This document shows, piece after piece, positions 1 through 55,997 of a stretch of DNA of 55,997 nucleotides. The DNA lies in assembly GCA_000934665.2 (NCBI GenBank), contig JYFJ02002489.1, positions 1 to 55,997 of the forward strand, read 5' to 3'. This stretch comes from Catajapyx aquilonaris. Taxonomy: Eukaryota. Both the position numbers and the translations under genes were made by a program. Under the pieces are notes generated by a model. That model was given only the letters and a program-made list of their open reading frames with translations. It was not told the DNA's origin and made no database searches. The first letter of the stretch is position 1, and each line of letters starts with the position of its first letter.

Positions 1-260
1 GAGACTGACCATGTAGTTCTGAGTGGGTCGCCAGGTGACACTATCGGCTTCAGCCACCTGCACTCTGGTGGTAGCAAGGCCGCACTAGCGGAGATTTATC
101 TCTTGTTTAGTCTGACACATATCCCGTCTCCGGTACAGTGGTACCTATACCGAAGAGGACCGCACTCCCTCAATGAGGATGGCACAGGCACCCAATTTGC
201 CTTCTGATGTGGTTGGATTTAGGGTTACAACCACGTTACAACCATGTAGGTCGTAAAGAT

Positions 261-371
261 CCCTGGTTTTGAAACCAGCAAGACCAGCAAACACCAGCAT
301 GCTGGTACCAGCAAAACAGTGCCAATTCCCAGCAGACCAGCATACCAGCATTGCTGGTTTCAAAACCAGGG
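261..371. mobile_element. Miniature inverted-repeat element (CCC...GGG ends, AT flanks; CMC/EnSpm-like)
   Basis: Perfect inverted arms atccctggttttgaaaccagcaa (259-281) / ttgctggtttcaaaaccagggat (351-373); internal ACCAGCA repeats; AT on both sides, consistent with a 2-bp TSD. Confidence 0.65.
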
Positions 372-994
372 ATGGGATCTGCCCTGGCTAGATATTTATT
401 GTTATTCGTATGAGTCAGTATGGGTAGAGTCACCAAACACAGCTGGTGCTTGCCAGTGTATAGTCTCACATTTTGCTTCCTCATTGACGATAAGAATTGG
501 AAAGAGAGCTTTATTTTTAGTTTGCACAAGATATGCTGCTGCTCTGATGGTCATGGTGTTTTCAAATCACATCGCATCTAGTGAAAGCAGACCTGTTATG
601 TATGAGGCAAAGTGTCCCAGGAAATTATACTTGAAACTGTAGACTTTGCGGATGCACCACCAAGTGTTAAAAAGTGCTTGTATGAAAATCGGTGTATGGA
701 CTTCCTCCTGCCCTACACAAGGTGCCAAGATATAGAGTAATTTGCAAGCAATTTAACAAACATACAGACTGCTATGATAGATAACAATTTAAATCACACA
801 TGCTATCAGTAAGTCCCCAGTTACTGTATCTGCAGCCTCGTTATTGTAGGGTTCTCTCATTTCCACCCATAGTCCAAACAGCACTCTTTCCTTCTCACCC
901 CTTCCTAAACCAGACAGTCTTAGTTTGCATTGGCTCCCCCAATAAACTAAATGAACATTGTTGATGTGCAACCTATTTCTTACAGTTGGGAGTC

Positions 995-1696
995 ATGGAT
1001 GCTACCCACACACTTGGATTTGACAAACAGACACACCCAAAGTCCATCATTATCCAGGAAGAGCATGGGGTGGATGGGGGCTTCTTCCTCCATCATCTGA
1101 TATCTTGGGCATCCAAGCAAGGCCATGGAATCTGCTTGGTTCTTCTGCATCACTCCTTTGGGCACTACCACAACACTGGTGTTAGGATGGGCCACAATCT
1201 CATGCAAATGAGGGAGAATAAAAAGATGGTGGCTATTGAGGGTCTTAAACTGGCCATGGACTTGCCTGACATTGTGCCCAGTGAGCTGCTTCAAATGGTG
1301 AAGGATGCAACATCTCAGTTGACCCACAATGGTAGTGACAAAATTTGCATTATTGTTGATGACTTGAGTGACCTCTTGTTGTTGGGATTCACTCCTGGAG
1401 ACATCTTGGCATTTGATTGTGCATGTTCAAGTATCTTGAGTTGTAAGGAAGGATTCAAAGTTGCTCTGGTGCATTGTGACAATGATGATGAGGAGTTGAC
1501 CCATCTGGCTAACTTGATAGGTCACTCTGCTGATGTGGTGAGCCGTGTCATCCCTCTCAGGACTGGGTCATGTCGTGATGTTTCAGGTTGCTTCTGGGTG
1601 ACAGCATTACATGGAGATAAGAAGACATGGCATTACAAGGTCACGGATAAGGGTGCCAAAGTGTTTGCCCCAGGAATGGCTGAAGGGTTAATGTGA
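995..1696 (+). CDS. ELP6: Elongator complex protein 6-like (233 aa, single coding exon)
   Basis: MDATHTLG...DGGFFLHHLISW...ICLVLLHHSFGHYHNTGVRMGHNL...IIVDDLSDL...ADVVSRVIPLRTGSCRDVSG...WHYKVTDKGAKVFAPG matches ELP6 motifs. The ORF-track start at 986 is a TTG just after a splice acceptor (tttcttacag, ends 985); the first ATG is 995. AATAAA at 1830. Confidence 0.88.
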   Translation: MDATHTLGFDKQTHPKSIIIQEEHGVDGGFFLHHLISWASKQGHGICLVLLHHSFGHYHNTGVRMGHNLMQMRENKKMVAIEGLKLAMDLPDIVPSELLQMVKDATSQLTHNGSDKICIIVDDLSDLLLLGFTPGDILAFDCACSSILSCKEGFKVALVHCDNDDEELTHLANLIGHSADVVSRVIPLRTGSCRDVSGCFWVTALHGDKKTWHYKVTDKGAKVFAPGMAEGLM

Positions 1697-2226
1697 AACC
1701 ACTTTTTAAAACTTTGTATACAAGAGGATGTTCATCAAATATATGCTTTTTATGATTGGATTTTGTTTCATTTATCATCAAGTCTGCTACTATTAATTGC
1801 AACTGAGTTTTCTGAGAGCTTTACACTGGAATAAAATAATGGAGTGTAGTTAGGCTACATCCCTTGCCCCTCCCTGCACTGGAATGATGGAATGCAAGGG
1901 CTAACACTGCCGTTAACACCAGCGCTACATTGCCGATATAGGATATAAAGTAATGATATGTAATCTCTCATTATTTCAGCATGGGTCATTTACGACATTC
2001 TAAATACATTCTAATTATGAATTTGGCAAGAATTGGGTGAAGGGTGCTTTTCTGCATGATTTATTTTCATGGGTATTGGGTGTTGTATCCTGAAAAGATA
2101 GGACAAAAGTGGAAACATCAGTTGAGATTTGAGAACTAGCATGCACTGTACGATTTTGCAAGTGTCTGATAAAGTGATAATAGGATGTTTGAGGTGGGAT
2201 AGGTTCCATGATGGTGTCTCCTCTCA

Positions 2227-2473
2227 GGCGACACAGTGATGGAGTGGTTAGCGCCACAGCCTTCCACCTCTAAGGTCCCGAGTTCGATCCCTGGGTCGCG
2301 CAGAGGATACTTATGTGGATAGAGTTTCGATGGGTTCTCTCCGTGTTCGCGTGGGTTTTCTCGGGGTTCTCCCGTTTCCTCCCACAATCAAAATCCATCA
2401 CACGCAGGCAATGATTAAAGTCGGTTCACGAAAAGAAGAGGCCCGATGCCTATCACGGGGTACCCATTATTAT
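2227..2473 (+). mobile_element. tRNA-derived SINE with V-domain-like core (V-SINE)
   Basis: A-box-like tgatggagtgg (2237) and B-box gagttcgatcc (2280); V-like core tctctccgtgttcgcgtgggttttctcggggttctcccgtttcctcccaca; (ATT)n tail; 18-nt TSD with 1 mismatch, tgatggtgtctcct(c/t)tca at 2209-2226 and 2474-2491. Confidence 0.85.
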
Positions 2474-5055
2474 TGATGGTGTCTCCTTTCATCTTCTTTT
2501 CTAGTCTTAATAAACCAAGGCAGGACTTTATGACTTTAATTTTTTGCATTTATGTACAGTACTTACTGATAGAGGGTATCATCACATGGTACCCTTGCAT
2601 GACTCTTGAGGGGTGCTTCATTTACTTTTCCAACAGCAATTATGTACAGGTGGATGTGGTTCATTTACATGCTCTTCTTACACTGTATAACTTGTCCTGC
2701 ACTAATCCACTATGCCACGAAAGTTTTATAAGCATCTTACGTAGGTTAGAGATTAATTCCATATATCAGAGTTTAGGCAAGTTCCAGTTTGCACAATGAG
2801 GCGGTATGTTGTTATATGATGCCATGACATTTGTTGGATTGTGTTGCATAAAAGGTTTAAGTTAATCTGCTCTATTTTCAGGGCCAATGTGTTTATTTTG
2901 GTACTGCACCCCCTCTTCTTATCCTGCTAGCACACACCTTTTCTGTTTCTTTTTTTCTTTTTGGTCTAACAGGTATAGTACTCAGATATTGTATGAGTAT
3001 GGACTTAATCACACAGCTTTACGCGCCAATATGATATGAAAATCACGCCAAAATATGCGAAATAAATCAGGTCGAAAAATATAGCTACATGGAAAGGGAA
3101 AATAATATAAACTACTGTGCTGAATTACTTCCTTCAACGTCTGTAACACATGTGCATATGCAATAACCCACTGCAAATTAATAGGTTGTGTTAACCATGG
3201 TGTAGCTACCAGTGACCTTCAGATATCCGCATTTTTGCACACTGCGTGTAATTAAGCAATTACCATCTCCTACATCCGACCCAGTTACCCACTTAATTTC
3301 TTGAAAATGCTCACATGATGAACGACGGTGGAGTCGACTGAAAAGCAAATTCATTATAGTGCATAGGTGCTGTTGAGTATACAGCAGTAAGCAATAAATT
3401 TCGCACGACTTGAACCACGTCCGCAATTGGTGTGTGTGTGTGTAGGTGCGATATGGTCAGAATGATCTAGCCAGAGAGGGCATAGTAGCGCGCAGAGCAC
3501 TTATTAATGCAGGGTCTCACTAGCCTGAAATGTCCATTGGTCACGCAAACCCTAGGGCAACTAAAGGAGATATGATACCATGCTTGGGCCATGGGATATA
3601 CAATTCAGTGCGTCGTGCGGCAGCAATTTTCTCTTGAATATTTTCCACGGATGATACGAGGAGGAACGTGATTCCCCGCCTTGATTTTACCTTCAACAAG
3701 GACAAAGGCAATCAATATACAGTAGGCCCTACTCGAATTGTTCGGTATGGATGGTCATTTTAATCTCACATTGCCTTGACACTTAGATTTGTAATTAAAA
3801 TCATATTCGCATACACTGTCAGTTTTTTTTGAACGAATATTAGCCAATGTAAACATCTTAAGCATTTCAACAATTCAGAACTGTACAGCTCCGATGCAAA
3901 TTGCAGCGAAATTATTGTTCCAAGCAATGCCACTATACATATTGGTCATGTAAATTCATATTGACCTATGTGCTGCAGAGTATAGCTGCCTGTATTTTGC
4001 CCGAAAGTGCCCCATGTCTTGCAATGAAATCCCATTTCAGGAACTTGAATGTCAATAATTTTGTTCCGCATTTGTTGATATCTACGATCTAGCACGCCGG
4101 TACCAAGTGCGAATCTTTTTTTAAACTTTGAAGGATAATTTTTGAGAGGCATGCAAAATTCACTGCGGATCTCTGGTCACCCTATATAGCATTTCCCTCG
4201 CAAAAGCCATACTTTTCAACTTCCATCTGGCTCTGTAAATAGAAGTGCCCTTTTGCTGCCTCTGCACATCGGTTAATTTTTTACCTTAATAATAATGATA
4301 ATGATAATCACCTGGGTAGTACTGTACTTTGACGTTTGACCCCTGTGTTTGTTTTGTCTTACGTATATGACTTATTCACCTACACCTTACAAAAAGTCCT
4401 CCAGATATGCCCTTACCACGCAGTGTAACTTTACAGTATACAGCAGCCTGGTCATTATGGTGCTGTCGTCGCCCATACTTCGCGGTGGCGATTTTTAAAT
4501 AAGTCATGTGTGGGACGATGATTGCGCAACGCTGTTGACAGTGATGCATTTGAATCTTACATCTTAAAGATTAATGAGTTCAGTGGAACTACATCATAGA
4601 CTCTACTCGACGTAGACATTACGCTTTACACAGAGCGACGTCGGATAAAAAAGTGGACAATCCATCAGTAGCGAGGTTACTGATTGCATGTGTAACTACA
4701 CACTAACACTATAGAGAATGGTTGCCGACAATCGATGGTGAACGTGACCTAGCCTCCCGGTAGACTGTGGCAGGGTGAGGGGGGGGGGGAGTGAATAGTG
4801 ACGTGACCTATCGTGTTGTCGTCCTAGTCAGGAGGTCGATTGGAAAGAGGGTGAAATGTAGCATTGGGTAGGTGGTGGACGTGGTNGGGACTCCTGCGGT
4901 GGCACTTGGACTTCATGTAGAAATTTGCGCGGTCAGTCAGTCAGTCGATATTCAGTGGGCAGGAGTGGTAGTAGCATGTGGAGAGCGGCTGATGGTAATG
5001 AAAAAAGGGTAGGAGTGGACTGGAATTGGCTGCAGCCGGCGGGGTCTTCCTGAAG

Positions 5056-8000
5056 ATGCCTGCTGGTCCATCGGCATCGCCTCACGGTGGTGCGCCTTCT
5101 GTCTCAGCACCTGCCAGGATCGAGTCCGAGAGCAAGGAAGGGCAGAAGTCAGACAAACTCACGGTACGAATAGGCTTATGTTAATTTCGTTCTTCATGTT
5201 TATGTATTGGGCGGTGTTATCAGAATTTCATATGAGTAAGAGACTATTCAATGTTGCAAGCCTGGTTTCACTGCAGCTGTTTTGTACACCTGCTCTCTGC
5301 TGTTTCATGAAAATGTTCATGTTGTTGATGATGATGGTGATGATGACATTGGCCGAAACTTTCCTCGACATTTTTTAATGAGATGGAGGAAATTGTAATG
5401 TACCGTAAACCTACTTCCAAAATATGATATCCAGAATCCATCCAAAATTGAAATCAACTAAGGTCCGGTTGCACCGCCTCCAGGAAACATTTTCCGGCAA
5501 GAAAACAGACATAAAAGTTTGCTATATATTATTGTGAAGAATTCAGAAGAGAAAGTACAGGTATCGTATGTTTGTGGAGCGTTGTGGACACATTTCCAGA
5601 CTAAATAGAGGGTTGAAAATAGACACTCTGATAGCGGAGACTCCGAAATGGTGTTAGAAAAGTCCAAAATCCGCAACTACTTGTAGGCCTACCATACTTT
5701 TTGTGGCCAGCTGCAACCTGAAAATCTTAACTCATCAGTTAATTCTTCACCACGAGAATCAACAAACCAGAGAATCAGGAACCAAGATGCAGATGCTGTA
5801 TTAACGATACTTTATTGTACGGTACCATATTAGGCACAATCATGCAGTATGCGACTGCGGATGATCCGTGGGTAGAAATGTGGCCATTAATATAATGCTG
5901 CATACTGTAGGTTCTGTATGCCATTATTTGCTTCCATCTAATGCTAAGTGTTTCATGATCTACCGCTACCCATTCAAAAGTTAGAGGCAGGGAGCGGATT
6001 TTGTGACAGCGGATATTGGTTCATTGAACTAGTAATAAGATGTCTTTTTCTCTTGAAATGGTTATGATGCATTAAATTCTTGGTGTTTTGAAACCAATTA
6101 GGAGTTCAATACTTGGTGTGTGTGGGCTTTACATGATTCATTTGAACGCTTTGTTACGCTTTTGGATCATGATTGTAGTAAATCAATGGTTAGAAAGGGA
6201 AAGATGTGTCAAGACTTTTAAATATATTTCCGAGAGATACCTTACATGCTAGTAAATAACTGCGAAATAAGTAGCTCAATTCGCCTGATGTGCTCACTCA
6301 TTTGTGCAAATGGTTGGTCAAGTTTAATTCAAGTGGAGTACAAGCCCTATTCATACCCCTTGAATTCACAGTAGCGAAAGAGGGGAGAGCGCGCGCATTA
6401 GAAGTGATAGATATTTATACGAGAGTGGAAATTAGAATATCTATTTATAGGCTACTGCGATATATCGTACTGTAACTATTGACCGTTGTGCAGGTGCGAG
6501 TTGGACAGTATATTTTCTATGACCCTGAATTGAGTTTTTCAATGGAAGAACTAAAGGGGTAACTTACAATGGAACCTGACCCTGAATACTGAGCTTTTGA
6601 ATGCTGTTTTAGGGCCGGTTTCACCGAGCTTGGTATATGATAAAACCAGGTTTCTTTAGGAAAATCCATACAAATAGATAGGGATTTTGAGAAATACCCT
6701 GCGGTTTTATCATATACTGAGCTCGGTGAAACCGGCCCTTAGTTATTATTACAGGTATATTTCTCACGGTAAAACTGCTGGTAGTGAAACCTGTATACAG
6801 TATAACGGAATCACTCCATTCCGGAAAAATTTTCAGCAATAGATAAGTTTCTGTTACATCGGACAACACCAAACTTAAAAATGAAAGAAAAAAACACACA
6901 CAATGAAGTTGTCTCCAAATTGGTGCCCGAAATCCTGACGCCGAATTTGTTGCGCCGTCGCGTCGTGAACATTTAGCTATTTATATGGGGATTTAAAAAA
7001 TGACGTCATTACGACGCGACGTCACTGCATACACGCCATTCGGCCATAAGTCCTCTTTCACCATCTTGGGGATGATCTTGTGGTGCGCACCTGGTCACAC
7101 CATTCTGTTTGGCCAGGACGCATATGGACTTGCCAGGGTCCTTTACTTCTTCTCAATCTTCTCGACAACTACTGCGATGACAAACTCCTAGCCTCTCCTG
7201 GTGATACAGAGATGGACATACATTTTGAGTAAGGAAAGGACTCCTCGTGGTTCTCGGGAGAATCCGAGTTATTTTTTATCCAGTAAATGTGTAAATCAGG
7301 CTCTTTTGGGAGCTTGAGGAACTCCAAGCTATCTCCTTATAGGGGTCGTTTCGGCGCGGTCAGCCAAATAGTAGTGGCTTTGTTGTCCTGATTGGCTGGT
7401 CATGGTGCGGTTCACAATGTTGACCACTGTGGCGGTTTTGTAAACCGAAGAGACACAACTTGTTGCTATACAAATTACAGTAATCTACATATTGTTGTCT
7501 TTGTACTGTTAGACTGCAAAATGTGTCCTAATTTACCGGCGCCACCCTGTATATTGAAGGAAATTTTATGCCGTATTATGCGAGGATGCGATGGCATAAT
7601 CTTGCATTTATTGTTACCAATATAGAGATTATTGTACCCCTGTACGGTAGCCTATTAGTTTGGCGCACTATATTAGAGAAAGTACGATTTGCTATTTAGA
7701 AAGCCAAGCAGGTGAAGATGAATACATTGTGGAAAATCAACCTGTGATATAGGAAGATTAAAATTAATTACGAGCCACCAGTTGATCGTCTGAAGAAAAT
7801 AATAACAGAGGTGGAGATGTTGTCTCACTCTTTCCTATGTGGCCATTTTAACCTCTAGTCTGCCAATTAAAATTATTCGCATGGTTCTTTTCTTGTCTTT
7901 TCGTCTCCCACGATCGACAGAGAAGTTAATTATTCAGGAAACCATGAACTTGTCCTGAAAGCAGAACAGTTTCTTAAATAATCCCAACTTGCGACCCTCA

Positions 8001-11000
8001 ATCTCTCATCACTAACTGAGAGATTGTGCAAGTACGTCGTAGTAGCTTGTCCGGAGTATAGCGGAGACCTGTTTACTTACTGTTTCTGTTCATACACTCA
8101 TAAAATCCATATAGTGTTTACGTATCTGCACTGAAAGACATCGCCTTACAGACTGTGGTACATTACACCAATGTGAAGAATTGTTTCACTTACGTATTTG
8201 GCTATTCGAATCAACAAAATACCTTTGTACTGGGGCAGATGAGCAAAAGTGGTGCTTAGCCTTCTGAAATTTTCTGAAAGGTAACCTAGAACAAGCCACG
8301 GGCAATAGAAACAGGGCTTACTATAAGAAAACATCCACCTTGAAATTGATGTAGCGACTCCGAGTGACTCCAGATGCTATAGTCCAATGCAATGTTGTGT
8401 TCAAGAGCTGTTGGACGCAAATTGAGAGCAGTTTTAGCACAAGTTGTGACATCATTATGCATCTCATTAACTGAAAAATCTATTCAAATACATTGATTGT
8501 TCTTAATGGGCTAGAGTAAATTTTGAGTGGGACACTCACTCACCCTTTCTCACACGCATATTTAATTTGAATTACGCCGGATACCAACGGTGCGGTGGAA
8601 GGATGGATCACCCCAATGTGCACATACTGTTAGTTGCTTAACATTTCTACGAGGGCAGTACCAAAATGATTAAAAAAGATTTTTTTGCCGAAAATACAGG
8701 GCCCATGCATGTTGGCAAATAGGCACACACTATCGACAGAACCCTCCCGGAGCCGAATGCAAAGGAGTGTGGTGTGGCAACCTCTCCAGGCCCCCCAGGA
8801 ATTACTTTTTGAAGTTGCGACGCACCTACTACCAGACAACTGCTCAGTCATCAACTATCAACAATGTCCTTAAAATGGCGTCGGCGAAGGGATTTTTCCA
8901 TGGATGTGCTTCCACACCCACCGTACTCCCCTGGCCTGGCTTCCAGTGACTTTGTTAGTTAGTTAGTTTGTTTGTAATACCCCGTGATACCAGACCTTTT
9001 CTCTTGGCCCTTGGCAGAGAAGGATGAAAACACCGCGAAGACCAAGCGAAACTATATGAAAATCAGGGAATACCAGGCGGAAACTCGGCGGAAACCATGC
9101 GAAAACCAGTCGAAAACTAGGTGAAAACCTTGGTAAAGCAATGCGAAAAGTAGCTGAAAACCACGCGAAACTAGGTGAAAATCAGGGAATACCAGGCGGA
9201 AACTCGGCGGAAACCATGCGAAATCCTTGCTAAAACAATGCGAAAAGTAGGCGAAAACCACGCGAAAACGAAGGAAGTGCAATTCTGCCCGGACATTTTG
9301 GGTGAAAAGCAGAAAAAGACCCGCCCAAGCGAAGGTGACTGCCGGTGACTGCCTGACGCGGAAGGAACTTGAACCCCGGACCTTCCGCTTGGCTGGCCAG
9401 TAGAATAGTCACTAGACCACCATGCCCCCAGCCTCCAGTGACTTTCATCTGGTCGAATATATTATTTTAAAAAGTCCCTTCGCCGATGCCATTTCGAGGA
9501 AATTGTTGACTGTGAAGAGTTGTCCGGGAGTCGGTGCTCCGCACCACCAAAAAGTGGTTCCTGGACGGCCTGGAGAGGTCGACCAGTGCCAGGAGGATTC
9601 TATATAATTATAATGTGTGCCTTTTTTCCGAAATGCACGGGCGCAATGTATGTGGCAAAAAAATGTAAATAAAAGGAATGGCCCTCGTATTTTTTGATTA
9701 CATTTTTACCAATTCTGCACCGAGGATTTGTATCTCATAATATGCCTGCATACAACAAATATACTGTATCTGTAGGCTACAAAACAGGAGTAAAAAGGAG
9801 CAGTGTATCTATAAGACAGTATTGAAACTTCTCAACTGATATGCTGTGTACAATAACAGGAGTTGAAAATTCATTTACATCCATGAAAACTCTAAAAGAA
9901 GACTTAATTCCGACAGAGGACCTAGTTAGAGTTAACTGCTACATTTCCATTCTCGAGTGAAAATTTATTATAACTGAGTATTTTCGGTATGCTACAATAA
10001 ACTTGCTTCCAGAAATACTCGCATTTGAGGATTTTTCAGGTTTACTATAGCCATTAAGTTTTATTGCTACTTTGACATAAATGGCTTCTGGAACCATATT
10101 TAAACACCCTTTTACTAATAAATCAGAGGTTCACAGCTCGTATTCTACTTTATGGGACACACGAGAGCAAGAGCACGCCGCGCCGCGCCGCGCGTTACTT
10201 GCATGCAGTAAATCAGAAGAATGGAAAGGCATCTTATAGCAATATTATCTTTATACAAAACAATCAGATTAATTCATATTGGCAGTATGAAGATAATTAT
10301 TTACTGCAGCTACTGACAGATGATTACGTGTTACTAGTGCATAGCTATAAGTTACTACGAACTAGAAGGATGACGGAAAACCCAAATAGAATACAGTATT
10401 TCAAAATAGGTTCGTGTCTAGCCTGAATAAGTAACAAAACAAGACTCACGATATCCACTCTGTATGCTTGGCATTCTGTAATTTAAAATTCTCGCCCCTC
10501 CTCGTTGCTGACATGTACTCTATTATGCAACACACAGGTCATGTTTACAGAAGTATAGAATTTTAATTAAGCGTCTTTATTATCTTATGGGCTTGCCAAT
10601 GCTGAAATTTTAGTCAAAATACTCGTAATACTCCAAGTAATACCGAATATTTCTTTAAGTAATGCGGTAGTGCTTGTAATTATGTGTAGTACCGTAATTA
10701 TATTCAGAACACGTGCTGTGCCTTATCAACCGCAGTATTTGCATGAAAATATATGTAGGCTATGGTTACCAATGCCGCGGGAAATATTGATGAGTGTCCT
10801 AGACCTGCGTGTCTCCCAAGATTGAGGAAACCGCGATATCAACCTTCCTTTGTAATTTCCTTAGAAATTTTGCCAAATTTCGCACTTTTACGTCAGAACC
10901 TAAATAAATATTTAATGCTGCGTACTGCAATATACCGTACAGTACATGTACTACACGCCCATTCGGAAATTCAACCAGAGTAATTGGCTCAATTTGCTGC

Positions 11001-14000
11001 CACATAATACATGTTCATCTGCAATATGTTGAGATTGGCTGCATATCTGAATCTGCAACGTGTATACTGTAGATAGAATGATAAAAGTTTCAACAGAGAG
11101 GACCATGAGAATATCAGCAGTTGCAGACTTAATTACAGGGTTTGGGAGAATGAATCGGATGACTCAGGTGTGGGCGAGAGGAGGTTAAGGGCATTGAATG
11201 GTGCCTTCATTATACTCAAATTGACTTCGTGTCTATCAATCTCGTATTGACTTTCTCATCACGGCGTGCATTACTTTTTTGGTGACCTTCACGTTCTTTT
11301 TGCCTTCGTCCTTCCCGTTTCCTATCCTGCGAGATCGTTTCTCACTGTCACTATACAACTATCACGCACCCCCAATGCGCCATGAAAGTTTCAAGGGGCC
11401 AGGGAACTTAACAAGAGAGGGATCGATGAAAAGATTCTCACGCCGACTATACTTCCTTATCACCTGTCATTTTTTGGGAGATGCGATGGTCACGGTGCTT
11501 GATTCGGATGACCCGGAGGATAAAGAAAGAGTAAAAAAAAAAGGTTGGTAATAATCTTGGATGTGTGTCTCACAAAGGAATGTACATCAATCGAAATTCA
11601 ATACTGAGTGGGAACCCACGCTTGCACATCAAGGAAGAAGAGTCTAACAAAGACTGTCATGTTTGATGTCTATTGACTGGGTTTCCTGCTGGGTTAGCAT
11701 TAATATTATTGGACCACATGTACTCCCAGTGAATCCGGTGGAACTTTATTTTGAAGGATATGCGAAGTGTTCAATAATTGTGTGATATCCTTCTGACACC
11801 TGCCTACCAGTATAGACAAATTTGTGTCACATGTGACAGAAATGTATCGAAAATCATCATTCGGGACCTTCAAATACACATGTGTTTTATTGCCACGTGT
11901 CATTAACACACAATGTGATTCACTCCTCCCTTTTGATTTCAGGTTGCGGTGCGAGTGCGTCCCCTGCATTCTGCCGAAAGAGATCGTGATTGGACCGACT
12001 GCGCCCAAGTTTTACAAGACAAGGTAGAGTATAGGCCCACACAGGAACGTTTAGCTTTGACCTTTATGGCTAACGATTCCCATTGGAAAACCATCATTTC
12101 CAATCACCCTTACCATCCCACTACACATCCAACCAAATAGTCCTTGGTGTAGTGGGTCACGAAAAGTAAATTACTGCTCTCACGGCATGAGCCTCCTCAC
12201 AGGCGTCGTTTATATTGTGCCATATACAGTATGTACTGTCTAAATGGGTCCTGACAACAAGGGTAGTTCCTGTGATTTATAAGACAATAGCTGCCAGCAT
12301 TTTATGAGATAATAATTTTTACTAGAACTGGTTCCAGTTGTACAGTGACCATTGCAGCGAAGAGGATGACTGTGATGAGTGCAAAAGTGCAATATCGATA
12401 TGATTACAAAATCTCTGCAGGGAGGGTTAATTACCAGCAATTAACTATATTTTGTCACTTCATTGAATATGATCAATAAGGAATATTTCGGATGCTTTCT
12501 TTTCGTTTCACGGAGACTTAACTTATAACTTTGGAAGCGTTTCCTCTAATGCAAAAATTTTATATATTTAATTTGTAATGTTAAGCTTTTTGGTTGCTAC
12601 CGGTATTGTGATTTGAAGATGAGCATGTTATGCTGTTTATTTACCAAATGCTGCCATTCAACAAAATGAGTTTCATCCTTTGCACTCTGAGAAGAGAGCA
12701 AATCTGCTATGGACAATAAATAAGACTGCTCCGGTCAACCAGTGTAGCCTAGTGTACGCACTGCATTCGTTTATTCCGGTATAAGCTCTGGTGCACACTC
12801 TGATTAGCAGGCCGGTGTAGGCGGTGTAAGGCTTTCTTACACCTGATTACACCGTGACCTCATTACAGTAGGCCTACCTCCTACACCACACCGACCAAGT
12901 ACGTATTTCTGTCTGACAAAATCAAGTGTGTATTTGACGCAGGTGGAGCAGAAGTTTTTGACATCAACGATAAACAAATATCACTAATGACGCATCTCGA
13001 CCTTCATCCTGAAAGTTAGGTAACCTATGCGCCTTTCAGAACTCACAAATTGCCTACGTGCAAGGAGTTATACGTAGCTGCGGAGTCGACCTTTATTGAA
13101 TGTTGGACGCTATAAAAGTGTATTTGTTACATACGAGGCCAGTACTAGACCGAATTTGTGACAGGCTGTCTGCATGATATAAAATAAGCCGTAAATATCA
13201 ATCTTCAAAGTCTAATCACAATGATAGTCATATATCTCGGTCCATTATAGACATTTAGAGTGTGATGGTTACGTTATAATATCAATATTAATATTGTAAT
13301 ATCGCCTTTAAAATTAGAACATTCCTTTCATGTTTCATGGTAGGTTACAAAATGTTATTTGTAGACTACTAAAATAACCCTCGTATATTCTTTCAAAACT
13401 CTCAGGTAGTGGTTCTGGCGGAGCCAATTCCCACAAAAGAAAAACCTCAGAAAAAGGGTGGTAGTAGAGGAAAACCCGTTTCGAGACCATCGAGGCCAAC
13501 TCAACGTCAGCGTCAGTATGTGTTCGATGTTGCCTTTGGAGGAGATGTTACTCAGGTGAGTACAAGCGTGCATTGACATTGAATATTTATGATTCTGCAT
13601 GTCAGCAAAGCTTATGTCTCATCATACAAATACTGTATACAGGTGTTCAAATATGAATACTTAGTACGAATAAAATGTAAATACGGTATATTTTAGTTTA
13701 AGTAACGGCTACTCAAGTCTACCCAAAAACACAGTGACCCAGTTTCCTTTAAAGGAAATCTATACCAGCTCAATTCGAATATTTCCATATATTACTTTAA
13801 TATTGTTTAGATGTGATATTGTGACAGTGAAAATGGTGCAAAAATTATCTGAAGGGACACTCACGCTAACCGCACTTTTCTGAATAGCTTCACCCTGAGG
13901 TCAGAAAATTTTGACCCCGACTTCTATCAACACGTGATGTCGCGTGACTTATCCTGTAGTTGCACATACCTTAATACAGGACGCCAACTTTGGATTTTTC

Positions 14001-17000
14001 GTTTTTTTGACTGAGCAGTTCCTTCCCCCTTTGGATGGTAATAACAGAGACTTTTGGGGCCCCCCTTTTTGCTATCGTGTGGAATCAACCCCACTCGCAT
14101 GATTAAAAGAACTGCATGCTACGGGTTTACAAGGTAAAGGTTAACAGTGCCAGTTGCAGCAGAAGTAGAACAATATGGCACTAGAAGTGCAATAAACATG
14201 GCTGGAAAAATCTTGCGGATTTTACTATCCATCCATCGGATTTAAACTGTCAAGCCTGGCCTTGCTGATTACGTAAATGGCACGCGAAAAATAGCCCTTC
14301 AACGCATTCATCACATGTTATTTCATTATCGCCTAAAGCTGTCTCTCAAAACAGGAAATGTAACGTTTAAGGCTAATCACTAATGTCAGCATGAATTAAA
14401 GTGGCATAAAAAAACCGTGTGCAATACCATGTGTCTAACCTTATTTACTGTGCTCCAAAACCCAATAAGAAAGCAATGAGAAGTTTGAGATTTTCCCATC
14501 AGTATGAACTCATGCAATTACCCCTGTGTTCATACGAGCACGCAAAATTCCCTTGTGACCTTGGCAGGACACTCCAGGGGCTAACTTTGTTGCTCGGCCC
14601 GATTGCTATAGTATTATTTATGATGGTCGCCGGTAGAAAAAGATCGAAGTTAGTTGCCCGGGCGAAAAGGACAACAGAGGTACGTGTAGTAATGATGATC
14701 ACTATCACCTGGAAACCTTTCCAACCGACTGGCGATCGAACACATATTTGCCAAATAGTACGATTACCCTGTTGCATTATTCAAATAGCACTCTCCTGTC
14801 GTCGTTACTCGCTCGTTTCACGTTTGCATAGCAGTGCATGGCATTTCTGGTGTTACTTCCTGCAATTATTCTGCTTGGGTTTTTATCTTATTGGAGTCAA
14901 TAATTATTGAGTATTTGTCTTCTGGTCGAATTTATGACACATGTGACTGCACGATATAAAGAGCGTAGTGCGGGTTTTCTAATTGCACACACAACGAGGG
15001 AATGAATGAATGAAGGACGAGAGACAAGTCGATATCTCTTTCATGCAGTTTTAAAGACTGCAATGCACTGCTGTCGTAACTTCTGCAGACTAATTATGCA
15101 GTATAATCAACTTATGTGAGCATGCTTAGTGCTCTGTAGATTATGGCAGTGCTTCAGCCTTACAGTTATGTATTTACGACCCATGATTGCCATTTGCAGG
15201 AGATGGTTTATGTTCGCACAACCCAGCCTCTTGTACGCGAGGTGCTCGGTGGCCGAATGGCGACGGTGTTCGCCTACGGTGCCACGGGTGCTGGCAAGAC
15301 CTTTACTATGTTGGGAACCGCTAGCGAACCTGGGGTCATGGTACGTGCCCTGCAAGACATCTTTCAAGCCTCTTCTAACATCGAGAACGAAGATCTGCAG
15401 GTCAGCATTTTTATAGGGTATTATTTATGGTTGTCGTGAGAGCTCATATTGATACGAGTCTGCGCCTACCTTGGCCTACCTACTTCAGGTGGGCATGTCT
15501 TATATGGAGATTTACAACGAGAATATTCGTGACCTTTTAAATCCGTCGGCGGGTTACTTGGATATCAGGGAGGATGGAAAAGGTCGAAACGTGCACGTTT
15601 CAGGTCTCACAGAGCTGTCTACAACCTCTCCAGAACAGGTGAGTCGTTAGTCAAATGGTGGTACCCTTGATCTCATATTGCTTTTTGTAGGTTATGGAAC
15701 TGCTGCACCGAGGAAATAAGGAGAGGACAGTGGAACCTACAGCAGCCAACAAGACTTCGTCTAGGAGTCACGCTTTGTTGCAGGTCACCGTCAAAAGAGA
15801 TGGCGAAAATGGTTCATTCTGCGGCCGCCTGTACCTGATTGATTTGGCTGGCTCTGAACGAGCATCTGTGACTCAGGTACTGTAGGTCGCAAAATGTCTA
15901 CATGTTCAGCATGTAACCTTATCGCTCTTTACGGCTCAGGAAAGGTTGCTTGTATAGTGCACCTCAACTTCATTGCACCGGGACGCTGTCAAGGGCTTCA
16001 AGGCACATAGATGAATAGCACGAACGTTACATCAGTGTTATGTAGTGCACCATGGCAATGGCTGTATCTCGCACGCACTCTTGCACAATGCTCACTGGAA
16101 GTAAGGCTGTAAATGTTTTGGTCCGTTGTACCTGCAGTATCTTAGCAAGTGTTTTATTTAACACCTTTGGGATGTAGCTCATGGTCACGACAATAATGTT
16201 TTGCAGAACCATGGGAAACGCCTGCAAGAAGGTGCCCATATCAATCGCTCTCTTCTGGCTTTGGGAAACTGCATCAACGCACTGGCCTCATCCTCCAGTC
16301 AAAACATGTCGTATATTAACTTCCGGGACTCCAAGTTGACACGATTGTTAAAAGAAGCCCTTCTTGGTCCATGCCTGACAGTGATGATAGCTCATGTGAG
16401 TCCAGCCAGCGCCCATTTGGCCGAGACCAAAACCACTCTGGCTTATGCTGACCGGGCCAAGAATATTTCTGGAAAAGTACGACGTAGGGCTATGGAAGTG
16501 AGCCATCAAGCATCGCAGAGCCAGTACAAAGACCTGATTGGGGAGCTGAGGGAAGAAATATCCAGGTTGAAAGTGAAAATAGAGGAAGGTCCCGAAGAAG
16601 TACCTGGCAACGGCCACATGGCTCTGAATGAATCTATGTCTTCTATAGACCAGGAAGAGCTTCACCGTATGAGAGAGGACCTCATCTCGCATTTTAGGGA
16701 CCAAATGAGACTTAGGTACCTCACCATGTATATTAATAAACCTAATCAATCGCACGTGCTGGATAAATCGGGGGTTTCCCACAAGTTGGCCGCAATGAAT
16801 TGAAATTTTAGATTTTGTAGGCCACTTGACCATATCAGTACTTTCCCTGCCATCACCGAAGGTCAAGGGGTTTATTTGTACTTCCTTTTCTTCTATCACT
16901 CCAGTCACGCAAGCGGTGACTTTTAAGTTTCCTGAATGCTGGCCATATACGAACGAGTTATCACCCATTTACTACCCCCATTAAATTGATATTTGGTCAG

Positions 17001-19393
17001 GCTGGTTAAAGCCTAGCAGTACCTTAAAGTAATCATTTTCATTAAAAATTAAAACATAATGATCAAAGTGACAGGTGTGAGCAGGTTCTCCTGTTTACCA
17101 TAAGCAGAATACTGTGTAATATTTTATGTTTATTAATGTCTTTAGACGTCGTCTTATGGAGATGGACAGCTACTTGCTTGGTTTGGCCACAGAAAGAGAG
17201 AGACAAGAACTTATCTTGAACGCATGGGAAGCTGAAAAGAGGCGGAGAACATCAGTGTCACGGCGATTTAACAACGGCACAAGCACAGCCAACAAAGGTA
17301 TGTTGATGATTTTTTCTTTTCAGAACTGATTTATTTTGGCATTTGTGTATCAGAGGAAACAGAAGATGAGCCCGAAGAGGTGACTCAGGCTTGGGAAGAA
17401 ATCGCCTTCATTGAGGAGGAACAGGAGAGGCTTGGGACACGAAGAGAAGAAGTTGAGCGTCGTTTGTCATCGTGTAAATCGAGGGCTACTTCACTCGAAG
17501 AAGAACTTCCTCGAAAAATGAGTTCAACTGAGCAGAGAGAAGTTCTGGCCCTACTTTGCCGGGTTCATGAGCTGGAAGTGGACAAGATGGAGGCACAGAG
17601 GCAGACACTCCTGAGGGAACACGAACTCAGGAGGAGAGATCTTTTGCTGTTGAGGTATGACCGTCAAAGGCAACTCTGCGAAGAGATTATCACCAAGCAA
17701 AGGCAACTGCTTCAAGCGGCAGTTCCTCCAGAACTAGAAGATCTCTACCAGCTTTATCAAGAGGAGGCACAGTTTCAGAGGTCTGCACTGGTGTCTAGAG
17801 GATCTTCAAGCGACGTCTTCCGGGTCAGTTTTGTGCATCCTTTTCTTGCTTAAGATATGAAATGTTCCATATAATATGTACAGATTTAAATAATGTTTGA
17901 CCTACATCAGGCACCATCTGTCAGCTCATCCAGAGGGAGTGCATATGGCCAACGTTTGCCAGCCATTTCCAGAGGAAACCAGAGCAGCGCAAAGCCCTCA
18001 TTTAATCGGATGACCATAAGGTGACATCAACTTGCACATAAATAAGTTAAATGGAGTACTACATCATGTCACATAACAATGTGCTGTGTAAAAAGTGGCA
18101 GTTGTACTACCTACTTGTATATACGCATAGTTTCCAAATTAATTCAGACATGTTGTCCAACTTTTATTTATTAAAATTAATTAAGTCGTCAAATATCTAG
18201 TATGACATCTGGACTTTTATGTTCATATTACAATATTACATCTACATATCAGTATTTATTTACTAATAAATTTTAATATGTTCTTTTGGTAGCTCTTCAC
18301 CCGGCAGTGTCCAATTTCCTCCTCTCAGTGGTCTTCCCAGAAGCAGCAAGTACGTGGCCTACACATAATATGAGATTATAAATGGCATTGTTATTAACTT
18401 TGCATGCTCATTTCCTACAGCACGGGAACTAAACTGAGGCCACCAGAATTAGATGATTTACAAGAGGAGGAGGATGCTCTTGGTCTTCCACCAGCAACAG
18501 CCGCTACCAATGGGTAAGTTTACATTACATAATGTATATCGAGCATCATGTACAGTACATATCGAAGTAATTTTTAGATGCGAGCGAAGCACTCATTAAA
18601 CTCATATTTAATTTGTTTGATCTTACGAGCACGGTAGCATGTACTGTACGAGATACCATTAGACCTACATGTTATTAATAATAATTGTGGAGAGAGCAAT
18701 CAAAATTCAAAACCATCGGTCATGGCTCTATGCCCCATATTCTTTCTGAATGCTCATTCCTCAATGATGTCTTGTCTACAACAGTATGCGATTAAGTGAT
18801 CGGAGAGCAGTTAGTGAGGAAGCACTGAACCGTCCTCGCCTGAAAACGGTAAGACTAGACAGTGCACATTACACTTCACAAAGGATATACAATTATTAAT
18901 TTTCTCTTTCATTGCAGACTTTTCAAAACTACAACAGTGGTCACAACTTAGACTCACTAAAGCTATCTGATATTCGTGGAAACACAGGTGCGTCTCGGCT
19001 TTCAAAATTTAATGCCAGCTCGGCTTCAGACATTGAAGACTAGTCAGTTTCATAGAAACCCCTCAACGCATATTATGGCAATTATTTTTGAAAGTGAATG
19101 CAACTGCTGTGCATTACGCATGCTGTCTCAAGCACAGAAGTATAAGGTACGCTTTGTCCAGTGAATGCTCTCTGCCTTGCAAGTTTTTAAAATTTTTTCT
19201 GCAATGCACCTGGGGTCTTGTTGCTATTAATTTTTTGCTGCTATTTTCCCTATGTTCAGTGGCAACTGTGATTACAGCCGCAAGCGCAAAAAGAAAACAG
19301 CACTACCCAGCAACGGGCAAAGGCGTGAGGAAAGCAAGGCCCAAAAGCCCAGACATCAGCAGGATGTTGGGGTTTTCACTTCATCACGATTAA
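5056..19393 (+). CDS. KIF19: Kinesin-8 family motor, KIF19-like (about 844 aa, 15 exons)
   Basis: Exons 5056-5163, 11943-12023, 13406-13555, 15200-15400, 15489-15638, 15691-15876, 16207-16715, 17146-17297, 17354-17823, 17911-18020, 18293-18349, 18421-18513, 18785-18848, 18918-18987, 19260-19393; all GT-AG, frame continuous. Motifs LTVAVRVRP, YVFDVAF, P-loop [67 protein letters not shown]19-type coiled coil [17 protein letters not shown]. The low-complexity C-terminal exons are less certain. Confidence 0.88.
6612..6738. mobile_element. PIF/Harbinger (Tourist-like) MITE in KIF19 intron 1
   Basis: TIR gggccggtttcaccgagct..gtatatgataaaacc / ggttttatcatatac..agctcggtgaaaccggccc; TTA TSD at 6609-6611 and 6739-6741. 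Confidence 0.8.
8954..9430 (-). mobile_element. tRNA-derived SINE with internal minisatellite, in KIF19 intron 1
   Basis: Minus-strand head ggggcatggtggtctagtga...ggggttcaagttcc (A/B boxes, about 9363-9430); body 9030-9270 of about 11-nt GCGAAAACCA-like units with a duplicated block at about 120-nt period; (AAAC/TAAC)n tail; TSD gc(t/c)tccagtgacttt at 8939-8953 and 9431-9445. Confidence 0.8.
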
Positions 19394-19629
19394 AGCAATC
19401 CAGGAACAACTAAAAATGAAACATTCACAGTAATAATAATCAAAGTGTACATTCATTGTGTAAATATATTTTGAAACGTTTTATTGTATTTTAGTACAAT
19501 ATTTATGGGAGAAATGTACTAATCGTTGAATATAGTACAATGTTTCCACGTGGAAGTGTCCCAATAAAATGCCCATGTGTATTTTACACTGCGCTATCAT
19601 TTTTGTTATTGCGCCATGCTATACATCGC

Positions 19630-20331
19630 TTATGCAGGGGTAAAAGCAGGTCCTGCCACCATGTCTTCCCCTCCAGCGTCACTATGGGCCAGGCAGAGTA
19701 TCGGCGCAATCAGACAGGTAGATCTCGACGGACAGCAGGCATCCAGCAGGGTGCAGCAGTTTCCCTGAAATGGAAAAGCCCAAGTACGTTGTCCTCGGCG
19801 ATTCTTCTGTCACAGTCCAAGGAAAATTATATCTTCAGTGTTGAAGTACACGTTTTACTTACACGTCTGTGAGGGCAGCAGTACGTGCCTCCCAGCAACT
19901 TTCCGCAGCATTTACCGAAGCACCTGCTTCTCCCACACCTTACACCACGCCATGGTCTGCCAGGTCTGCCACCACCCTCGCCACTGCCATCCTCGCCACT
20001 GCCACCACCACCACCTCCTTCTCCTTCTTCTCCTCCACCACCACCTCCTCCATGACCCCCTCCTCCATGACCTCCTCCTCCTTGGGGTCCTCCTCCTCCG
20101 CCCCCAAATCCACCACCTCCAGGTACAAACAACCCACCTCGTCTGTCTCGACCGACGTAATCACGGTCTAAGTCATCATCTTCCAGGGCGTCCTCTCCAG
20201 CACTAATACCCTTACAAAAAAAAAGACAATATCTCAATATTAATAAATCAGAGACTGTCGATGGGCTATGTCAGACTTACCAACAGGGTGACTACAAAAA
20301 CCAGGGCTACTAGAACCACCTTCCGCTCCAT
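19630..20331 (-). CDS. Gene A: secreted precursor, signal + acidic propeptide + RDRR + Gly-rich segment + one 12-Cys granulin module (177 aa)
   Basis: Exons 20281-20331 (MERKVVLVALVFVVTLL), 19863-20210 (GISA-GEDALEDDDLDRDYVGRDRR-GGLFVPGGGG...RCGRSRCFGKCCGKLLGGTYCCPHRR), 19630-19764 (GNCCTLLDACCPSRSTCLIAPILC...*). Cys pattern C-C-CC-CC-CC-CC-C-C. TATA on the minus strand at 20371-20378. Confidence 0.85.
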
Positions 20332-20564
20332 GATGTGTGATTGTAAAGCTGCAGTCACTGGACCGGATCATTTATATACGTAGGCCTATATTCTAATTGC
20401 ATTACCCTATTGTCCCTGGATGAGTAACTGAAAGTGCAATGAGTGCTGATTCGAGGTTCGTGACATGCCATGTAAACAAAGACACACGCCTCCGTGCTGT
20501 AAACACGCTTCATACTGGATGCCACTCCCAATGATTTTATTTCGTAAAGTTACACGACTTTCAC

Positions 20565-21040
20565 TTATCCCCTTTCATGAGGGATGTCACCCGCGTCGTC
20601 ATCTTCGTCATGCACCAGGGCTGCTGGAGTTCTGGGAGTGGCGCGACCCAGAGATATGCACTTTTTGGCGTCGCTGCCGCAAACTGTGCCTTTGGGGCAA
20701 CAGTAGTCGTGGCCAGGGCAGCAGTTACCCTTTATGAACAAACACATCGTAAATTATGCATATTAGTCAGGTTCCACTATATGACAAGCTGTAAAAATAC
20801 GATGGCTTTACAGATAGTTTTTCTGCAATGCCAATACTCACTTCTGGGAGAGGGCAACATGAATGCTCAAAACGTCCTTTACAGCATGTTGATTTGCACC
20901 ATTCACAGCATGGGCGGTCTACTGCTGATGCCTATAAATTGAGAATAGGTGTAAAGACATCTTATGTTAGTTACTGTTTCACTATTTAGACTTACCAGGA
21001 GGCTGAAGCAGAGTAAGGCAAGAAGAACGTACAGTTTCAT
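20565..21040 (-). CDS. Gene B: secreted single-granulin protein with acidic tail (99 aa, 13 Cys in the mature part)
   Basis: Exons 20996-21040 (MKLYVLLALLCFSLL), 20842-20931 (ASAVDRPCCEWCKSTCCKGRFEHSCCPLPE), 20565-20729 (GNCCPGHDYCCPKGTVCGSDAKKC...HDEDDDAGDIPHERG*). TATA at about 21087-21093. Confidence 0.88.
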
Positions 21041-22533
21041 GTTGTCCTCTTAAAGAGACCTGCCTGCAAGATTTGCCAAGCGGTGCTTTTTATACTCGGA
21101 AATGACTAATAGATCATTATGAAACAATAGATAAGAATAATAATCTGTTTCATTTTCTGATGTCAGCACATAACGCTGGCTTTGTAGTCATGAACAGTTA
21201 CGGAAGTCAAGTGCTGCTGCTGTTTATTGCCTTTATGGCGACATCATTGCTATTCTTCAAACATGCTTGCAGATGCTAGAGCTAATTATTATTGACATTG
21301 TGTAAGACGTGAGTGACCCACTGAGTGACCCACTTCCACTTACATGCAGTAACGTACTGTATTGATATACCCAGTATTTTGTAGTAGCTTACCGAACCGG
21401 ACCAAAAATAATCAGATGTATTGGCCCAGTTAGCATCTCTTACAAAAATATGTGTCATGTACTGTACATGGCATCATCGTACGCTATGCCACTAAGGCGG
21501 GAGAAGGAGGGCCGGTATAAAGCGTCACAATAATGCATATTAGTGATATTGCATTAGTGGTGTTCAACATTTTTTGCTGTCGCTCCTTTATATCCACAGT
21601 GTTGTGTACTTCTAAAGTTCAAGCGAATACGTTAATGTCCAGCACAGTTTTTGGGAAATGCAACTTGCATTATAAGTTGTTCGGTCTGTGGAATGCATTA
21701 TTTTTATTACTGGAGGTGATACTGGAGGCGTCCTATAACTTTTCGGGCCTGGGAATAATATTGACCCAAAAATTGTGGTCTTATAAATTAATATGGTAAT
21801 AAGTTTATTACTGAAATAATGAATATGCCGTTGCGCAAGTTATCTTTTCGGATCCCTTTGGACAGGTACGGTACAAGATTCACCCAATGAAGAATGCTGA
21901 CTGCATATAGAAACTGTTGCTTAAAACATTGTATATCAGAGAATTAGTTGTATATTTTTTCAGTTGACATTCTGAAACGAACAGGAAATATTTGCATTAT
22001 ATTTTATACGGATGTCGTAATTGTGGCAGTTTAGCTTGTCATGCTAGTAATATTGCACATCAGCACAATATTATTGCAATGCGAACATGTTTGATTACAT
22101 ATTAGAAACACCACGTACAAGGTGCTGCCGAGTTGGTTACCTCGCGAATATCATCCAAACACCTCATTTTTCTAATAATTAGCATAAGATTGCGAATCAA
22201 TAAGCTCACTGTAATCTGTAAATATAATATTACCTTAATGCCATAAGCTAAGCAGAATAGTAATCTGTAAGGTAACTGGGATACAGCTTACTGGGTGTAT
22301 TTATGATCTTGGCCCTCATTATCGCTCACAATTCAATTTGACTGTAAATGAAGTTCGTCCTTGACTTTTAGAACTTGTGCATATGTGACGTCGTGACGAA
22401 ACATGTACGATGACGGCATTATTGATATACCTTTATAAATAATATAAAATTTAAAAGTAGTTTTTGGCATCTTTTATATATAGTAATATAATTTCACTCA
22501 TTTGATTAGATGTGCTATTAATAAACGACAGGA

Positions 22534-22822
22534 TTAATCTGCTGAACTTTGGGTTTGGGAGTGTGAATGACACAAAAGTTTCAGGCTGCATATAAAGAGA
22601 ACTTTATTTGTCAAAGGGGTGAATGAATCGCTTTTGAAGCGGCATTGCGAAGGAGTTGATGTCCTCCTCTCTCTTTGACCCTCAGTTAAGCTCTGGAAAA
22701 CAATGTGAGAAAATGTCAAGATTATTGTGTCATACACATATATTCTGGGTGTCACTCATGGAAAGGCTTACAAGGGTAGTTAAGACCACAACCAGTATTG
22801 CCAAAGTAAGTTTAAGACTCAT
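22534..22822 (-). pseudogene. Gene C: degenerate or divergent paralogue of genes D/E/F
   Basis: Exon 22772-22822 (MSLKLTLAILVVVLTTL, gtaag donor) and an exon from 22692 (SLTEGQRERR...) match the D/E/F signal peptides. The rest lacks CC pairs, an acidic tail and a second GT donor. TATA at 22876-22882 and a variant promoter motif at 22902-22914. Confidence 0.6.
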
Positions 22823-24207
22823 TGTGCCTGTGATTCGCCACTCTTGCCACGCTGCCTTGACATGATGCACATCGGTTTTATACGCGTACATGCTGGCAGG
22901 CTAATTAGCGCGTGAAACGACTAATCATTATGAATGGGACGCATTCCTTTGTGCTCAAATATCAGTACCGGTAATTAGCACGAATTATAGCTTTAAACAT
23001 CATGCATAGACAGTAGCATTTTCGAAAATATCTAAGTCAGATATTGCGGTGTTTTGAAATGTGATGCTGATATAGAGTGATAATTGTAATGCTGAATTAC
23101 TGGCGCCAATGAGGTTCATTTTTATAGCTTATACTGTATACTGCAGAGTTGTCATTTGCGGAGCTCCCAAGCAAAAGCATCTAACTCCAAGTTTGTATGC
23201 ATATTAAGCCAGCTCCAATGTGATTAACTTTTCCATAATGTTAAATATGTAAAACTAAGTTTTTTCCTATCTATATGAAACATACACACATACAAGATTG
23301 GTGGAATCAGCATTTTAACACTCTCCATATTATTGTTAAAAAATCATTTATGTGGAAAAAAATGCTTTTTTTCAAGCAAAACCAGCTAACTCCAAATACA
23401 CATTACAGTACAACCAATGAGTAGTAGAAATAATTGTTCCTAGCAACAGGATGGGCTGGAATAATCATGTATCGTACACCCCTAACTTGTAAGATGTAAG
23501 GTCAGATTTCATTACCTCCAGAAAACTTTTCGGCTGGAAAAGGGACAGAAAAGTTTGTTAATACACTGGGTAACTAACTATTGATAAAATTAAAAACTAT
23601 TTTTTGGCTCTTTTCCAGCGGGCAACTTTTCATGTCAGTGGTCCTACTACTCTACTATATCATCATAGCTACTATCATAGCTTTAACGCGTGAGAAAGAT
23701 TTGAAAAAATAATAGAGACGAACAAGATTGATATTGGGGTAAGTCGAATCTAAGCTGATTAATTCTTTTAAAACTCTCCCATCTCATGTTGTCACCCTCC
23801 CCTAGAATATCACCTAAGCAAAGATGGGTCAAGAAAGGAAGAGAGTTAAAAGTGAGTGCAACACTGCAGGAGGGGAAGATGGGTTTTTGACAAGTTCTGC
23901 CGTTTTTCTTTTGTTCAGACATACTTTTATTTCTTTGATTTGTGCGATGGTATTAAAATACTTGTAGGATATTCTGCGCAGTAAAGTTCAGTGTAACAGT
24001 AGGCTACTCATTTGCATTCATTTGGTGGCGAGTATGGGACAATGTATGCATTTGATTTTTCTTATATTCTTAAAGGATTAGTGTGTGAAAGCAAATACGT
24101 AAAATGATATAATTGATGCTAGTATAGTACTTTATTTAATAAAGGCATAAATATATCGCTTTTGACATCGGTTTCAAATCATTAAGTCGCGAAGGGGAAT
24201 CTTCAGC

Positions 24208-24696
24208 TCAGCCGTGATGTCCATGTCCTCCACCACCGCGATGTTCGTCAGAAGTCGCGTCGGCCTTTGCGTCAGCAGCAGCGTCAGCAGAATCGGCGAT
24301 TACATCTCCGTCTTGGTAACTGATGTCGTCGGCGACGTCAAAGGCAGCTGAGGAGTCGGCGGAGGAGTCGGGGTTGTCACCAAAGATGCGCCAGCGGCAG
24401 CATCGTACCCTTCCTCCAATTCGGCAGCAGCGGAACTGGAAAAGTCCAAACGGCATTGGCCGTATTAGTTACATGCATAGTACATTGTATAAGACAGTAG
24501 TGCAAAAATTATGTGCGTGGTACTTACACCTCGAGGACAAAACCGGCAAAATCGTTGGGCTTCAGTTACGGTCTGGAATGCAAAAAAATAGTGAAGAATT
24601 ACAATTTCATTATGTATACTGTCATTGCAGCTCTATATGACTTACAAGGACAGCAAGGGCCACTAGCAGCAGTGCCAAAGTCAGTTTAGGACTCAT
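24208..24696 (-). CDS. Gene D: secreted Arg-rich 6-Cys peptide precursor with acidic C-terminal piece and His/Gly tail (107 aa)
   Basis: Exons 24646-24696 (MSPKLTLALLLVALAVL), 24528-24572 (TVTEA-QRFCRFCPRG), 24208-24435 (FRCCRIGGRVRCCRWRIFG-DNPDSSADSS...DE-HRGGGGHGHHG*). Canonical gtaagt/cag sites; TATA at 24765-24771. Confidence 0.88.
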
Positions 24697-24784
24697 GGTT
24701 ATTCTTGTGCTTGCTCTGTGCTACTCGTCTCGAGACACACTGCCCTGTCAAGTTGCACGTCCAGTTTTATACTCATCTACCAAC

Positions 24785-24797
24785 TAATTAACACGTG
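24785..24797 (-). promoter_or_regulatory. Conserved E-box+TAAT motif (CACGTGTTAATTA) upstream of the gene D TATA box
   Basis: taattaacacgtg on the + strand, about 20 nt from the TATA box; the same motif is at 28912-28924 (gene E) and 32317-32328 (gene F). Confidence 0.6.
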
Positions 24798-25687
24798 GAA
24801 CTCTTCTAATCATTATGGTGTAGCAAATGCTTATATGCATATTAATACCAGCCATTGGCACGAATATTTTGAACGACTTGCTCAACTGGGTAATTTAGCA
24901 GAATTAAGATTGTAGTAAGCTATACTGTATAAACCACGCGCCAGATCTTCATTTTTAGGGATACTACTATGCCAAGCTGATTTTATAGACTTTTCAGAAA
25001 CTCCTCTCCCATCACAGTCACGCAACGACAAAATGTGTGTTCACAAGATCGCTAGAATCAGTCGTATAGGGGAAGTGAGAAGACAATATTTTATAGCGGA
25101 TTATAGTCATTGTTCTCTCGCCTAATGTCTAGGCTCTAGGTTTTCCATTTAAAACACGGGGATATGTGATATATGTTGGCAACACTTGCAGCGTCATACA
25201 AAGTCTAAATAATTTTTCAACAGTTTGTGAAATATTATTCGGACGCAACTATTCGAGTACCGGTACTGTACAGTACATTACATTTTCACGTCTTGTGAGA
25301 CTCCACCGAATATTCTACCACCTTAGCCTTGGTACCCATCCCATGTGTATAGAATGATTAGAATGACAGGTTTTATGTATGGCTCCTCGACACAAAAAGA
25401 GGTGTTAGAGAAACACACGCTCTGAATTATTTTGCGGCAAATTTTTGTTCTAGTTTACACAGGCAATCTAACGGGAATGCTACTTGTAGTGCAGAAAGAG
25501 TGAAAACCACTCAAATGGATAATAAAACGATTATAAGTTAGGAAGCAAGTAGCAGAGACAATTACAATACAGGACTAAATCGTAAAGAAGTAGAATAAAT
25601 ACGGCATAATTTTTAGAGGCACGTAATCCTAATATAGGCCTATACTGTACAAAAAACGAGAGTAGATGTACAGTACGTATATATATA

Positions 25688-27029
25688 TTTATCACGCCTA
25701 CTTAACCCACTCTCCGGGTACTGAGAGACCTGAAATTTTTCACACCTATGCCTTACCTTTCAGTGACCCCAGGAAAAGTCCGAAAACCCTGAATATTTGG
25801 CAACAATACGAGTTATGAACCAATTTCCGTATTTAGAGCACTTTCATGGCCACACTGCAGTGCTATACCAGCAGGGTAGCACTGCAGTGTGGCCATGAAA
25901 GTTGCTAGGGGAGGTTTCTAGACTACAGGGTGTCCCACAAGTCTGAAACCATCATAGGTCATTGTTGTATTGTAGGATTGTATTGTTGGTTTCTAACAAG
26001 TTGTGCCAACTTGCACTTTGTTCACAGTCAGAAAAGGTTGAGCACAGTTAGCAAATTTGGTGAGGAAAGGGAACTATTTCCGGTTGCAGGGAGGTCAAGA
26101 AGATTGTGAATCATGATTCGCAGGTGCCCTGCCTTCAAGTTCATTTCACTGTTCAGGCCAAATTTAAAATGTCGGGAAAGAGGAAGGGGTTGACCCAGGT
26201 TCAACCTTGGTTCAACGTATTGCCCGTGTCATGGCCGATGGTCCAATAGAGGAGGCAAAAGTAATAGCCCAAAACTGGGGTGGAAAAGTTTAGTACAGTG
26301 GTTCCCAACATGTGTGGCGTGCCCCCTTGGGCCTTGAGGGTCGCGCGGTGGCCTGGGTAATTTTTACTTGCAAGAAATTTTATCAAAATTTCACCACGAA
26401 TGTTTTTAAATGTTTCATATGTCTACAATACATTAATCTTCTACCACTGGCTTAGTGCTTCAAATGGGTGGGTGGCTGGAAAGTTTCCGCAAAAGGCACA
26501 TAATTTCATGGAAAACAGTGTGTGGTGATGCAAGTGCCGTGAATCTCGAAGTAGAATATTGGAAGAAGGTGGGAAGCGTTTGTTTGGGGTAAGTTATTCC
26601 AAAGAGAACATTTTCAACTGCAAATGGAACTGCACCCCCTTATTTTAAAGATGTGCTGTATACGCCAGATACAACCGTAGGGTAAAACATACTATTCCAC
26701 AAAAATGCTTCTGTATGGAGTTATTTTGCACCATATTGAGGCAAGGTGCTTACTTTACATCTCCCCATTTTCCTCTATTTCTCACCAGCAAAAAAATCAG
26801 TGACGTCCTTGATCTGAACATAGCTTAAACCTATCCAGTACGGAATTTTTTGGGGGTCCAGTGCGAAGGAATGAGGTCTTTGAGATGTGGGAAATATTTC
26901 AGTGACAGGTGTTTATAAGACAAAGTTTGTTTGTCTGTTTGTCTGTTTGTTTGTTTGTCCATGGTAACGGGTTTTTGTTGGTGAGTATTACGGAAACAGG
27001 GCGTGCGAAGAACGGGCTCCTCTGCTAGT
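25688..27029 (+). mobile_element. Non-autonomous Helitron/Helentron-like element
   Basis: Starts tttatcacgcc and ends gggcgtgcgaagaacgggctcctctgCTAGT (short sub-terminal inverted pair cacgcc/ggcgtg, CTAG end). (GTTT/GTCT)n tract at 26925-26958; internal inverted segments; 26-bp perfect hairpin at 25840-25902. Confidence 0.55.
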
Positions 27030-28314
27030 AGACCATATAAGTTGCGTCCACTAGTCGCCTACACATTCGTACATATCGCTCAAAACGATGGATTTTTCAT
27101 TGAAACCAAATGCAAAATTATCTCCATATTTTAGCGACATGGTAGGATATACATAGAGTTCATTCTATGGTGATATGACAACATTAGGTCTACACACGTA
27201 TTATTTTGCAACAGCAAAGGTTCTTGTTCCTTTACCATCCAGTTCTAGTATTAACTCCAATTTATTACATTTTTGTTTTATGGGATTAAAGCGTCCGGCG
27301 TCTTTACATTAACAGTCCACAATAAAATAGGCTCTATTCCGCCGTTTACATTTTATTCAGGTAGTAGCACTAACTTATCACTATAAATACACCACAAATA
27401 CATTGCCCGCTGAGTTTTAGTTAGCTCATTTTTATACGAAGAATGATTATGCTTAATCGACAATATGAATAATATATTGTGCCATTCATTAGTAACAAGT
27501 GTATTTCAGTGTCTGTCAAATCAATCACGATTTGAGATCACTCCTACTCTCACTTTTAATGATATACAGTATTTTCTTCGAATTTAGTTAGGCACTGTAA
27601 TAGAAAACGTACTCTGTATGGACCAAAAAGTTTCAGTCGCCGATGGTGAAAAATCCTGCACAAGTTCATTGCTGGAGATGAGTCCATTAGAATACGGAGA
27701 ATAAGATATAGTACGTGTATTATGCTTCCTCCTCCAGAAATATTTTTGGCAGCCGAGAGAGCCTTATATGGGGCTATGGAGGTAATATATTAAAAGACGA
27801 GATAATAGCTTGGCTGTGAGAGTGCTCGAAGTAGGTCCCCAAAAATTGGTTAATATTACACTGTTCGAAAATATTTCAGAATCGGCATAATTAGTTTGTG
27901 CGCAGTTGTAGCGCATGATATGCGTCATGTGATTATATTGAATTTTGAATAATTTCTTAAAAAATGACGGCGAATCCCCAAGCAGTTGTTGCATTTTTGG
28001 AATTCCGTATAATATAATTGTAGAAAGTTGCTTCTGCTCCAACATCTGTGGAATGTGAAGTAGTGAAAAGGCAAGGTGAGGCATATTTTTCCAGGTGTAC
28101 GTGTAGTAATAAAGCTTCAAAAGAGCGTCCTCAGCCATGTCTTGGTAATGCCTCCCTATTCTATGGCAATTGAAAACTGACTCCAGTATTATGCCTGGTA
28201 TTCCCATTCCCAAAACAACTATGGCGATAACTAGGAATGCTAAAAAGTTAAATCAGAATATAATTTTAATTCAGCAATATATTTATTCCCAATCAAGTTT
28301 TATACAGCAGGTGA

Positions 28315-28832
28315 TTATTCGGCTGCGGCTGCTGCTTCATCATGGTGGTGATGATGGTGTCCTCTGCGATGTCCTCCTCCACGACGTCCATCATCAGCGA
28401 CGGCTTCGTCAGATGCAGCAGCGGAATCGGCAGGTGCAGATTCGTCGAAGAAGTCGTCATCTACGGCGTCGGATGAATCAGCGGAGGAATCGCTTTCATC
28501 ATTACGGCCTGGGCGGCAGCAGCTAACTCGGCCCCGTCTGCGGCAGCAAACAAGCTGCAACATGAGACAAAAAGGAGCACATTAGTAAAGAATTTTGTTG
28601 GTTCTTCATACGGTACATGAATGCAGCACACTTACGGGACGACAGCATCGGCGTCCGCCACCACCACGACATGCCCGGCATCCCCTCTGAGCTTCAGTCA
28701 GGCTCTACAAACAATAAATTTTTAAAAATGCAAATTGATTGACATCACTATGACACGATGTAAATTTCACGTTATACTTACGACGACCACCAGGGCCACC
28801 ACCAACAGTGCCAAAGTGAGTTTGCAATTCAT
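28315..28832 (-). CDS. Gene E: secreted Arg-rich 8-Cys peptide precursor with acidic piece and poly-His tail (119 aa)
   Basis: Exons 28782-28832 (MNCKLTLALLVVALVVV), 28636-28704 (SLTEA-QRGCRACRGGGGRRCCRP), 28315-28554 (LVCCRRRGRVSCCRPGR-NDESDSSADSS...DDG-RRGGGHRRGHHHHHHDEAAAAAE*). TATA at 28890-28896. Confidence 0.88.
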
Positions 28833-29732
28833 GATGCTCGAGTTGTGTTAGTACTCTTGATACAGATCGATGTGAAGCAGTGCTGTTAGTTATATACCTG
28901 CTCCAGCCACATAATTAACACGTGAATAACTTTGGACATTAGCTGTGTGGCACGTCCTTCTATGCCTAAAAATCGAGCAATTAGCACGGGCAGTAGTAAT
29001 AGAGCACGCAATACTTAAGAGTTTTCCTTGTCTTTGCAGTATATGGTCAGTCCTGATGGCTTGGTCTGCAATTTTTTCCAAGGGTATATCAAAGCAAAAC
29101 TTAAATAAAATACATTGTCAACTTGTTATTTCTCACACCATGTTCTCGGTGCAAAAGTTGCATTTGAAAGTGTGTAAGTATTATAATAAACCTTTGAAAA
29201 CTACGGTACTGTACGTGCTTCATCTACGATGAATGACGGCCTAAAGTACGAGTACAACCTTTAAAAACCAGTCGCAAAATAAAACATCTGTAATTTAGTG
29301 ATAAAATGTTTTAAAAAATTGCAAGCTTTATGTTAAGCAGATTCAAATATGTAAATCAGCACAGTATTTAAAAATAATAGGCAAATCCAGTAATTATTAA
29401 TGAGTCCCTTTCATCAGGCTATTTCTTCTCCCTTTCCTCTCAATTTCATGACTTATCAATATCGGTGAGTTTCCAATAATTATAATCAGAATTCCGTAAG
29501 TAATGAACAATATTTATTATGATATATTTATTAATTTGTTGCTGCAGGGAGGATACACCCCATATGCATACAGTCCATAAAGTGATAAGCATTTCACTCT
29601 TTTTACTAAATGAAAATTAATTACATTATGGAAATGTTTATGTTGCTTACATGCACTAAACATGATTGCTATTGAATTGCTACATACTGAAAAGCAGCCA
29701 ATCTTGCAGTTCCATATTCAAATTTTTCTTTG

Positions 29733-30136
29733 CAGGGTGTTCCCAAATTCGTCTGCCACAATGATACGGGTGGTAAGGAGTGCATATGGAAGAAGCATGG
29801 CATGGGTCCGAAAGGCCGGCGACGACGTCGGCGTCGACGTCGACGATGTACTACATCCTGACAAGATAGTATGTATACCACCGTACATGCCTGCATTGGT
29901 GGTTCCTGGAGTCAGGCGGTTAAGCAATGGTCTGGGTGCGCGAGAGCCTAACCCCGGCAACCAGCAATGCAGGCATGTACGGCGGTATCCATACTTGTCA
30001 GGATGTACATCGTCGATGTCAAAGGTCGACATCTCCAAAACGGATCGTCGCGTCGCCTGCCTTTCGGACCCATGCCATGCTTCTTCCATAAGCACCCCCT
30101 ACCACCCTTTTGGCATACGAATTTGGGAACACCATG
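29733..30136. mobile_element. Tc1/mariner-type MITE with long imperfect TIRs (copy 1)
   Basis: Ends cagggtgttcccaaattcgt / acgaatttgggaacaccatg followed by TA; nearly the whole element folds back; a related copy starts at 46963. Confidence 0.8.
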
Positions 30137-30395
30137 TATATAGGGCGTCATCTAGCATCTATAAAAAAAAGACAATGACGCCGCATTGACCAAGACAGTC
30201 CAGGGGTGCGAAGGATGAGAAGGATCACAAACCTTCCATTTTCCAGAATAAAACAGGAACAGTTACAATTAATAGTTATTAATAATCATGTAAGTAACCG
30301 GATATTTATTATTTTATGTAGGTTCTGGAATATATTTGCCCCTATATTTATTACCTAATGACACCAGCACATTACTTGAGGTTGGCTCCAATATA

Positions 30396-31454
30396 CAGTT
30401 GAATCCGGATATAACAGCCGCGGCTGTAACAGATATTCGGTTATAACAGACCCGAACGCTGGCCCAGGCCCTATGTATTTTTACTCATGATATACCGTAA
30501 CACTCATTTTCACCCCATCTCGAGTATAACAGACCATTTCCTGGCCCCTCAGTGGGAAAATAATATGCTGCTTTTGATTACTCGTCTTCCTTTCCCACGA
30601 GAGGAAAGCACGTCATAATGGAGATGTGGTGATTTTCCCATCTGTCACTGATCTAACACTAGCCGAAATGGCCTTTCTGGTATATTTGCACAGACGGCAG
30701 AAGAAAATAGGGTCATTCCCACGTGCCACAAAATCTCGATCTTGAACCACGTTTCTGACTGGCAAAATCAGGATGTGATCAGGATCGTTTGGTGACTGTT
30801 TCCACGGGCCAGGTACTTTTCGTGATTTTCGGTGGAGTGGTCTGTAACCACGCCCACCCGCCTGGCGAAAAAATGACTCTCGCTTCGGCTCCCGGACAAA
30901 GGCACGGGTGACTCTACGATAGGCCTGGCTGTAATAGCATGGAGGCATGCTATCTACGTTATTACACAGGTCCTGGCTGCCCGCAGAGCGAGGGGGCAGA
31001 CACGTGGGCAGACGGGGCCAAGCAGGGAGCCGCCATGTTGCCCGGTCCGGAGGGGGGAGTGACGTCAGGATCGCGACTCATAAGGTGGCAGTCAACTTCT
31101 ACAAGCTGGCTGCCACAGTCACCTTTGTAAACGCGTTCGGGTGGAGGAAGGGCATGTGGGAACACCCCAATCACGACTTTCGGGGGTAAGGATCATGATC
31201 CCTGTGGCACGTGGGAATGACCCTAATGACGGATTTTTTTGGTCCTTTCTAAGTTATGGGTGAGCTAATTTTGCCTGTTTGTGTATATAGTATCATTAAT
31301 CAACATGCAGTAGCGGTGTGCATTATAAGCATAATTATGAAAGCTGAAAATTGTGGTTTTTGTTGCAAAAGTGGGGATTTGGCTATAGCAGACATCGGTT
31401 ATAACATACTGATTTTCTCGGTCCCTTGAAGTCTGTTATATCCGGATTCAACTG
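30396..31454. mobile_element. TA-flanked pogo/Tigger-like non-autonomous DNA transposon
   Basis: TIR cagttgaatccggatataacag / ctgttatatccggattcaactg; TA on both sides; sub-terminal cggttataaca repeats. Confidence 0.82.
30709..31224. mobile_element. Nested non-autonomous DNA element inside the pogo-like element
   Basis: 22-bp perfect TIR agggtcattcccacgtgccaca / tgtggcacgtgggaatgaccct; AAT on both flanks (30706-30708 and 31225-31227). Confidence 0.75.
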
Positions 31455-31796
31455 TATTATAGTGCATTTGTTGTTTTATTTTTTGCGCTTCTTTTCTCCC
31501 ATGTAATCCACAATTATTTTGGTACCAAAAATGATGAATCCTTCTTAAATAAAGTCTTACTGTCATAAAATGTTACTACAATATGAGCCAGAAACAAAAA
31601 CTTTTCAAAAACTGCAGAAACTCTGGAACATTGTATTGCCATGCTTTGTAAGGAAATTAAAACGCATTGTTTGAAGCTGACAACTAATGGAAACATCGCA
31701 CAATCGCCTATTTGTGAGAAATACAAGGTGTTTGTCTCTATAAGATTTTATTATACAGTGGTCATGCACACACTGATATCTCCTGATATCAGATGA

Positions 31797-32232
31797 TTAA
31801 TCAACTAAATCGTCGTGGTGTCCTCCGTGATGGTCTGAAGTATCGGCCGCAATTTCATCGGAACCGTCGTACTCATTGGCGTCAAAGACGACAGGACCAG
31901 AATCTGCAGAGTCGTTGCCATCCAATAAAAAGCCACGGCAGCAATAAAAATGTCCCCGAAGGATGCAGCACCGCGACTAAATAGAAGAGGAAATTATTAA
32001 AGTTGTACCACTTTGTACTGAATATAATTATTTTCGATGTATAGTAGCAAGAAAGAGTACACTTACGAAGAATGGGCAACGTATCGGGCAGCCAAAAGGA
32101 TGAGCTTCAGTCAGACTCTAAAAAAACAACATTAAATGAAGCCCATATCTTTGCACAAAAAAGGCTCCTTTTACCTACCAGGACCGTAAGTGCCACCAGC
32201 AGCACTCCCAAAGTCACTTTGAAATTCATCAT
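31797..32232 (-). CDS. Gene F: secreted 6-Cys cationic/hydrophobic peptide precursor with acidic piece and His tail (94 aa)
   Basis: Exons 32179-32232 (MMNFKVTLGVLLVALTVL), 32067-32117 (SLTEA-HPFGCPIRCPFF), 31797-31976 (SRCCILRGHFYCCRGFLL-DGNDSADSGPVVFDANEYDGSDEIAADTSDHHGGHHDDLVD*). TATA at 32296-32301. Confidence 0.87.
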
Positions 32233-32951
32233 GGTGGTCTATGTCAATGCTCACTCGACTTGCACAGATCCTTGGGAAGAACCACTGTGTCACACTTTAT
32301 ACCCTATCCATCCGCCTATTAACACGTGTAGTTATGAATATTAAAACGTGAAATTATGAGGCAAGACCTTCCGAGGTTAGAACTATTACCAAAGACAATG
32401 ATTGAAGTTTCATATAGGCTTATCTTAGTACTAAATGACGGCACTGGCTAACTCAGCATTAATTTTTAATCGCGTCTGTGACAAAATGTTTCCTCAATAT
32501 ACTGGTATATTGAGAAAATTATACATTATATCCAACAATTATAGAGTTTTCTTCTTACCATTGCCGCTTACTTTGTTACCATTGTTACTTCAGTTAGTCA
32601 AGGTGGCGTATACCTGGCACACTGTATTTTCGCTGTTTCCACATGCAAACGCTGATGGCATCGTCACGATGGGGTAGCATCTCATCGCAGTGCCCAGTAG
32701 TGGTCCACAATTAGTTGAAACATACAGTAGTTTATAAAATCTGAAGCCTGAGGCCATGTCCTGTATCCATACTATATCATGAACGCTCTACCACAATGTT
32801 GCGTGTAACATGTATATATGTATTTTATAGTAGACTCTACAATAATATGATGCCAATAAGTTTTATTAGTACATGAAAGTTTATATCGAAAGCAGTGCTT
32901 TATTTATTGCATAATATGGATCAGGATAAGTGCCATATAATGTGTTACAAT

Positions 32952-33930
32952 TTACTGCATCTCTATGAGAGGAATTTTCTCAGGTAGAAATACGTTTCTG
33001 GATAGCAAATAACAACTCTGCTCGCGTAAATCGCAGAAGTAGTTGGCTGGGCAGCAGAACCGTCTGTCAGCGCAACACACAGCCTGTAAATAAGTTATTA
33101 TCGACTGATTAGTCACTCTCAATATAACATTTTAATAGTAGCCTGTCATACCCGAGTGGTCATGCCACCCATACAATTCACAAGGGACCTAAATCTGAGC
33201 TGAACTGAGCACCTGTTGCACCACCACGTATATTCGAAAAATTCGTGTCATTCTCACATGCACAGTGCGTTGTCGCAGGCCTTTGCACGTTAAAATAAAT
33301 TATATAGAAGTATCACTGACTACATCTTACGTTTGGCACGGGGCAGCATCCATTAGAATTGCTAACTTTAAGGCAGCAGGTTTCTTCAATACCGCAGGAA
33401 CTTCCGTCTTGGCAACGTCGGCCGGGTTGACGTTCTTGCCCAAACTAGTGACGTCAAGGATGTAAGTAAAGGGAAAAATAAATTAGAACTCATACTGTAC
33501 ATTATTAATTATTCACTGCCACAATGGGTCTCATAATAAAAGTTCTTTACATGTACAGGGTGGTGCTTTGCTCTGGTCCCCATTTCAAAGGAAGCACAGT
33601 GGATTGTTTATACCAGCAACAAGCTCAAGTCGCGGAGAAACAACAGGGACATAGGCTTTCATTAAACTTGTCTCTGATATAAGGAATCCAAGTGGGGGGT
33701 TGGGCAGGGCACAGTCCTGTACAGTGTATATCTTAAAAACTATATGTAATATATGACCTCGTATATGCCGGTTTTGGTCGTTTAATATTACAGGCACAGT
33801 GTATGGAATGCAGCTGGAATATATATTCGCAATATGTAATATAATGTATCTAAAAATATTCGAAACTTACTACCCCGTGAATGAAAAGCAGCAACATCAC
33901 GAATACGATCAATCCAGTTCTGTCAGCCAT
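32952..33930 (-). CDS. Gene G: secreted single-granulin protein (101 aa)
   Basis: Exons 33871-33930 (MADRTGLIVFVMLLLFIHGV), 33331-33444 (FGQERQPGRRCQDGSSCGIEETCCLKVSNSNGCCPVPN), 32952-33083 (AVCCADRRFCCPANYFCDLREQSCYLL...*); canonical 12-Cys granulin spacing. Confidence 0.9.
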
Positions 33931-34233
33931 AACAATCTGCACCGAATATAGGTGTAAGAATCTGAAAGCTGAAATGAGGCATCTGATACATTTTGGGCTA
34001 AATTATGGCCACGGTAAGAAACTGAAGGACGACTTACCTATTTCCGGAGATTCTCTCAGCTGACTTGGAATGGACTTGCTCTTTTTCCCAGTGACCCAGA
34101 AACATAGAAGCCCCACCTACTAACACCAGTTGTCCGTAACTTGCCGATCCGGTCTTCGCATGGATATTAATCTTACAGATCTGCACTACTTATCTGTCAC
34201 ACTGGAATAACGCATTTTGAGGTTTTCAGGTAC

Positions 34234-34328
<95 letters not shown>
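34234..34328. repeat. (AAT)n microsatellite, about 31 units
   Basis: Uninterrupted ATA/AAT run between the divergently oriented genes G and H. Confidence 0.97.
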
Positions 34329-34623
34329 TTTACTATTGGCTATATAGTGTGAAAGCAGCAGTGATGTGAACAGTGTAGCATGAGTGCATGGCAATATTAT
34401 TTCCTAATTACCCACGTGGTAACGAGAGGTGTTACAAAACATGTCATTGTTCTTCAATAATATTGCTGACACCATGAAAATCTCAATCTCTTAAAAGGAT
34501 GCAGAAGGCAAGTAGGGATGGACAGTCTGAACCAAGGTAAGTTGGTTTTCGGTAGGTCCATTTATTTTGTCCATTTATGCAGTGCATTAAAATTTCGGCT
34601 TGATTCTAGGATCTGGAACCACG

Positions 34624-35114
34624 ATGCATCTGTACTTGATTTTCTTGGGCGTCATTTTGACCATTTCCTGTCAAGTTGTAAGTTAACAAAAAAGTGCACA
34701 TATTACAACACAACTTGTAGGGTACTACTAAACTTCTTTTTTAAATTTAGCGAGCAGAAGTGAAATGTTCCGACGAATACACATGCGAGACCGGGGATAA
34801 ATGCTGCCCTCACAAGAAAGGTTTTGGTTGCTGTCCTCTTATTGACGTATGTGTCATATGCTGATTTTTTCACAAACAAATGACATTAACTGGAAATCTC
34901 ATTCACAATGTAGGGTATCTGTTGCAATGACGGTGTCCACTGCTGCCCTCAAGGAACAGAGTGTGACCTCACGGAACATCAATGTGTTAACAAAATTGCC
35001 CGTGGATTCAATCACGTTCCACTAACTTCATGCAAAGGCGCCTCCTGGATTGGAACCACACACCATCACGGTCACCACGGTCACCACGGTCACCACGGAT
35101 CCTGGCATCACTAA
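34624..35114 (+). CDS. Gene H: secreted single-granulin protein with His-rich tail (116 aa)
   Basis: Exons 34624-34677 (MHLYLIFLGVILTISCQV), 34751-34846 (RAEVKCSDEYTCETGDKCCPHKKGFGCCPLID), 34914-35114 (GICCNDGVHCCPQGTECDLTEHQC...HHHGHHGHHGHHGSWHH*). An upstream exon (ATG 34518, donor 34537, acceptor 34609) could add 11 aa in frame. Confidence 0.9.
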
Positions 35115-37124
35115 CTAATTTTTTACACTCATATTATAGTACTTCGTGCATCATGTAATAATATAGTATTATTATGTGACAAAAATGAAATAAACAAAAA
35201 CATATTGTTAACTGTACATATACACGAGTTGCTCATGTGTTCATTTAAAATTTTCCTTCAAGATGTTGATACTGTTGATGCAAGATGTATATTGAAGAGG
35301 TCAAGAGTCAAATAGACAAAATATGAACTCAATGCTAAAGCATCGCTTTTGACCGACTGAGAAGGTTTCGATGTCATTGGTATTAGCATAACCCCGGTTG
35401 TAGTGAGAAAAATTGAAAACTTACGGTTATTTTCAATACTGTACAGTACATTGAAAAATAATTTGCCATCACTACACTGTAGTTTGGTCTTGATCACATG
35501 GTTTTCAGAGTTTCCCAGAAATTTTACGTGATGAAGTTAAAAGCAATTTTTATTGTATAGCTGATCGTACTCGTACATGACTGTATACAGTACAGTAGGT
35601 ATAATTTGTAGTATCTTATAATTATAATATATTAGTCATAATCTGGTCATAATTCTCATAAATCATGGCTGTACACGCATCCTGGCACCTCCAAATAAAA
35701 CAACTAATAAAATAATTTACCTGCACATTGTGAGTGCAAAACATTTTGTATACAGTTCACTTGGCTTTGTTACAGTCTGTTACAGTACTACTGTATACGT
35801 AGAAATATTCCTGGCTTAGGCGAGATATCCTTTAATAAATTACTTGACATCTTAATTCAACGTTGCTTAATTTATTAGTTAATTTGTTATTTGGTCCCCG
35901 AAGCCTCTTTACTGGGATGATATTCTGCAACTACACAATGCATAAAATATCCTGCTGCAAGGTATGCGCCCCTCCGCACTTTAAAAGCTTTTACGGCATT
36001 TTATTAGCTAGCTACGTTCCCATAAAGTACGGTACCCTCTGACTAATGCTAATTATTAGCCATGAAGCTACGAAGACAAAAAATAATAAGGCAATATTAC
36101 AATAATTATGTTCCGTATCCTCTTCTCCGGAAGAAAGCATGATTATTGGTGTTAGATCTCCGAATGTATAGCGGATGATAAATGACAGACAGCTCTTCGA
36201 AGTATCTTGGTAATTTACAGTAGCTGTCAGATTTTGGTTGCGATTATATTACAATCAAGGATGAATAGATATCGATGATAGTGCAAATCTGAGAAGTGCA
36301 AATCATGCTGGAAACACCCAGTTCAATCGTGAAGTCTCACTGTTACGTAATTGGGTATAGGTGATAGGACACCTTCACAGGACCTCACCTTACATGACCC
36401 TGTTACACTCTATGCTGTATAGCAGAATATAGACATGATGACAGGTGAAGAAATATGAGCTTTCAGAGATTCTGGCATCAAAATGTTTTACAGAATGAGG
36501 CATTACGTTAACAAAATTACATTACTACTGTATTTACTGCTTGTCTAAATTATGGCAATGCAATGGGCGTCTGATTATGTTTATAAAGAGGCGACTTCTT
36601 CGAGGTCATTGCATGTCGCTCTCACATTATCACGTCATGATGACTATACAGTATACAATACGCTTCAAATATTATTAATGATTTTTCAAGTGCGTGGCAG
36701 TATACCCAGTTGACATACCAAATCAAACTGCTTGGTAAGAGGTAATCACAAGTGTCGTAATGGCAAGAAGAAAGAGACCTGCTATTGGAAGATGCTCAAA
36801 CAGAATAAACCCCAAACTATTGTGTGCTTTGATATTTTCCCATCTCAATGCACCACTATAGATATGTTACGGCCAGCGAGTATTGCACATTAATGCAATG
36901 TACTAATCTGGTACTAATACATTCACAACATTTCTTCATCCCATTAACACGTGGCCCGCATTTATATACGTGTGTTTGTCAACATGCTGCCAATATTGTT
37001 ACACGTGCTCATCGGCAAACTTATCTGCACATGCAATATAATGATGGGCAGCAATAATATGCGTGATGTATAAAAGAGACAAGAGTACAATGAGCACAAT
37101 GCGTCTCAAGGGTAGAGAAGCAAG

Positions 37125-37591
37125 ATGATCCGCCCATTTTTTCTCGTCCTTCTGCTGGCAGCTGTTTACTTGGTCGTGAGTATCTTCGTCAATCGGCAAT
37201 TACCGAACCATACATCAAAACATATTCTATTACGCAGACTGTAAATGGAAAGATACGTTGCTCGGCTAAGCACAGCTGTGACGTTGGTCAAACCTGTTGC
37301 AGACAACGTGGCAACCGATTTGGCTGCTGCCCTGTGCCAAACGTGAGCTGCAATTTGATTTCTTTTTATGTCACGCCATCTTAGAATGTTCTGCATGTCT
37401 ATATTAATGGTACGACAATTTAGGCCGTCTGCTGCGAAAATGGAGACCACTGCTGCCCCAGCGGACGATTTTGCGACATTGGGAGATGGGCCTGTCCGAG
37501 AATGAAGGCCGGAGGAAGAGCTGATGAAGATAGTAGGGGCGGCTTATTAGGCTTAGGCCTATTGAATTTGCTTGACGCAAATGAGGAATGA
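37125..37591 (+). CDS. Gene I: secreted single-granulin protein (107 aa)
   Basis: TATA at about 37069; exons 37125-37175 (MIRPFFLVLLLAAVYLV), 37238-37342 (TVNGKIRCSAKHSCDVGQTCCRQRGNRFGCCPVPN), 37424-37591 (AVCCENGDHCCPSGRFCDIGRWAC...DANEE*); AATAAA at about 37614. Confidence 0.9.
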
Positions 37592-38141
37592 TAACTTTCT
37601 GTAACTAGACCTGAATAAAAAGCCCACAAATAATAATAATTACGAGTAATATTCTGCAAATAATTCCACGTGTCACAATAATATAAATAATTCCCCAAAA
37701 CTGCCTCTTTAGACCTATCCTATAGGGTACATATAATAATAATATTTTTTTTAAAATTACTTCTGTCTAGTCACTGCAGTATAGTTACATAACATTTCAG
37801 TGATGTGTAGCAGATCTCGCAGTTATATCGGCATCAGCAAAATGCAGCGACTACCACGTCTTTTCACGCCCATGCGTGATAAATGGAAGCTAATTCCTCA
37901 TTGTAATTGCGTCTGAAATGATTAGTATGCAAAGCCCTGAGGGCATAAAATCAGGTGGGAAGAACTTCTCTGGCTATTACTGCGGAGTGTAGGAGTCGGA
38001 TCTGACGCAACTGTGAGTACAATAGTAACCGCATCAAATAAGTGAATCCTTACAACAGACATTACATCGGTATGTTCCTAAAAATGATTTGCCTTCCGTC
38101 CTCTAGAGCTAGACAAACAGAAATTGTACAACGCAAAAAAT

Positions 38142-38690
38142 ATGAGGTTCCTTTTTGTCCTGATGCTGCTTTTATCTGTTGTGGTAAGTGACGTTTATAT
38201 GGTTACGACATTTCCAAGTATTTTTCCTTATGCGTTTCATGCTAATGTTTTACGGGTCCCGGATGAGCTGCAATCTTAAAATAATGTATTAGGAAGATTG
38301 CTGCTGTGCACGAAAATATACGCTATCATTCAGGGTCGCATTGGTTGTGACTCATGTCACATACTCCTTACTGTACTTCCTTCTCCTCAGGCTATTGCCA
38401 TGAGCGCCAAGCGTTGTCCAGGATCCAACGTCCAATGTCCGAATAAGGAGACCTGCTGCAGGGGTGGATCAGGAGCCGTTTTCAAATGCTGCGGATTCAA
38501 CAATGTAACACACAATCGCTTCTCATACAAATGATGCGTTTTATTAATCCATGTATAATTTCTACAGGGCATTTGCTGTTCTGACAGACGCCACTGCTGC
38601 CCTCGTGGGCACAGGTGTGACATTGTCAACCGTCGATGTATCAAGGGTAGAAAGGGATCAGGGGAAATTGCTCAATGGAAGAGCTTCTAA
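38142..38690 (+). CDS. Gene J: secreted cationic single-granulin protein (92 aa)
   Basis: Exons 38142-38183 (MRFLFVLMLLLSVV), 38391-38504 (AIAMSAKRCPGSNVQCPNKETCCRGGSGAVFKCCGFNN), 38568-38690 (GICCSDRRHCCPRGHRCDIVNRRCIKGRKGSGEIAQWKSF*). Confidence 0.9.
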
Positions 38691-38771
38691 AATCATCGCC
38701 GGAAGCTGTCTCTCTATTGTATAAAAAGTTACTAACACATTAAAAATGTTGCGTCCATGTTTTTGGCAACC

Positions 38772-40270
38772 TTATTTACGCGACAATCCTGAAACATTTT
38801 CTGGTTTGATAAGTGGCAGAGTGTCATCGCAACTTTCTACAAACGAATATGGAGTGTCCAGTTTGGGGCAATACAGACCCTTGACCACTTCCAGTGCGTA
38901 GTTGGCTCTCCTCTTTGCCATCTTCTTCTCCTGCGTAATCTTCTGAGATGTCTCTTGGCGACTCCAATAGCGAAATTGTTCCACGTACGGAGTCTTCCGG
39001 ACTTCCTTGGGGACGTACAGGCCGTAACGGAAGTACCACAGATGACGACGATAAATGTTTATGGTGCTGGCAGTCTCGATGAACTCGTCCTTGAGGACTT
39101 TCAGGTCCCGCTTCAAGTCTTTCATTTCCAATAGGCAGGTGGGAAGGAGACGTCGATCTGCACATAATCGGCACAGCCTACGAGAAATGCCAAAATGCAA
39201 ATATTTATTGCGGCAATGATGCAATGAATGCTTACTAACCTGATTTTTCGGCACAGCTTGTTTCTGTTGAGACCGTGGGCACGCAGGCTTTCTTTCAGGC
39301 ATTTATATTCAGATATTATTTGCTCTTGGACCTTCAGTTGTCGTTCCAGGCGATGTTCCAGCACATAAATAAGTTTCTCCAGTTCTGGAGGAATGGTTCG
39401 CTTGTGACAACAGCAAAGAAGACCTGCAATGTGTAGGCCTAATAAGTAACATCAGTCTCAAAAATAACTAACTGGATATTTAAAGCACACTATGCCAATA
39501 TACAGTGTAAATAATATGCACGTGTCAAATACCACTAAGATTAGTGCGTGCTGGTATGTGATTTTTTGTATTGATGAATAGGCTATTCAAAGTGAAGTCT
39601 AACAGCTATATATGTCTGTCAAGTACCCCAAATTTTTGTTCAGCCTCCTGATATTCCACCTAATGATATGTTGTTTTTACAGCTTCTATCTTGACGCACG
39701 TGAGGTGGCTCACACCCTGGTTAAATAATACAATATTTAACAAAATAGTAATTTCCTGACGTTTTAGTTTTAGTCCTATATTCTTACCATTTGAGGGTAG
39801 TTTAAATAAGTCAAAAATTATTGTATAATAACAATGTAAGCAAATTTGTATAATAAATATATAAATAAATAGCATAAATATCCAAAGACTATTTTTAAAG
39901 TCCTTGCAGGTGCTATTAAGCAATCTACATCACTCACCCATTTTGCCTGCCCCTTCCTTATACTGTTGTCACTTACGGCCTCACATCCCAACTGAATTGG
40001 ATTTCGAAGCTCCCAATTTCTAGTAAAATTCAAAATGGAATGACCTAGTAGCAACCCTGGTAAAATGTTCCTTTAATAATAGCCCTGGGTGAAATGCTAA
40101 ACTCCAATGTTGTGTCAAATGTTAACCGCTTCATACTAGTAATTGCATGCTCTGTAAACACTTAAAAATGCATTAGATACATAGAACGTTGGCTTACAAT
40201 ATGGGGAAATTCCCTGAGTCAGTCTCCGTCCTCCTTGACATTGAATATTTGACCCAGACGCATCTAGCAT
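38772..40270 (-). CDS. Hypothetical basic, partly coiled-coil protein (about 220 aa, 3 exons)
   Basis: Exons 40198-40270, 39240-39423 and 38772-39177 join in frame through GT-AG sites: MLDASGSNIQC...CLLCCCHKRTIPPELEKLIYVLEHRLERQLK...LCRKIRLCRLCADRR...GLSRK*. No family recognised; first exon less certain. Confidence 0.6.
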
Positions 40271-41839
40271 TTCGGATAAGGCACGAAAAAAGGGACAGGG
40301 TGAGCAAAAAAAAATGAATGGGGGTATTATTCATTGAGATGTGTTACCTTGACGTTGGCGGAATAGCCCCAGGGTCAAGTGAAGGTGCGGTGAACACATG
40401 GACGAAGACAAGGAAAAGTCCTTGACTTAGAGATATGAAAGAGAGTAGAACGAATCGTGCAAAAAGTGCTGACGCGTTTCGCAAGAGTTCGCCAAGTTCA
40501 AATTGCTAAAAAAAACCTTTATAGCGCAGGAGAATCAGATGGCGTGAGTAAATTAGCTATTATATGTCAAATTTACATGCCTGTTAATTTCGGCATGAAA
40601 TAAAACCTGATTAGTCAATCTGTACTCTGTATGGCCTTCTACATCGTGCATAATCCGAGCAGTAAAAACACATACCTACGTGCTGTAGGCTACGTAATGT
40701 AGAAAGCGCACTTATAAGGTGCAGCGAGCTAATGTACGTATATTCAAATAAGCTACTGAGTTGGTGACCTGAGAAGATCCGGGATGTAATCTCTCCTCAG
40801 TTTACCATTTTATGAGAAATTTGCGTCACTGTGTATGAACGAGTTCCGCCGGATAAATCTGGTTTGCCTGATGATACCTTACTGACCAGTTTGTGGTCCG
40901 AGGGGGATTCCCTTGACGTCATTCAGATGACCCGTGAAAACACTTCCGCTGTAAGTGGATTTGGTCTGACTCTACTGTTATGACAGCATATCCACATATG
41001 CGTGTGCACAAGGAAATGTGTGGTATGGTAGTGAATAATTCAATAGTAACTGAGCTGACACTCGATTACGAAATATTATGGTTGTTCTTCGTACACCGGT
41101 TTGCATCACTTACCTCAGATTCCCCGACAAATTTCTGTAAATTGTAAAAGCCATCATCTGATGTCATAGTTTTTGTAACTGAGATAAGGGGAAATGTCAA
41201 TAAGATGTTGCTCATGTGCATTATAAAACAAATTCTATTTTCTCATGATCATTACCGTAATTATATTATGAGTTACTCATTTTTAAAATACAAGTTTCCA
41301 ACTTGGTAGAACCGCTACGATAAAAGTATGTTTGCTAGCAGTATAGGTCTACTTCATATCAGCAAAGTTATGACGACCTTAATCTTCACTAGAGGGGGGG
41401 GGGAGGGGGGGTGGCGTGAAATTATGCATTACCCATTGATCGTCCAAACAACCGGAGGCAAAGACGTCATTGGTTGCGTATATCAGTGCTCATACCGCCC
41501 CGGGAGGAACACGAGACAAGGATTTCTAAAATGAGCAATAACAGTCTGGCCTCTGTATACCCGAATATCTTTTAAAGGTTTCTTACCTGGAATTCCCACC
41601 TACTGGGCTGGCAATGAGCTGCATGACAAGGTCGTATAATTCAACCCCTGCCACCACCTCCACAACCCCTTTTTTGCGGAGGTAAGTATGCATGGGGGGG
41701 TGGAGGACATGTGGGGGAAGATGGGGTGGGGGGGGCTTAACCCAGTGGAGTATAAAAATGCTTCTCCTGCGGAATTTTGGATACTCTTTGTGCAGGTACT
41801 CTTTGTGCACCTCGGCAGTTTCACGCAACACCTAGAAAA

Positions 41840-42187
41840 ATGAAGGCTGTGGTAAGTATTGCCTTGGTTTGTTTCTAGAAGTCACCAAGTTCCATTGATT
41901 AGGCTATTAACTTACGCTATTATTTCATATCTGTTTAGTTCGTAGCTCTTTTTGTACTGGCACTGGTGGCACTGGCTGTAGCCAACCCCCGCCGCGGTTA
42001 TGGCTATGGCCACGGCGGATATGGTCATGGTGGTTGGGGTCACGGTGGCTATGGTCATGGCGGATATGGCGGATATGGCCACGGGGGATATGGCGGATAT
42101 GGCCACGGGGGGTACGGCCATGGGTATGGTCATGGATACGGTGGACACGGCTATGGAGGGTATGGTCATGGACATCATTACGGTTAA
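41840..42187 (+). CDS. Gene L: secreted Gly/Tyr/His-rich peptide (86 aa)
   Basis: TATA at 41751; exons 41840-41851 (MKAV) and 41939-42187 (FVALFVLALVALAVA-NPRRGYGYGHGGYGHGGWGHGG...GHHYG*); probable 3'-UTR intron from 42192; AATAAA at 42438. Confidence 0.9.
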
Positions 42188-42745
42188 ACAGGTCAGTCTT
42201 TTGTATTTTATTTGGTATCGGCATTTCCTTTTACATTGGTGAGAAAGAATGCGTGATTAACAGAGTTATCCTTTTCATTCATTTCAGCAGGACAAGCTTC
42301 CAGGTCCCAGCCGGCGTCACTCGCCACCAGTCACAGTCCTTTCCGTCTGCCATTGCATCCGTCAACAAATTGTCTCCAAGTGTCGACAAAGCCCCACACA
42401 GATGTTTAAATTGTTATGTTGTTGAAGTACAAAAGTGAATAAACCAATTTTATTGACATGTGTCTTTGCTATATTTGTGACGTGTCTACAGTCTACATGT
42501 CTCTCATAAACGGTAAGAAATTATTGAATTATTATTGTAAGATGTCTCTTGGTGTTCTCAAGTGCATTTAGTCGCCTAAACTCTTTGTTTTTATTTTTAA
42601 AAAGGACACTGTACTTTACCTTTCATTTTTATTCTGATATTATTGGTAAATTGACATTAAATCAGGCACAAGCTGAACATGCATTAATGCATAATAAGTG
42701 AGTAGTCCAAGACTGATTTAACATAAGGTCTGTGATAGCTATTTT

Positions 42746-45197
42746 TCACTTCAAAAATGGGTATCGGTTGTGCTTCTGACTAAATGCTCTTCTTAGCTTC
42801 GGCCATGATCGATTAATTTTATTAAGAAGCATTTCAAAAAGAAAACCAATGACACTGAGTGTCCATCCGTAAAAGACGAGCAAAAAAGGTCCATTCATTT
42901 TGTCCAGCCCGTGAGCCTTGGGGCCTTTTCCCTGTTGGTCACCTTTGTGCATGTTGGTTTCCCCATTCTTAGCTTTTCGAAGTCCGATCATGCGATTGAC
43001 CCTGACATTGTATTTTGACCAGCGAAGGTAAACCCCGGCTCCCATCATGCTCAAAATGGCCTTGTCAAAAGCTGAAGCATACACTGCATCCCGACGTACA
43101 GCCAGGGATGCCTCGAATCCAAAAGCCTTCTCGGATGACAGATGCGTCATCTCCTCTCCCTAAATTCATGCAAAAGAAATGACCATTTTATTTTTACAAA
43201 ATAATGGCATGGGCTAACATCAGCAAGGGCTAGTTTTTCTTTAAGATGACTGTCTCCACTTTGCATATGAATGAACATGCACGTGAGTGCACGAGATCCC
43301 TTAACTTAGTGTTTCATCAATAGGATAAGAAGTGTTTTTTTCCCTTACGTGCGTGTTGACTTGCACTGCCTTTAAGCTGCGCAGTAATTCTACGCTTGAA
43401 AGGCAAGCCCATTTAGGATCATCAGTAGCCAAAATGCAATCTTGTAATGAGTCCTTTCCCTAAAGGAACAAAACCGTAAAATTATTATCAGTGGGTACCC
43501 CCGAAATTATGTGAGTGACGTCCAATAATAATATGTGGAATGCTCAATTAAATTAATATAAACCATCATCATGCATTTTTATCACGTTGGGTTATACCTG
43601 GATATTATTACGTATCATGGCGACGTCAGGGTCATCCTTTTGATTCTCAGAAAGAATCATAAATAATACGATTTGGGCCGTGGCTCCTCCATAGGCATAG
43701 TCGGAATGCACAAGTTCCGATATGGTGTCTGGAATCTTCTCCTTGGGTGGAAAGGTCAGGTAGTAGAATAGTTGGGTCTTGTAAAGAGTGGCCATGACTA
43801 TAGCAAATAACCACCAGGTGCCTAGAAAGATCTTGTTGTCAATCTTGCTAGCCAGACTGCCCACATCTTGTTCTATTAGGCTCAAGACCACAAAGTTAAA
43901 TCCAGAAAGTGCGCTTTTAGGTTTCAAGAGGGCTAATCCTATTAGTAGACCCGACGCAGACGCTGACAATGAAAGCATGAACCATATGTGTATCGGAAAT
44001 GGCAGAATTAGGATCTTCCAGGTGTAGTTGGGCTTGGCTTTGGCCAGAATGAAGCTGACATAGTCCTGGTAGAAAACCTGCAACATTATACGGCAATAGA
44101 AATTATCATAAAATACTGGTCAGTGCACTATCCTGCACGTTACATGCATATAATGTTAATGCAAGTCGTACCGGATACATATGTGCTTGTCGCACCATGC
44201 TGTGGGTAAGCAATTGAAACGGGCAGAAATCAACTTTTCTGGTCATGACTGCTTTAACCATGGCTCCAACATCTGTGTCATCATTAAAGGCGCTGATCAA
44301 ATCGCCCCGACCATACGGAGACTCTTCAAGTTTCCATTTATAATGGAAAACGTCGCCCAGAAGTACAAGCATGGGCATGAAAAAGGGGGACGGCTCCATC
44401 AGTTCATTACGATCCAGCCTCCGCAAATGCGTCTCATTGTACACAGCAGGAAACATTCCTGCAATCAATTTACCATTTACATGGTGGACCATGCTTATAT
44501 TGAACAAGAGCTGCTTACCTTTCAGGTGTTTGCCGTGAAATCCACGAAATAGCTCTGGGTACGGATTTCCACTCAGTTGAAGGCGATGTGTTTCATTATA
44601 TTCGCCCATCAAGAGAAGGTCGTCTCTCCCATTGTCGCAAAAGAAGCATAAAGCCCACAGCTTAGACAGATCTTCCTCGACCACCAACTTGTACTTAATT
44701 TCTCCAACGATGTATGTGCTCAGCAGATCCTTCACATCTCCCTCCCTAGACCACATCAGAAAGTAGTCGAATGTTCTTCGCACATTCAACTCTGCTTCTG
44801 CTTTCATCAGAAGAGTCACAACGCCAACAGGATTCTTTCCGATAATGACGTAGAGGACTCTCTGGCCGGACAGAGCTTCACTGGTATAGTCGTATGAGAT
44901 CATAGTTTGATTGGAAATGTCCAGATCTTCCAGTTCAGGAGGCCTGCCGTTCTCGGGGACAGAAAACTCATGTAGAATGTACAACGGCTGCTTATTGGGA
45001 CTTGATGTAAGCACGGTGGAGATATGGGAAGGAATCTCGGTTGGATAATCATGGATCAGAGCTACAGTACAATCAGTTAAAGTGGATCGGATAATTTCTT
45101 CCAATATGTCGCCAAACTTTTCATCAGAGCACCTTGATGTGAAAGAATTTAAACTTATAATCATTAGAGTAACTGTCGCTAGAGCCTTGGTCCACAT
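42746..45197 (-). CDS. Divergent ionotropic receptor (variant iGluR/IR), copy 1 (about 656 aa)
   Basis: Exons 44519-45197, 44172-44458, 43598-44077, 43349-43459, 42746-43159. Signal peptide; CFFC...YPELFRGFHGKHLK; ILPFPIHIW (TM1); FLGTWWLFAIVMATLYKTQL..LTFP..IPDTISELV (TM2); FDKAILSMMGAGVY; GLDKMNGPFLLVFYG (TM3). Confidence 0.85.
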
Positions 45198-45333
45198 GGT
45201 TACTCACTCAATGAGAGAATTATTCCGAAACATACTTTTGTAGCCTACTACACGTTTGGGTTTGCACTTTTTCAGAGTGCACCTGCTAGGGTTATCAGGC
45301 CGTTTGGGATAAGTAATGCATGTAAGACACATA

Positions 45334-45375
45334 GTTTGGTAGTCTTTGATCAGTTCTGATCAAAGACTACCAAAC
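45334..45375. repeat. Perfect 20-bp inverted repeat (2-nt spacer)
   Basis: gtttggtagtctttgatcag-tt-ctgatcaaagactaccaaac. Confidence 0.9.
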
Positions 45376-46284
45376 ACTGTGTAGAACTCTGCCACATATT
45401 TACGGCATGCAATATTCAGCACCTTCTAGTATAGATAACTTTGCTGGAGCATCAGTCGTGGCTATTCTTGTAATAATCAGAGTGATGATCGGAACATAAA
45501 GTACTGCGACTCATTACAAGGGCATAATAATATTGTCATATTACAGGACACCGGTAAGTGGGCCTTGCATAACGTAAAGAGGTCTACTTTATTGTATTAT
45601 TGACAAATACAAATACTTTCACTACATAGCGTGTAGCTAACATAATTTTGGTATCGATACTCGATTTTCACAACAGCTTTGAGTTTTGTCTTCATTTTAT
45701 ACAGTTAATTATCTTGTCAGACTTAGGTATCTCTTTTCCCCCCGTTTTATAAGTTTAATAAATGCCCTTCAGCCTTCATCAGCCAGAGCATCAGCCTATA
45801 TACACTCTTATAGACTTGTGACTTTCCACTATTTATTTTGCAGTTTTCCTGCTTTAATCATTTGTTTATACTGTACTCGTACATTTCTGCATAAATGTTA
45901 CATCTTTCTTGTAAGTAACTATTTCAGTGTGACACATTCTTCAGCAATCTTACTTGGGTATTTAACATGTATGCATATACAGTATGTACAGTATATCACA
46001 ACATAAGGAAGAAAATATCAAGCAGTGTTCACAGGCAAAAGACAATTTGCAACGACAATCAAAATAATATATTGGTCAGCTGCTATATTTGTTTTGAATT
46101 GAGTATATGGATATGGATAGGCCATTGAGTACATACGTATGTATGGAGAAACGTTACTGCAGTAACTGTGTTCACATAAAATATTGCCGTTGAGGTTTGA
46201 GCTTGACTGCCTGAGAATTAAGCAGCACATTTTAGTTTCTTTAAATAATTATCGGATAATTCCACTCGATATTGTAATTCGACT

Positions 46285-46485
46285 ATGACCCATTAGCTAC
46301 GACATTGCACCTTGCACCCATGTTCCCTCCCCAAAAATCCCTATCCTTTCCCATTGTCCTTGTTTCCTTGCACCGGTGAATGAAGTGGAAAAAATATATA
46401 TAGAAAAACTGATGGTGGTATGCCACCCCCCGAAGCAGGACGTAATGTACTGAGCAGGGGTAATGAAATAAATAAATAAATAAAA
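46285..46485 (+). mobile_element. 5'-truncated retroposon insertion (LINE/SINE 3' end)
   Basis: Exact 16-nt TSD atattgtaattcgact at 46269-46284 and 46486-46501; (AAAT)n tail preceded by gcaggggta. Confidence 0.75.
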
Positions 46486-46962
46486 ATATTGTAATTCGAC
46501 TCATGTAATCAAAAATTTTGTATAGGTTTTAAACCACCGGAATTTGGGCACCTTTGTCATGTATCTCCTTTGAATGTGCAGTGTGGAGGTAGTTTTTACA
46601 TTTTTTGTTCCAGATCAAGGTCTCGGTAATATTACATTGCAATATGGGGTATGTCATACGTAGTCATGTAGATGTACGATTCTCTCGTATTTGACATTTT
46701 ATTATTGATGCATTCCCATTTTGATATGTAGTGCAATTTCTACGAAAATCCGAGTTAAAATGTACTGGCATACTCATACATACATAATACACAATATTTT
46801 TATAGCGTTCACGATGCCTTCTATTCCCATAGTATCACTAAAATTTAGGTAAAGTCATTACTTACCTTTTTATCCATACATATGCTCAGATGGGCAGAAT
46901 GTCATGACATGAAAACATTGCGGAATGTTTTATTGCTTAATATATTAATTCTTGGCAATATA

Positions 46963-47356
46963 CAGGGTGTTCTCGAATTCGTCTGCCAAAATGATGTGGG
47001 TGGTAGGGGGAGGGTATGGAAGAATCATGGCATGGGCCCTAAAGGCCGACGACGACATTGACGTCGACAATGTCTATCCTGACAATTATGGGTACCTCCA
47101 TGCATGGTTGCATTGCTGGTTGCCGGGATCAGGCACTCCCACTACCAAGCCATTTCTCAACCGCCTGATTCTGGCAACCAGCAAAGCAGGAATGCACGGG
47201 GGTATCCATAATTGTCAGGATAGACATAGTCGATGTCAAAGGTCGACATCTCCAAAAACATATCGTCACCGGCCTGTCGGGCCCATGCCATCCTTTACCA
47301 TACGCACCTCCCTACCACACATATCATTTTGGCAGACGAATTCGGGAACGCTCTTC
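46963..47356. mobile_element. Tc1/mariner-type MITE (copy 2, same family as 29733-30136)
   Basis: TA-cagggtgttctcgaattcgtctgccaaaatgat... / ...atcattttggcagacgaattcgggaac; shares tcgatgtcaaaggtcgacatctccaaaa with copy 1; right tip degenerate. Confidence 0.8.
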
Positions 47357-47463
47357 TATGACGTCAGTTTTCAAATAAAATTACCGGAAATCTCTGATTT
47401 ATACGTCAAACGAAGATATTAAGAATTTAACATTTTCTTTAAAATATTAAGTCAATGTACATG

Positions 47464-47676
47464 TAGGGTGAAGTGGGGGAAGTGCACACCCGGGGTAAGT
47501 GCACATATTGTGCCGCCATATTGGAATGAAAATGGCTGACAAAACACGTCAGCTATGTAGCTGCACAGTGCAGCTACATAGCTGACGTGTTTTGGTGTCG
47601 TCAGCCATTTTCATTCCAATATGGCGGCACAATATGTGCACTTACCCCGGGTGTGCACTTCCCCCACTTCACCTTA
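47464..47676. mobile_element. Near-perfect palindromic element with arms of about 100 bp (hairpin MITE)
   Basis: ggtgaagtgggggaagtgcacacccgggg...gtagctgcac-a-gtgcagctac...ccccgggtgtgcacttcccccacttcacc; one 6-nt insertion in the right arm. Confidence 0.8.
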
Positions 47677-48057
47677 TACGAAATTAGTATATGAATTTGA
47701 ACACTAGAAAATTACGAACCACGAATGTCTACTGTCTTCAGTTCTTTCTGTATTATTATGTTGTCTGCTGGCTTATACAGGCTATACACTCATGTTATAT
47801 AATGCACCACGCGTCCACGCGGACATCATGCAACACTCTGAAAGAGTGAAAGGCATCATGCTCTTTCGTCTCTGCCTTTAAGAACATGAGTATACACATA
47901 CTCCGCTGTTCTTGAGGTGTATAATTTTTTAAAAAAGTTCACTTTTCACTGTTGATTTTGTAATGGGTAGTCAGTAGTCTGACTGTATTTTGTTCCTTGA
48001 ATGAGTTTTTTCCCATACTTGAAAACAACATAATTATCTACCCAGCATAAGGGCGCG

Positions 48058-50326
48058 TCATGGTAAATATCCGTACACAAACATTATTTCATTCGGTGCA
48101 CATCTCTTCCTACACGAAGTTATGCAGTTTAAGAAAATTTCCGTCAGAAAAATTGTAGAAGCTAGTAATAGACCAAACATGAGCAGCAAAAAAGGTCCCA
48201 TTAGTTCATCAAAATTATACGGATGAGGTCCGGTGCCGAAGTCGTAATTCTTTTCGTGTGCCATAATTCGACCTTTAAGTAAATTGACTCGCTCGTTGTA
48301 CTTTCTCCAATACTGCATGAACCCAGTATCAAATATTCTCAAAACTGCCGAATCAAACGTAGGTGTATATATCATGTCTTGTCTGATAACCATTCCACAC
48401 ATGAACTGATATTCTCTTCCTGGAGCTATCTGTGTCAGAAGATTCCCCTGAAATGGTAACAAATTAGCCCTCGGTTATGTGGCATTACAAAAAAAAATTA
48501 TTACCTCTCGATCCATTAGTTGATTATGTAGAGTTTCGAGTATCATGGAAGCTGACAGGCAAGCAAAATTCTTTGTTTTCAGCGTTTCTTGTATACATCC
48601 GTCAAGAGTGGGTATAATCTGTTGAAAGAAAAAAAAGTAATATAATAATTCGGGTTTCGGCAGGGTAACACTGTTGTTTGATTCGTACCTTCACCCCTTT
48701 GGACAGTTTCTGAATAATGGGATCATCTTGAAGATCTTGGGTAAGAATGAAGAAGAAAACTGCATGCGATTGGAAAGCTCCGTAAATGTAATCCGAGTCT
48801 ACCAGCTCTGGGATAGTGTTAGGAACAGTCCTCAGTGACGGGAATGTCAAGCACGTGAATAGCCTGGTCTTGTAACTGCAAGTCATAATAATGGCGAAGA
48901 CCCACCACATGAACATAAACACTTTGCCTCTGCGTATCTCCGGCTTAAAGGTCATCTGTTCCGCCAGGCTGAAAGCAAGAAAACTGAAAGAGCGTCCCAT
49001 CAGCGTCCAGAAGCTGCGATTTTTACGGTGGAGGTCAGTGGGCAGGATGATGAGGCCAAGGGTCACACAGCCACAGAACAACACAAATAATATGGACATC
49101 CAGAGATGGGCCGCGAAGGGACGTAATAAACGGTCCCAACGGTAAAACGGAGCGGGCTTGAGTAGAAGGAAGGCCCCTTGGTCTATGTAGTAAACAGGGC
49201 AAACGTGAGCGGCTCGGACCATGGAAGAAGTTAATAGCTGGGTTGGAACAAGGTCAATGTCTCCTAAAATTGCTGACTGGACCATAACCCCCACTGAGTT
49301 TTCGTTCACCAAGGCGGTCACCATGTCTGCTCCTCCTCCTGGAGATGGGTATATCTCCCAGTCGAAGTCGTACACGTCGCCCAGGAGGACCATCAGGCCC
49401 AGAAAGAAAGGAGCTGTTTCCAAGTGTAGCCTGCTGGCGTACAGGTTCCGGAGGTATGACTCGTTGAATCCTTGTGGGTACATGGCCTGTAACAGTGACA
49501 TAACGAAATCGTTAGTTTCTGTTCAATACACATCCACGTGCATCGCTGCACAGTATATACCAGTGAGTGCCTCACATGGGATGCAATATATTTCTCTCGC
49601 AGGTCTGGCAACATGAAACTTCACAATGCGTGTCACACGTACCTTCAGAAATTTTCCATGGAATCCTTGGAACATCTCTGGAAACGAATTTTTGAGCGTC
49701 TGTGGCTTTTCCACCGAGAAGAGGTCGACAATTTCTGGTCTGTCACGACCACTGTCGCAGTAGAAACATACCGACCAGAGTTGGTTGAGTAATCCAACAC
49801 CGTGCACTTCCTTTCCCAGAACCAACTTGTATTTGAGCCGAGCCATAACCTTTGCGCTCAAGAGGAGGTCCAACTGCCCCGACCGGCTCCATATAAAAAA
49901 GTAGTCATATGTGCGCCTTACGAAAATATACTCCATTGTGTACTGAATGGCACTTATCACTCTTAAAGGGTCTTGGCCGAGAATCATGTACAAGACTCTA
50001 CTTCCTGGAAGAGGCAGGACCTGTCGCCTGGTGTCGTTGGCAGAGTCAATCTCCTCGAAAGTAGTGTCACTCTCGCTCAATTTGGGAGGCCTCACCACTG
50101 TTGTTGGGGTGACACTTCTGTTGCTCAATAGTTCTTGTAGCGTTAGAGGAAGCACCAAATCGTAGTCGTGGACAAGAACCAAAGCAACTCCTCTCTTGTG
50201 ATGTTCCAGAATGATATTTGCTAAAGTGGAGGCAACGTGACCTTCCATAAACGGCGATTGAAGGATCCTGCTTAAACCACAAGTTATTGTAAAACTCCAC
50301 ATTACAAATGCGCCTGTAAATCTCAT
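48058..50326 (-). CDS. Divergent ionotropic receptor (variant iGluR/IR), copy 2 (about 661 aa)
   Basis: Exons 49643-50326, 48689-49486, 48505-48618, 48058-48447. CFYCDSGRD...FPEMFQGFHGKFLK; LRPFAAHLW; FMFMWWVFAIIMTCSYKTRL..LTFP..VPNTIPELV; FDSAVLRIFDTGFM; NFDELMGPFLLLMFG; collinear with copy 1. Confidence 0.85.
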
Positions 50327-53060
50327 GGTTCACTTCACTGTTCACTCTTGAATTAGCATTGTCACACTGCTGATATGGTAGCATACTATGGTGTACATAT
50401 TGGAAGTGTTAAATCCATACCTGCATGCTGCTATCAGACTAGACAATCGTTTCCCTGGAAGCACTTACCGTTGGGCAAATGATTGCTGTGTTCTACGCAG
50501 AAATAAGTTATGACGTGGGATACAAATAAGACTTATTAACCGTGGTTTGAAGATTCGTTGATAAGGTATAATTATGTATCAAACTACTCTACGTTCGCAC
50601 CTGCTTAGATTAATATCAATCAGTATTGCTCTACGTAAGGGAACAGATGACGTGGTCTCCTTATCTCTGAAAGCCTGAATGTATTTCGGGGTTCATAAGT
50701 TATGAGGCACTATACTAGTGCCTACACTGTGGTCGTAGTGTAGGGTGCTGACATCATGAAGGGCACAAATCGTGCAATCAATATTTTCACAGCTTTGAAA
50801 GGTGCCGTGACAGTGTTATAACATTTTATCACGATGTATTACTGGGACAAAAGCGACATTGTTTTCTGACAGTACAATAATTTTACAATTAACATTATTA
50901 ATATTTTGAGTTTCATTTATTGAAAATATCACGAAACAACCACAATATAGAGGCGATAATAATAATTTAGTCGTATTAATAATAAAACCTACGAAAGAAT
51001 ACTTTACAATATTTAAACATTCAACATCAGAAAAGATTGTCTAAAATTGGCGTCATGAAACAGTATTAACAGTGTTTGTGCAGCAATAATTTTTCAAAAT
51101 AATAATTTTGGCAATTAATTGTCCTCTGACACATAAGTTACATGCGGGTGTATTAATCTTACATTGTGATCAAAATATGGCTGGAAGACTTTACCTTTGC
51201 ACATCCAACAGCCTCAATCAAATAATGAATTGTGGGATTTGAAATTATTACGCTACTGGGGTTAAGGCTACTATAGTCGTGTATACATACTAACTCACGA
51301 ATTTGCGTGTGCAACTGTGCATAATTGGATAACACTTGGGACATGCCATGCAGGTTTTGTCGTACCCACAGGAAGCGATTTTTTAAATAGGATTTTTAAA
51401 AGCCGTAGGCTCATCTGAAATTCTGGATGTGTCGCGTATTGCCAGAACCCAGAAGCACTAACCTATCGAAATATACTGCTTAAATAATATCCTGGAAGTT
51501 TCTGGGAACTATTGATTTAGATGTGGCTTCAGAGCAGACTCATAAATCACACATCTTGGAATTTCCCGACACAAAAAGCTCACTGAGAAAACTGCTACGT
51601 CACCTGTCTGTTTAAAGCATCATCCATATAGGCATGTTACCAGTTTTTTTTACTGCGGGTTTCATTCAGAAGGTGACACAAGTAACCTTGGGTAACTTCC
51701 GAGAGGCTAATGTCCTGTGGTTCCAACTACGCGCTAAAGACTTATTCCATATTTCCGTTTTTGTCAGTCACACTAATTGGCCCACTCAAAGCCCTTCAAG
51801 GACCGACTCTTTTGTTAACTTCACTTCAATAGTGCACAAAAAATTAAGTTATAAGGCACTTTTAACTCTAAACGTGTGTCAGAAAGACTTGCAGTTACGT
51901 GAGTGAATACAGAACAATAAATCCACCTTCTGACCTCTTTGTTGGTGTTTCAAGGTCAAGGAATGATGCCCGGAGAATCGTACGTGCAATTTACCCTCGA
52001 CATATTTCAGGGATGCCTTGACCTCTTACGTACTTCTTACATAAACAGACACCTGGAAGATCCACTGGGGAACTTGTATACGTGCTCTTCAACATGTGTA
52101 CACGAATATCAGCAAAAACTGATTATGCAGGAATTAGTACCAACGTTACATTTATGTAAGTGTGCGATTAACGATAAATTATCGTCTATACGTCTGACTG
52201 TAGGGCCGTAAGAAATATGATAAAAATGATAACAAATCGCTTGTTAGAATGTGCATGTAGCCTACGTTGTTCCATTATTCATATAACAGCTTGCACACTG
52301 TGGGAATTCATCAAATGACCTTACAATAAAATAGATAAATGTGCATTTAATGCGAAACGTAATGGGTCAGTTCATTAAACAATACATTGCAATCAAAATG
52401 TTTGCTGCACTACTGCGTCACAAAATAAATTATTTATAATCTGATTCTAATTGGATCTCATTTAGGAAGTTTTTGAGAATGCTGGGTTTAGCCAAACTTC
52501 ACTTGGTTTTTAAAAATTCACCTCAGAGTATACTTAGAATAAGAGATATTACCGGTAACATTATGGTTTCAAGCTAGGTAACTATTGTGAGATTCTTCCG
52601 GCTACAGAGAAATAATGCTTCGTTTTTAATGAGCTCCTAATATATTTCACTTATGCAAATATGAAAATTCAGTCACTGAGGATGTGTTTTTTTACCACCA
52701 CTTATCACACAGTAATACTGGAGGAAAAACCTTTATTGATTTATTAATATTATTGGTGCAATATGTTTTTTTTTGTCTGTGAGATGAAACGCAAGATATT
52801 TGGATGGCTGTGAAATCCCCACCAAATTTCCCAGGCATTAGTGTGGTCTTTGAAGCACATCTCCGAGTCATGGTGCGTAAGACTTTTTCTATGGAGGTGC
52901 GATTGAAATTGACGGGGGAAGTGAAAGCAAACCAAGGCCAAGGATAAGACGGCGCGCAACGTAGGCGGCATGCTTCCTATATAAACAGGAGATTTCTTAG
53001 AGACTACTCAATTACCAGCTCGTTATCTCTTGGGGCCGATTCCTGCTTGAATTGTTCAAC

Positions 53061-54622
53061 ATGAAGGTTTGGGTGAGTACACAGCTGTTCATAGTTTTCG
53101 TTGATTTAAGTAAGGTTATATGATAATTAAAAGTAGACATCAGTACCCTATATTTCATTTCAACTAACTTGTAATTTAGTAATGGTACAATATATTGCTA
53201 GGCACGGAACTAGAATCTCATAATAAAACTCAGTGTGTAAGTTAGTGTTTGTAGCTAACCAGACTGCATTGCAATCGCTGAATAATTATTCATGAATATA
53301 CAGATATGTAAGATTGTAACAGCCAAGTGGTCAGCCGCTTTGCCTGATGCATCTTCCTTGCACCATCCACTCAGTAGGCCTACTCTTCCTTGTCCAGTTA
53401 GTCGATGTCGAACAGTGACAGTATAGGTTTTTCGTATATGACGGTCGCATTCTTGAGTGGAAAGCATTTAATGCGTTTCACTCAAGAATTTTCTTCTGAT
53501 CAGTAACTTTAATATATTGCTGAAGAGTGCATACGTATATGCTAATGTCAAGGTTGGGATGTGGCGGGATGGTGTAATAGGTAAAAATTAATCATGATTC
53601 ATGAGCCTTGTCCAGAAAATCTTTCTGAATGAAAATAGTGCAATTTCACCATGTGGGCTACAGTATGAGGCTACTATCTTGGGCTACTATAGCTCTTCGT
53701 CGCCTTGATGGAAAAGTGTCGTAGATAACTAGAACCCACCACCCATATACTCAGTGAATTACCTCGTCCTGAGGAGCGACTTACATACATACATAATATA
53801 CATACATTACATTCAAAATCACGGCATTTTCCCAAGATGGGGTTACCAGCGATGACCTGTGGACTGTGGAGGTGTAGCAACACCCAGTCATTAGCCTGTT
53901 CGTTCAGTACGCGAAACGTAGATATTCATAATCCATCCACCTTCAGACTGTGCACTCTCTAGTATGACTATGTTTACAGCACATGGTCTACTACTTGTAG
54001 AACACTGAAGAGCCTACTGCATATACGGCGCGGCGATGAGCTGCCCAAGTTCCCGTTCAAGGGAAGAATATATTATGCGATTACTGTTCATATAATTATA
54101 CACAAGCGTGTATAATAGCAAAACAACAATCCCAACAAGTGAAGTGGTAGCCTATTGGGTATTGATTCCAATGGATTATTCCATTTTAAAGTTGTTGATG
54201 GGATAAAGTGCTCAACAATCCTTAACTTCTTCCTTTGGTTTCAGAGCTTGGGCAGTGCACTACCGAAAATAATATGTTATTATCATGTCTGACAATACTA
54301 TAGCTATTACTGTATTATGTTAGTAGGCATAATAATAGGTCTAATAATGATGTTCAAATCATTTAAGTATAAAGTATTGTCATATTTGTCTTTGCAGCTG
54401 ATAGTGTGCATGGTTCTCCTGGTGGCCGCTCTGGCCTACGCCCAACACGGCGGATATGGCGGATATGGCGGACACCGAGGAGGATACGGTGGGTACGGCG
54501 GCGGCGGTCACCGTGGCGGCGGGTACGGCCACAGGGGAGGCGGAGGGTACGGCGGTTATGGTGGCCGAGGACATGGGGGCGGTGGCTGGGGAGGCGGCGG
54601 CCACCGAGGACATTACGGATAA
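53061..54622 (+). CDS. Gene M: secreted Gly/Tyr/His/Arg-rich peptide (78 aa), paralogue of gene L
   Basis: TATA at 52978; exons 53061-53072 (MKVW, gtgagt donor) and 54398-54622 (LIVCMVLLVAALAYA-QHGGYGGYGGHRGG...GGHRGHYG*). Confidence 0.88.
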
Positions 54623-55997
54623 ATGATGGTACAGTATAATATTGACTGCCCAAATTCAGATTTTATCAAAGGCGATGATTGTCTCGCTACCAGTTGATCG
54701 TAGTACTGTTCTGTGAAACTTAACGAACGAATCCTTAATGCAGCGGATACTTTGGATTCCGAAACTTGTGCTTGGTCCCCACTTAAGCTTTATCATTCAC
54801 TGCACTTCTGTCACATGTACCGGGAACCTGTGCAGTGCAAGAATTTTTTTGCGAAACGGAGCGAGTCCTCTTTTGGCATTATTTGCGATGATGATGATGA
54901 TGATGATGCACTTTTACTGTTATTCATGTTACTTCAATTTAATACTATACGTATTGGTTTTCGCATTTCTGTTTCAGAATTTCTCCGGCATTGATTGAAA
55001 GATTGGATACCATCGGAATATTTCCTAAGTCATCACTACCAGATTTACGACCATCTGAATTTTTTACCAGAATGAAATCAGACTGAATAAAGGCGACAAA
55101 TGAGAATTTTGCCAGGATTTTAAATATACTATGTGCAACACCACCAATTTTTGTACAGCATATGGTCACAAATAAAAGCAAAAAAATGTCACTTAAATTA
55201 ATTTTTGCCCTGTTGCCAAACAAGAAAGAGACTTCCTATGACTACCTGCACGCTACCTGTACTGAAATGCTGGATGTGTCGAGAGTTGGCCTCTTGGCCA
55301 TCGCTCCTGATCCATATTACAGTACTTGTGGTTAAATTCCATGAAAAGGCTTTGAAGGTCACATACAATTACGTGCGATTACAGGTCAAAGTGTCAGGAA
55401 GTAGGTCTGGAGAGTGTGTGTATCTGATTACGCCACTGGGCACTGACCAACCCTTATGATGACTCTGGCCCTGTTCGAATCCCCCGCTGCGACTGGGAGG
55501 CAAACAGATGGCAGCACTGACACTGGGTTTTGACGTCACATTATTTTCGGACACACCCTCCCCTCCCCTTCCGGGGGCATAATTTCATTATCCACATAGG
55601 CTGGCGAGCCGATGCCGAATCCAAGAGCTTCGGCAAAATGCCGCCAGGTGGCTGCAAATAAAAAAGGACAAAATGCGGGTTTTGCGATGGCGCGCGTTGC
55701 ACATACTCGTACTTATAATTTTAACAGCAACCATTTAGCCCGCTATTATGGGCAGCATATTGACCATAATAATAAAACATTATTATTATTATTATTGTCT
55801 TTGCGCGGCAGATTTGAATGCGCCAAGACTGATTTCCTTCTCACTCCTCCTGCAACGCGGGTTTCGGTGCAACAAACGGTCATGTCATTGGTGACCCAAA
55901 GTGATGCCATGCCCACGTGATGTCCAGGTGATGCCATGTTAATATTCAGGTCACATAACGCCCGGTGGAAATAATAAAACATGCGGCCCTTACCAAA

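Follow-up and report, generated by a model that had tools for sequence, protein, structure and literature searches.

The window (the whole 55,997-nucleotide stretch of DNA that was analysed) holds, at positions 19630-38690, nine intact three-exon genes (A, B and D-J) and one degenerate gene (C), whose products are small cysteine-rich peptides of 92-177 aa that are probably secreted: six single granulin modules, three shorter Arg-rich peptides and one decayed member (Table 1). Both strands carry genes of the cluster, with spacings of 0.2-3.5 kb. The sequence comes from an animal, with weak signs of an arthropod or nematode. When the models were rebuilt from their coordinates, all 18 introns, two in each intact gene, proved to be GT..AG and in phase 0, in agreement with the first-pass annotation, which had described ten small genes, nine of them intact, with a signal exon of 14-20 codons and two phase-0 introns. 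Exon 3 starts two codons ahead of a Cys-Cys pair (x-x-C-C) in all nine intact genes, the start residues being exactly those that had been listed. Introns measure 61-112 nt, except that four, in G and J, are 169-426 nt long. Exon 1 is in every case ATG-initiated and hydrophobic, and the signal peptides, judged by eye for all genes, are putative. A scan of the whole window for signal-exon-like ATG...GT units returned 13 rows, 11 of which fall in the cluster genes; taken with the matches to the Pfam Granulin family reported below, this argues that the gene cluster is not a product of chance. The same scan gave the signal exon of gene G, with its GTAAGT donor, which corrects the earlier model; a weaker alternative of 13 codons lies at 33614-33652. 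Similarity at the DNA level joins only C, D, E and F among themselves, and none of them to the granulin genes. Two more genes near the cluster encode secreted Gly/Tyr/His-rich repeat peptides.

Table 1. Genes of the cluster, with exons in order of transcription. Cysteines are counted past the signal exon.
Gene	Position	Strand	Exons and other features	Exon 1 (codons)	Product (aa)	Cys
A	19630..20331	-	20281-20331; 19863-20210; 19630-19764	17	177	12
B	20565..21040	-	20996-21040; 20842-20931; 20565-20729	15	99	13
C	22534..22822	-	signal exon 22772-22822, GTAAGC donor; exon 2 acceptor at 22692; degenerate			
D	24208..24696	-	24646-24696; 24528-24572; 24208-24435	17	107	6
E	28315..28832	-	28782-28832; 28636-28704; 28315-28554	17	119	8
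F	31797..32232	-	32179-32232; 32067-32117; 31797-31976	18	94	6
G	32952..33930	-	33871-33930 (best signal exon); 33331-33444; 32952-33083	20		12
H	34624..35114	+	34624-34677; 34751-34846; 34914-35114	18	116	13
I	37125..37591	+	37125-37175; 37238-37342; 37424-37591	17	107	12
J	38142..38690	+	38142-38183; 38391-38504; 38568-38690	14	92	12

The Pfam Granulin family (PF00396, gathering score 20.9 bits) was matched by 7 of the 16 sequences scanned, which were single exon translations rather than spliced products. Exon 3 alone exceeded the cut-off in B (22.6 bits), G (32.9), H (32.4), I (27.8) and J (33.1), and exon 2 was also matched in G (16.4 bits, profile positions 1-17) and I (17.1 bits), in a register complementary to that of exon 3 (1-17 versus 18-42), which covers positions 18-42 of the profile in B and 18-41 in G. 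Exon 2 of H gave a weak WAP match only (E 0.02). Pfam therefore bears out the granulin assignment for five genes and gives no match at E<=10 for A, D, E and F. Gene A, however, scored 19.6 bits against a profile made from B, G, H, I and J, a value reached by none of 300 full shuffles and by 13 of 300 shuffles in which the cysteines were kept fixed, and we therefore regard A as a divergent granulin module. The first-pass annotation had given each of A, B, G, H, I and J one such module, by tandem expansion of a single-module gene, and both statements hold. The 12-Cys motif C-x5-6-C-x5-CC-x8-CC-x6-CC-x5-CC-x4-5-C-x5-6-C is followed exactly or within one residue by G, I and J, and in all six module genes exon 2 ends four residues past a CC and exon 3 opens with x-x-CC, in phase 0. 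This split corresponds to the canonical junction between N-half and C-half, since it agrees with the published rule that N-type and C-type granulin exons join four residues past the second CC (PMC4527844), and it recurs in each module of what are separate genes.

Around this common module the six genes vary considerably. G, I and J are canonical single modules; I has a mildly acidic tail, and J is strongly cationic (core net +9), with human granulin-2 (E 1.5e-6), granulin-5 and granulin A and zebrafish granulin AaE as its best solved relatives. The products of G and H are neutral or acidic, and H has a 13th Cys, a CC-7-CC spacing and a His-rich C-terminal tail in which 11 of 24 residues are His; upstream of its ATG, at a distance of about 85 nt, a GTAAGT possibly marks a candidate non-coding 5' exon. 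The first Cys loops are shortened in both A and B, the latter being a single module that ends in an acidic tail. Gene A, with introns of 70 and 98 nt and the spacing C-4-C-3-CC-8-CC-6-CC-5-CC-5-C-6-C, runs from its signal through a long Gly/His/acidic N-terminal extension, which includes a Gly/His stretch of about 60 residues, to a divergent N-half, a C-half and a short acidic tail, so that a +7 core is paired with acidic extensions.

D, E and F had been described as Arg-rich peptides with 6-8 Cys, and the counts in Table 1 agree. Following the signal, D has a 6-Cys Arg-rich core (net +8, pI 11.2; C-2-C-5-CC-7-CC) and a 60-aa acidic tail (-11) that ends in a Gly/His run, E has an 8-Cys Arg-rich core (net +11, pI 11.4; C-2-C-7-CC-4-CC-7-CC) and an acidic tail of 64 aa (-13) that includes a His run, and F has a 6-Cys core (net +4, pI 9.0; C-3-C-5-CC-7-CC) and an acidic tail of 44 aa (-13) that contains His residues. 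Asp, Ser and Ala abound in all three tails, with His at the end, and no dibasic or other conserved cleavage site was found at the boundary of core and tail. D and E can be aligned over the three exons and the 200 nt upstream (z 8-18), but not over the introns, and differ with pN 0.26 versus pS 0.68 (Fisher p 6.5e-10). The D-E core is thus, to judge from its substitutions, under purifying and not diversifying selection, which weakens the expectation of an effector engaged in an arms race. Exon 1 of F is 75-76% identical to those of D and E at the nucleotide level, whereas the mature region of F cannot be aligned as DNA with those of D and E. In gene C the signal exon has 63-76% nucleotide identity to those of D, E and F, the 5' region with exon 1 is 67% identical to D over 183 bp, and exon 2 opens with a motif common to D-F and has one Cys; a CC-bearing third exon was not found downstream. 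By these signs C is, as already noted in the first pass, a degenerate member of a C-F subfamily that has lost the Cys framework.

Promoter and terminator signals accompany the individual genes. Of the 10 genes, 6 have a strict TATA box at 47-75 nt upstream of the ATG (A -47, B -54, C -60, D -75, E -64 and I -56), against 3.1% of random sites, and a TATAAAG can be read about 67 nt upstream in F. A poly(A) hexamer occurs less than 150 nt past the stop in all nine intact genes, against a background of 19%, and takes the form AATAAA at 145 nt in A, 24 in B, 28 in E, 45 in F, 44 in G and 23 in I. With their own start and stop codons and with pN below pS, these signals indicate separate constrained genes, not one progranulin, and each copy looks like a transcription unit of its own. 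A multi-module progranulin precursor was accordingly rejected for the locus, each gene encoding one module with its own ATG, signal exon and stop. It is very improbable that the units are non-functional, decaying relics or the exons of a single multi-module transcript: C is clearly degenerate, but 9 of the 10 reading frames are intact with canonical splice sites, pN between D and E is far below pS, and the genes, each intact one with the start, stop and flanking signals just described, are dispersed over both strands.

D, E and F lie on the strand of B and G, in the interval between the two, have the exon number and intron phases of the granulin genes, and have intron 1 at the same relative place, where it interrupts the signal peptide a few codons ahead of the probable cleavage site; their first Cys loop is shortened, as it is in A and B next to them, and the C-5-CC and CC-7-CC loops of D and F are those of the N-halves in the cluster. 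By position and gene structure, descent from granulin is plausible. Profile comparisons lend no support to homology, since hhalign of the exon 3 profiles of D-F against granulin gave a probability of 1.2%. Against the in-cluster N-half profile, D, F and E scored 4.1, 6.2 and -0.5 bits, values reached by 2-3 of 300 full shuffles and by 27-60 of 300 Cys-fixed shuffles, and therefore the likeness to granulin is one of Cys spacing only; against the C-half profile the scores were -2.3, -4.6 and -9.1 bits for D, F and E, no better than shuffles. A fit to the N-half and not to the C-half conflicts with the conserved position of intron 2 and with the register implied by the x-x-C-C start of exon 3, and with 6, 8 and 6 Cys, D, E and F fall outside the 12-Cys motif. 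The proposal of a granulin-derived graded series has in its favour the place of these genes in the array and the shared three-exon, phase-0 structure, while the hhalign result, the lack of a Pfam match and the C-half misfit do not support it. On the host-defence reading given below, D, E and F would most likely have arisen within the array from a granulin gene through the loss of part of its module. It is possible, although rather doubtful, that they are free-standing, strongly cationic half-granulin (paragranulin-type) host-defence peptides born by module truncation within the array, with A and B as surviving intermediates and E as an 8-Cys step.

No relatives of D, E or F were found in protein or metagenome databases or in the literature, a search of 1.8 billion representative proteins giving no match. 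Penaeidins share the C-C-CC-CC framework, and Pfam searches with exon 3 of all three genes and exon 2 of E, exon 2 of D and F being too short for the scan, returned no family at E<=10, penaeidin and other named Cys-rich antimicrobial families included; the PDB matches of gene E were to His-tags only. Thus no named peptide family unrelated to granulins, a source that the first-pass annotation had kept in view for D, E and F, emerged from Pfam or protein searches, and database and literature searches likewise found no described family with the layout of this cluster, in line with its original impression. Mussel mytilins and myticins and horseshoe-crab tachyplesins are made from precursors that consist of a signal, a cationic Cys-rich peptide and an anionic C-terminal extension. 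D, E and F repeat this three-part arrangement of charges, a resemblance of design only, with no sequence relation and no conserved processing site found. The closest known relatives of the cluster are the progranulins and granulins (PF00396), with which it shares the 12-Cys module, five Pfam matches above the cut-off, the same split into N-type and C-type exons and putative signal peptides. However, progranulin is one multi-module gene, whereas here six separate single-module genes form a 19-kb array, with variable Gly/His-rich, His-rich or acidic extensions and, in A and B, shortened first loops. Single-module granulins occur elsewhere, as GRN-1 and GRN-2 of Opisthorchis viverrini and a one-module gene of C. 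elegans (PMC4618121, PMC4527844), and one review gives gene-rich granulin families, of 3-6 members, only for teleost fish (PMC4527844). The zebrafish grn1/grn2 and carp granulins resemble our genes as small precursors encoded by head-to-tail tandem paralogues with canonical introns and distinct transcription units (PMC1310530). As described there, these short forms have 1.5 modules and five exons and are recent duplicates that are 92% identical (PMC1310530), while the granulin genes of the cluster have one module and three exons, are too diverged for DNA alignment, and share their array with truncated cationic members. The half-module framework C-C-CC-CC of D and F also recalls paragranulin and the mini-granulin conotoxins MiXXVIIA, Vc7.2 and TxVIIB, and granulin half-modules are reported to fold on their own (PMC11035057). 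In contrast to these, D-F are known from sequence alone, have no demonstrable homology to them, and combine strongly cationic cores with long acidic tails, E having 8 Cys; the conotoxin framework is C-C-CC-C-C.

We tentatively read the ten-gene cluster, at somewhat less than an even chance, as an old tandem family of independently transcribed genes that forms a host-defence effector locus of small secreted cysteine-rich peptides. The signal peptide, whose last few residues would be encoded at the start of exon 2, would be removed; the granulin modules would fold as disulfide-laddered stacks of beta-hairpins and D, E and F as half-size, paragranulin-like versions of them; and the acidic extensions may neutralise the cationic cores during export and then be cut off, so that the freed peptides could act against microbes. 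An immune or toxin effector role of the peptides is suggested by precursor design only: D, E and F have, with the core and tail charges given above, the layout of antimicrobial peptide precursors (putative signal, cationic core, anionic piece), while G and H, being neutral or acidic, fit poorly to membrane-active peptides. A functional precedent for the defence reading is eNAP-1 of equine neutrophils, a peptide with a granulin-type Cys pattern and measured antibacterial activity (PMC3179947), although eNAP-1 is a vertebrate leukocyte peptide and those of the cluster are known from their genes alone. The other granulins covered by that review are said there to be growth factors that lack antimicrobial activity (PMC3179947).

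The six module genes might be ordinary signalling or lysosomal granulin-type factors in the form of single-module paralogues, like the liver-fluke GRN-1/GRN-2 or the short forms of fish, with D, E and F as an unrelated orphan family among them. B, G, H, I and J are assigned to Granulin by Pfam, with human granulins as the best PDB matches, both single-domain granulins and short-form genes in tandem have been described before (PMC4618121, PMC1310530, PMC4527844), G and H are not cationic, and the profile tests show no homology between D-F and granulin. We nevertheless consider this reading unlikely, because six diverged copies with such a range of charge and with Gly/His/acidic extensions would be unusual for a conserved growth factor, and the exon number, intron phases, signal split point and strand that D-F have in common with their neighbours are hard to explain for an inserted unrelated family.

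We give a low probability to the view that the genes specify secreted components of a structural or matrix kind (of cuticle, cement, jaw or shell type), in which Cys modules, acidic tails and Gly/His runs would serve cross-linking, metal binding and mineral interaction. Structural proteins can have Asp/Ser/Gly/His-rich compositions of the kind seen in the tails with their His runs, in the 24 residues of H and in the Gly/His stretch of A, and the two adjoining genes encode secreted Gly/Tyr/His-repeat proteins. Against it, products of 92-177 aa are very small, a cationic core joined to an anionic tail is a typical design of peptide precursors, and we know of no granulin modules that act as matrix components. 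Slightly less probable still is an offensive secretion, venom or saliva, comparable to the granulin-like and mini-granulin-fold conotoxins. The conserved signal exon of C-F (63-76% at the nucleotide level) with divergent mature parts is a pattern also of toxin families, but nothing shows the source organism to be venomous, the D-E core is under apparent purifying selection, and conotoxins typically lack long acidic tails, which makes those of D-F atypical of the conotoxin layout. Mini-granulin folds do occur in three conotoxin superfamilies (PMC11035057).

Granulins have mostly been studied as modules of one large precursor tied to dementia, wound healing and cancer. If the peptides of this locus are not expressed, or are no more than paralogues of growth factors, what is left is an unusual expansion of a gene family. 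Six diverged one-module genes with three shorter cationic relatives would form a natural series in which to ask what portions of the module folding requires, and the same series would bear on how a signalling scaffold is turned into an effector peptide. D, E and F would supply new candidate antimicrobials stabilised by disulfides, as well as naturally occurring cases of the mini-granulin scaffold used in the design of wound-healing peptides. Should their birth as half-granulins prove true, the granulin growth-factor scaffold would have given rise to an antimicrobial peptide family, the whole series being present in one 19-kb locus.

The granulin-like genes of this contig form an array of small, separate units. 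In the window, which is eukaryotic DNA of about 41% GC with short GT..AG introns, Cys-rich ORFs with CC pairs were collected from all stop-to-stop frames, and reading the list by eye confined the granulin-like pieces to approximately 19.6-38.7 kb. Nine of the ten neighbouring genes (A, B and D-J) consist of an ATG-initiated hydrophobic exon 1 of 14-20 codons, an exon 2, and an exon 3 ending at the stop; coordinates were taken from three-frame displays and then checked by script, and all introns were GT..AG (18/18) and in phase 0 (18/18). As described in the first-pass annotation, a CC pair lies two codons into each exon 3 (x-x-CC), and gene C is degenerate: the cysteine framework is lost, and what remains is the homologous signal exon plus the beginning of exon 2; a third exon of this gene was looked for and not found. 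The whole window was also scanned for signal exons (ATG, 11-23 codons, hydrophobic tail and consensus donor), and 11 of the 13 rows returned were cluster genes. The signal exon of H was missed, its hydrophobicity being below the chosen threshold, and a 13-codon signal exon considered for G was dropped for the better one found by the scan.

Every unit comes with a start codon, a signal exon and an in-frame stop of its own; the minus strand carries A-G, the plus strand H-J. Six of the ten genes (A, B, C, D, E and I) have a strict TATA motif 47-75 nt 5' of the ATG, compared with 3.1% at random window positions, and in gene F the sequence TATAAAG stands about as far upstream. AATAAA or ATTAAA occurs at most 150 nt past the stop in 9/9 genes, against a background of 19%. 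Upstream consensus donors suggest a possible short non-coding exon at the 5' end of G, H and J. The proposal of separate genes is supported by these signals and by the use of both strands, and on this sequence evidence the units are separate genes and not one progranulin.

Pfam was applied to 16 exon translations, exon 2 of D (15 residues) and of F (17) being too short and left out. The Granulin family matched exon 3 of B, G, H, I and J at profile positions 18-42 with 22.6-33.1 bits (cut-off 20.9), and exon 2 of G and I at positions 1-17 with 16.4 and 17.1 bits, under the cut-off; exon 2 of H had only a weak WAP match (E 0.02), and no Pfam family was found at E≤10 for either piece of A, exon 2 of B, J and E, or exon 3 of D, E and F. 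With 1-17 in exon 2 and 18-42 in exon 3, the intron separates profile positions 17 and 18. In the module proteins, intron 2 lies four residues past the second CC, where a passage of a published study puts the junction of N-type and C-type granulin exons (PMC4527844). The nearest solved structures in the PDB to exon 3 of J are human granulin-2, granulin-5 and granulin A, and zebrafish granulin AaE; exon 3 of H had no relative in a word index of 5.8 billion proteins (2 candidates). In gene A the order of the 12 Cys is retained and the first loops are shortened; it scored 19.6 bits against a profile of the spliced B, G, H, I and J modules, a value reached by 0/300 full shuffles and by 13/300 shuffles with the cysteines fixed, and it can be read as a divergent granulin module.

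D, E and F each encode, downstream of the signal, a core of 24-32 residues followed by a long acidic tail, with abundant Asp, Ser and Ala and with Gly/His or His runs at its end. Gene A presents the same theme, with a +7 module between acidic and Gly/His-rich extensions; in the tail of H, 11 of 24 residues are His, and J, without an acidic part, is +9.

Cysteine spacing, charge and in-cluster profile scores of the short members
Gene	Spacing	Core charge	Core pI	Tail (aa)	Tail charge	N-half (bits)	C-half (bits)
D	C-2-C-5-CC-7-CC	+8	11.2	60	-11	4.1	-2.3
E	C-2-C-7-CC-4-CC-7-CC	+11	11.4	64	-13	-0.5	-9.1
F	C-3-C-5-CC-7-CC	+4	9.0	44	-13	6.2	-4.6

A match of these three peptides to a named family unrelated to granulins, considered in the first-pass annotation, did not emerge from the Pfam, protein, PDB and metagenome searches. 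Exon 3 of E had no relative in the index of 5.8 billion proteins (8 candidates, none at E≤10), and against the PDB it matched His-tags alone. An exhaustive HMMER search of 1.84 billion representative proteins with the D/E/F exon 3 profile gave one match (E 3.6e-4), a repetitive protein of 208 aa that was rejected as spurious, since it shares with the profile only a CC-R...SS stretch. The metagenome scan yielded 128 pattern matches and one locus confirmed by tblastn, which was attributed to chance, the match being out of frame within a long ORF on a contig of 66% GC. Two core strings of D-F occurred in no paper found by literature text search. As gene callers easily overlook small three-exon genes, these blanks mean that relatives are absent from the annotated and assembled record, and not that none exists.

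The claim that D-F are granulin-derived fared differently by gene architecture and by profile comparison. In its favor, the three genes are flanked by B and G, with which they share the strand, have the exon count and intron phases of the other cluster genes, open exon 3 with x-x-CC as the module genes do and, like all the others, have an intron 1 placed within the signal peptide, a few codons ahead of a small-x-small motif opening exon 2. The first Cys loop is also shortened in their neighbours A and B. Against it, hhalign gave a probability of 1.2% for the D/E/F exon 3 profile and that of the granulin C-half (the part of the module encoded by exon 3, the N-half being that of exon 2), and the C-half scores of D-F were reached by 54-160 of 300 full shuffles. 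Their N-half scores were reached by 2-3/300 full shuffles but by 27-60/300 with the cysteines fixed, so the likeness to granulin is one of cysteine spacing alone, pointing to the N-half. C-5-CC and CC-7-CC are present in cluster N-halves, and CC-5-CC in 6/6 C-halves. On balance, we lean towards common descent of D-F and the granulin genes, with two possible histories: D-F may be paragranulin-type half-modules with a relocated second intron or, as the first-pass annotation implied, new donor sites would have shortened exon 2 and exon 3 would be a remodelled C-half. Aligned as nucleotides over exon 2 and intron 2, D, E and F are compatible with a shifted donor site, too weakly to claim one.

Of the 15 off-diagonal matches in a self-comparison of the window, only three touch cluster genes: C matches D at 67% over 183 bp, spanning the 5' flank and the first exon, and D matches E and F in the signal exon at 81% over 48 bp. 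In exon 1, C-F are 63-76% identical to one another and other pairs 22-55%; the identity of A to C-F (41-53%) is no higher than among unrelated members. D and E are alignable over the upstream 200 nt and the three exons (z 8-18 vs shuffles) and in neither intron. By Nei-Gojobori counts, whose contrast is somewhat inflated by an alignment guided by protein similarity, pS was 0.68 and pN 0.26 for D and E (99 codons, Fisher p 6.5e-10), 0.59-0.63 and 0.33-0.37 for D versus F and E versus F, and 0.73-0.79 and 0.47-0.56 among the module genes. Synonymous sites are saturated between paralogues (pS 0.6-0.8), so that the duplications must be old; the excess of silent change indicates coding constraint. 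The dN/dS comparison proposed earlier gave constraint between D and E and, in the same counts, no sign of diversifying selection in their core.

Other features of the window, including the flanking ELP6, kinesin and channel genes, are collected below. The best relatives of the ELP6 exon among 5.8 billion proteins, in a bat and hymenopterans, share no more than 25-34% identity, a sign that the source lineage is sparsely represented among annotated proteins. In the Atlas, the kinesin exon gave no pointer to a lineage. The nearest Atlas clusters of a receptor-like exon are commonest in Arthropoda and Nematoda, which is a lead only. The palindromic repeat, one copy of which lies between E and F, has 72-75% identity both from one site to the other and with its own reverse complement, and appears to be a foldback or MITE-type element. 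The two ORFs just past gene J matched no Pfam family and are probably exons of one further gene. No Rfam families or tRNAs were found in the window. The two-exon secreted peptide gene has a TATAAAA about 88 nt upstream and encodes a hydrophobic leader followed by some 65 residues of GYG/HGG-type repeats up to the stop, resembling glycine-rich antimicrobial or structural peptides. A further repeat ORF has no poly(A) hexamer within 300 nt. These Gly/Tyr/His-repeat peptides near the cluster could be antimicrobial or structural.

Positions of features in the window
Feature	Positions	Strand	Remarks
ELP6 exon	965-1696	+	Pfam E 1.3e-30; bounds left side of cluster
Kinesin motor exon	16162-17853	+	Pfam E 5.5e-30; bounds left side of cluster
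Other signal-exon scan rows	6133; 31577		
Palindromic repeat	29733-30136; 46963-47349		~400 bp
Gene G exon 1	33871-33930	-	20 codons; window-wide scan
AAT/ATT trinucleotide microsatellite	34221-34352		Long; in ~700-bp head-to-head spacer of G and H
Two adjoining long ORFs	38772-39451	-	176 and 109 aa
Gly/Tyr/His-repeat secreted peptide gene	41840-42187	+	4-codon exon 1, GTAAGT donor, 87-nt intron
Ligand-gated ion channel (ionotropic-receptor-like) genes, in tandem	42746-45203; 48058-50329	-; -	Highly divergent, long exons; Pfam Lig_chan E 2.7e-8 and 7e-4
Gly/Tyr/His/Arg-repeat ORF	54317-54622	+	Hydrophobic leader; start codon and any upstream exon provisional

Ticks may have small granulins; of 15 papers found for tick salivary granulins, none had the word 'granulin'. 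Compact granulin genes appear in the passages of several studies: single-module GRN-1 and GRN-2 alongside an eight-module progranulin in the liver fluke (PMC4618121), a one-module gene in C. elegans (PMC4527844), and the tandem short-form zebrafish genes grn1 and grn2, of 1.5 modules and 92% identical (PMC1310530); half-modules and mini-granulin folds are likewise already known (PMC11035057). The abstract of a review names gene-rich granulin families only for teleosts, with 3-6 members (PMC4527844). Among the listings and selected passages searched, no array of invertebrate type was described in which one-module genes stand together with truncated cationic members.

The observation of the cluster is confirmed, and its interpretation, a tandemly expanded and diversified family of immune or toxin effectors, is partly supported. 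The genes might be ordinary granulin signalling paralogues, their products might be structural or matrix proteins, or they might be offensive secretions. A signal peptide, a cationic disulfide-rich core and an anionic extension are the standard design of many antimicrobial-peptide precursors. In addition, a passage on eNAP-1 describes a granulin-like peptide with antibacterial activity (PMC3179947). We tentatively read the cluster in C. aquilonaris as, most likely, a locus of host-defence effectors.

Follow-up and report, generated by a model that had tools for sequence, protein, structure and literature searches.

Arginine- and cysteine-rich prepropeptides with acidic tails, predicted to be secreted, from a granulin gene cluster of Catajapyx aquilonaris

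Precursors of the tachyplesin and gomesin type join a cationic disulfide-rich peptide to an anionic extension and carry a dibasic or Gly-Lys-Arg processing signal. A signal followed by a cationic, disulfide-rich peptide of ~30 aa and an anionic C-terminal extension is described for mytilin and myticin in PMC7168163, where the mytilin extension is suggested to keep the mature peptide neutralised up to its release. The granulin module is split by a phase-0 intron, with a C-type exon in which a CC pair follows the first two residues (PMC4527844), and half-granulins fold alone into a mini-granulin with the Cys pairing I–III, II–V, IV–VI (PMC7463432, PMC11035057).

Here, we analysed a window of 55,997 nucleotides (contig JYFJ02002489.1 of Catajapyx aquilonaris), in which three genes, D, E, and F, share the precursor layout of mytilin and myticin. 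They have no sequence or Cys-pattern likeness to precursors of either type, mytilins being CS-alpha-beta peptides with eight spaced Cys, and they conserve their tail, which in mytilins is the most divergent part of the precursor (PMC7168163). A His-rich tail end further sets them apart from both the mytilin/myticin and the tachyplesin/gomesin types. The best explanation of the locus as a whole, to which we give a probability of about 0.45, is that D, E, and F encode granulin-derived prepropeptides for stored, membrane-active host-defence peptides; ancestry, fold, cleavage, and antimicrobial function are the elements of this reading that we infer.

Gene structure and precursor layout of D, E, and F

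Six-frame translation, strand-specific reading, and coordinate-based splicing reproduced, on the minus strand, the three precursors that the original prediction had placed at positions 24208–32232. Each of these minus-strand genes is intact and comprises three exons (Table 1). All six introns are in phase 0 and of the GT-AG type; their donors read GTAAGT or GTAGGT, and their AG acceptors are rich in pyrimidines. In the alignment, exon 2 of E exceeds that of D by eight codons at its 3′ end. Three of the four exact matches to the promoter motif CACGTGTTAAT lie upstream of these genes and, with up to one mismatch allowed, six matches were found against 1.19 expected, a number reached in 0 of 100 shuffles. 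No such block in the same orientation precedes the granulin genes of the cluster. A CACGTG box (E-box) is located 92–101 nt 5′ of each ATG and a poly(A) signal 27–67 nt past each stop, and TATA, E-box, and poly(A) signals stand at matching distances in all three genes. As read from the sequence, D, E, and F thus appear best explained as transcription-ready paralogous genes for small secreted prepropeptides.

Table 1. Positions of gene parts and regulatory elements in the window
Feature	Position	Strand	Remarks
Promoter motif CACGTGTTAAT of D	24787..24797	-	conserved; TATAAAA box at 24765-24771
Promoter motif CACGTGTTAAT of E	28914..28924	-	conserved; TATATAA box at 28890-28896
Promoter motif CACGTGTTAAT of F	32318..32328	-	conserved; TATAAAG element at about 32295-32301
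D exon 1	24646..24696	-	17 codons, most of signal peptide; ATG at 24696, GTAAGT donor after 24646
D exon 2	24528..24572	-	15 codons: signal end TVTEA, then first two Cys; AG acceptor, GTAAGT donor, phase 0
D exon 3	24208..24435	-	xxCC-x7-CC hairpin, 56-aa acidic tail with His/Gly-rich end, stop
Poly(A) signal of D	24135..24140	-	67 nt past stop
E exon 1	28782..28832	-	17 codons
E exon 2	28636..28704	-	23 codons: SLTEA, then C-x2-C-x7-CC
E exon 3	28315..28554	-	xxCC-x7-CC, 61-aa acidic tail with natural six-His run, stop
F exon 1	32179..32232	-	18 codons
F exon 2	32067..32117	-	17 codons: SLTEA, then C-x3-C
F exon 3	31797..31976	-	xxCC-x7-CC, 41-aa acidic tail, stop
Poly(A) signals of E and F	28282-28287 (E), 31747-31752 (F)	-	
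C′, decayed fourth family member	22534..22822	-	exon 1 22772-22822; exon 2 frame 22534-22692
Granulin genes A and B	A 20331-19630, B 21040-20565 (19630..21040)	-	3 exons, phase-0 introns
Granulin gene G	33930-32952	-	3 exons, phase-0 introns
Granulin genes H, I, J	H 34624-35114, I 37125-37591, J 38142-38690	+	3 exons, phase-0 introns

The products are predicted to be secreted: by inspection, exon 1 (17–18 codons) is hydrophobic, and the signal peptide ends in TVTEA in D and SLTEA in E and F, with small residues at –3 and –1 (T-E-A). The head that follows has 29 aa with nine Arg, six Cys, and no acidic residue in D; 35 aa (36 when counted up to the first acidic residue) with 12 Arg and eight Cys in E; and 30 aa with four Arg and six Cys in F. 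Our recount agreed with the peptides and Arg/Cys counts given before, including the length of 35 aa for E. The earlier counts of 14 acidic residues in the D tail and 15 in the E tail also held, the latter referring to those preceding the His-rich end out of 18 in total; the F tail has 13. In each of the three genes, the previously noted LTEA/VTEA signal end was found again, as was the (D)SADS motif, here written D-S-(S)-A-D-S, after the head/tail boundary. The tails are Asp/Ser-rich with a Gly/His-rich end, and the Cys positions of exon 3 are invariant across the family. The proposed succession of a signal, a cationic Cys-rich piece, and an anionic C-terminal piece is therefore real.

Head charges of +9 (D), +12 (E), and +4 (F), with a pI of 9.0–11.5, face tail charges of –12, –14, and –13, respectively. 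The suggested neutralisation accordingly comes near to balance in D and E and breaks down in F, whose tail far exceeds its head, so that neutralisation in this simple form fails to hold across the family. At the cationic/acidic boundary, the D, E, and F sequences contain neither a dibasic nor a Gly-Lys-Arg site such as marks tachyplesin and gomesin precursors, and the only basic residue there is a single Arg in E (none in D or F). Head/tail cleavage and amidation are therefore assumptions, and the amidation proposed earlier is weakly founded for the same reason.

Paralogy, selection, and a decayed copy

D, E, and F are clear paralogues, with a resemblance beyond chance. A DNA profile of their promoter and exon 1 matched D, E, F, and a decayed fourth copy, C′, only, with E-values of 1e-42 to 1e-46 (9.6e-46 for C′). 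Across whole coding sequences, dN between paralogues is 0.33–0.52 against a dS of 1.1–1.7, which is saturated, giving a dN/dS of about 0.2–0.4; D and E use different codons at 29 of 60 identical residues, and the reading frame has been preserved despite the saturated synonymous divergence. D, E, and F are under purifying selection and, given saturated dS together with such ratios, the genes are old and constrained. In C′, the upstream motif is changed to CACGCGCTAAT, the exon 2 frame begins with SLTEG and holds three Cys without CC pairs, and a search for exon 3 found none.

Searches of 1.84 billion representative proteins, metagenome contigs, the PDB, and the literature returned no homologue of D, E, or F, and the PDB sequence matches to E exon 3 were engineered His-tags only. 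Nor did protein searches, the PDB, and a motif search of papers yield a known antimicrobial family related to them by sequence. Seen against this background—no similar annotated or assembled protein in the searched collections, and the clearly decayed C′ adjoining the three genes—one might regard D, E, and F as unexpressed relics, that is, decaying granulin duplicates with chance open frames. We consider this highly improbable, as each gene retains its start, four splice sites, frame, stop, TATA box, upstream motif, and poly(A) signal, the exon 3 Cys have not moved, and dN/dS stays well under 1 at saturated dS. The three genes form a genuine family, restricted to its lineage, whose peptides are predicted to be secreted.

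The granulin cluster and the half-granulin framework

Six canonical granulin genes of one module each (A, B, G, H, I, and J) form the tandem cluster in which the three genes sit; Pfam PF00396 matches exon 3 of B at 1.5e-06 and exon 3 of G, H, I, and J at 1.8e-09 to 2.9e-06. All nine genes have three exons, two phase-0 introns, and an exon 3 that opens with two residues and CC; the local granulins thereby agree with D/E/F in exon number and phases, and they also do so in the length of the signal exon (14–20 codons). Some of them likewise bear acidic or His-rich extensions, as in H, whose tail has 12 His, and A, whose module of charge +7 is joined to an N-extension of charge –8.

D and F have in common with paragranulin and mini-granulins the six-Cys framework C-C-CC-CC. 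Their Cys spacing of x-5-0-7-0 compares with 5-5-0-7/8-0 in granulin N-halves; loops 2 and 3 are 5 and 7 residues long (5 and 7–8 in the local N-halves), whereas the first loop of D/E/F has 2–3 residues instead of the 4–6 of local granulins. E departs from this framework by an additional CC pair (eight Cys). The family also differs in its extremely Arg-rich heads and in the long acidic, His-ended tail that takes the place of the C-half.

Scored against a profile built from the modules of the six local granulins, F reached 11.5 bits and aligned to C2-CC-CC of the N-half, a score matched by one of 2000 plain and six of 2000 CC-preserving shuffles. Among 2000 plain shuffles, 133 reached the score of D and 280 that of E; among 2000 CC-preserving ones, 348 and 650 did so, respectively. 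The half-granulin idea of the original prediction hence gains from the six flanking granulin genes, the common exon layout, and F, which beats 1994 of 2000 CC-preserving shuffles, and draws nothing significant from D and E. Comparing the exon 3 sets of D/E/F and the granulins with hhalign was not significant (E 0.075, probability 0.75%). When single exons were searched against Pfam Granulin with E up to 1, neither exon 3 of any of the three genes nor exon 2 of E matched, whereas neighbouring granulin exons scored 1.8e-09 to 0.032. The promoter and exon 1 profile of the family matched no granulin gene, and outside the Cys pairs DNA or profile similarity to the cluster granulins was undetectable. 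The 12-Cys granulin motif C-C-CC-CC-CC-CC-C-C is likewise incomplete, with six Cys in D and F and eight in E; the cluster granulins have twelve Cys (12–13 across the six neighbours) and Pfam matches.

Exon 2 of D/E/F ends 2–3 residues past a Cys or CC, not four past the second CC, and intron 2 of D and F interrupts the loop from Cys2 to the first CC, a place at which no intron occurs in the local granulin genes or in the N-type exons described in PMC4527844. An intron thus lies inside the supposed half-granulin, and both halves of a full granulin module may instead have been trimmed. Overall, the sequences lend modest support to a granulin origin, and the family is probably granulin-derived: a single-module granulin gene would have been duplicated in tandem and trimmed within its own cluster.

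Most likely, the head adopts a fold of the mini-granulin (half-granulin) type, with stacked beta-hairpins tied by disulfides. An AlphaFold2 model built on the exon 3 alignment alone placed strands at residues 2–6 and 9–13, forming a hairpin over CC-x7-CC; its first ten residues have a mean pLDDT of 75, the overall mean is 55, and the tail is of low confidence.

The same location, gene layout, and Cys framework, together with the profile match of F, would also suit signalling mini-granulins, i.e. growth-factor- or cytokine-like ligands resembling paragranulin or the peptides released from granulins, in which case the tail would be a pro-region. Truncated granulins can act in cell proliferation, although natural paragranulin itself has no known function (both according to PMC7463432). 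It would be odd for a receptor ligand to be charged +9 to +12 and to have hardly any other polar residues, and a head that evolves fastest (dN up to 1.0) is not what a conserved receptor interface would lead one to expect, making a signalling role quite unlikely in our view.

Head, tail, and possible roles of the peptides

Divergence is spread unevenly over the precursor. The signal is its most conserved part, and dN is 0.31–0.48 in the tail versus 0.49–1.0 in the head, so that the head evolves fastest and the tail is better conserved. A conserved signal with a fast head is the pattern of defence and toxin peptide families, the latter typically pairing a conserved signal with a hypervariable Cys-rich part. 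Because the tail is conserved more than the head, it seems to do more than neutralise charge.

On these grounds, D, E, and F could be toxin-like or reproductive secreted peptides, either peptides of a venom or gland that use the mini-granulin as their scaffold or gamete-associated polycations. The conserved signal and promoter and the hypervariable Cys-rich head are as in toxin families, and the composition of the E head presumably resembles that of protamine, even if a signal peptide disfavours a nuclear, protamine role. Mini-granulin folds do occur in the conotoxins MiXXVIIA, H-Vc7.2, and TxVIIB (PMC11035057). Yet neither Pfam, large protein searches, nor the PDB revealed similarity to a toxin family, and the window holds no pointer to a venom apparatus; we regard such a function as very unlikely.

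The constrained tail bears on a further explanation, in which the proteins are left uncleaved and serve as bipolar secreted structural, adhesive, or mineral-/metal-binding components of the cuticle, shell, cement, or jaw type. Cross-links would then come from the Cys, calcium binding from the Asp/Ser-rich D-S-S-A-D-S tail, which may be phosphorylated, and metal binding or a share in cross-linking from the His patch. A boundary without a canonical processing site, a tail under stronger constraint than the head, the conserved Asp-Ser-Ser-like motif with the Gly/His-rich end, and the net charge of –9 of the whole F protein all agree with this, as do two further genes of the window (41840–42187 and 54410–54622) whose secreted products are repeat peptides rich in Gly, Tyr, and His, albeit that such a composition occurs in structural materials and in Gly-rich defence peptides alike. 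Conversely, short and hypervariable heads with 9–12 Arg in 29–36 aa look more like effectors than matrix proteins, the adjacent genes encode soluble regulators, the granulins, and Pfam and large protein searches gave no match to a cuticle, shell-matrix, or cement family. A structural role is thus unlikely.

Host defence remains our leading guess for D, E, and F, and by design and composition an antimicrobial role is plausible. Removal of the signal peptide after the conserved ...TEA would expose the Arg/Cys-rich head of 29–36 residues with its six or eight Cys, which would fold into the mini-granulin-type stack and be followed by a disordered Asp/Ser-rich tail with a Gly/His-rich end patch. 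While in the secretory pathway or granule, the polycationic head would stay in solution and do no harm owing to the acidic tail, whose His patch may also bind metal; a non-dibasic protease would remove this tail at the conserved boundary just before the D-S-S-A-D-S motif. The most likely role of the product would then be that of a stored, membrane-active host-defence peptide.

More tentatively, and with some doubt, granulin genes may here, through tandem duplication and trimming, have given rise to a new host-defence class: polycationic mini-granulins made as self-neutralised precursors. Their conserved acidic pro-piece, with its natural His tag, would direct how they are stored, perhaps together with metal in granules of an acidic kind, before being removed at the conserved boundary by a non-dibasic and possibly Asn- or Asp-specific protease. 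If true, then within the reach of our searches no earlier antimicrobial family has been traced to the granulin fold, and this one would still lie beside its parent genes.

Gene structure, products and divergence of the family

In this stretch of animal DNA (G+C ~41%), genes D, E and F are built identically, each predicting a signal, an Arg/Cys-rich head and an acidic tail. All six introns are in phase 0 and 61–92 nt long, their donors reading GTAAGT or GTAGGT and their AG acceptors being rich in pyrimidines. Every gene carries a TATA element 64–75 nt upstream of the ATG (the variant TATAAAG in F), a CACGTG box (E-box) 92–101 nt upstream of it and a poly(A) signal 27–67 nt past the stop. The E-box sits within an exact 11-mer, CACGTGTTAAT, upstream of all three genes. 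Allowing up to one mismatch, the 11-mer has six matches in the window against 1.19 expected, a number reached by none of 100 shuffles; four copies are exact, and three of these belong to the D, E and F promoters. The remaining exact copy lies ~180 nt upstream of granulin gene I with no D/E/F-like reading frame after it, and could be what is left of a lost copy or else a regulatory element in shared use.

The hydrophobic signals end in TVTEA or SLTEA. They precede heads (the predicted mature parts) of 29, 35–36 and 30 aa in D, E and F, respectively, which contain 9, 12 and 4 Arg and 6, 8 and 6 Cys, at net charges of +9, +12 and +4. The tails (56, 61 and 41 aa; net −12, −14 and −13) each open with a conserved D-S-(S)-A-D-S motif and close with a Gly/His-rich patch, which in E has six His in a row. 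Signals, head lengths, Arg/Cys counts and acidic tails all reproduce what the original prediction had described, and this observation is therefore confirmed; the 15 acidic residues it counted in E are those of the portion preceding the His patch, the entire E tail holding 18.

Coordinates of features in the window
Feature	Position	Strand	Remark
D/E/F genes, overall	24208–32232	minus	
Gene D, exons 1, 2, 3	24696–24646, 24572–24528, 24435–24208	minus	
Gene E, exons 1, 2, 3	28832–28782, 28704–28636, 28554–28315	minus	
Gene F, exons 1, 2, 3	32232–32179, 32117–32067, 31976–31797	minus	
C' (decayed family member)	22534–22822	minus	exon 1 22822–22772
Exact CACGTGTTAAT, fourth copy	36943–36953	minus	
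Granulin cluster	19630–21040 and 32952–38690		
Granulin A	20331–19630	minus	
Granulin B	21040–20565	minus	
Granulin G	33930–32952	minus	
Granulin H	34624–35114	plus	
Granulin I	37125–37591	plus	
Granulin J	38142–38690	plus	
Gly/Tyr/His-rich repeat peptide genes	41840–42187, 54410–54622	plus	GYGHGG-type, GYGGHRGG-type
Foldback, MITE-like	29733–30136		E–F spacer
1.06-kb element	30393–31457		E–F spacer
Translated frame	46949–47422		
Receptor-like tandem genes	43592–45203, 48058–50329	minus	
ELP6-like exon	965–1696	plus	Pfam 1.3e-30
KIF19-like kinesin gene	15140–17853	plus	
Single N	4886		

D, E and F are old paralogues. At the DNA level, BLAST found only exon 1 similar in all three (75–81% over 48–65 nt) and the start of exon 2 similar in the E–F pair only; whole-CDS dS is saturated (1.1–1.7) at a dN of 0.33–0.52 in the codon analysis, and D and E use differing codons at 29 of 60 identical residues. 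By region, divergence is greatest in the cationic head (dN 0.49–1.0; dS 1.5, undefined for D–E) and least in the signal (dN ~0.2; dS 0.43–0.75), with values for the tail of 0.31–0.48 and 1.6–1.9 (dS undefined for E–F). This comparison rests on BLAST and codon-based dN/dS; pairwise nucleotide identity from a lenient global aligner was uninformative, being ~75% also for shuffled sequences. Reading frames, paired Cys, splice sites and the promoter block have thus been retained over a long divergence, which argues strongly against the three genes being relics, an explanation we find hardly credible.

An alignment of the upstream regions delineated a promoter block common to D, E and F, of which a fourth family member, C', has an altered form. 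Its promoter and signal exon are homologous to those of D/E/F (exon 1, profile E 9.6e-46), while its exon 2 has decayed, with three Cys, no CC pairs and an AATAAA inside the frame; a third exon was looked for in C' and none was found. C' is probably a pseudogene.

The spacer between E and F contains a foldback whose inverted repeats are nested and whose 57-nt arms are 93% complementary; by eye, a translated frame elsewhere in the window bears a resemblance to it. A longer element in this spacer is bounded by terminal inverted repeats that are perfect over 25 nt. Two tandem genes with large exons have the appearance of ionotropic-receptor-like relatives of glutamate receptors; Pfam Lig_chan matched the gene at 48058–50329 above its curated cut-off (2.7e-08) and the other below it (7e-04).

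Granulin neighbours and the probable origin of the heads

Six canonical single-module granulin genes (A, B, G, H, I and J), each with its own signal exon, flank D/E/F on both sides. Five of their six C-half exons, which encode the second part of the 12-Cys module, match Pfam Granulin above the curated cut-off (1.8e-09 to 2.9e-06), and the N-half exons of G and I give weak matches below it (0.011 and 0.032). Exon 3 of A has no Pfam Granulin match; we call A a granulin because of its 12-Cys spacing and exon layout. All nine genes, D/E/F included, consist of three exons separated by two phase-0 introns, the signal exon having 14–20 codons and exon 3 carrying a CC right after its first two residues. 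With nine genes for small secreted peptides in ~19 kb, this granulin expansion is unusually dense. The split into N-type and C-type exons that Palfree et al. describe (PMC4527844) is the layout of the local granulins.

Charged extensions also occur among the granulins. Granulin A (19863–20210, minus strand) has an 88-aa Gly/His/acidic N-terminal extension (net −8) before its +7 12-Cys module, a charge-balanced design whose polarity is opposite to that of D/E/F. Granulin B has an acidic tail, and H (34914–35114, plus strand) a His-rich one with 12 His, as well as a 13th Cys; a word-indexed protein search with exon 3 of H returned no similar short protein.

The D/E/F family is embedded in this cluster and probably derived from it. 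Cys spacing is 2-5-0-7-0 in D and 3-5-0-7-0 in F, and 5-5-0-8-0 in the local granulin N-halves (5-5-0-7-0 in H). Against a profile built from the six modules of the window, F scored 11.5 bits, aligned to C2-CC-CC of the N-half, a score equalled by one of 2000 plain and six of 2000 CC-preserving shuffles. D (4.1 bits; 133 of 2000 plain, 348 of 2000 CC-preserving) and E (−0.2 bits; 280 and 650 of 2000, respectively) were indistinguishable from shuffles. An hhalign comparison of exon 3 sets placed CC-x7-CC on the granulin CC-x5-CC without significance (E 0.075), unspliced translations of the D/E/F exons had no Pfam Granulin match, and a DNA profile of the D/E/F promoter and exon 1 matched no granulin gene. 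The half-granulin-like C-C-CC-CC framework suggested in the original prediction is thus strengthened by the granulin neighbours, the layout and the F match, and drew nothing significant from D, E, hhalign or Pfam. Given cluster position, common gene layout, Cys spacing and the F profile match, we consider granulin ancestry, by either of two routes, fairly likely. Along the first, the head would be an N-half (paragranulin-like) module whose second loop was interrupted by a newly gained intron and whose C-type exon disappeared, in agreement with the loop lengths and the F profile match. Along the second, both exons of a full module would have been trimmed, exon 2 retaining Cys 1–2 (in E, one CC as well) and exon 3 the first two C-half CC pairs with a widened loop between them, in agreement with the intron positions.

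The mini-granulin fold consists of stacked beta-hairpins with Cys I–III, II–V and IV–VI pairing and is reached autonomously by half-granulins (PMC7463432, PMC11035057). Zebrafish paragranulin as well as truncated granulins provide the evidence (PMC7463432), and three conotoxins adopt the fold too (PMC11035057). AlphaFold2, run on the D/E/F exon 3 alignment only (unspliced sequence), predicted strands at residues 2–6 and 9–13, forming a hairpin across CC-x7-CC, with a mean pLDDT of 75 over the first ten residues and 55 overall; the tail was modelled at low confidence and with no secondary structure. This model agrees, weakly, with the mini-granulin proposal.

Relatives and possible functions

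D, E and F form a real family, restricted to its lineage, of secreted peptides that are rich in Arg and Cys and carry a conserved acidic extension ending in His. D exon 3 had no match in a word-indexed search of 5.8 billion proteins, and the D/E/F exon 3 profile found no relative in an exhaustive search of 1.84 billion representatives, its sole match (E 1.7e-04) being spurious, to an unrelated repeat protein. The ESM Atlas gave no usable match to D/E/F, none of 595 pattern matches in JGI metagenome contigs was confirmed, and PDB sequences yielded only 34 weak matches (E at least 0.15); the top two, whose alignments were inspected, were to engineered His-tags. Five D/E/F peptide motifs occurred in no paper among 8.4 million covered in full text. 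Papers on granulin together with antimicrobial peptides dealt with mini-granulin toxins and with the part of granulins in the immunity of invertebrates; no title or abstract opening among those listed described a family of cationic peptides derived from granulin and bearing an acidic tail. The copepod peptide TjRcys1 (PMC12842719) is unrelated to D/E/F, and PMC13001179 offered nothing on precursors. The KIF19-like exon finds its best matches in decapod crustaceans (55%), and no protein found exceeds this identity, a pointer to a lineage whose close relatives have not been sequenced; in a FastTree tree of 121 rows its very long end branch measures 1.35 and joins no supported clade. The placement of the DNA goes no further than an arthropod-like protostome.

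We tentatively read D/E/F as host-defence peptides, at a probability of roughly 45%; antimicrobial function and head/tail cleavage are both hypotheses. Tachyplesin and gomesin precursors likewise consist of a signal, a cationic Cys-rich peptide and an anionic extension, and in the D head aromatic and aliphatic residues accompany the 9 Arg, a mix typical of beta-hairpin antimicrobials. Mytilin precursors have this architecture too, and their extension has been proposed to help folding and to keep the mature peptide neutralised until its release (PMC7168163).

Several features count against a simple transfer of the mytilin model: the head/tail boundary, the charge of F, the conservation and motifs of the tail and the presence of the Gly/Tyr/His-rich genes. 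The boundary has no dibasic or Gly-Lys-Arg site in D, E or F, leaving the amidation first suggested without its usual signal. Simple charge neutralisation by the tail does not suit F, where head and tail are unbalanced (+4 vs −13), and the tail is conserved in D/E/F, unlike the mytilin extension. In a codon alignment, Asn lies within three residues of the boundary in all three genes, so that an Asn/Asp-specific protease of acidic compartments, such as legumain, is possible; a legumain-like processing enzyme is a speculative candidate.

Alternatively, D/E/F may be uncleaved structural or binding proteins. The Asp-Ser-Ser-like motif and the His patch of the tail suit calcium/metal binding or cross-linking, and the same window encodes two secreted Gly/Tyr/His-rich repeat peptides; these have no Pfam match and resemble Gly-rich defence peptides as much as structural His/Gly-rich proteins. 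We regard this alternative as unlikely, a signalling role as mini-granulins as somewhat less likely still, and a toxin or reproductive peptide as improbable.

If the host-defence reading is true, the locus would show the origin of a defence-peptide family with the parent genes still adjacent, a conserved growth-factor/lysosomal module, granulin, having been reduced to a half-size, highly charged scaffold. A new disulfide scaffold (mini-granulin, 9–12 Arg) would then join the short list of beta-hairpin antimicrobials, and its three natural variants, of very different charge and hydrophobicity, would lend themselves to structure–activity work. Were the peptides structural, an unusual bipolar Cys/Asp/His protein would be of biomaterial interest. 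How polycationic peptides are sorted and prevented from doing harm is a question for which the conserved acidic tail, with its His-rich end, offers a natural test case.

Follow-up and report, generated by a model that had tools for sequence, protein, structure and literature searches.

Gene E of Catajapyx aquilonaris and its relatives C, D, F and the unlinked K make up one young subfamily of genes, of which D, E, F and K encode peptides with arrays of paired cysteines. The family probably descends from granulin, a reading to which we give, from comparison of the sequences, a probability of about 0.8, and its arrays would form a series of 12, 10 (K), 8 (E) and 6 (D and F) Cys, i.e. 6-5-4-3 predicted disulfides, with the introns fixed. 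That such an origin goes together with a role in host defence we regard, on the same footing, as somewhat better than an even chance. The evidence comes from one genome and is taken at the level of its DNA sequence: the window, by which we mean the whole stretch of 55,997 nucleotides analyzed, is contig C1185, and the genome searched comprises 285.6 Mb.

Ten three-exon genes (A, B and D to K) were modelled from splice signals alone (Table 1). All of their introns (20/20) are GT-AG and of phase 0, and in 10/10 genes a phase-0 intron lies two codons 5' of the first CC pair of exon 3, which bears out the proposal of a preliminary description of this DNA that the intron positions had stayed fixed. 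With a slash for this intron, the Cys pattern of E reads C-x2-C-x7-CC-x2 / x2-CC-x7-CC (8 Cys), that of D C-x2-C-x3 / x2-CC-x7-CC and that of F C-x3-C-x3 / x2-CC-x7-CC (6 Cys each), and that of K C-x3-C-x3-CC-x4 / x2-CC-x7-CC-x5-C-x4-C (10 Cys). Granulins A, B, G, H, I and J, the six that lie in the window, follow C-x4..6-C-x3..5-CC-x7..9-CC-x4 / x2-CC-x5-CC-x5-C-x6-C, with CC-x2-C at the start of B; their exon 2 thus carries C,C,CC,CC (one Cys more in B) and their exon 3 CC,CC,C,C. Granulins B and G flank genes C, D, E and F, all of them on one strand, and D, E and F each end in an acidic tail with terminal His. A MITE-like fold-back element of about 400 nt with nested inverted arms is present in two copies (29733-30140 and 46963-47361, 84-87% alike), the first of which falls between E and F.

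Table 1. Genes and gene parts referred to in the text; positions are those of the window unless another contig is named, and core and tail figures are net charges.
Feature	Position	Strand	Description
Gene E	28315..28832	-	three exons (28832-28782, 28704-28636, 28554-28315); GT-AG, phase-0 introns; core +12, tail -14
E exon 1	28782..28832	-	17 codons, hydrophobic, predicted signal peptide; phase-0 GT donor
E exon 2	28636..28704	-	end of signal, then C-x2-C-x7-CC-x2; placed from splice sites
E exon 3	28315..28554	-	x2-CC-x7-CC (predicted hairpin), then acidic tail and His-rich end
E promoter	28890..28924	-	CACGYGYTAA box at -92, TATA at -64; common to C, D, F and K
Gene C	22534..22822	-	family promoter box, signal exon and exon-2 start; without CC array
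Gene D	24208..24696	-	exons 24696-24646, 24572-24528, 24435-24208; 6 Cys; core +9, tail -12
Gene F	31797..32232	-	exons 32232-32179, 32117-32067, 31976-31797; 6 Cys; core +4, tail -13
Gene K	G000:C2473:7567-8183 (= L002:1510-2126)	+	outside the window; placed from splice signals; core +11, tail -12
Granulin A	19630..20331	-	Gly-rich extension and 12-Cys module; short first loops C-x4-C-x3-CC
Granulin B	20565..21040	-	13 Cys; short first loops C-x2-C-x3-CC; mildly acidic tail
Granulin G	32952..33930	-	single module, 12 Cys
Granulin H	34624..35114	+	single module with a 13th Cys; His-rich tail; PF00396 E 1e-7
Granulin I	37125..37591	+	single module, 12 Cys
Granulin J	38142..38690	+	single cationic module (+10); exon 3 is the best match to K exon 3

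The splice models agree with the preliminary description on the Cys counts of exon 2 (C,C,CC,CC in granulin, C,C,CC in E and C,C in D and F) and on the final two single Cys of granulin being missing from exon 3 of D, E and F. Its statement that this exon keeps CC-x7-CC is right as to the presence of the motif; the granulin exon-3 loop is x5 in 19/20 modules of the same genome and x6 in the remaining one, so the x7 of D, E and F was not kept from granulin exon 3. An x7 loop is found in exon 2 of 7/20 of these modules, and both x7 and the final x4 spacing of K occur in 0/20 granulin C-halves. From the exon-2 CC to the intron the spacing is CC-x2 in E versus CC-x4 in K and the granulins, where the exon-2 end of 9/20 modules was set at CC+4 by script (a GT-starting codon comes next in 8/9); 5 of the 20 collected modules lack an intron at the junction of the N- and C-halves.

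The kinship of the five family genes is seen most clearly at their 5' ends. Exon 1, to which in E a signal role was assigned by eye from its hydrophobicity, is mutually alike in D, E and F at z 9-12 against shuffles; E exon 1 shares 63-78% of its nucleotides with exon 1 of C, D, F and K (z 7-11), and the likeness runs from z 7 to 12 among C, D, E and F and from z 5 to 12 across all five genes. Furthermore, a CACGYGYTAA box lies 92-102 nt 5' of the start codon in 5/5 family genes, against a background of 3 matches in 90,319 nt of unrelated loci. Because of the exon-1 likeness and the common box, we take D, E and F to be real genes and not chance readings. The comparison of exons at the nucleotide level that had been suggested for the cluster links D, E and F to each other, but the family exon 1 is not common to the granulins, whose own first exons likewise lack mutual likeness (z no higher than 3.8), and in the same orientation the box is found in 0/12 granulin genes checked. 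Of the 12, granulin I alone has a box in reverse orientation, 181 nt upstream (36944-36953); a further copy, at 23692, belongs to no assigned gene. Among the tails, the match of D to E is the strongest (z about 8), and K matches E at z 3.3-3.6 (p 0.002-0.006).

K itself, which has the family promoter box, signal exon, exon-2 start and acidic tail, was recovered as a fifth paralogue on contig C2473 when the DNA of E was used to query the genome. The signal-exon pattern retrieved the five family genes and one chance match, and the exon-2-start pattern the identical five genes and three chance matches. Protein queries of the genome returned only the query genes themselves, and a loose CC-x7-CC pattern was uninformative (278 matches versus 167 for the control, 100 examined). 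Since the genome search is insensitive, the family has at least five genes. Gene C may be a degenerate or repurposed paralogue. In another frame, C reads on after a GA-rich run into an acidic stretch, then Lys-Arg and a peptide of 7 residues whose stop codon overlaps an AATAAA; the gene is possibly frameshifted, or repurposed to encode a Cys-free peptide.

There are 22 PF00396 matches on 11 contigs of this genome, from which 20 modules were collected, mostly single-module secreted genes; contigs C14123 and C12323 resemble allelic copies of H and of C1373, respectively. As some insects have no granulin at all according to PMC4527844, we read this count as a large expansion for an arthropod-type genome. 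Loop lengths drift in plain granulins too: the first loops of A and B are short, and in the 12-Cys granulin of contig C3524 (L036:1801-2087) hairpin 2 has shrunk to CC-x3-CC. A granulin gene on C1576 (L031:775-321, minus strand) shows a GC-starting codon and no GT at the usual end of exon 2, i.e. either a GC donor or a damaged splice site. In granulin A (20331-19630, minus strand) the module comes after an acidic segment resembling a propeptide, a dibasic site and a long stretch rich in Gly and His, which gives it the appearance of a glycine-rich defence peptide fused to granulin. The odd 13th Cys of B and H could form a dimer bond, and the tail of H ends with 12 His. The window also contains ELP6, kinesin and ligand-gated-channel exons, the last in tandem genes at 42749-45203 and 48061-50329 (minus strand; ionotropic-receptor-like, with a PF00060 match for one exon), as well as small genes for secreted-looking Gly/Tyr/His-rich repeat peptides at about 41840-42190 and at 54380-54620 (both plus strand). 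The Atlas clusters closest to ELP6 come mostly from arthropods.

The relation of the family to granulin was assessed by tests in which the Cys were held fixed and the other residues shuffled. Scored against a profile of the 20 granulin C-halves of the same genome, K exon 3 reaches 27.6 bits as compared to 11.0+-4.3 in shuffles, a value attained by 4/2000 of them (about 0.03 after 16 tests). In pairwise comparison with 13 granulin exon 3s, a test in which 12/13 granulins pass at p<0.01 as controls, its best partner is J (family-wise p 0.008; mean p 0.043); 13/23 residues are identical in the two, a likeness that may be inflated because both are Arg-rich. K exon 2 does not differ significantly from shuffles against the granulin profile (932/2000). 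Beyond its Cys, E carries no granulin signal in these tests (pair test p 0.81, full profile p 0.36, C-half profile 720/2000 shuffles). D and F are borderline against the full granulin profile (p 0.054 and 0.035), and their family-wise p in the exon-3 pair test is 0.91 and 0.052, respectively. The null of these 16 profile tests has a weakness: D exon 2 came out at 3/2000 on a score of no more than 5 bits, most of its shuffles having received no score at all.

Database comparisons of the family exons gave no matches. Exon 3 of D, E, F and K, scanned exon by exon, had no match to the Pfam granulin family PF00396 (for D, E and K at E<=1), and K exon 3 had none among PDB sequences at E<=10. J exon 3 retrieved four granulin chains from the PDB (E 1.5e-6). 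That exon (38568-38687, plus strand) also matches the 27-residue centipede peptide RhTx over the last hairpin (E 0.0027), which may be another derivative of a granulin C-terminus or a chance likeness; no paper naming both RhTx and granulin was found among the matches listed.

The PF00396 motif consists of 12 Cys (C,C,CC,CC,CC,CC,C,C), and the 10 of K, 8 of E and 6 of D and F fall short of it. The granulin intron register (four residues past one CC, two before the next) is exact in K, which carries the junction CC-x4 / x2-CC together with CC-x5-C; D, E and F have the phase-0 intron and the x2 on its 3' side, with x2-x3 on the 5' side. The link to granulin is thus made in two steps, the first from granulin to K, with moderate statistics, exact spacings and the intron in its favour, and the second from K to D, E and F, which is strong; E alone would not prove it. 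The granulin ancestry that had been proposed for E gains its support through K, with its 10 Cys and its granulin likeness outside the Cys, whereas the non-Cys residues of E itself do no better than shuffles.

The family could instead consist of Arg- and Cys-rich β-hairpin defence peptides of independent origin that converged on CC pairs. The missing Pfam and PDB granulin matches of the family exons are what one would expect in that case, as is a promoter and signal exon not common to granulins; K, which alone of the members gives a clear signal, lies on a contig without granulin neighbours (30,000 of 31,842 nt), the position of C to F among granulins could reflect chance or co-regulation, and mini-granulin-like folds are described as arising in unrelated conotoxins (PMC11035057). 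However, this explanation leaves too much to coincidence: the phase and position of the intron, the x4/x2 junction and CC-x5-C of K, the results of K against shuffles and its match to a published granulin variant (see below), and the placement of C to F in the interval from granulin B to granulin G, all on one strand. We consider it unlikely.

Granulin ancestry could also apply in another register, in which CC-x7-CC is granulin hairpin 2 and D and F are free paragranulins (N-halves) with a moved or new intron. Indeed, C,C,CC-x7-CC is the N-half pattern, the loop of D equals the exon-2 loop of granulin C1576b in 4/7 residues (p 0.005, from 420 permutations, uncorrected), and F fits the N-half profile (p 0.007). 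On the other hand, an intron would have to have been gained exactly two codons before CC, where granulin exon 3 already begins. The x7 hairpin of K, moreover, precedes a C-half ending and fits the C-half profile (4/2000 shuffles) but not the N-half profile (231/2000), and the loops of E, F and K do not match hairpin 2 (p 0.15-0.43). We hold this register to be improbable, and below we place CC-x7-CC in the third hairpin.

Each of the two middle granulin hairpins carries two CC pairs. The fold as a whole is described as four stacked hairpins with bonds 1-3, 2-5, 4-7, 6-9, 8-11 and 10-12 (PMC7463432, PMC4527844). Single-sequence AlphaFold2 places strands at residues 2-6 and 9-13 in the first 30 residues of E exon 3, and two hairpins, the second at residues 17-26, in K exon 3 (32 residues); these models cover exon-3 fragments of E and K only (pLDDT 76-77). 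For peptides of this kind, AlphaFold is not a reliable guide to disulfide connectivity (PMC11035057). The model of E agrees with CC-x7-CC forming one hairpin. Fold searches with the 32-residue K model gave no match, in a search run without a positive control. In the exon-3 alignment, the additional x5-C-x4-C of K forms one block of about 10 codons between aligned flanks that is missing from D, E and F.

On this basis, the steps may be reconstructed as follows. The starting point would be a single-module, three-exon granulin gene from which Cys were lost inside fixed exons. One exon-2 CC pair would have gone in K (C,C,CC / CC,CC,C,C), the last hairpin in addition in E, through the loss of some 10 codons from exon 3, and the remaining exon-2 CC in D and F, with the array lost altogether in C. 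As a middle hairpin comprises two CC pairs, the steps from granulin to K and from E to D and F would each drop half a rung; K to E would drop a whole hairpin, and D and F would end up a net two whole rungs short of granulin. The notion that whole rungs were deleted thus fits the middle step and not the two others, and the proposed series of 6-, 4- and 3-disulfide versions has to be replaced by 6-5-4-3, K adding the 5. The predicted ladders are 1-3, 2-5, 4-7, 6-9 and 8-10 for K, 1-3, 2-5, 4-7 and 6-8 for E, and 1-3, 2-5 and 4-6 for D and F, as in paragranulin, in which the closing cross-strand bond of such ladders is seen (PMC7463432). The array predicted for K corresponds to the third of three options hypothesized in PMC4527844 for a lamprey module; a possible alternative for K is 1-5, 2-3, 4-7, 6-9 and 8-10.

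The order of descent is less clear than the order of counts. Quartet tests of D, E, F and K rejected no topology (15 versus 13 versus 13 informative sites); they used gap-free columns, by which long tail segments common to D and E were dropped. The joined data (bp-RELL 0.66) and exon 3 (0.57) rank the grouping (D,F / E,K) first, and exon 1 prefers another tree. A nucleotide source of the exon-2 CC segment of E was sought in E, D and K and not found (p 0.92, 0.53 and 0.40), which leaves an internal duplication as its origin without nucleotide support, and introns 1 and 2 of D, E, F and K hold no convincing Cys remnants. With the quartet undecided, the tail segments common to D and E, and a CC segment without a traceable source, E is an intermediate in Cys count, and the earlier view of it as an intermediate between granulin and the 6-Cys peptides is tentative as far as descent is concerned. 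As its tail is closest to that of D, two separate losses or a mosaic gene fit as well as nested loss.

A strict ladder from granulin through K and E to D and F, with nested losses and E as a retained intermediate, would be compatible with granulin origin and needs the fewest Cys changes; its topology has the best likelihood on the joined data and exon 3, and E and K have the most similar first exons (78%). The near-even site counts, the dissenting exon 1 and the omission of the D-E tail segments from the quartet weigh against it, as does the spacing round the exon-2 CC (x7 and x2 in E versus x3 and x4 in K), and we regard it as a tentative possibility. Equally tentative is a history with D and E as sisters, in which E kept its exon-2 CC while D and F lost theirs separately, or regained it by insertion or recombination, the latter joining a K-like 5' half to a D-like exon 3. 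The strongest tail match, the C-x2-C at equal distance from the end of the signal and the similar exon-3 loops all speak for such a history, as does the closeness of E exon 1 to that of K; yet the quartet does not favour (D,E), and neither E, D nor K offers a nucleotide source for the CC segment.

The reductions proposed here can be compared with granulin variants already described. In relation to PF00396, the family resembles granulin in its array of CC pairs, the intron register (exact in K, on the 3' side in D, E and F), the fit of K exon 3 to the C-half and its genuine granulin neighbours, but differs in its number of Cys (10, 8 or 6 instead of 12), in an exon-3 loop of x7 and short loops at the start, in its strongly cationic character and long anionic tail, and in the lack of a Pfam match for its exons. 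The S2 Text of PMC4527844 lists a lamprey and tapeworm module that lacks the first double Cys (C C del CC / CC CC C C), which equals K in pattern and intron register; one tapeworm module also has C-x3-C-x3-CC. The variant is part of multi-module progranulins, however, and K stands alone with an anionic tail; we assume that the two arose independently. The same text gives an elephant shark module (C C CC CC / CC CC) that, like E, D and F, has lost the last two single Cys, and a sea-anemone module (C C CC CC / CC, 8 Cys) with the linear pattern of E in another intron register (C C CC / CC CC in E); unlike E, both retain the whole N-half. Each single reduction in the series therefore has a precedent in progranulins (PMC4527844), and the patterns of E and of D and F (C C / CC CC) are absent from the S2 Text table of that source. 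Paragranulin and engineered mini-granulins coincide with D and F, and not with E and K, in linear C,C,CC,CC and six Cys (PMC7463432, PMC11035057), but paragranulin, which PMC4527844 lists as well, is one N-half exon with loops of x5-6, whereas in D and F two exons contribute, one each for hairpins 1 and 3, and the loops are x2-3.

The most conspicuous feature of the family beyond its Cys is the distribution of charge. With the core delimited by hand as the Cys array plus 3 residues on its N-terminal and 4 on its C-terminal side, the cores are cationic and the tails strongly anionic (Table 1), compared with -4 to +2 for granulin tails. The tail about cancels the charge of the core in D, E and K; the charges of F do not balance. 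The family precursors thus present a layout of signal (judged by eye), cationic Cys core and anionic extension. Tachyplesin and gomesin precursors also have an anionic C-terminal extension. In E and K a Gly-Arg lies just 5' of the acidic tail, possibly as a candidate site of cleavage and amidation. By analogy, the products are probably host-defence peptides: the peptide would be secreted and held inert by its C-terminal anionic piece, and cleavage would set free a stack of hairpins, rich in Arg and stapled by disulfides, to act on the surfaces of microbes. The closest parallel in working is provided by the mytilins, with signal, cationic Cys-rich core, clustered genes and an anionic extension of opposite charge that is proposed to neutralize the core until release (PMC7168163); they have a CS-alpha-beta array of single Cys, and the likeness is not one of membership. 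Anionic propeptides, clustered genes and Gly-dependent amidation are described as general for invertebrate defence peptides (PMC10608444), and the horse granulin eNAP-1 has weak antibacterial activity (PMC3179947).

A granulin-derived peptide need not be antimicrobial. Growth and wound-factor roles are known for granulins, truncated ones included (PMC7463432), and the weakness of eNAP-1 as an antimicrobial (PMC3179947) could point the same way, so that signalling or wound repair, protease inhibition, a gland or venom function, or a metal-binding matrix via the His/acidic tail come into consideration. There are 4-7 His in each tail of D, E and F, and within 200 nt upstream of the five genes there is a single kappaB-like site (in K). 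Set against this are a layout in which 27-45 residues carry a core charge of +9 to +12 and the anionic tail stands apart, as in defence-peptide precursors, and loops that vary fast between paralogues. A function outside defence thus seems the less likely alternative to the host-defence role.

Searches for relatives in other organisms, which are weak for short divergent peptides, found none from E exon 3 (8 candidates) and none from the exon-3 alignment, neither among longer proteins (8000 candidates) nor among those of similar length (827 candidates). The sole match of a profile search in 1.84 billion representatives, P0001, has three repeats with a single CC each and was set aside as chance. 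K exon 3 reached a best value of only 0.77 in the ESM Atlas, and three proteins of the window or loci were absent from an exact-match protein collection. Among the papers listed by literature searches, which cover largely open-access work, none dealt with an arthropod family of antimicrobial peptides derived from granulin.

The K, E, D and F peptides are natural paralogues of 27-45 residues with 5, 4, 3 and 3 predicted disulfides, and are open to synthesis and disulfide mapping; for K-type peptides, such mapping would test the three arrays hypothesized in PMC4527844 for modules missing a double Cys. Mini-granulins serve as models of folding and as leads for wound healing, for the most part in the form of engineered truncations; whether the small granulin fold is ancestral or derived is a question that PMC7463432 discusses without a natural series. 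A bolder and rather doubtful proposal is that one genome keeps the full natural disassembly of the granulin ladder, from 6 through 5 and 4 to 3 disulfides and a Cys-free end, with the introns unmoved, the 3-disulfide end being a mini-granulin of hairpin 1 and hairpin 3 and not of the N-half, and that the shrinking went alongside recruitment into a new antimicrobial family. If this is true, other orphan CC-rich defence peptides and toxins of invertebrates may be unrecognized granulin descendants, and if the peptides kill microbes, they would constitute a new defence-peptide family with a traceable origin.
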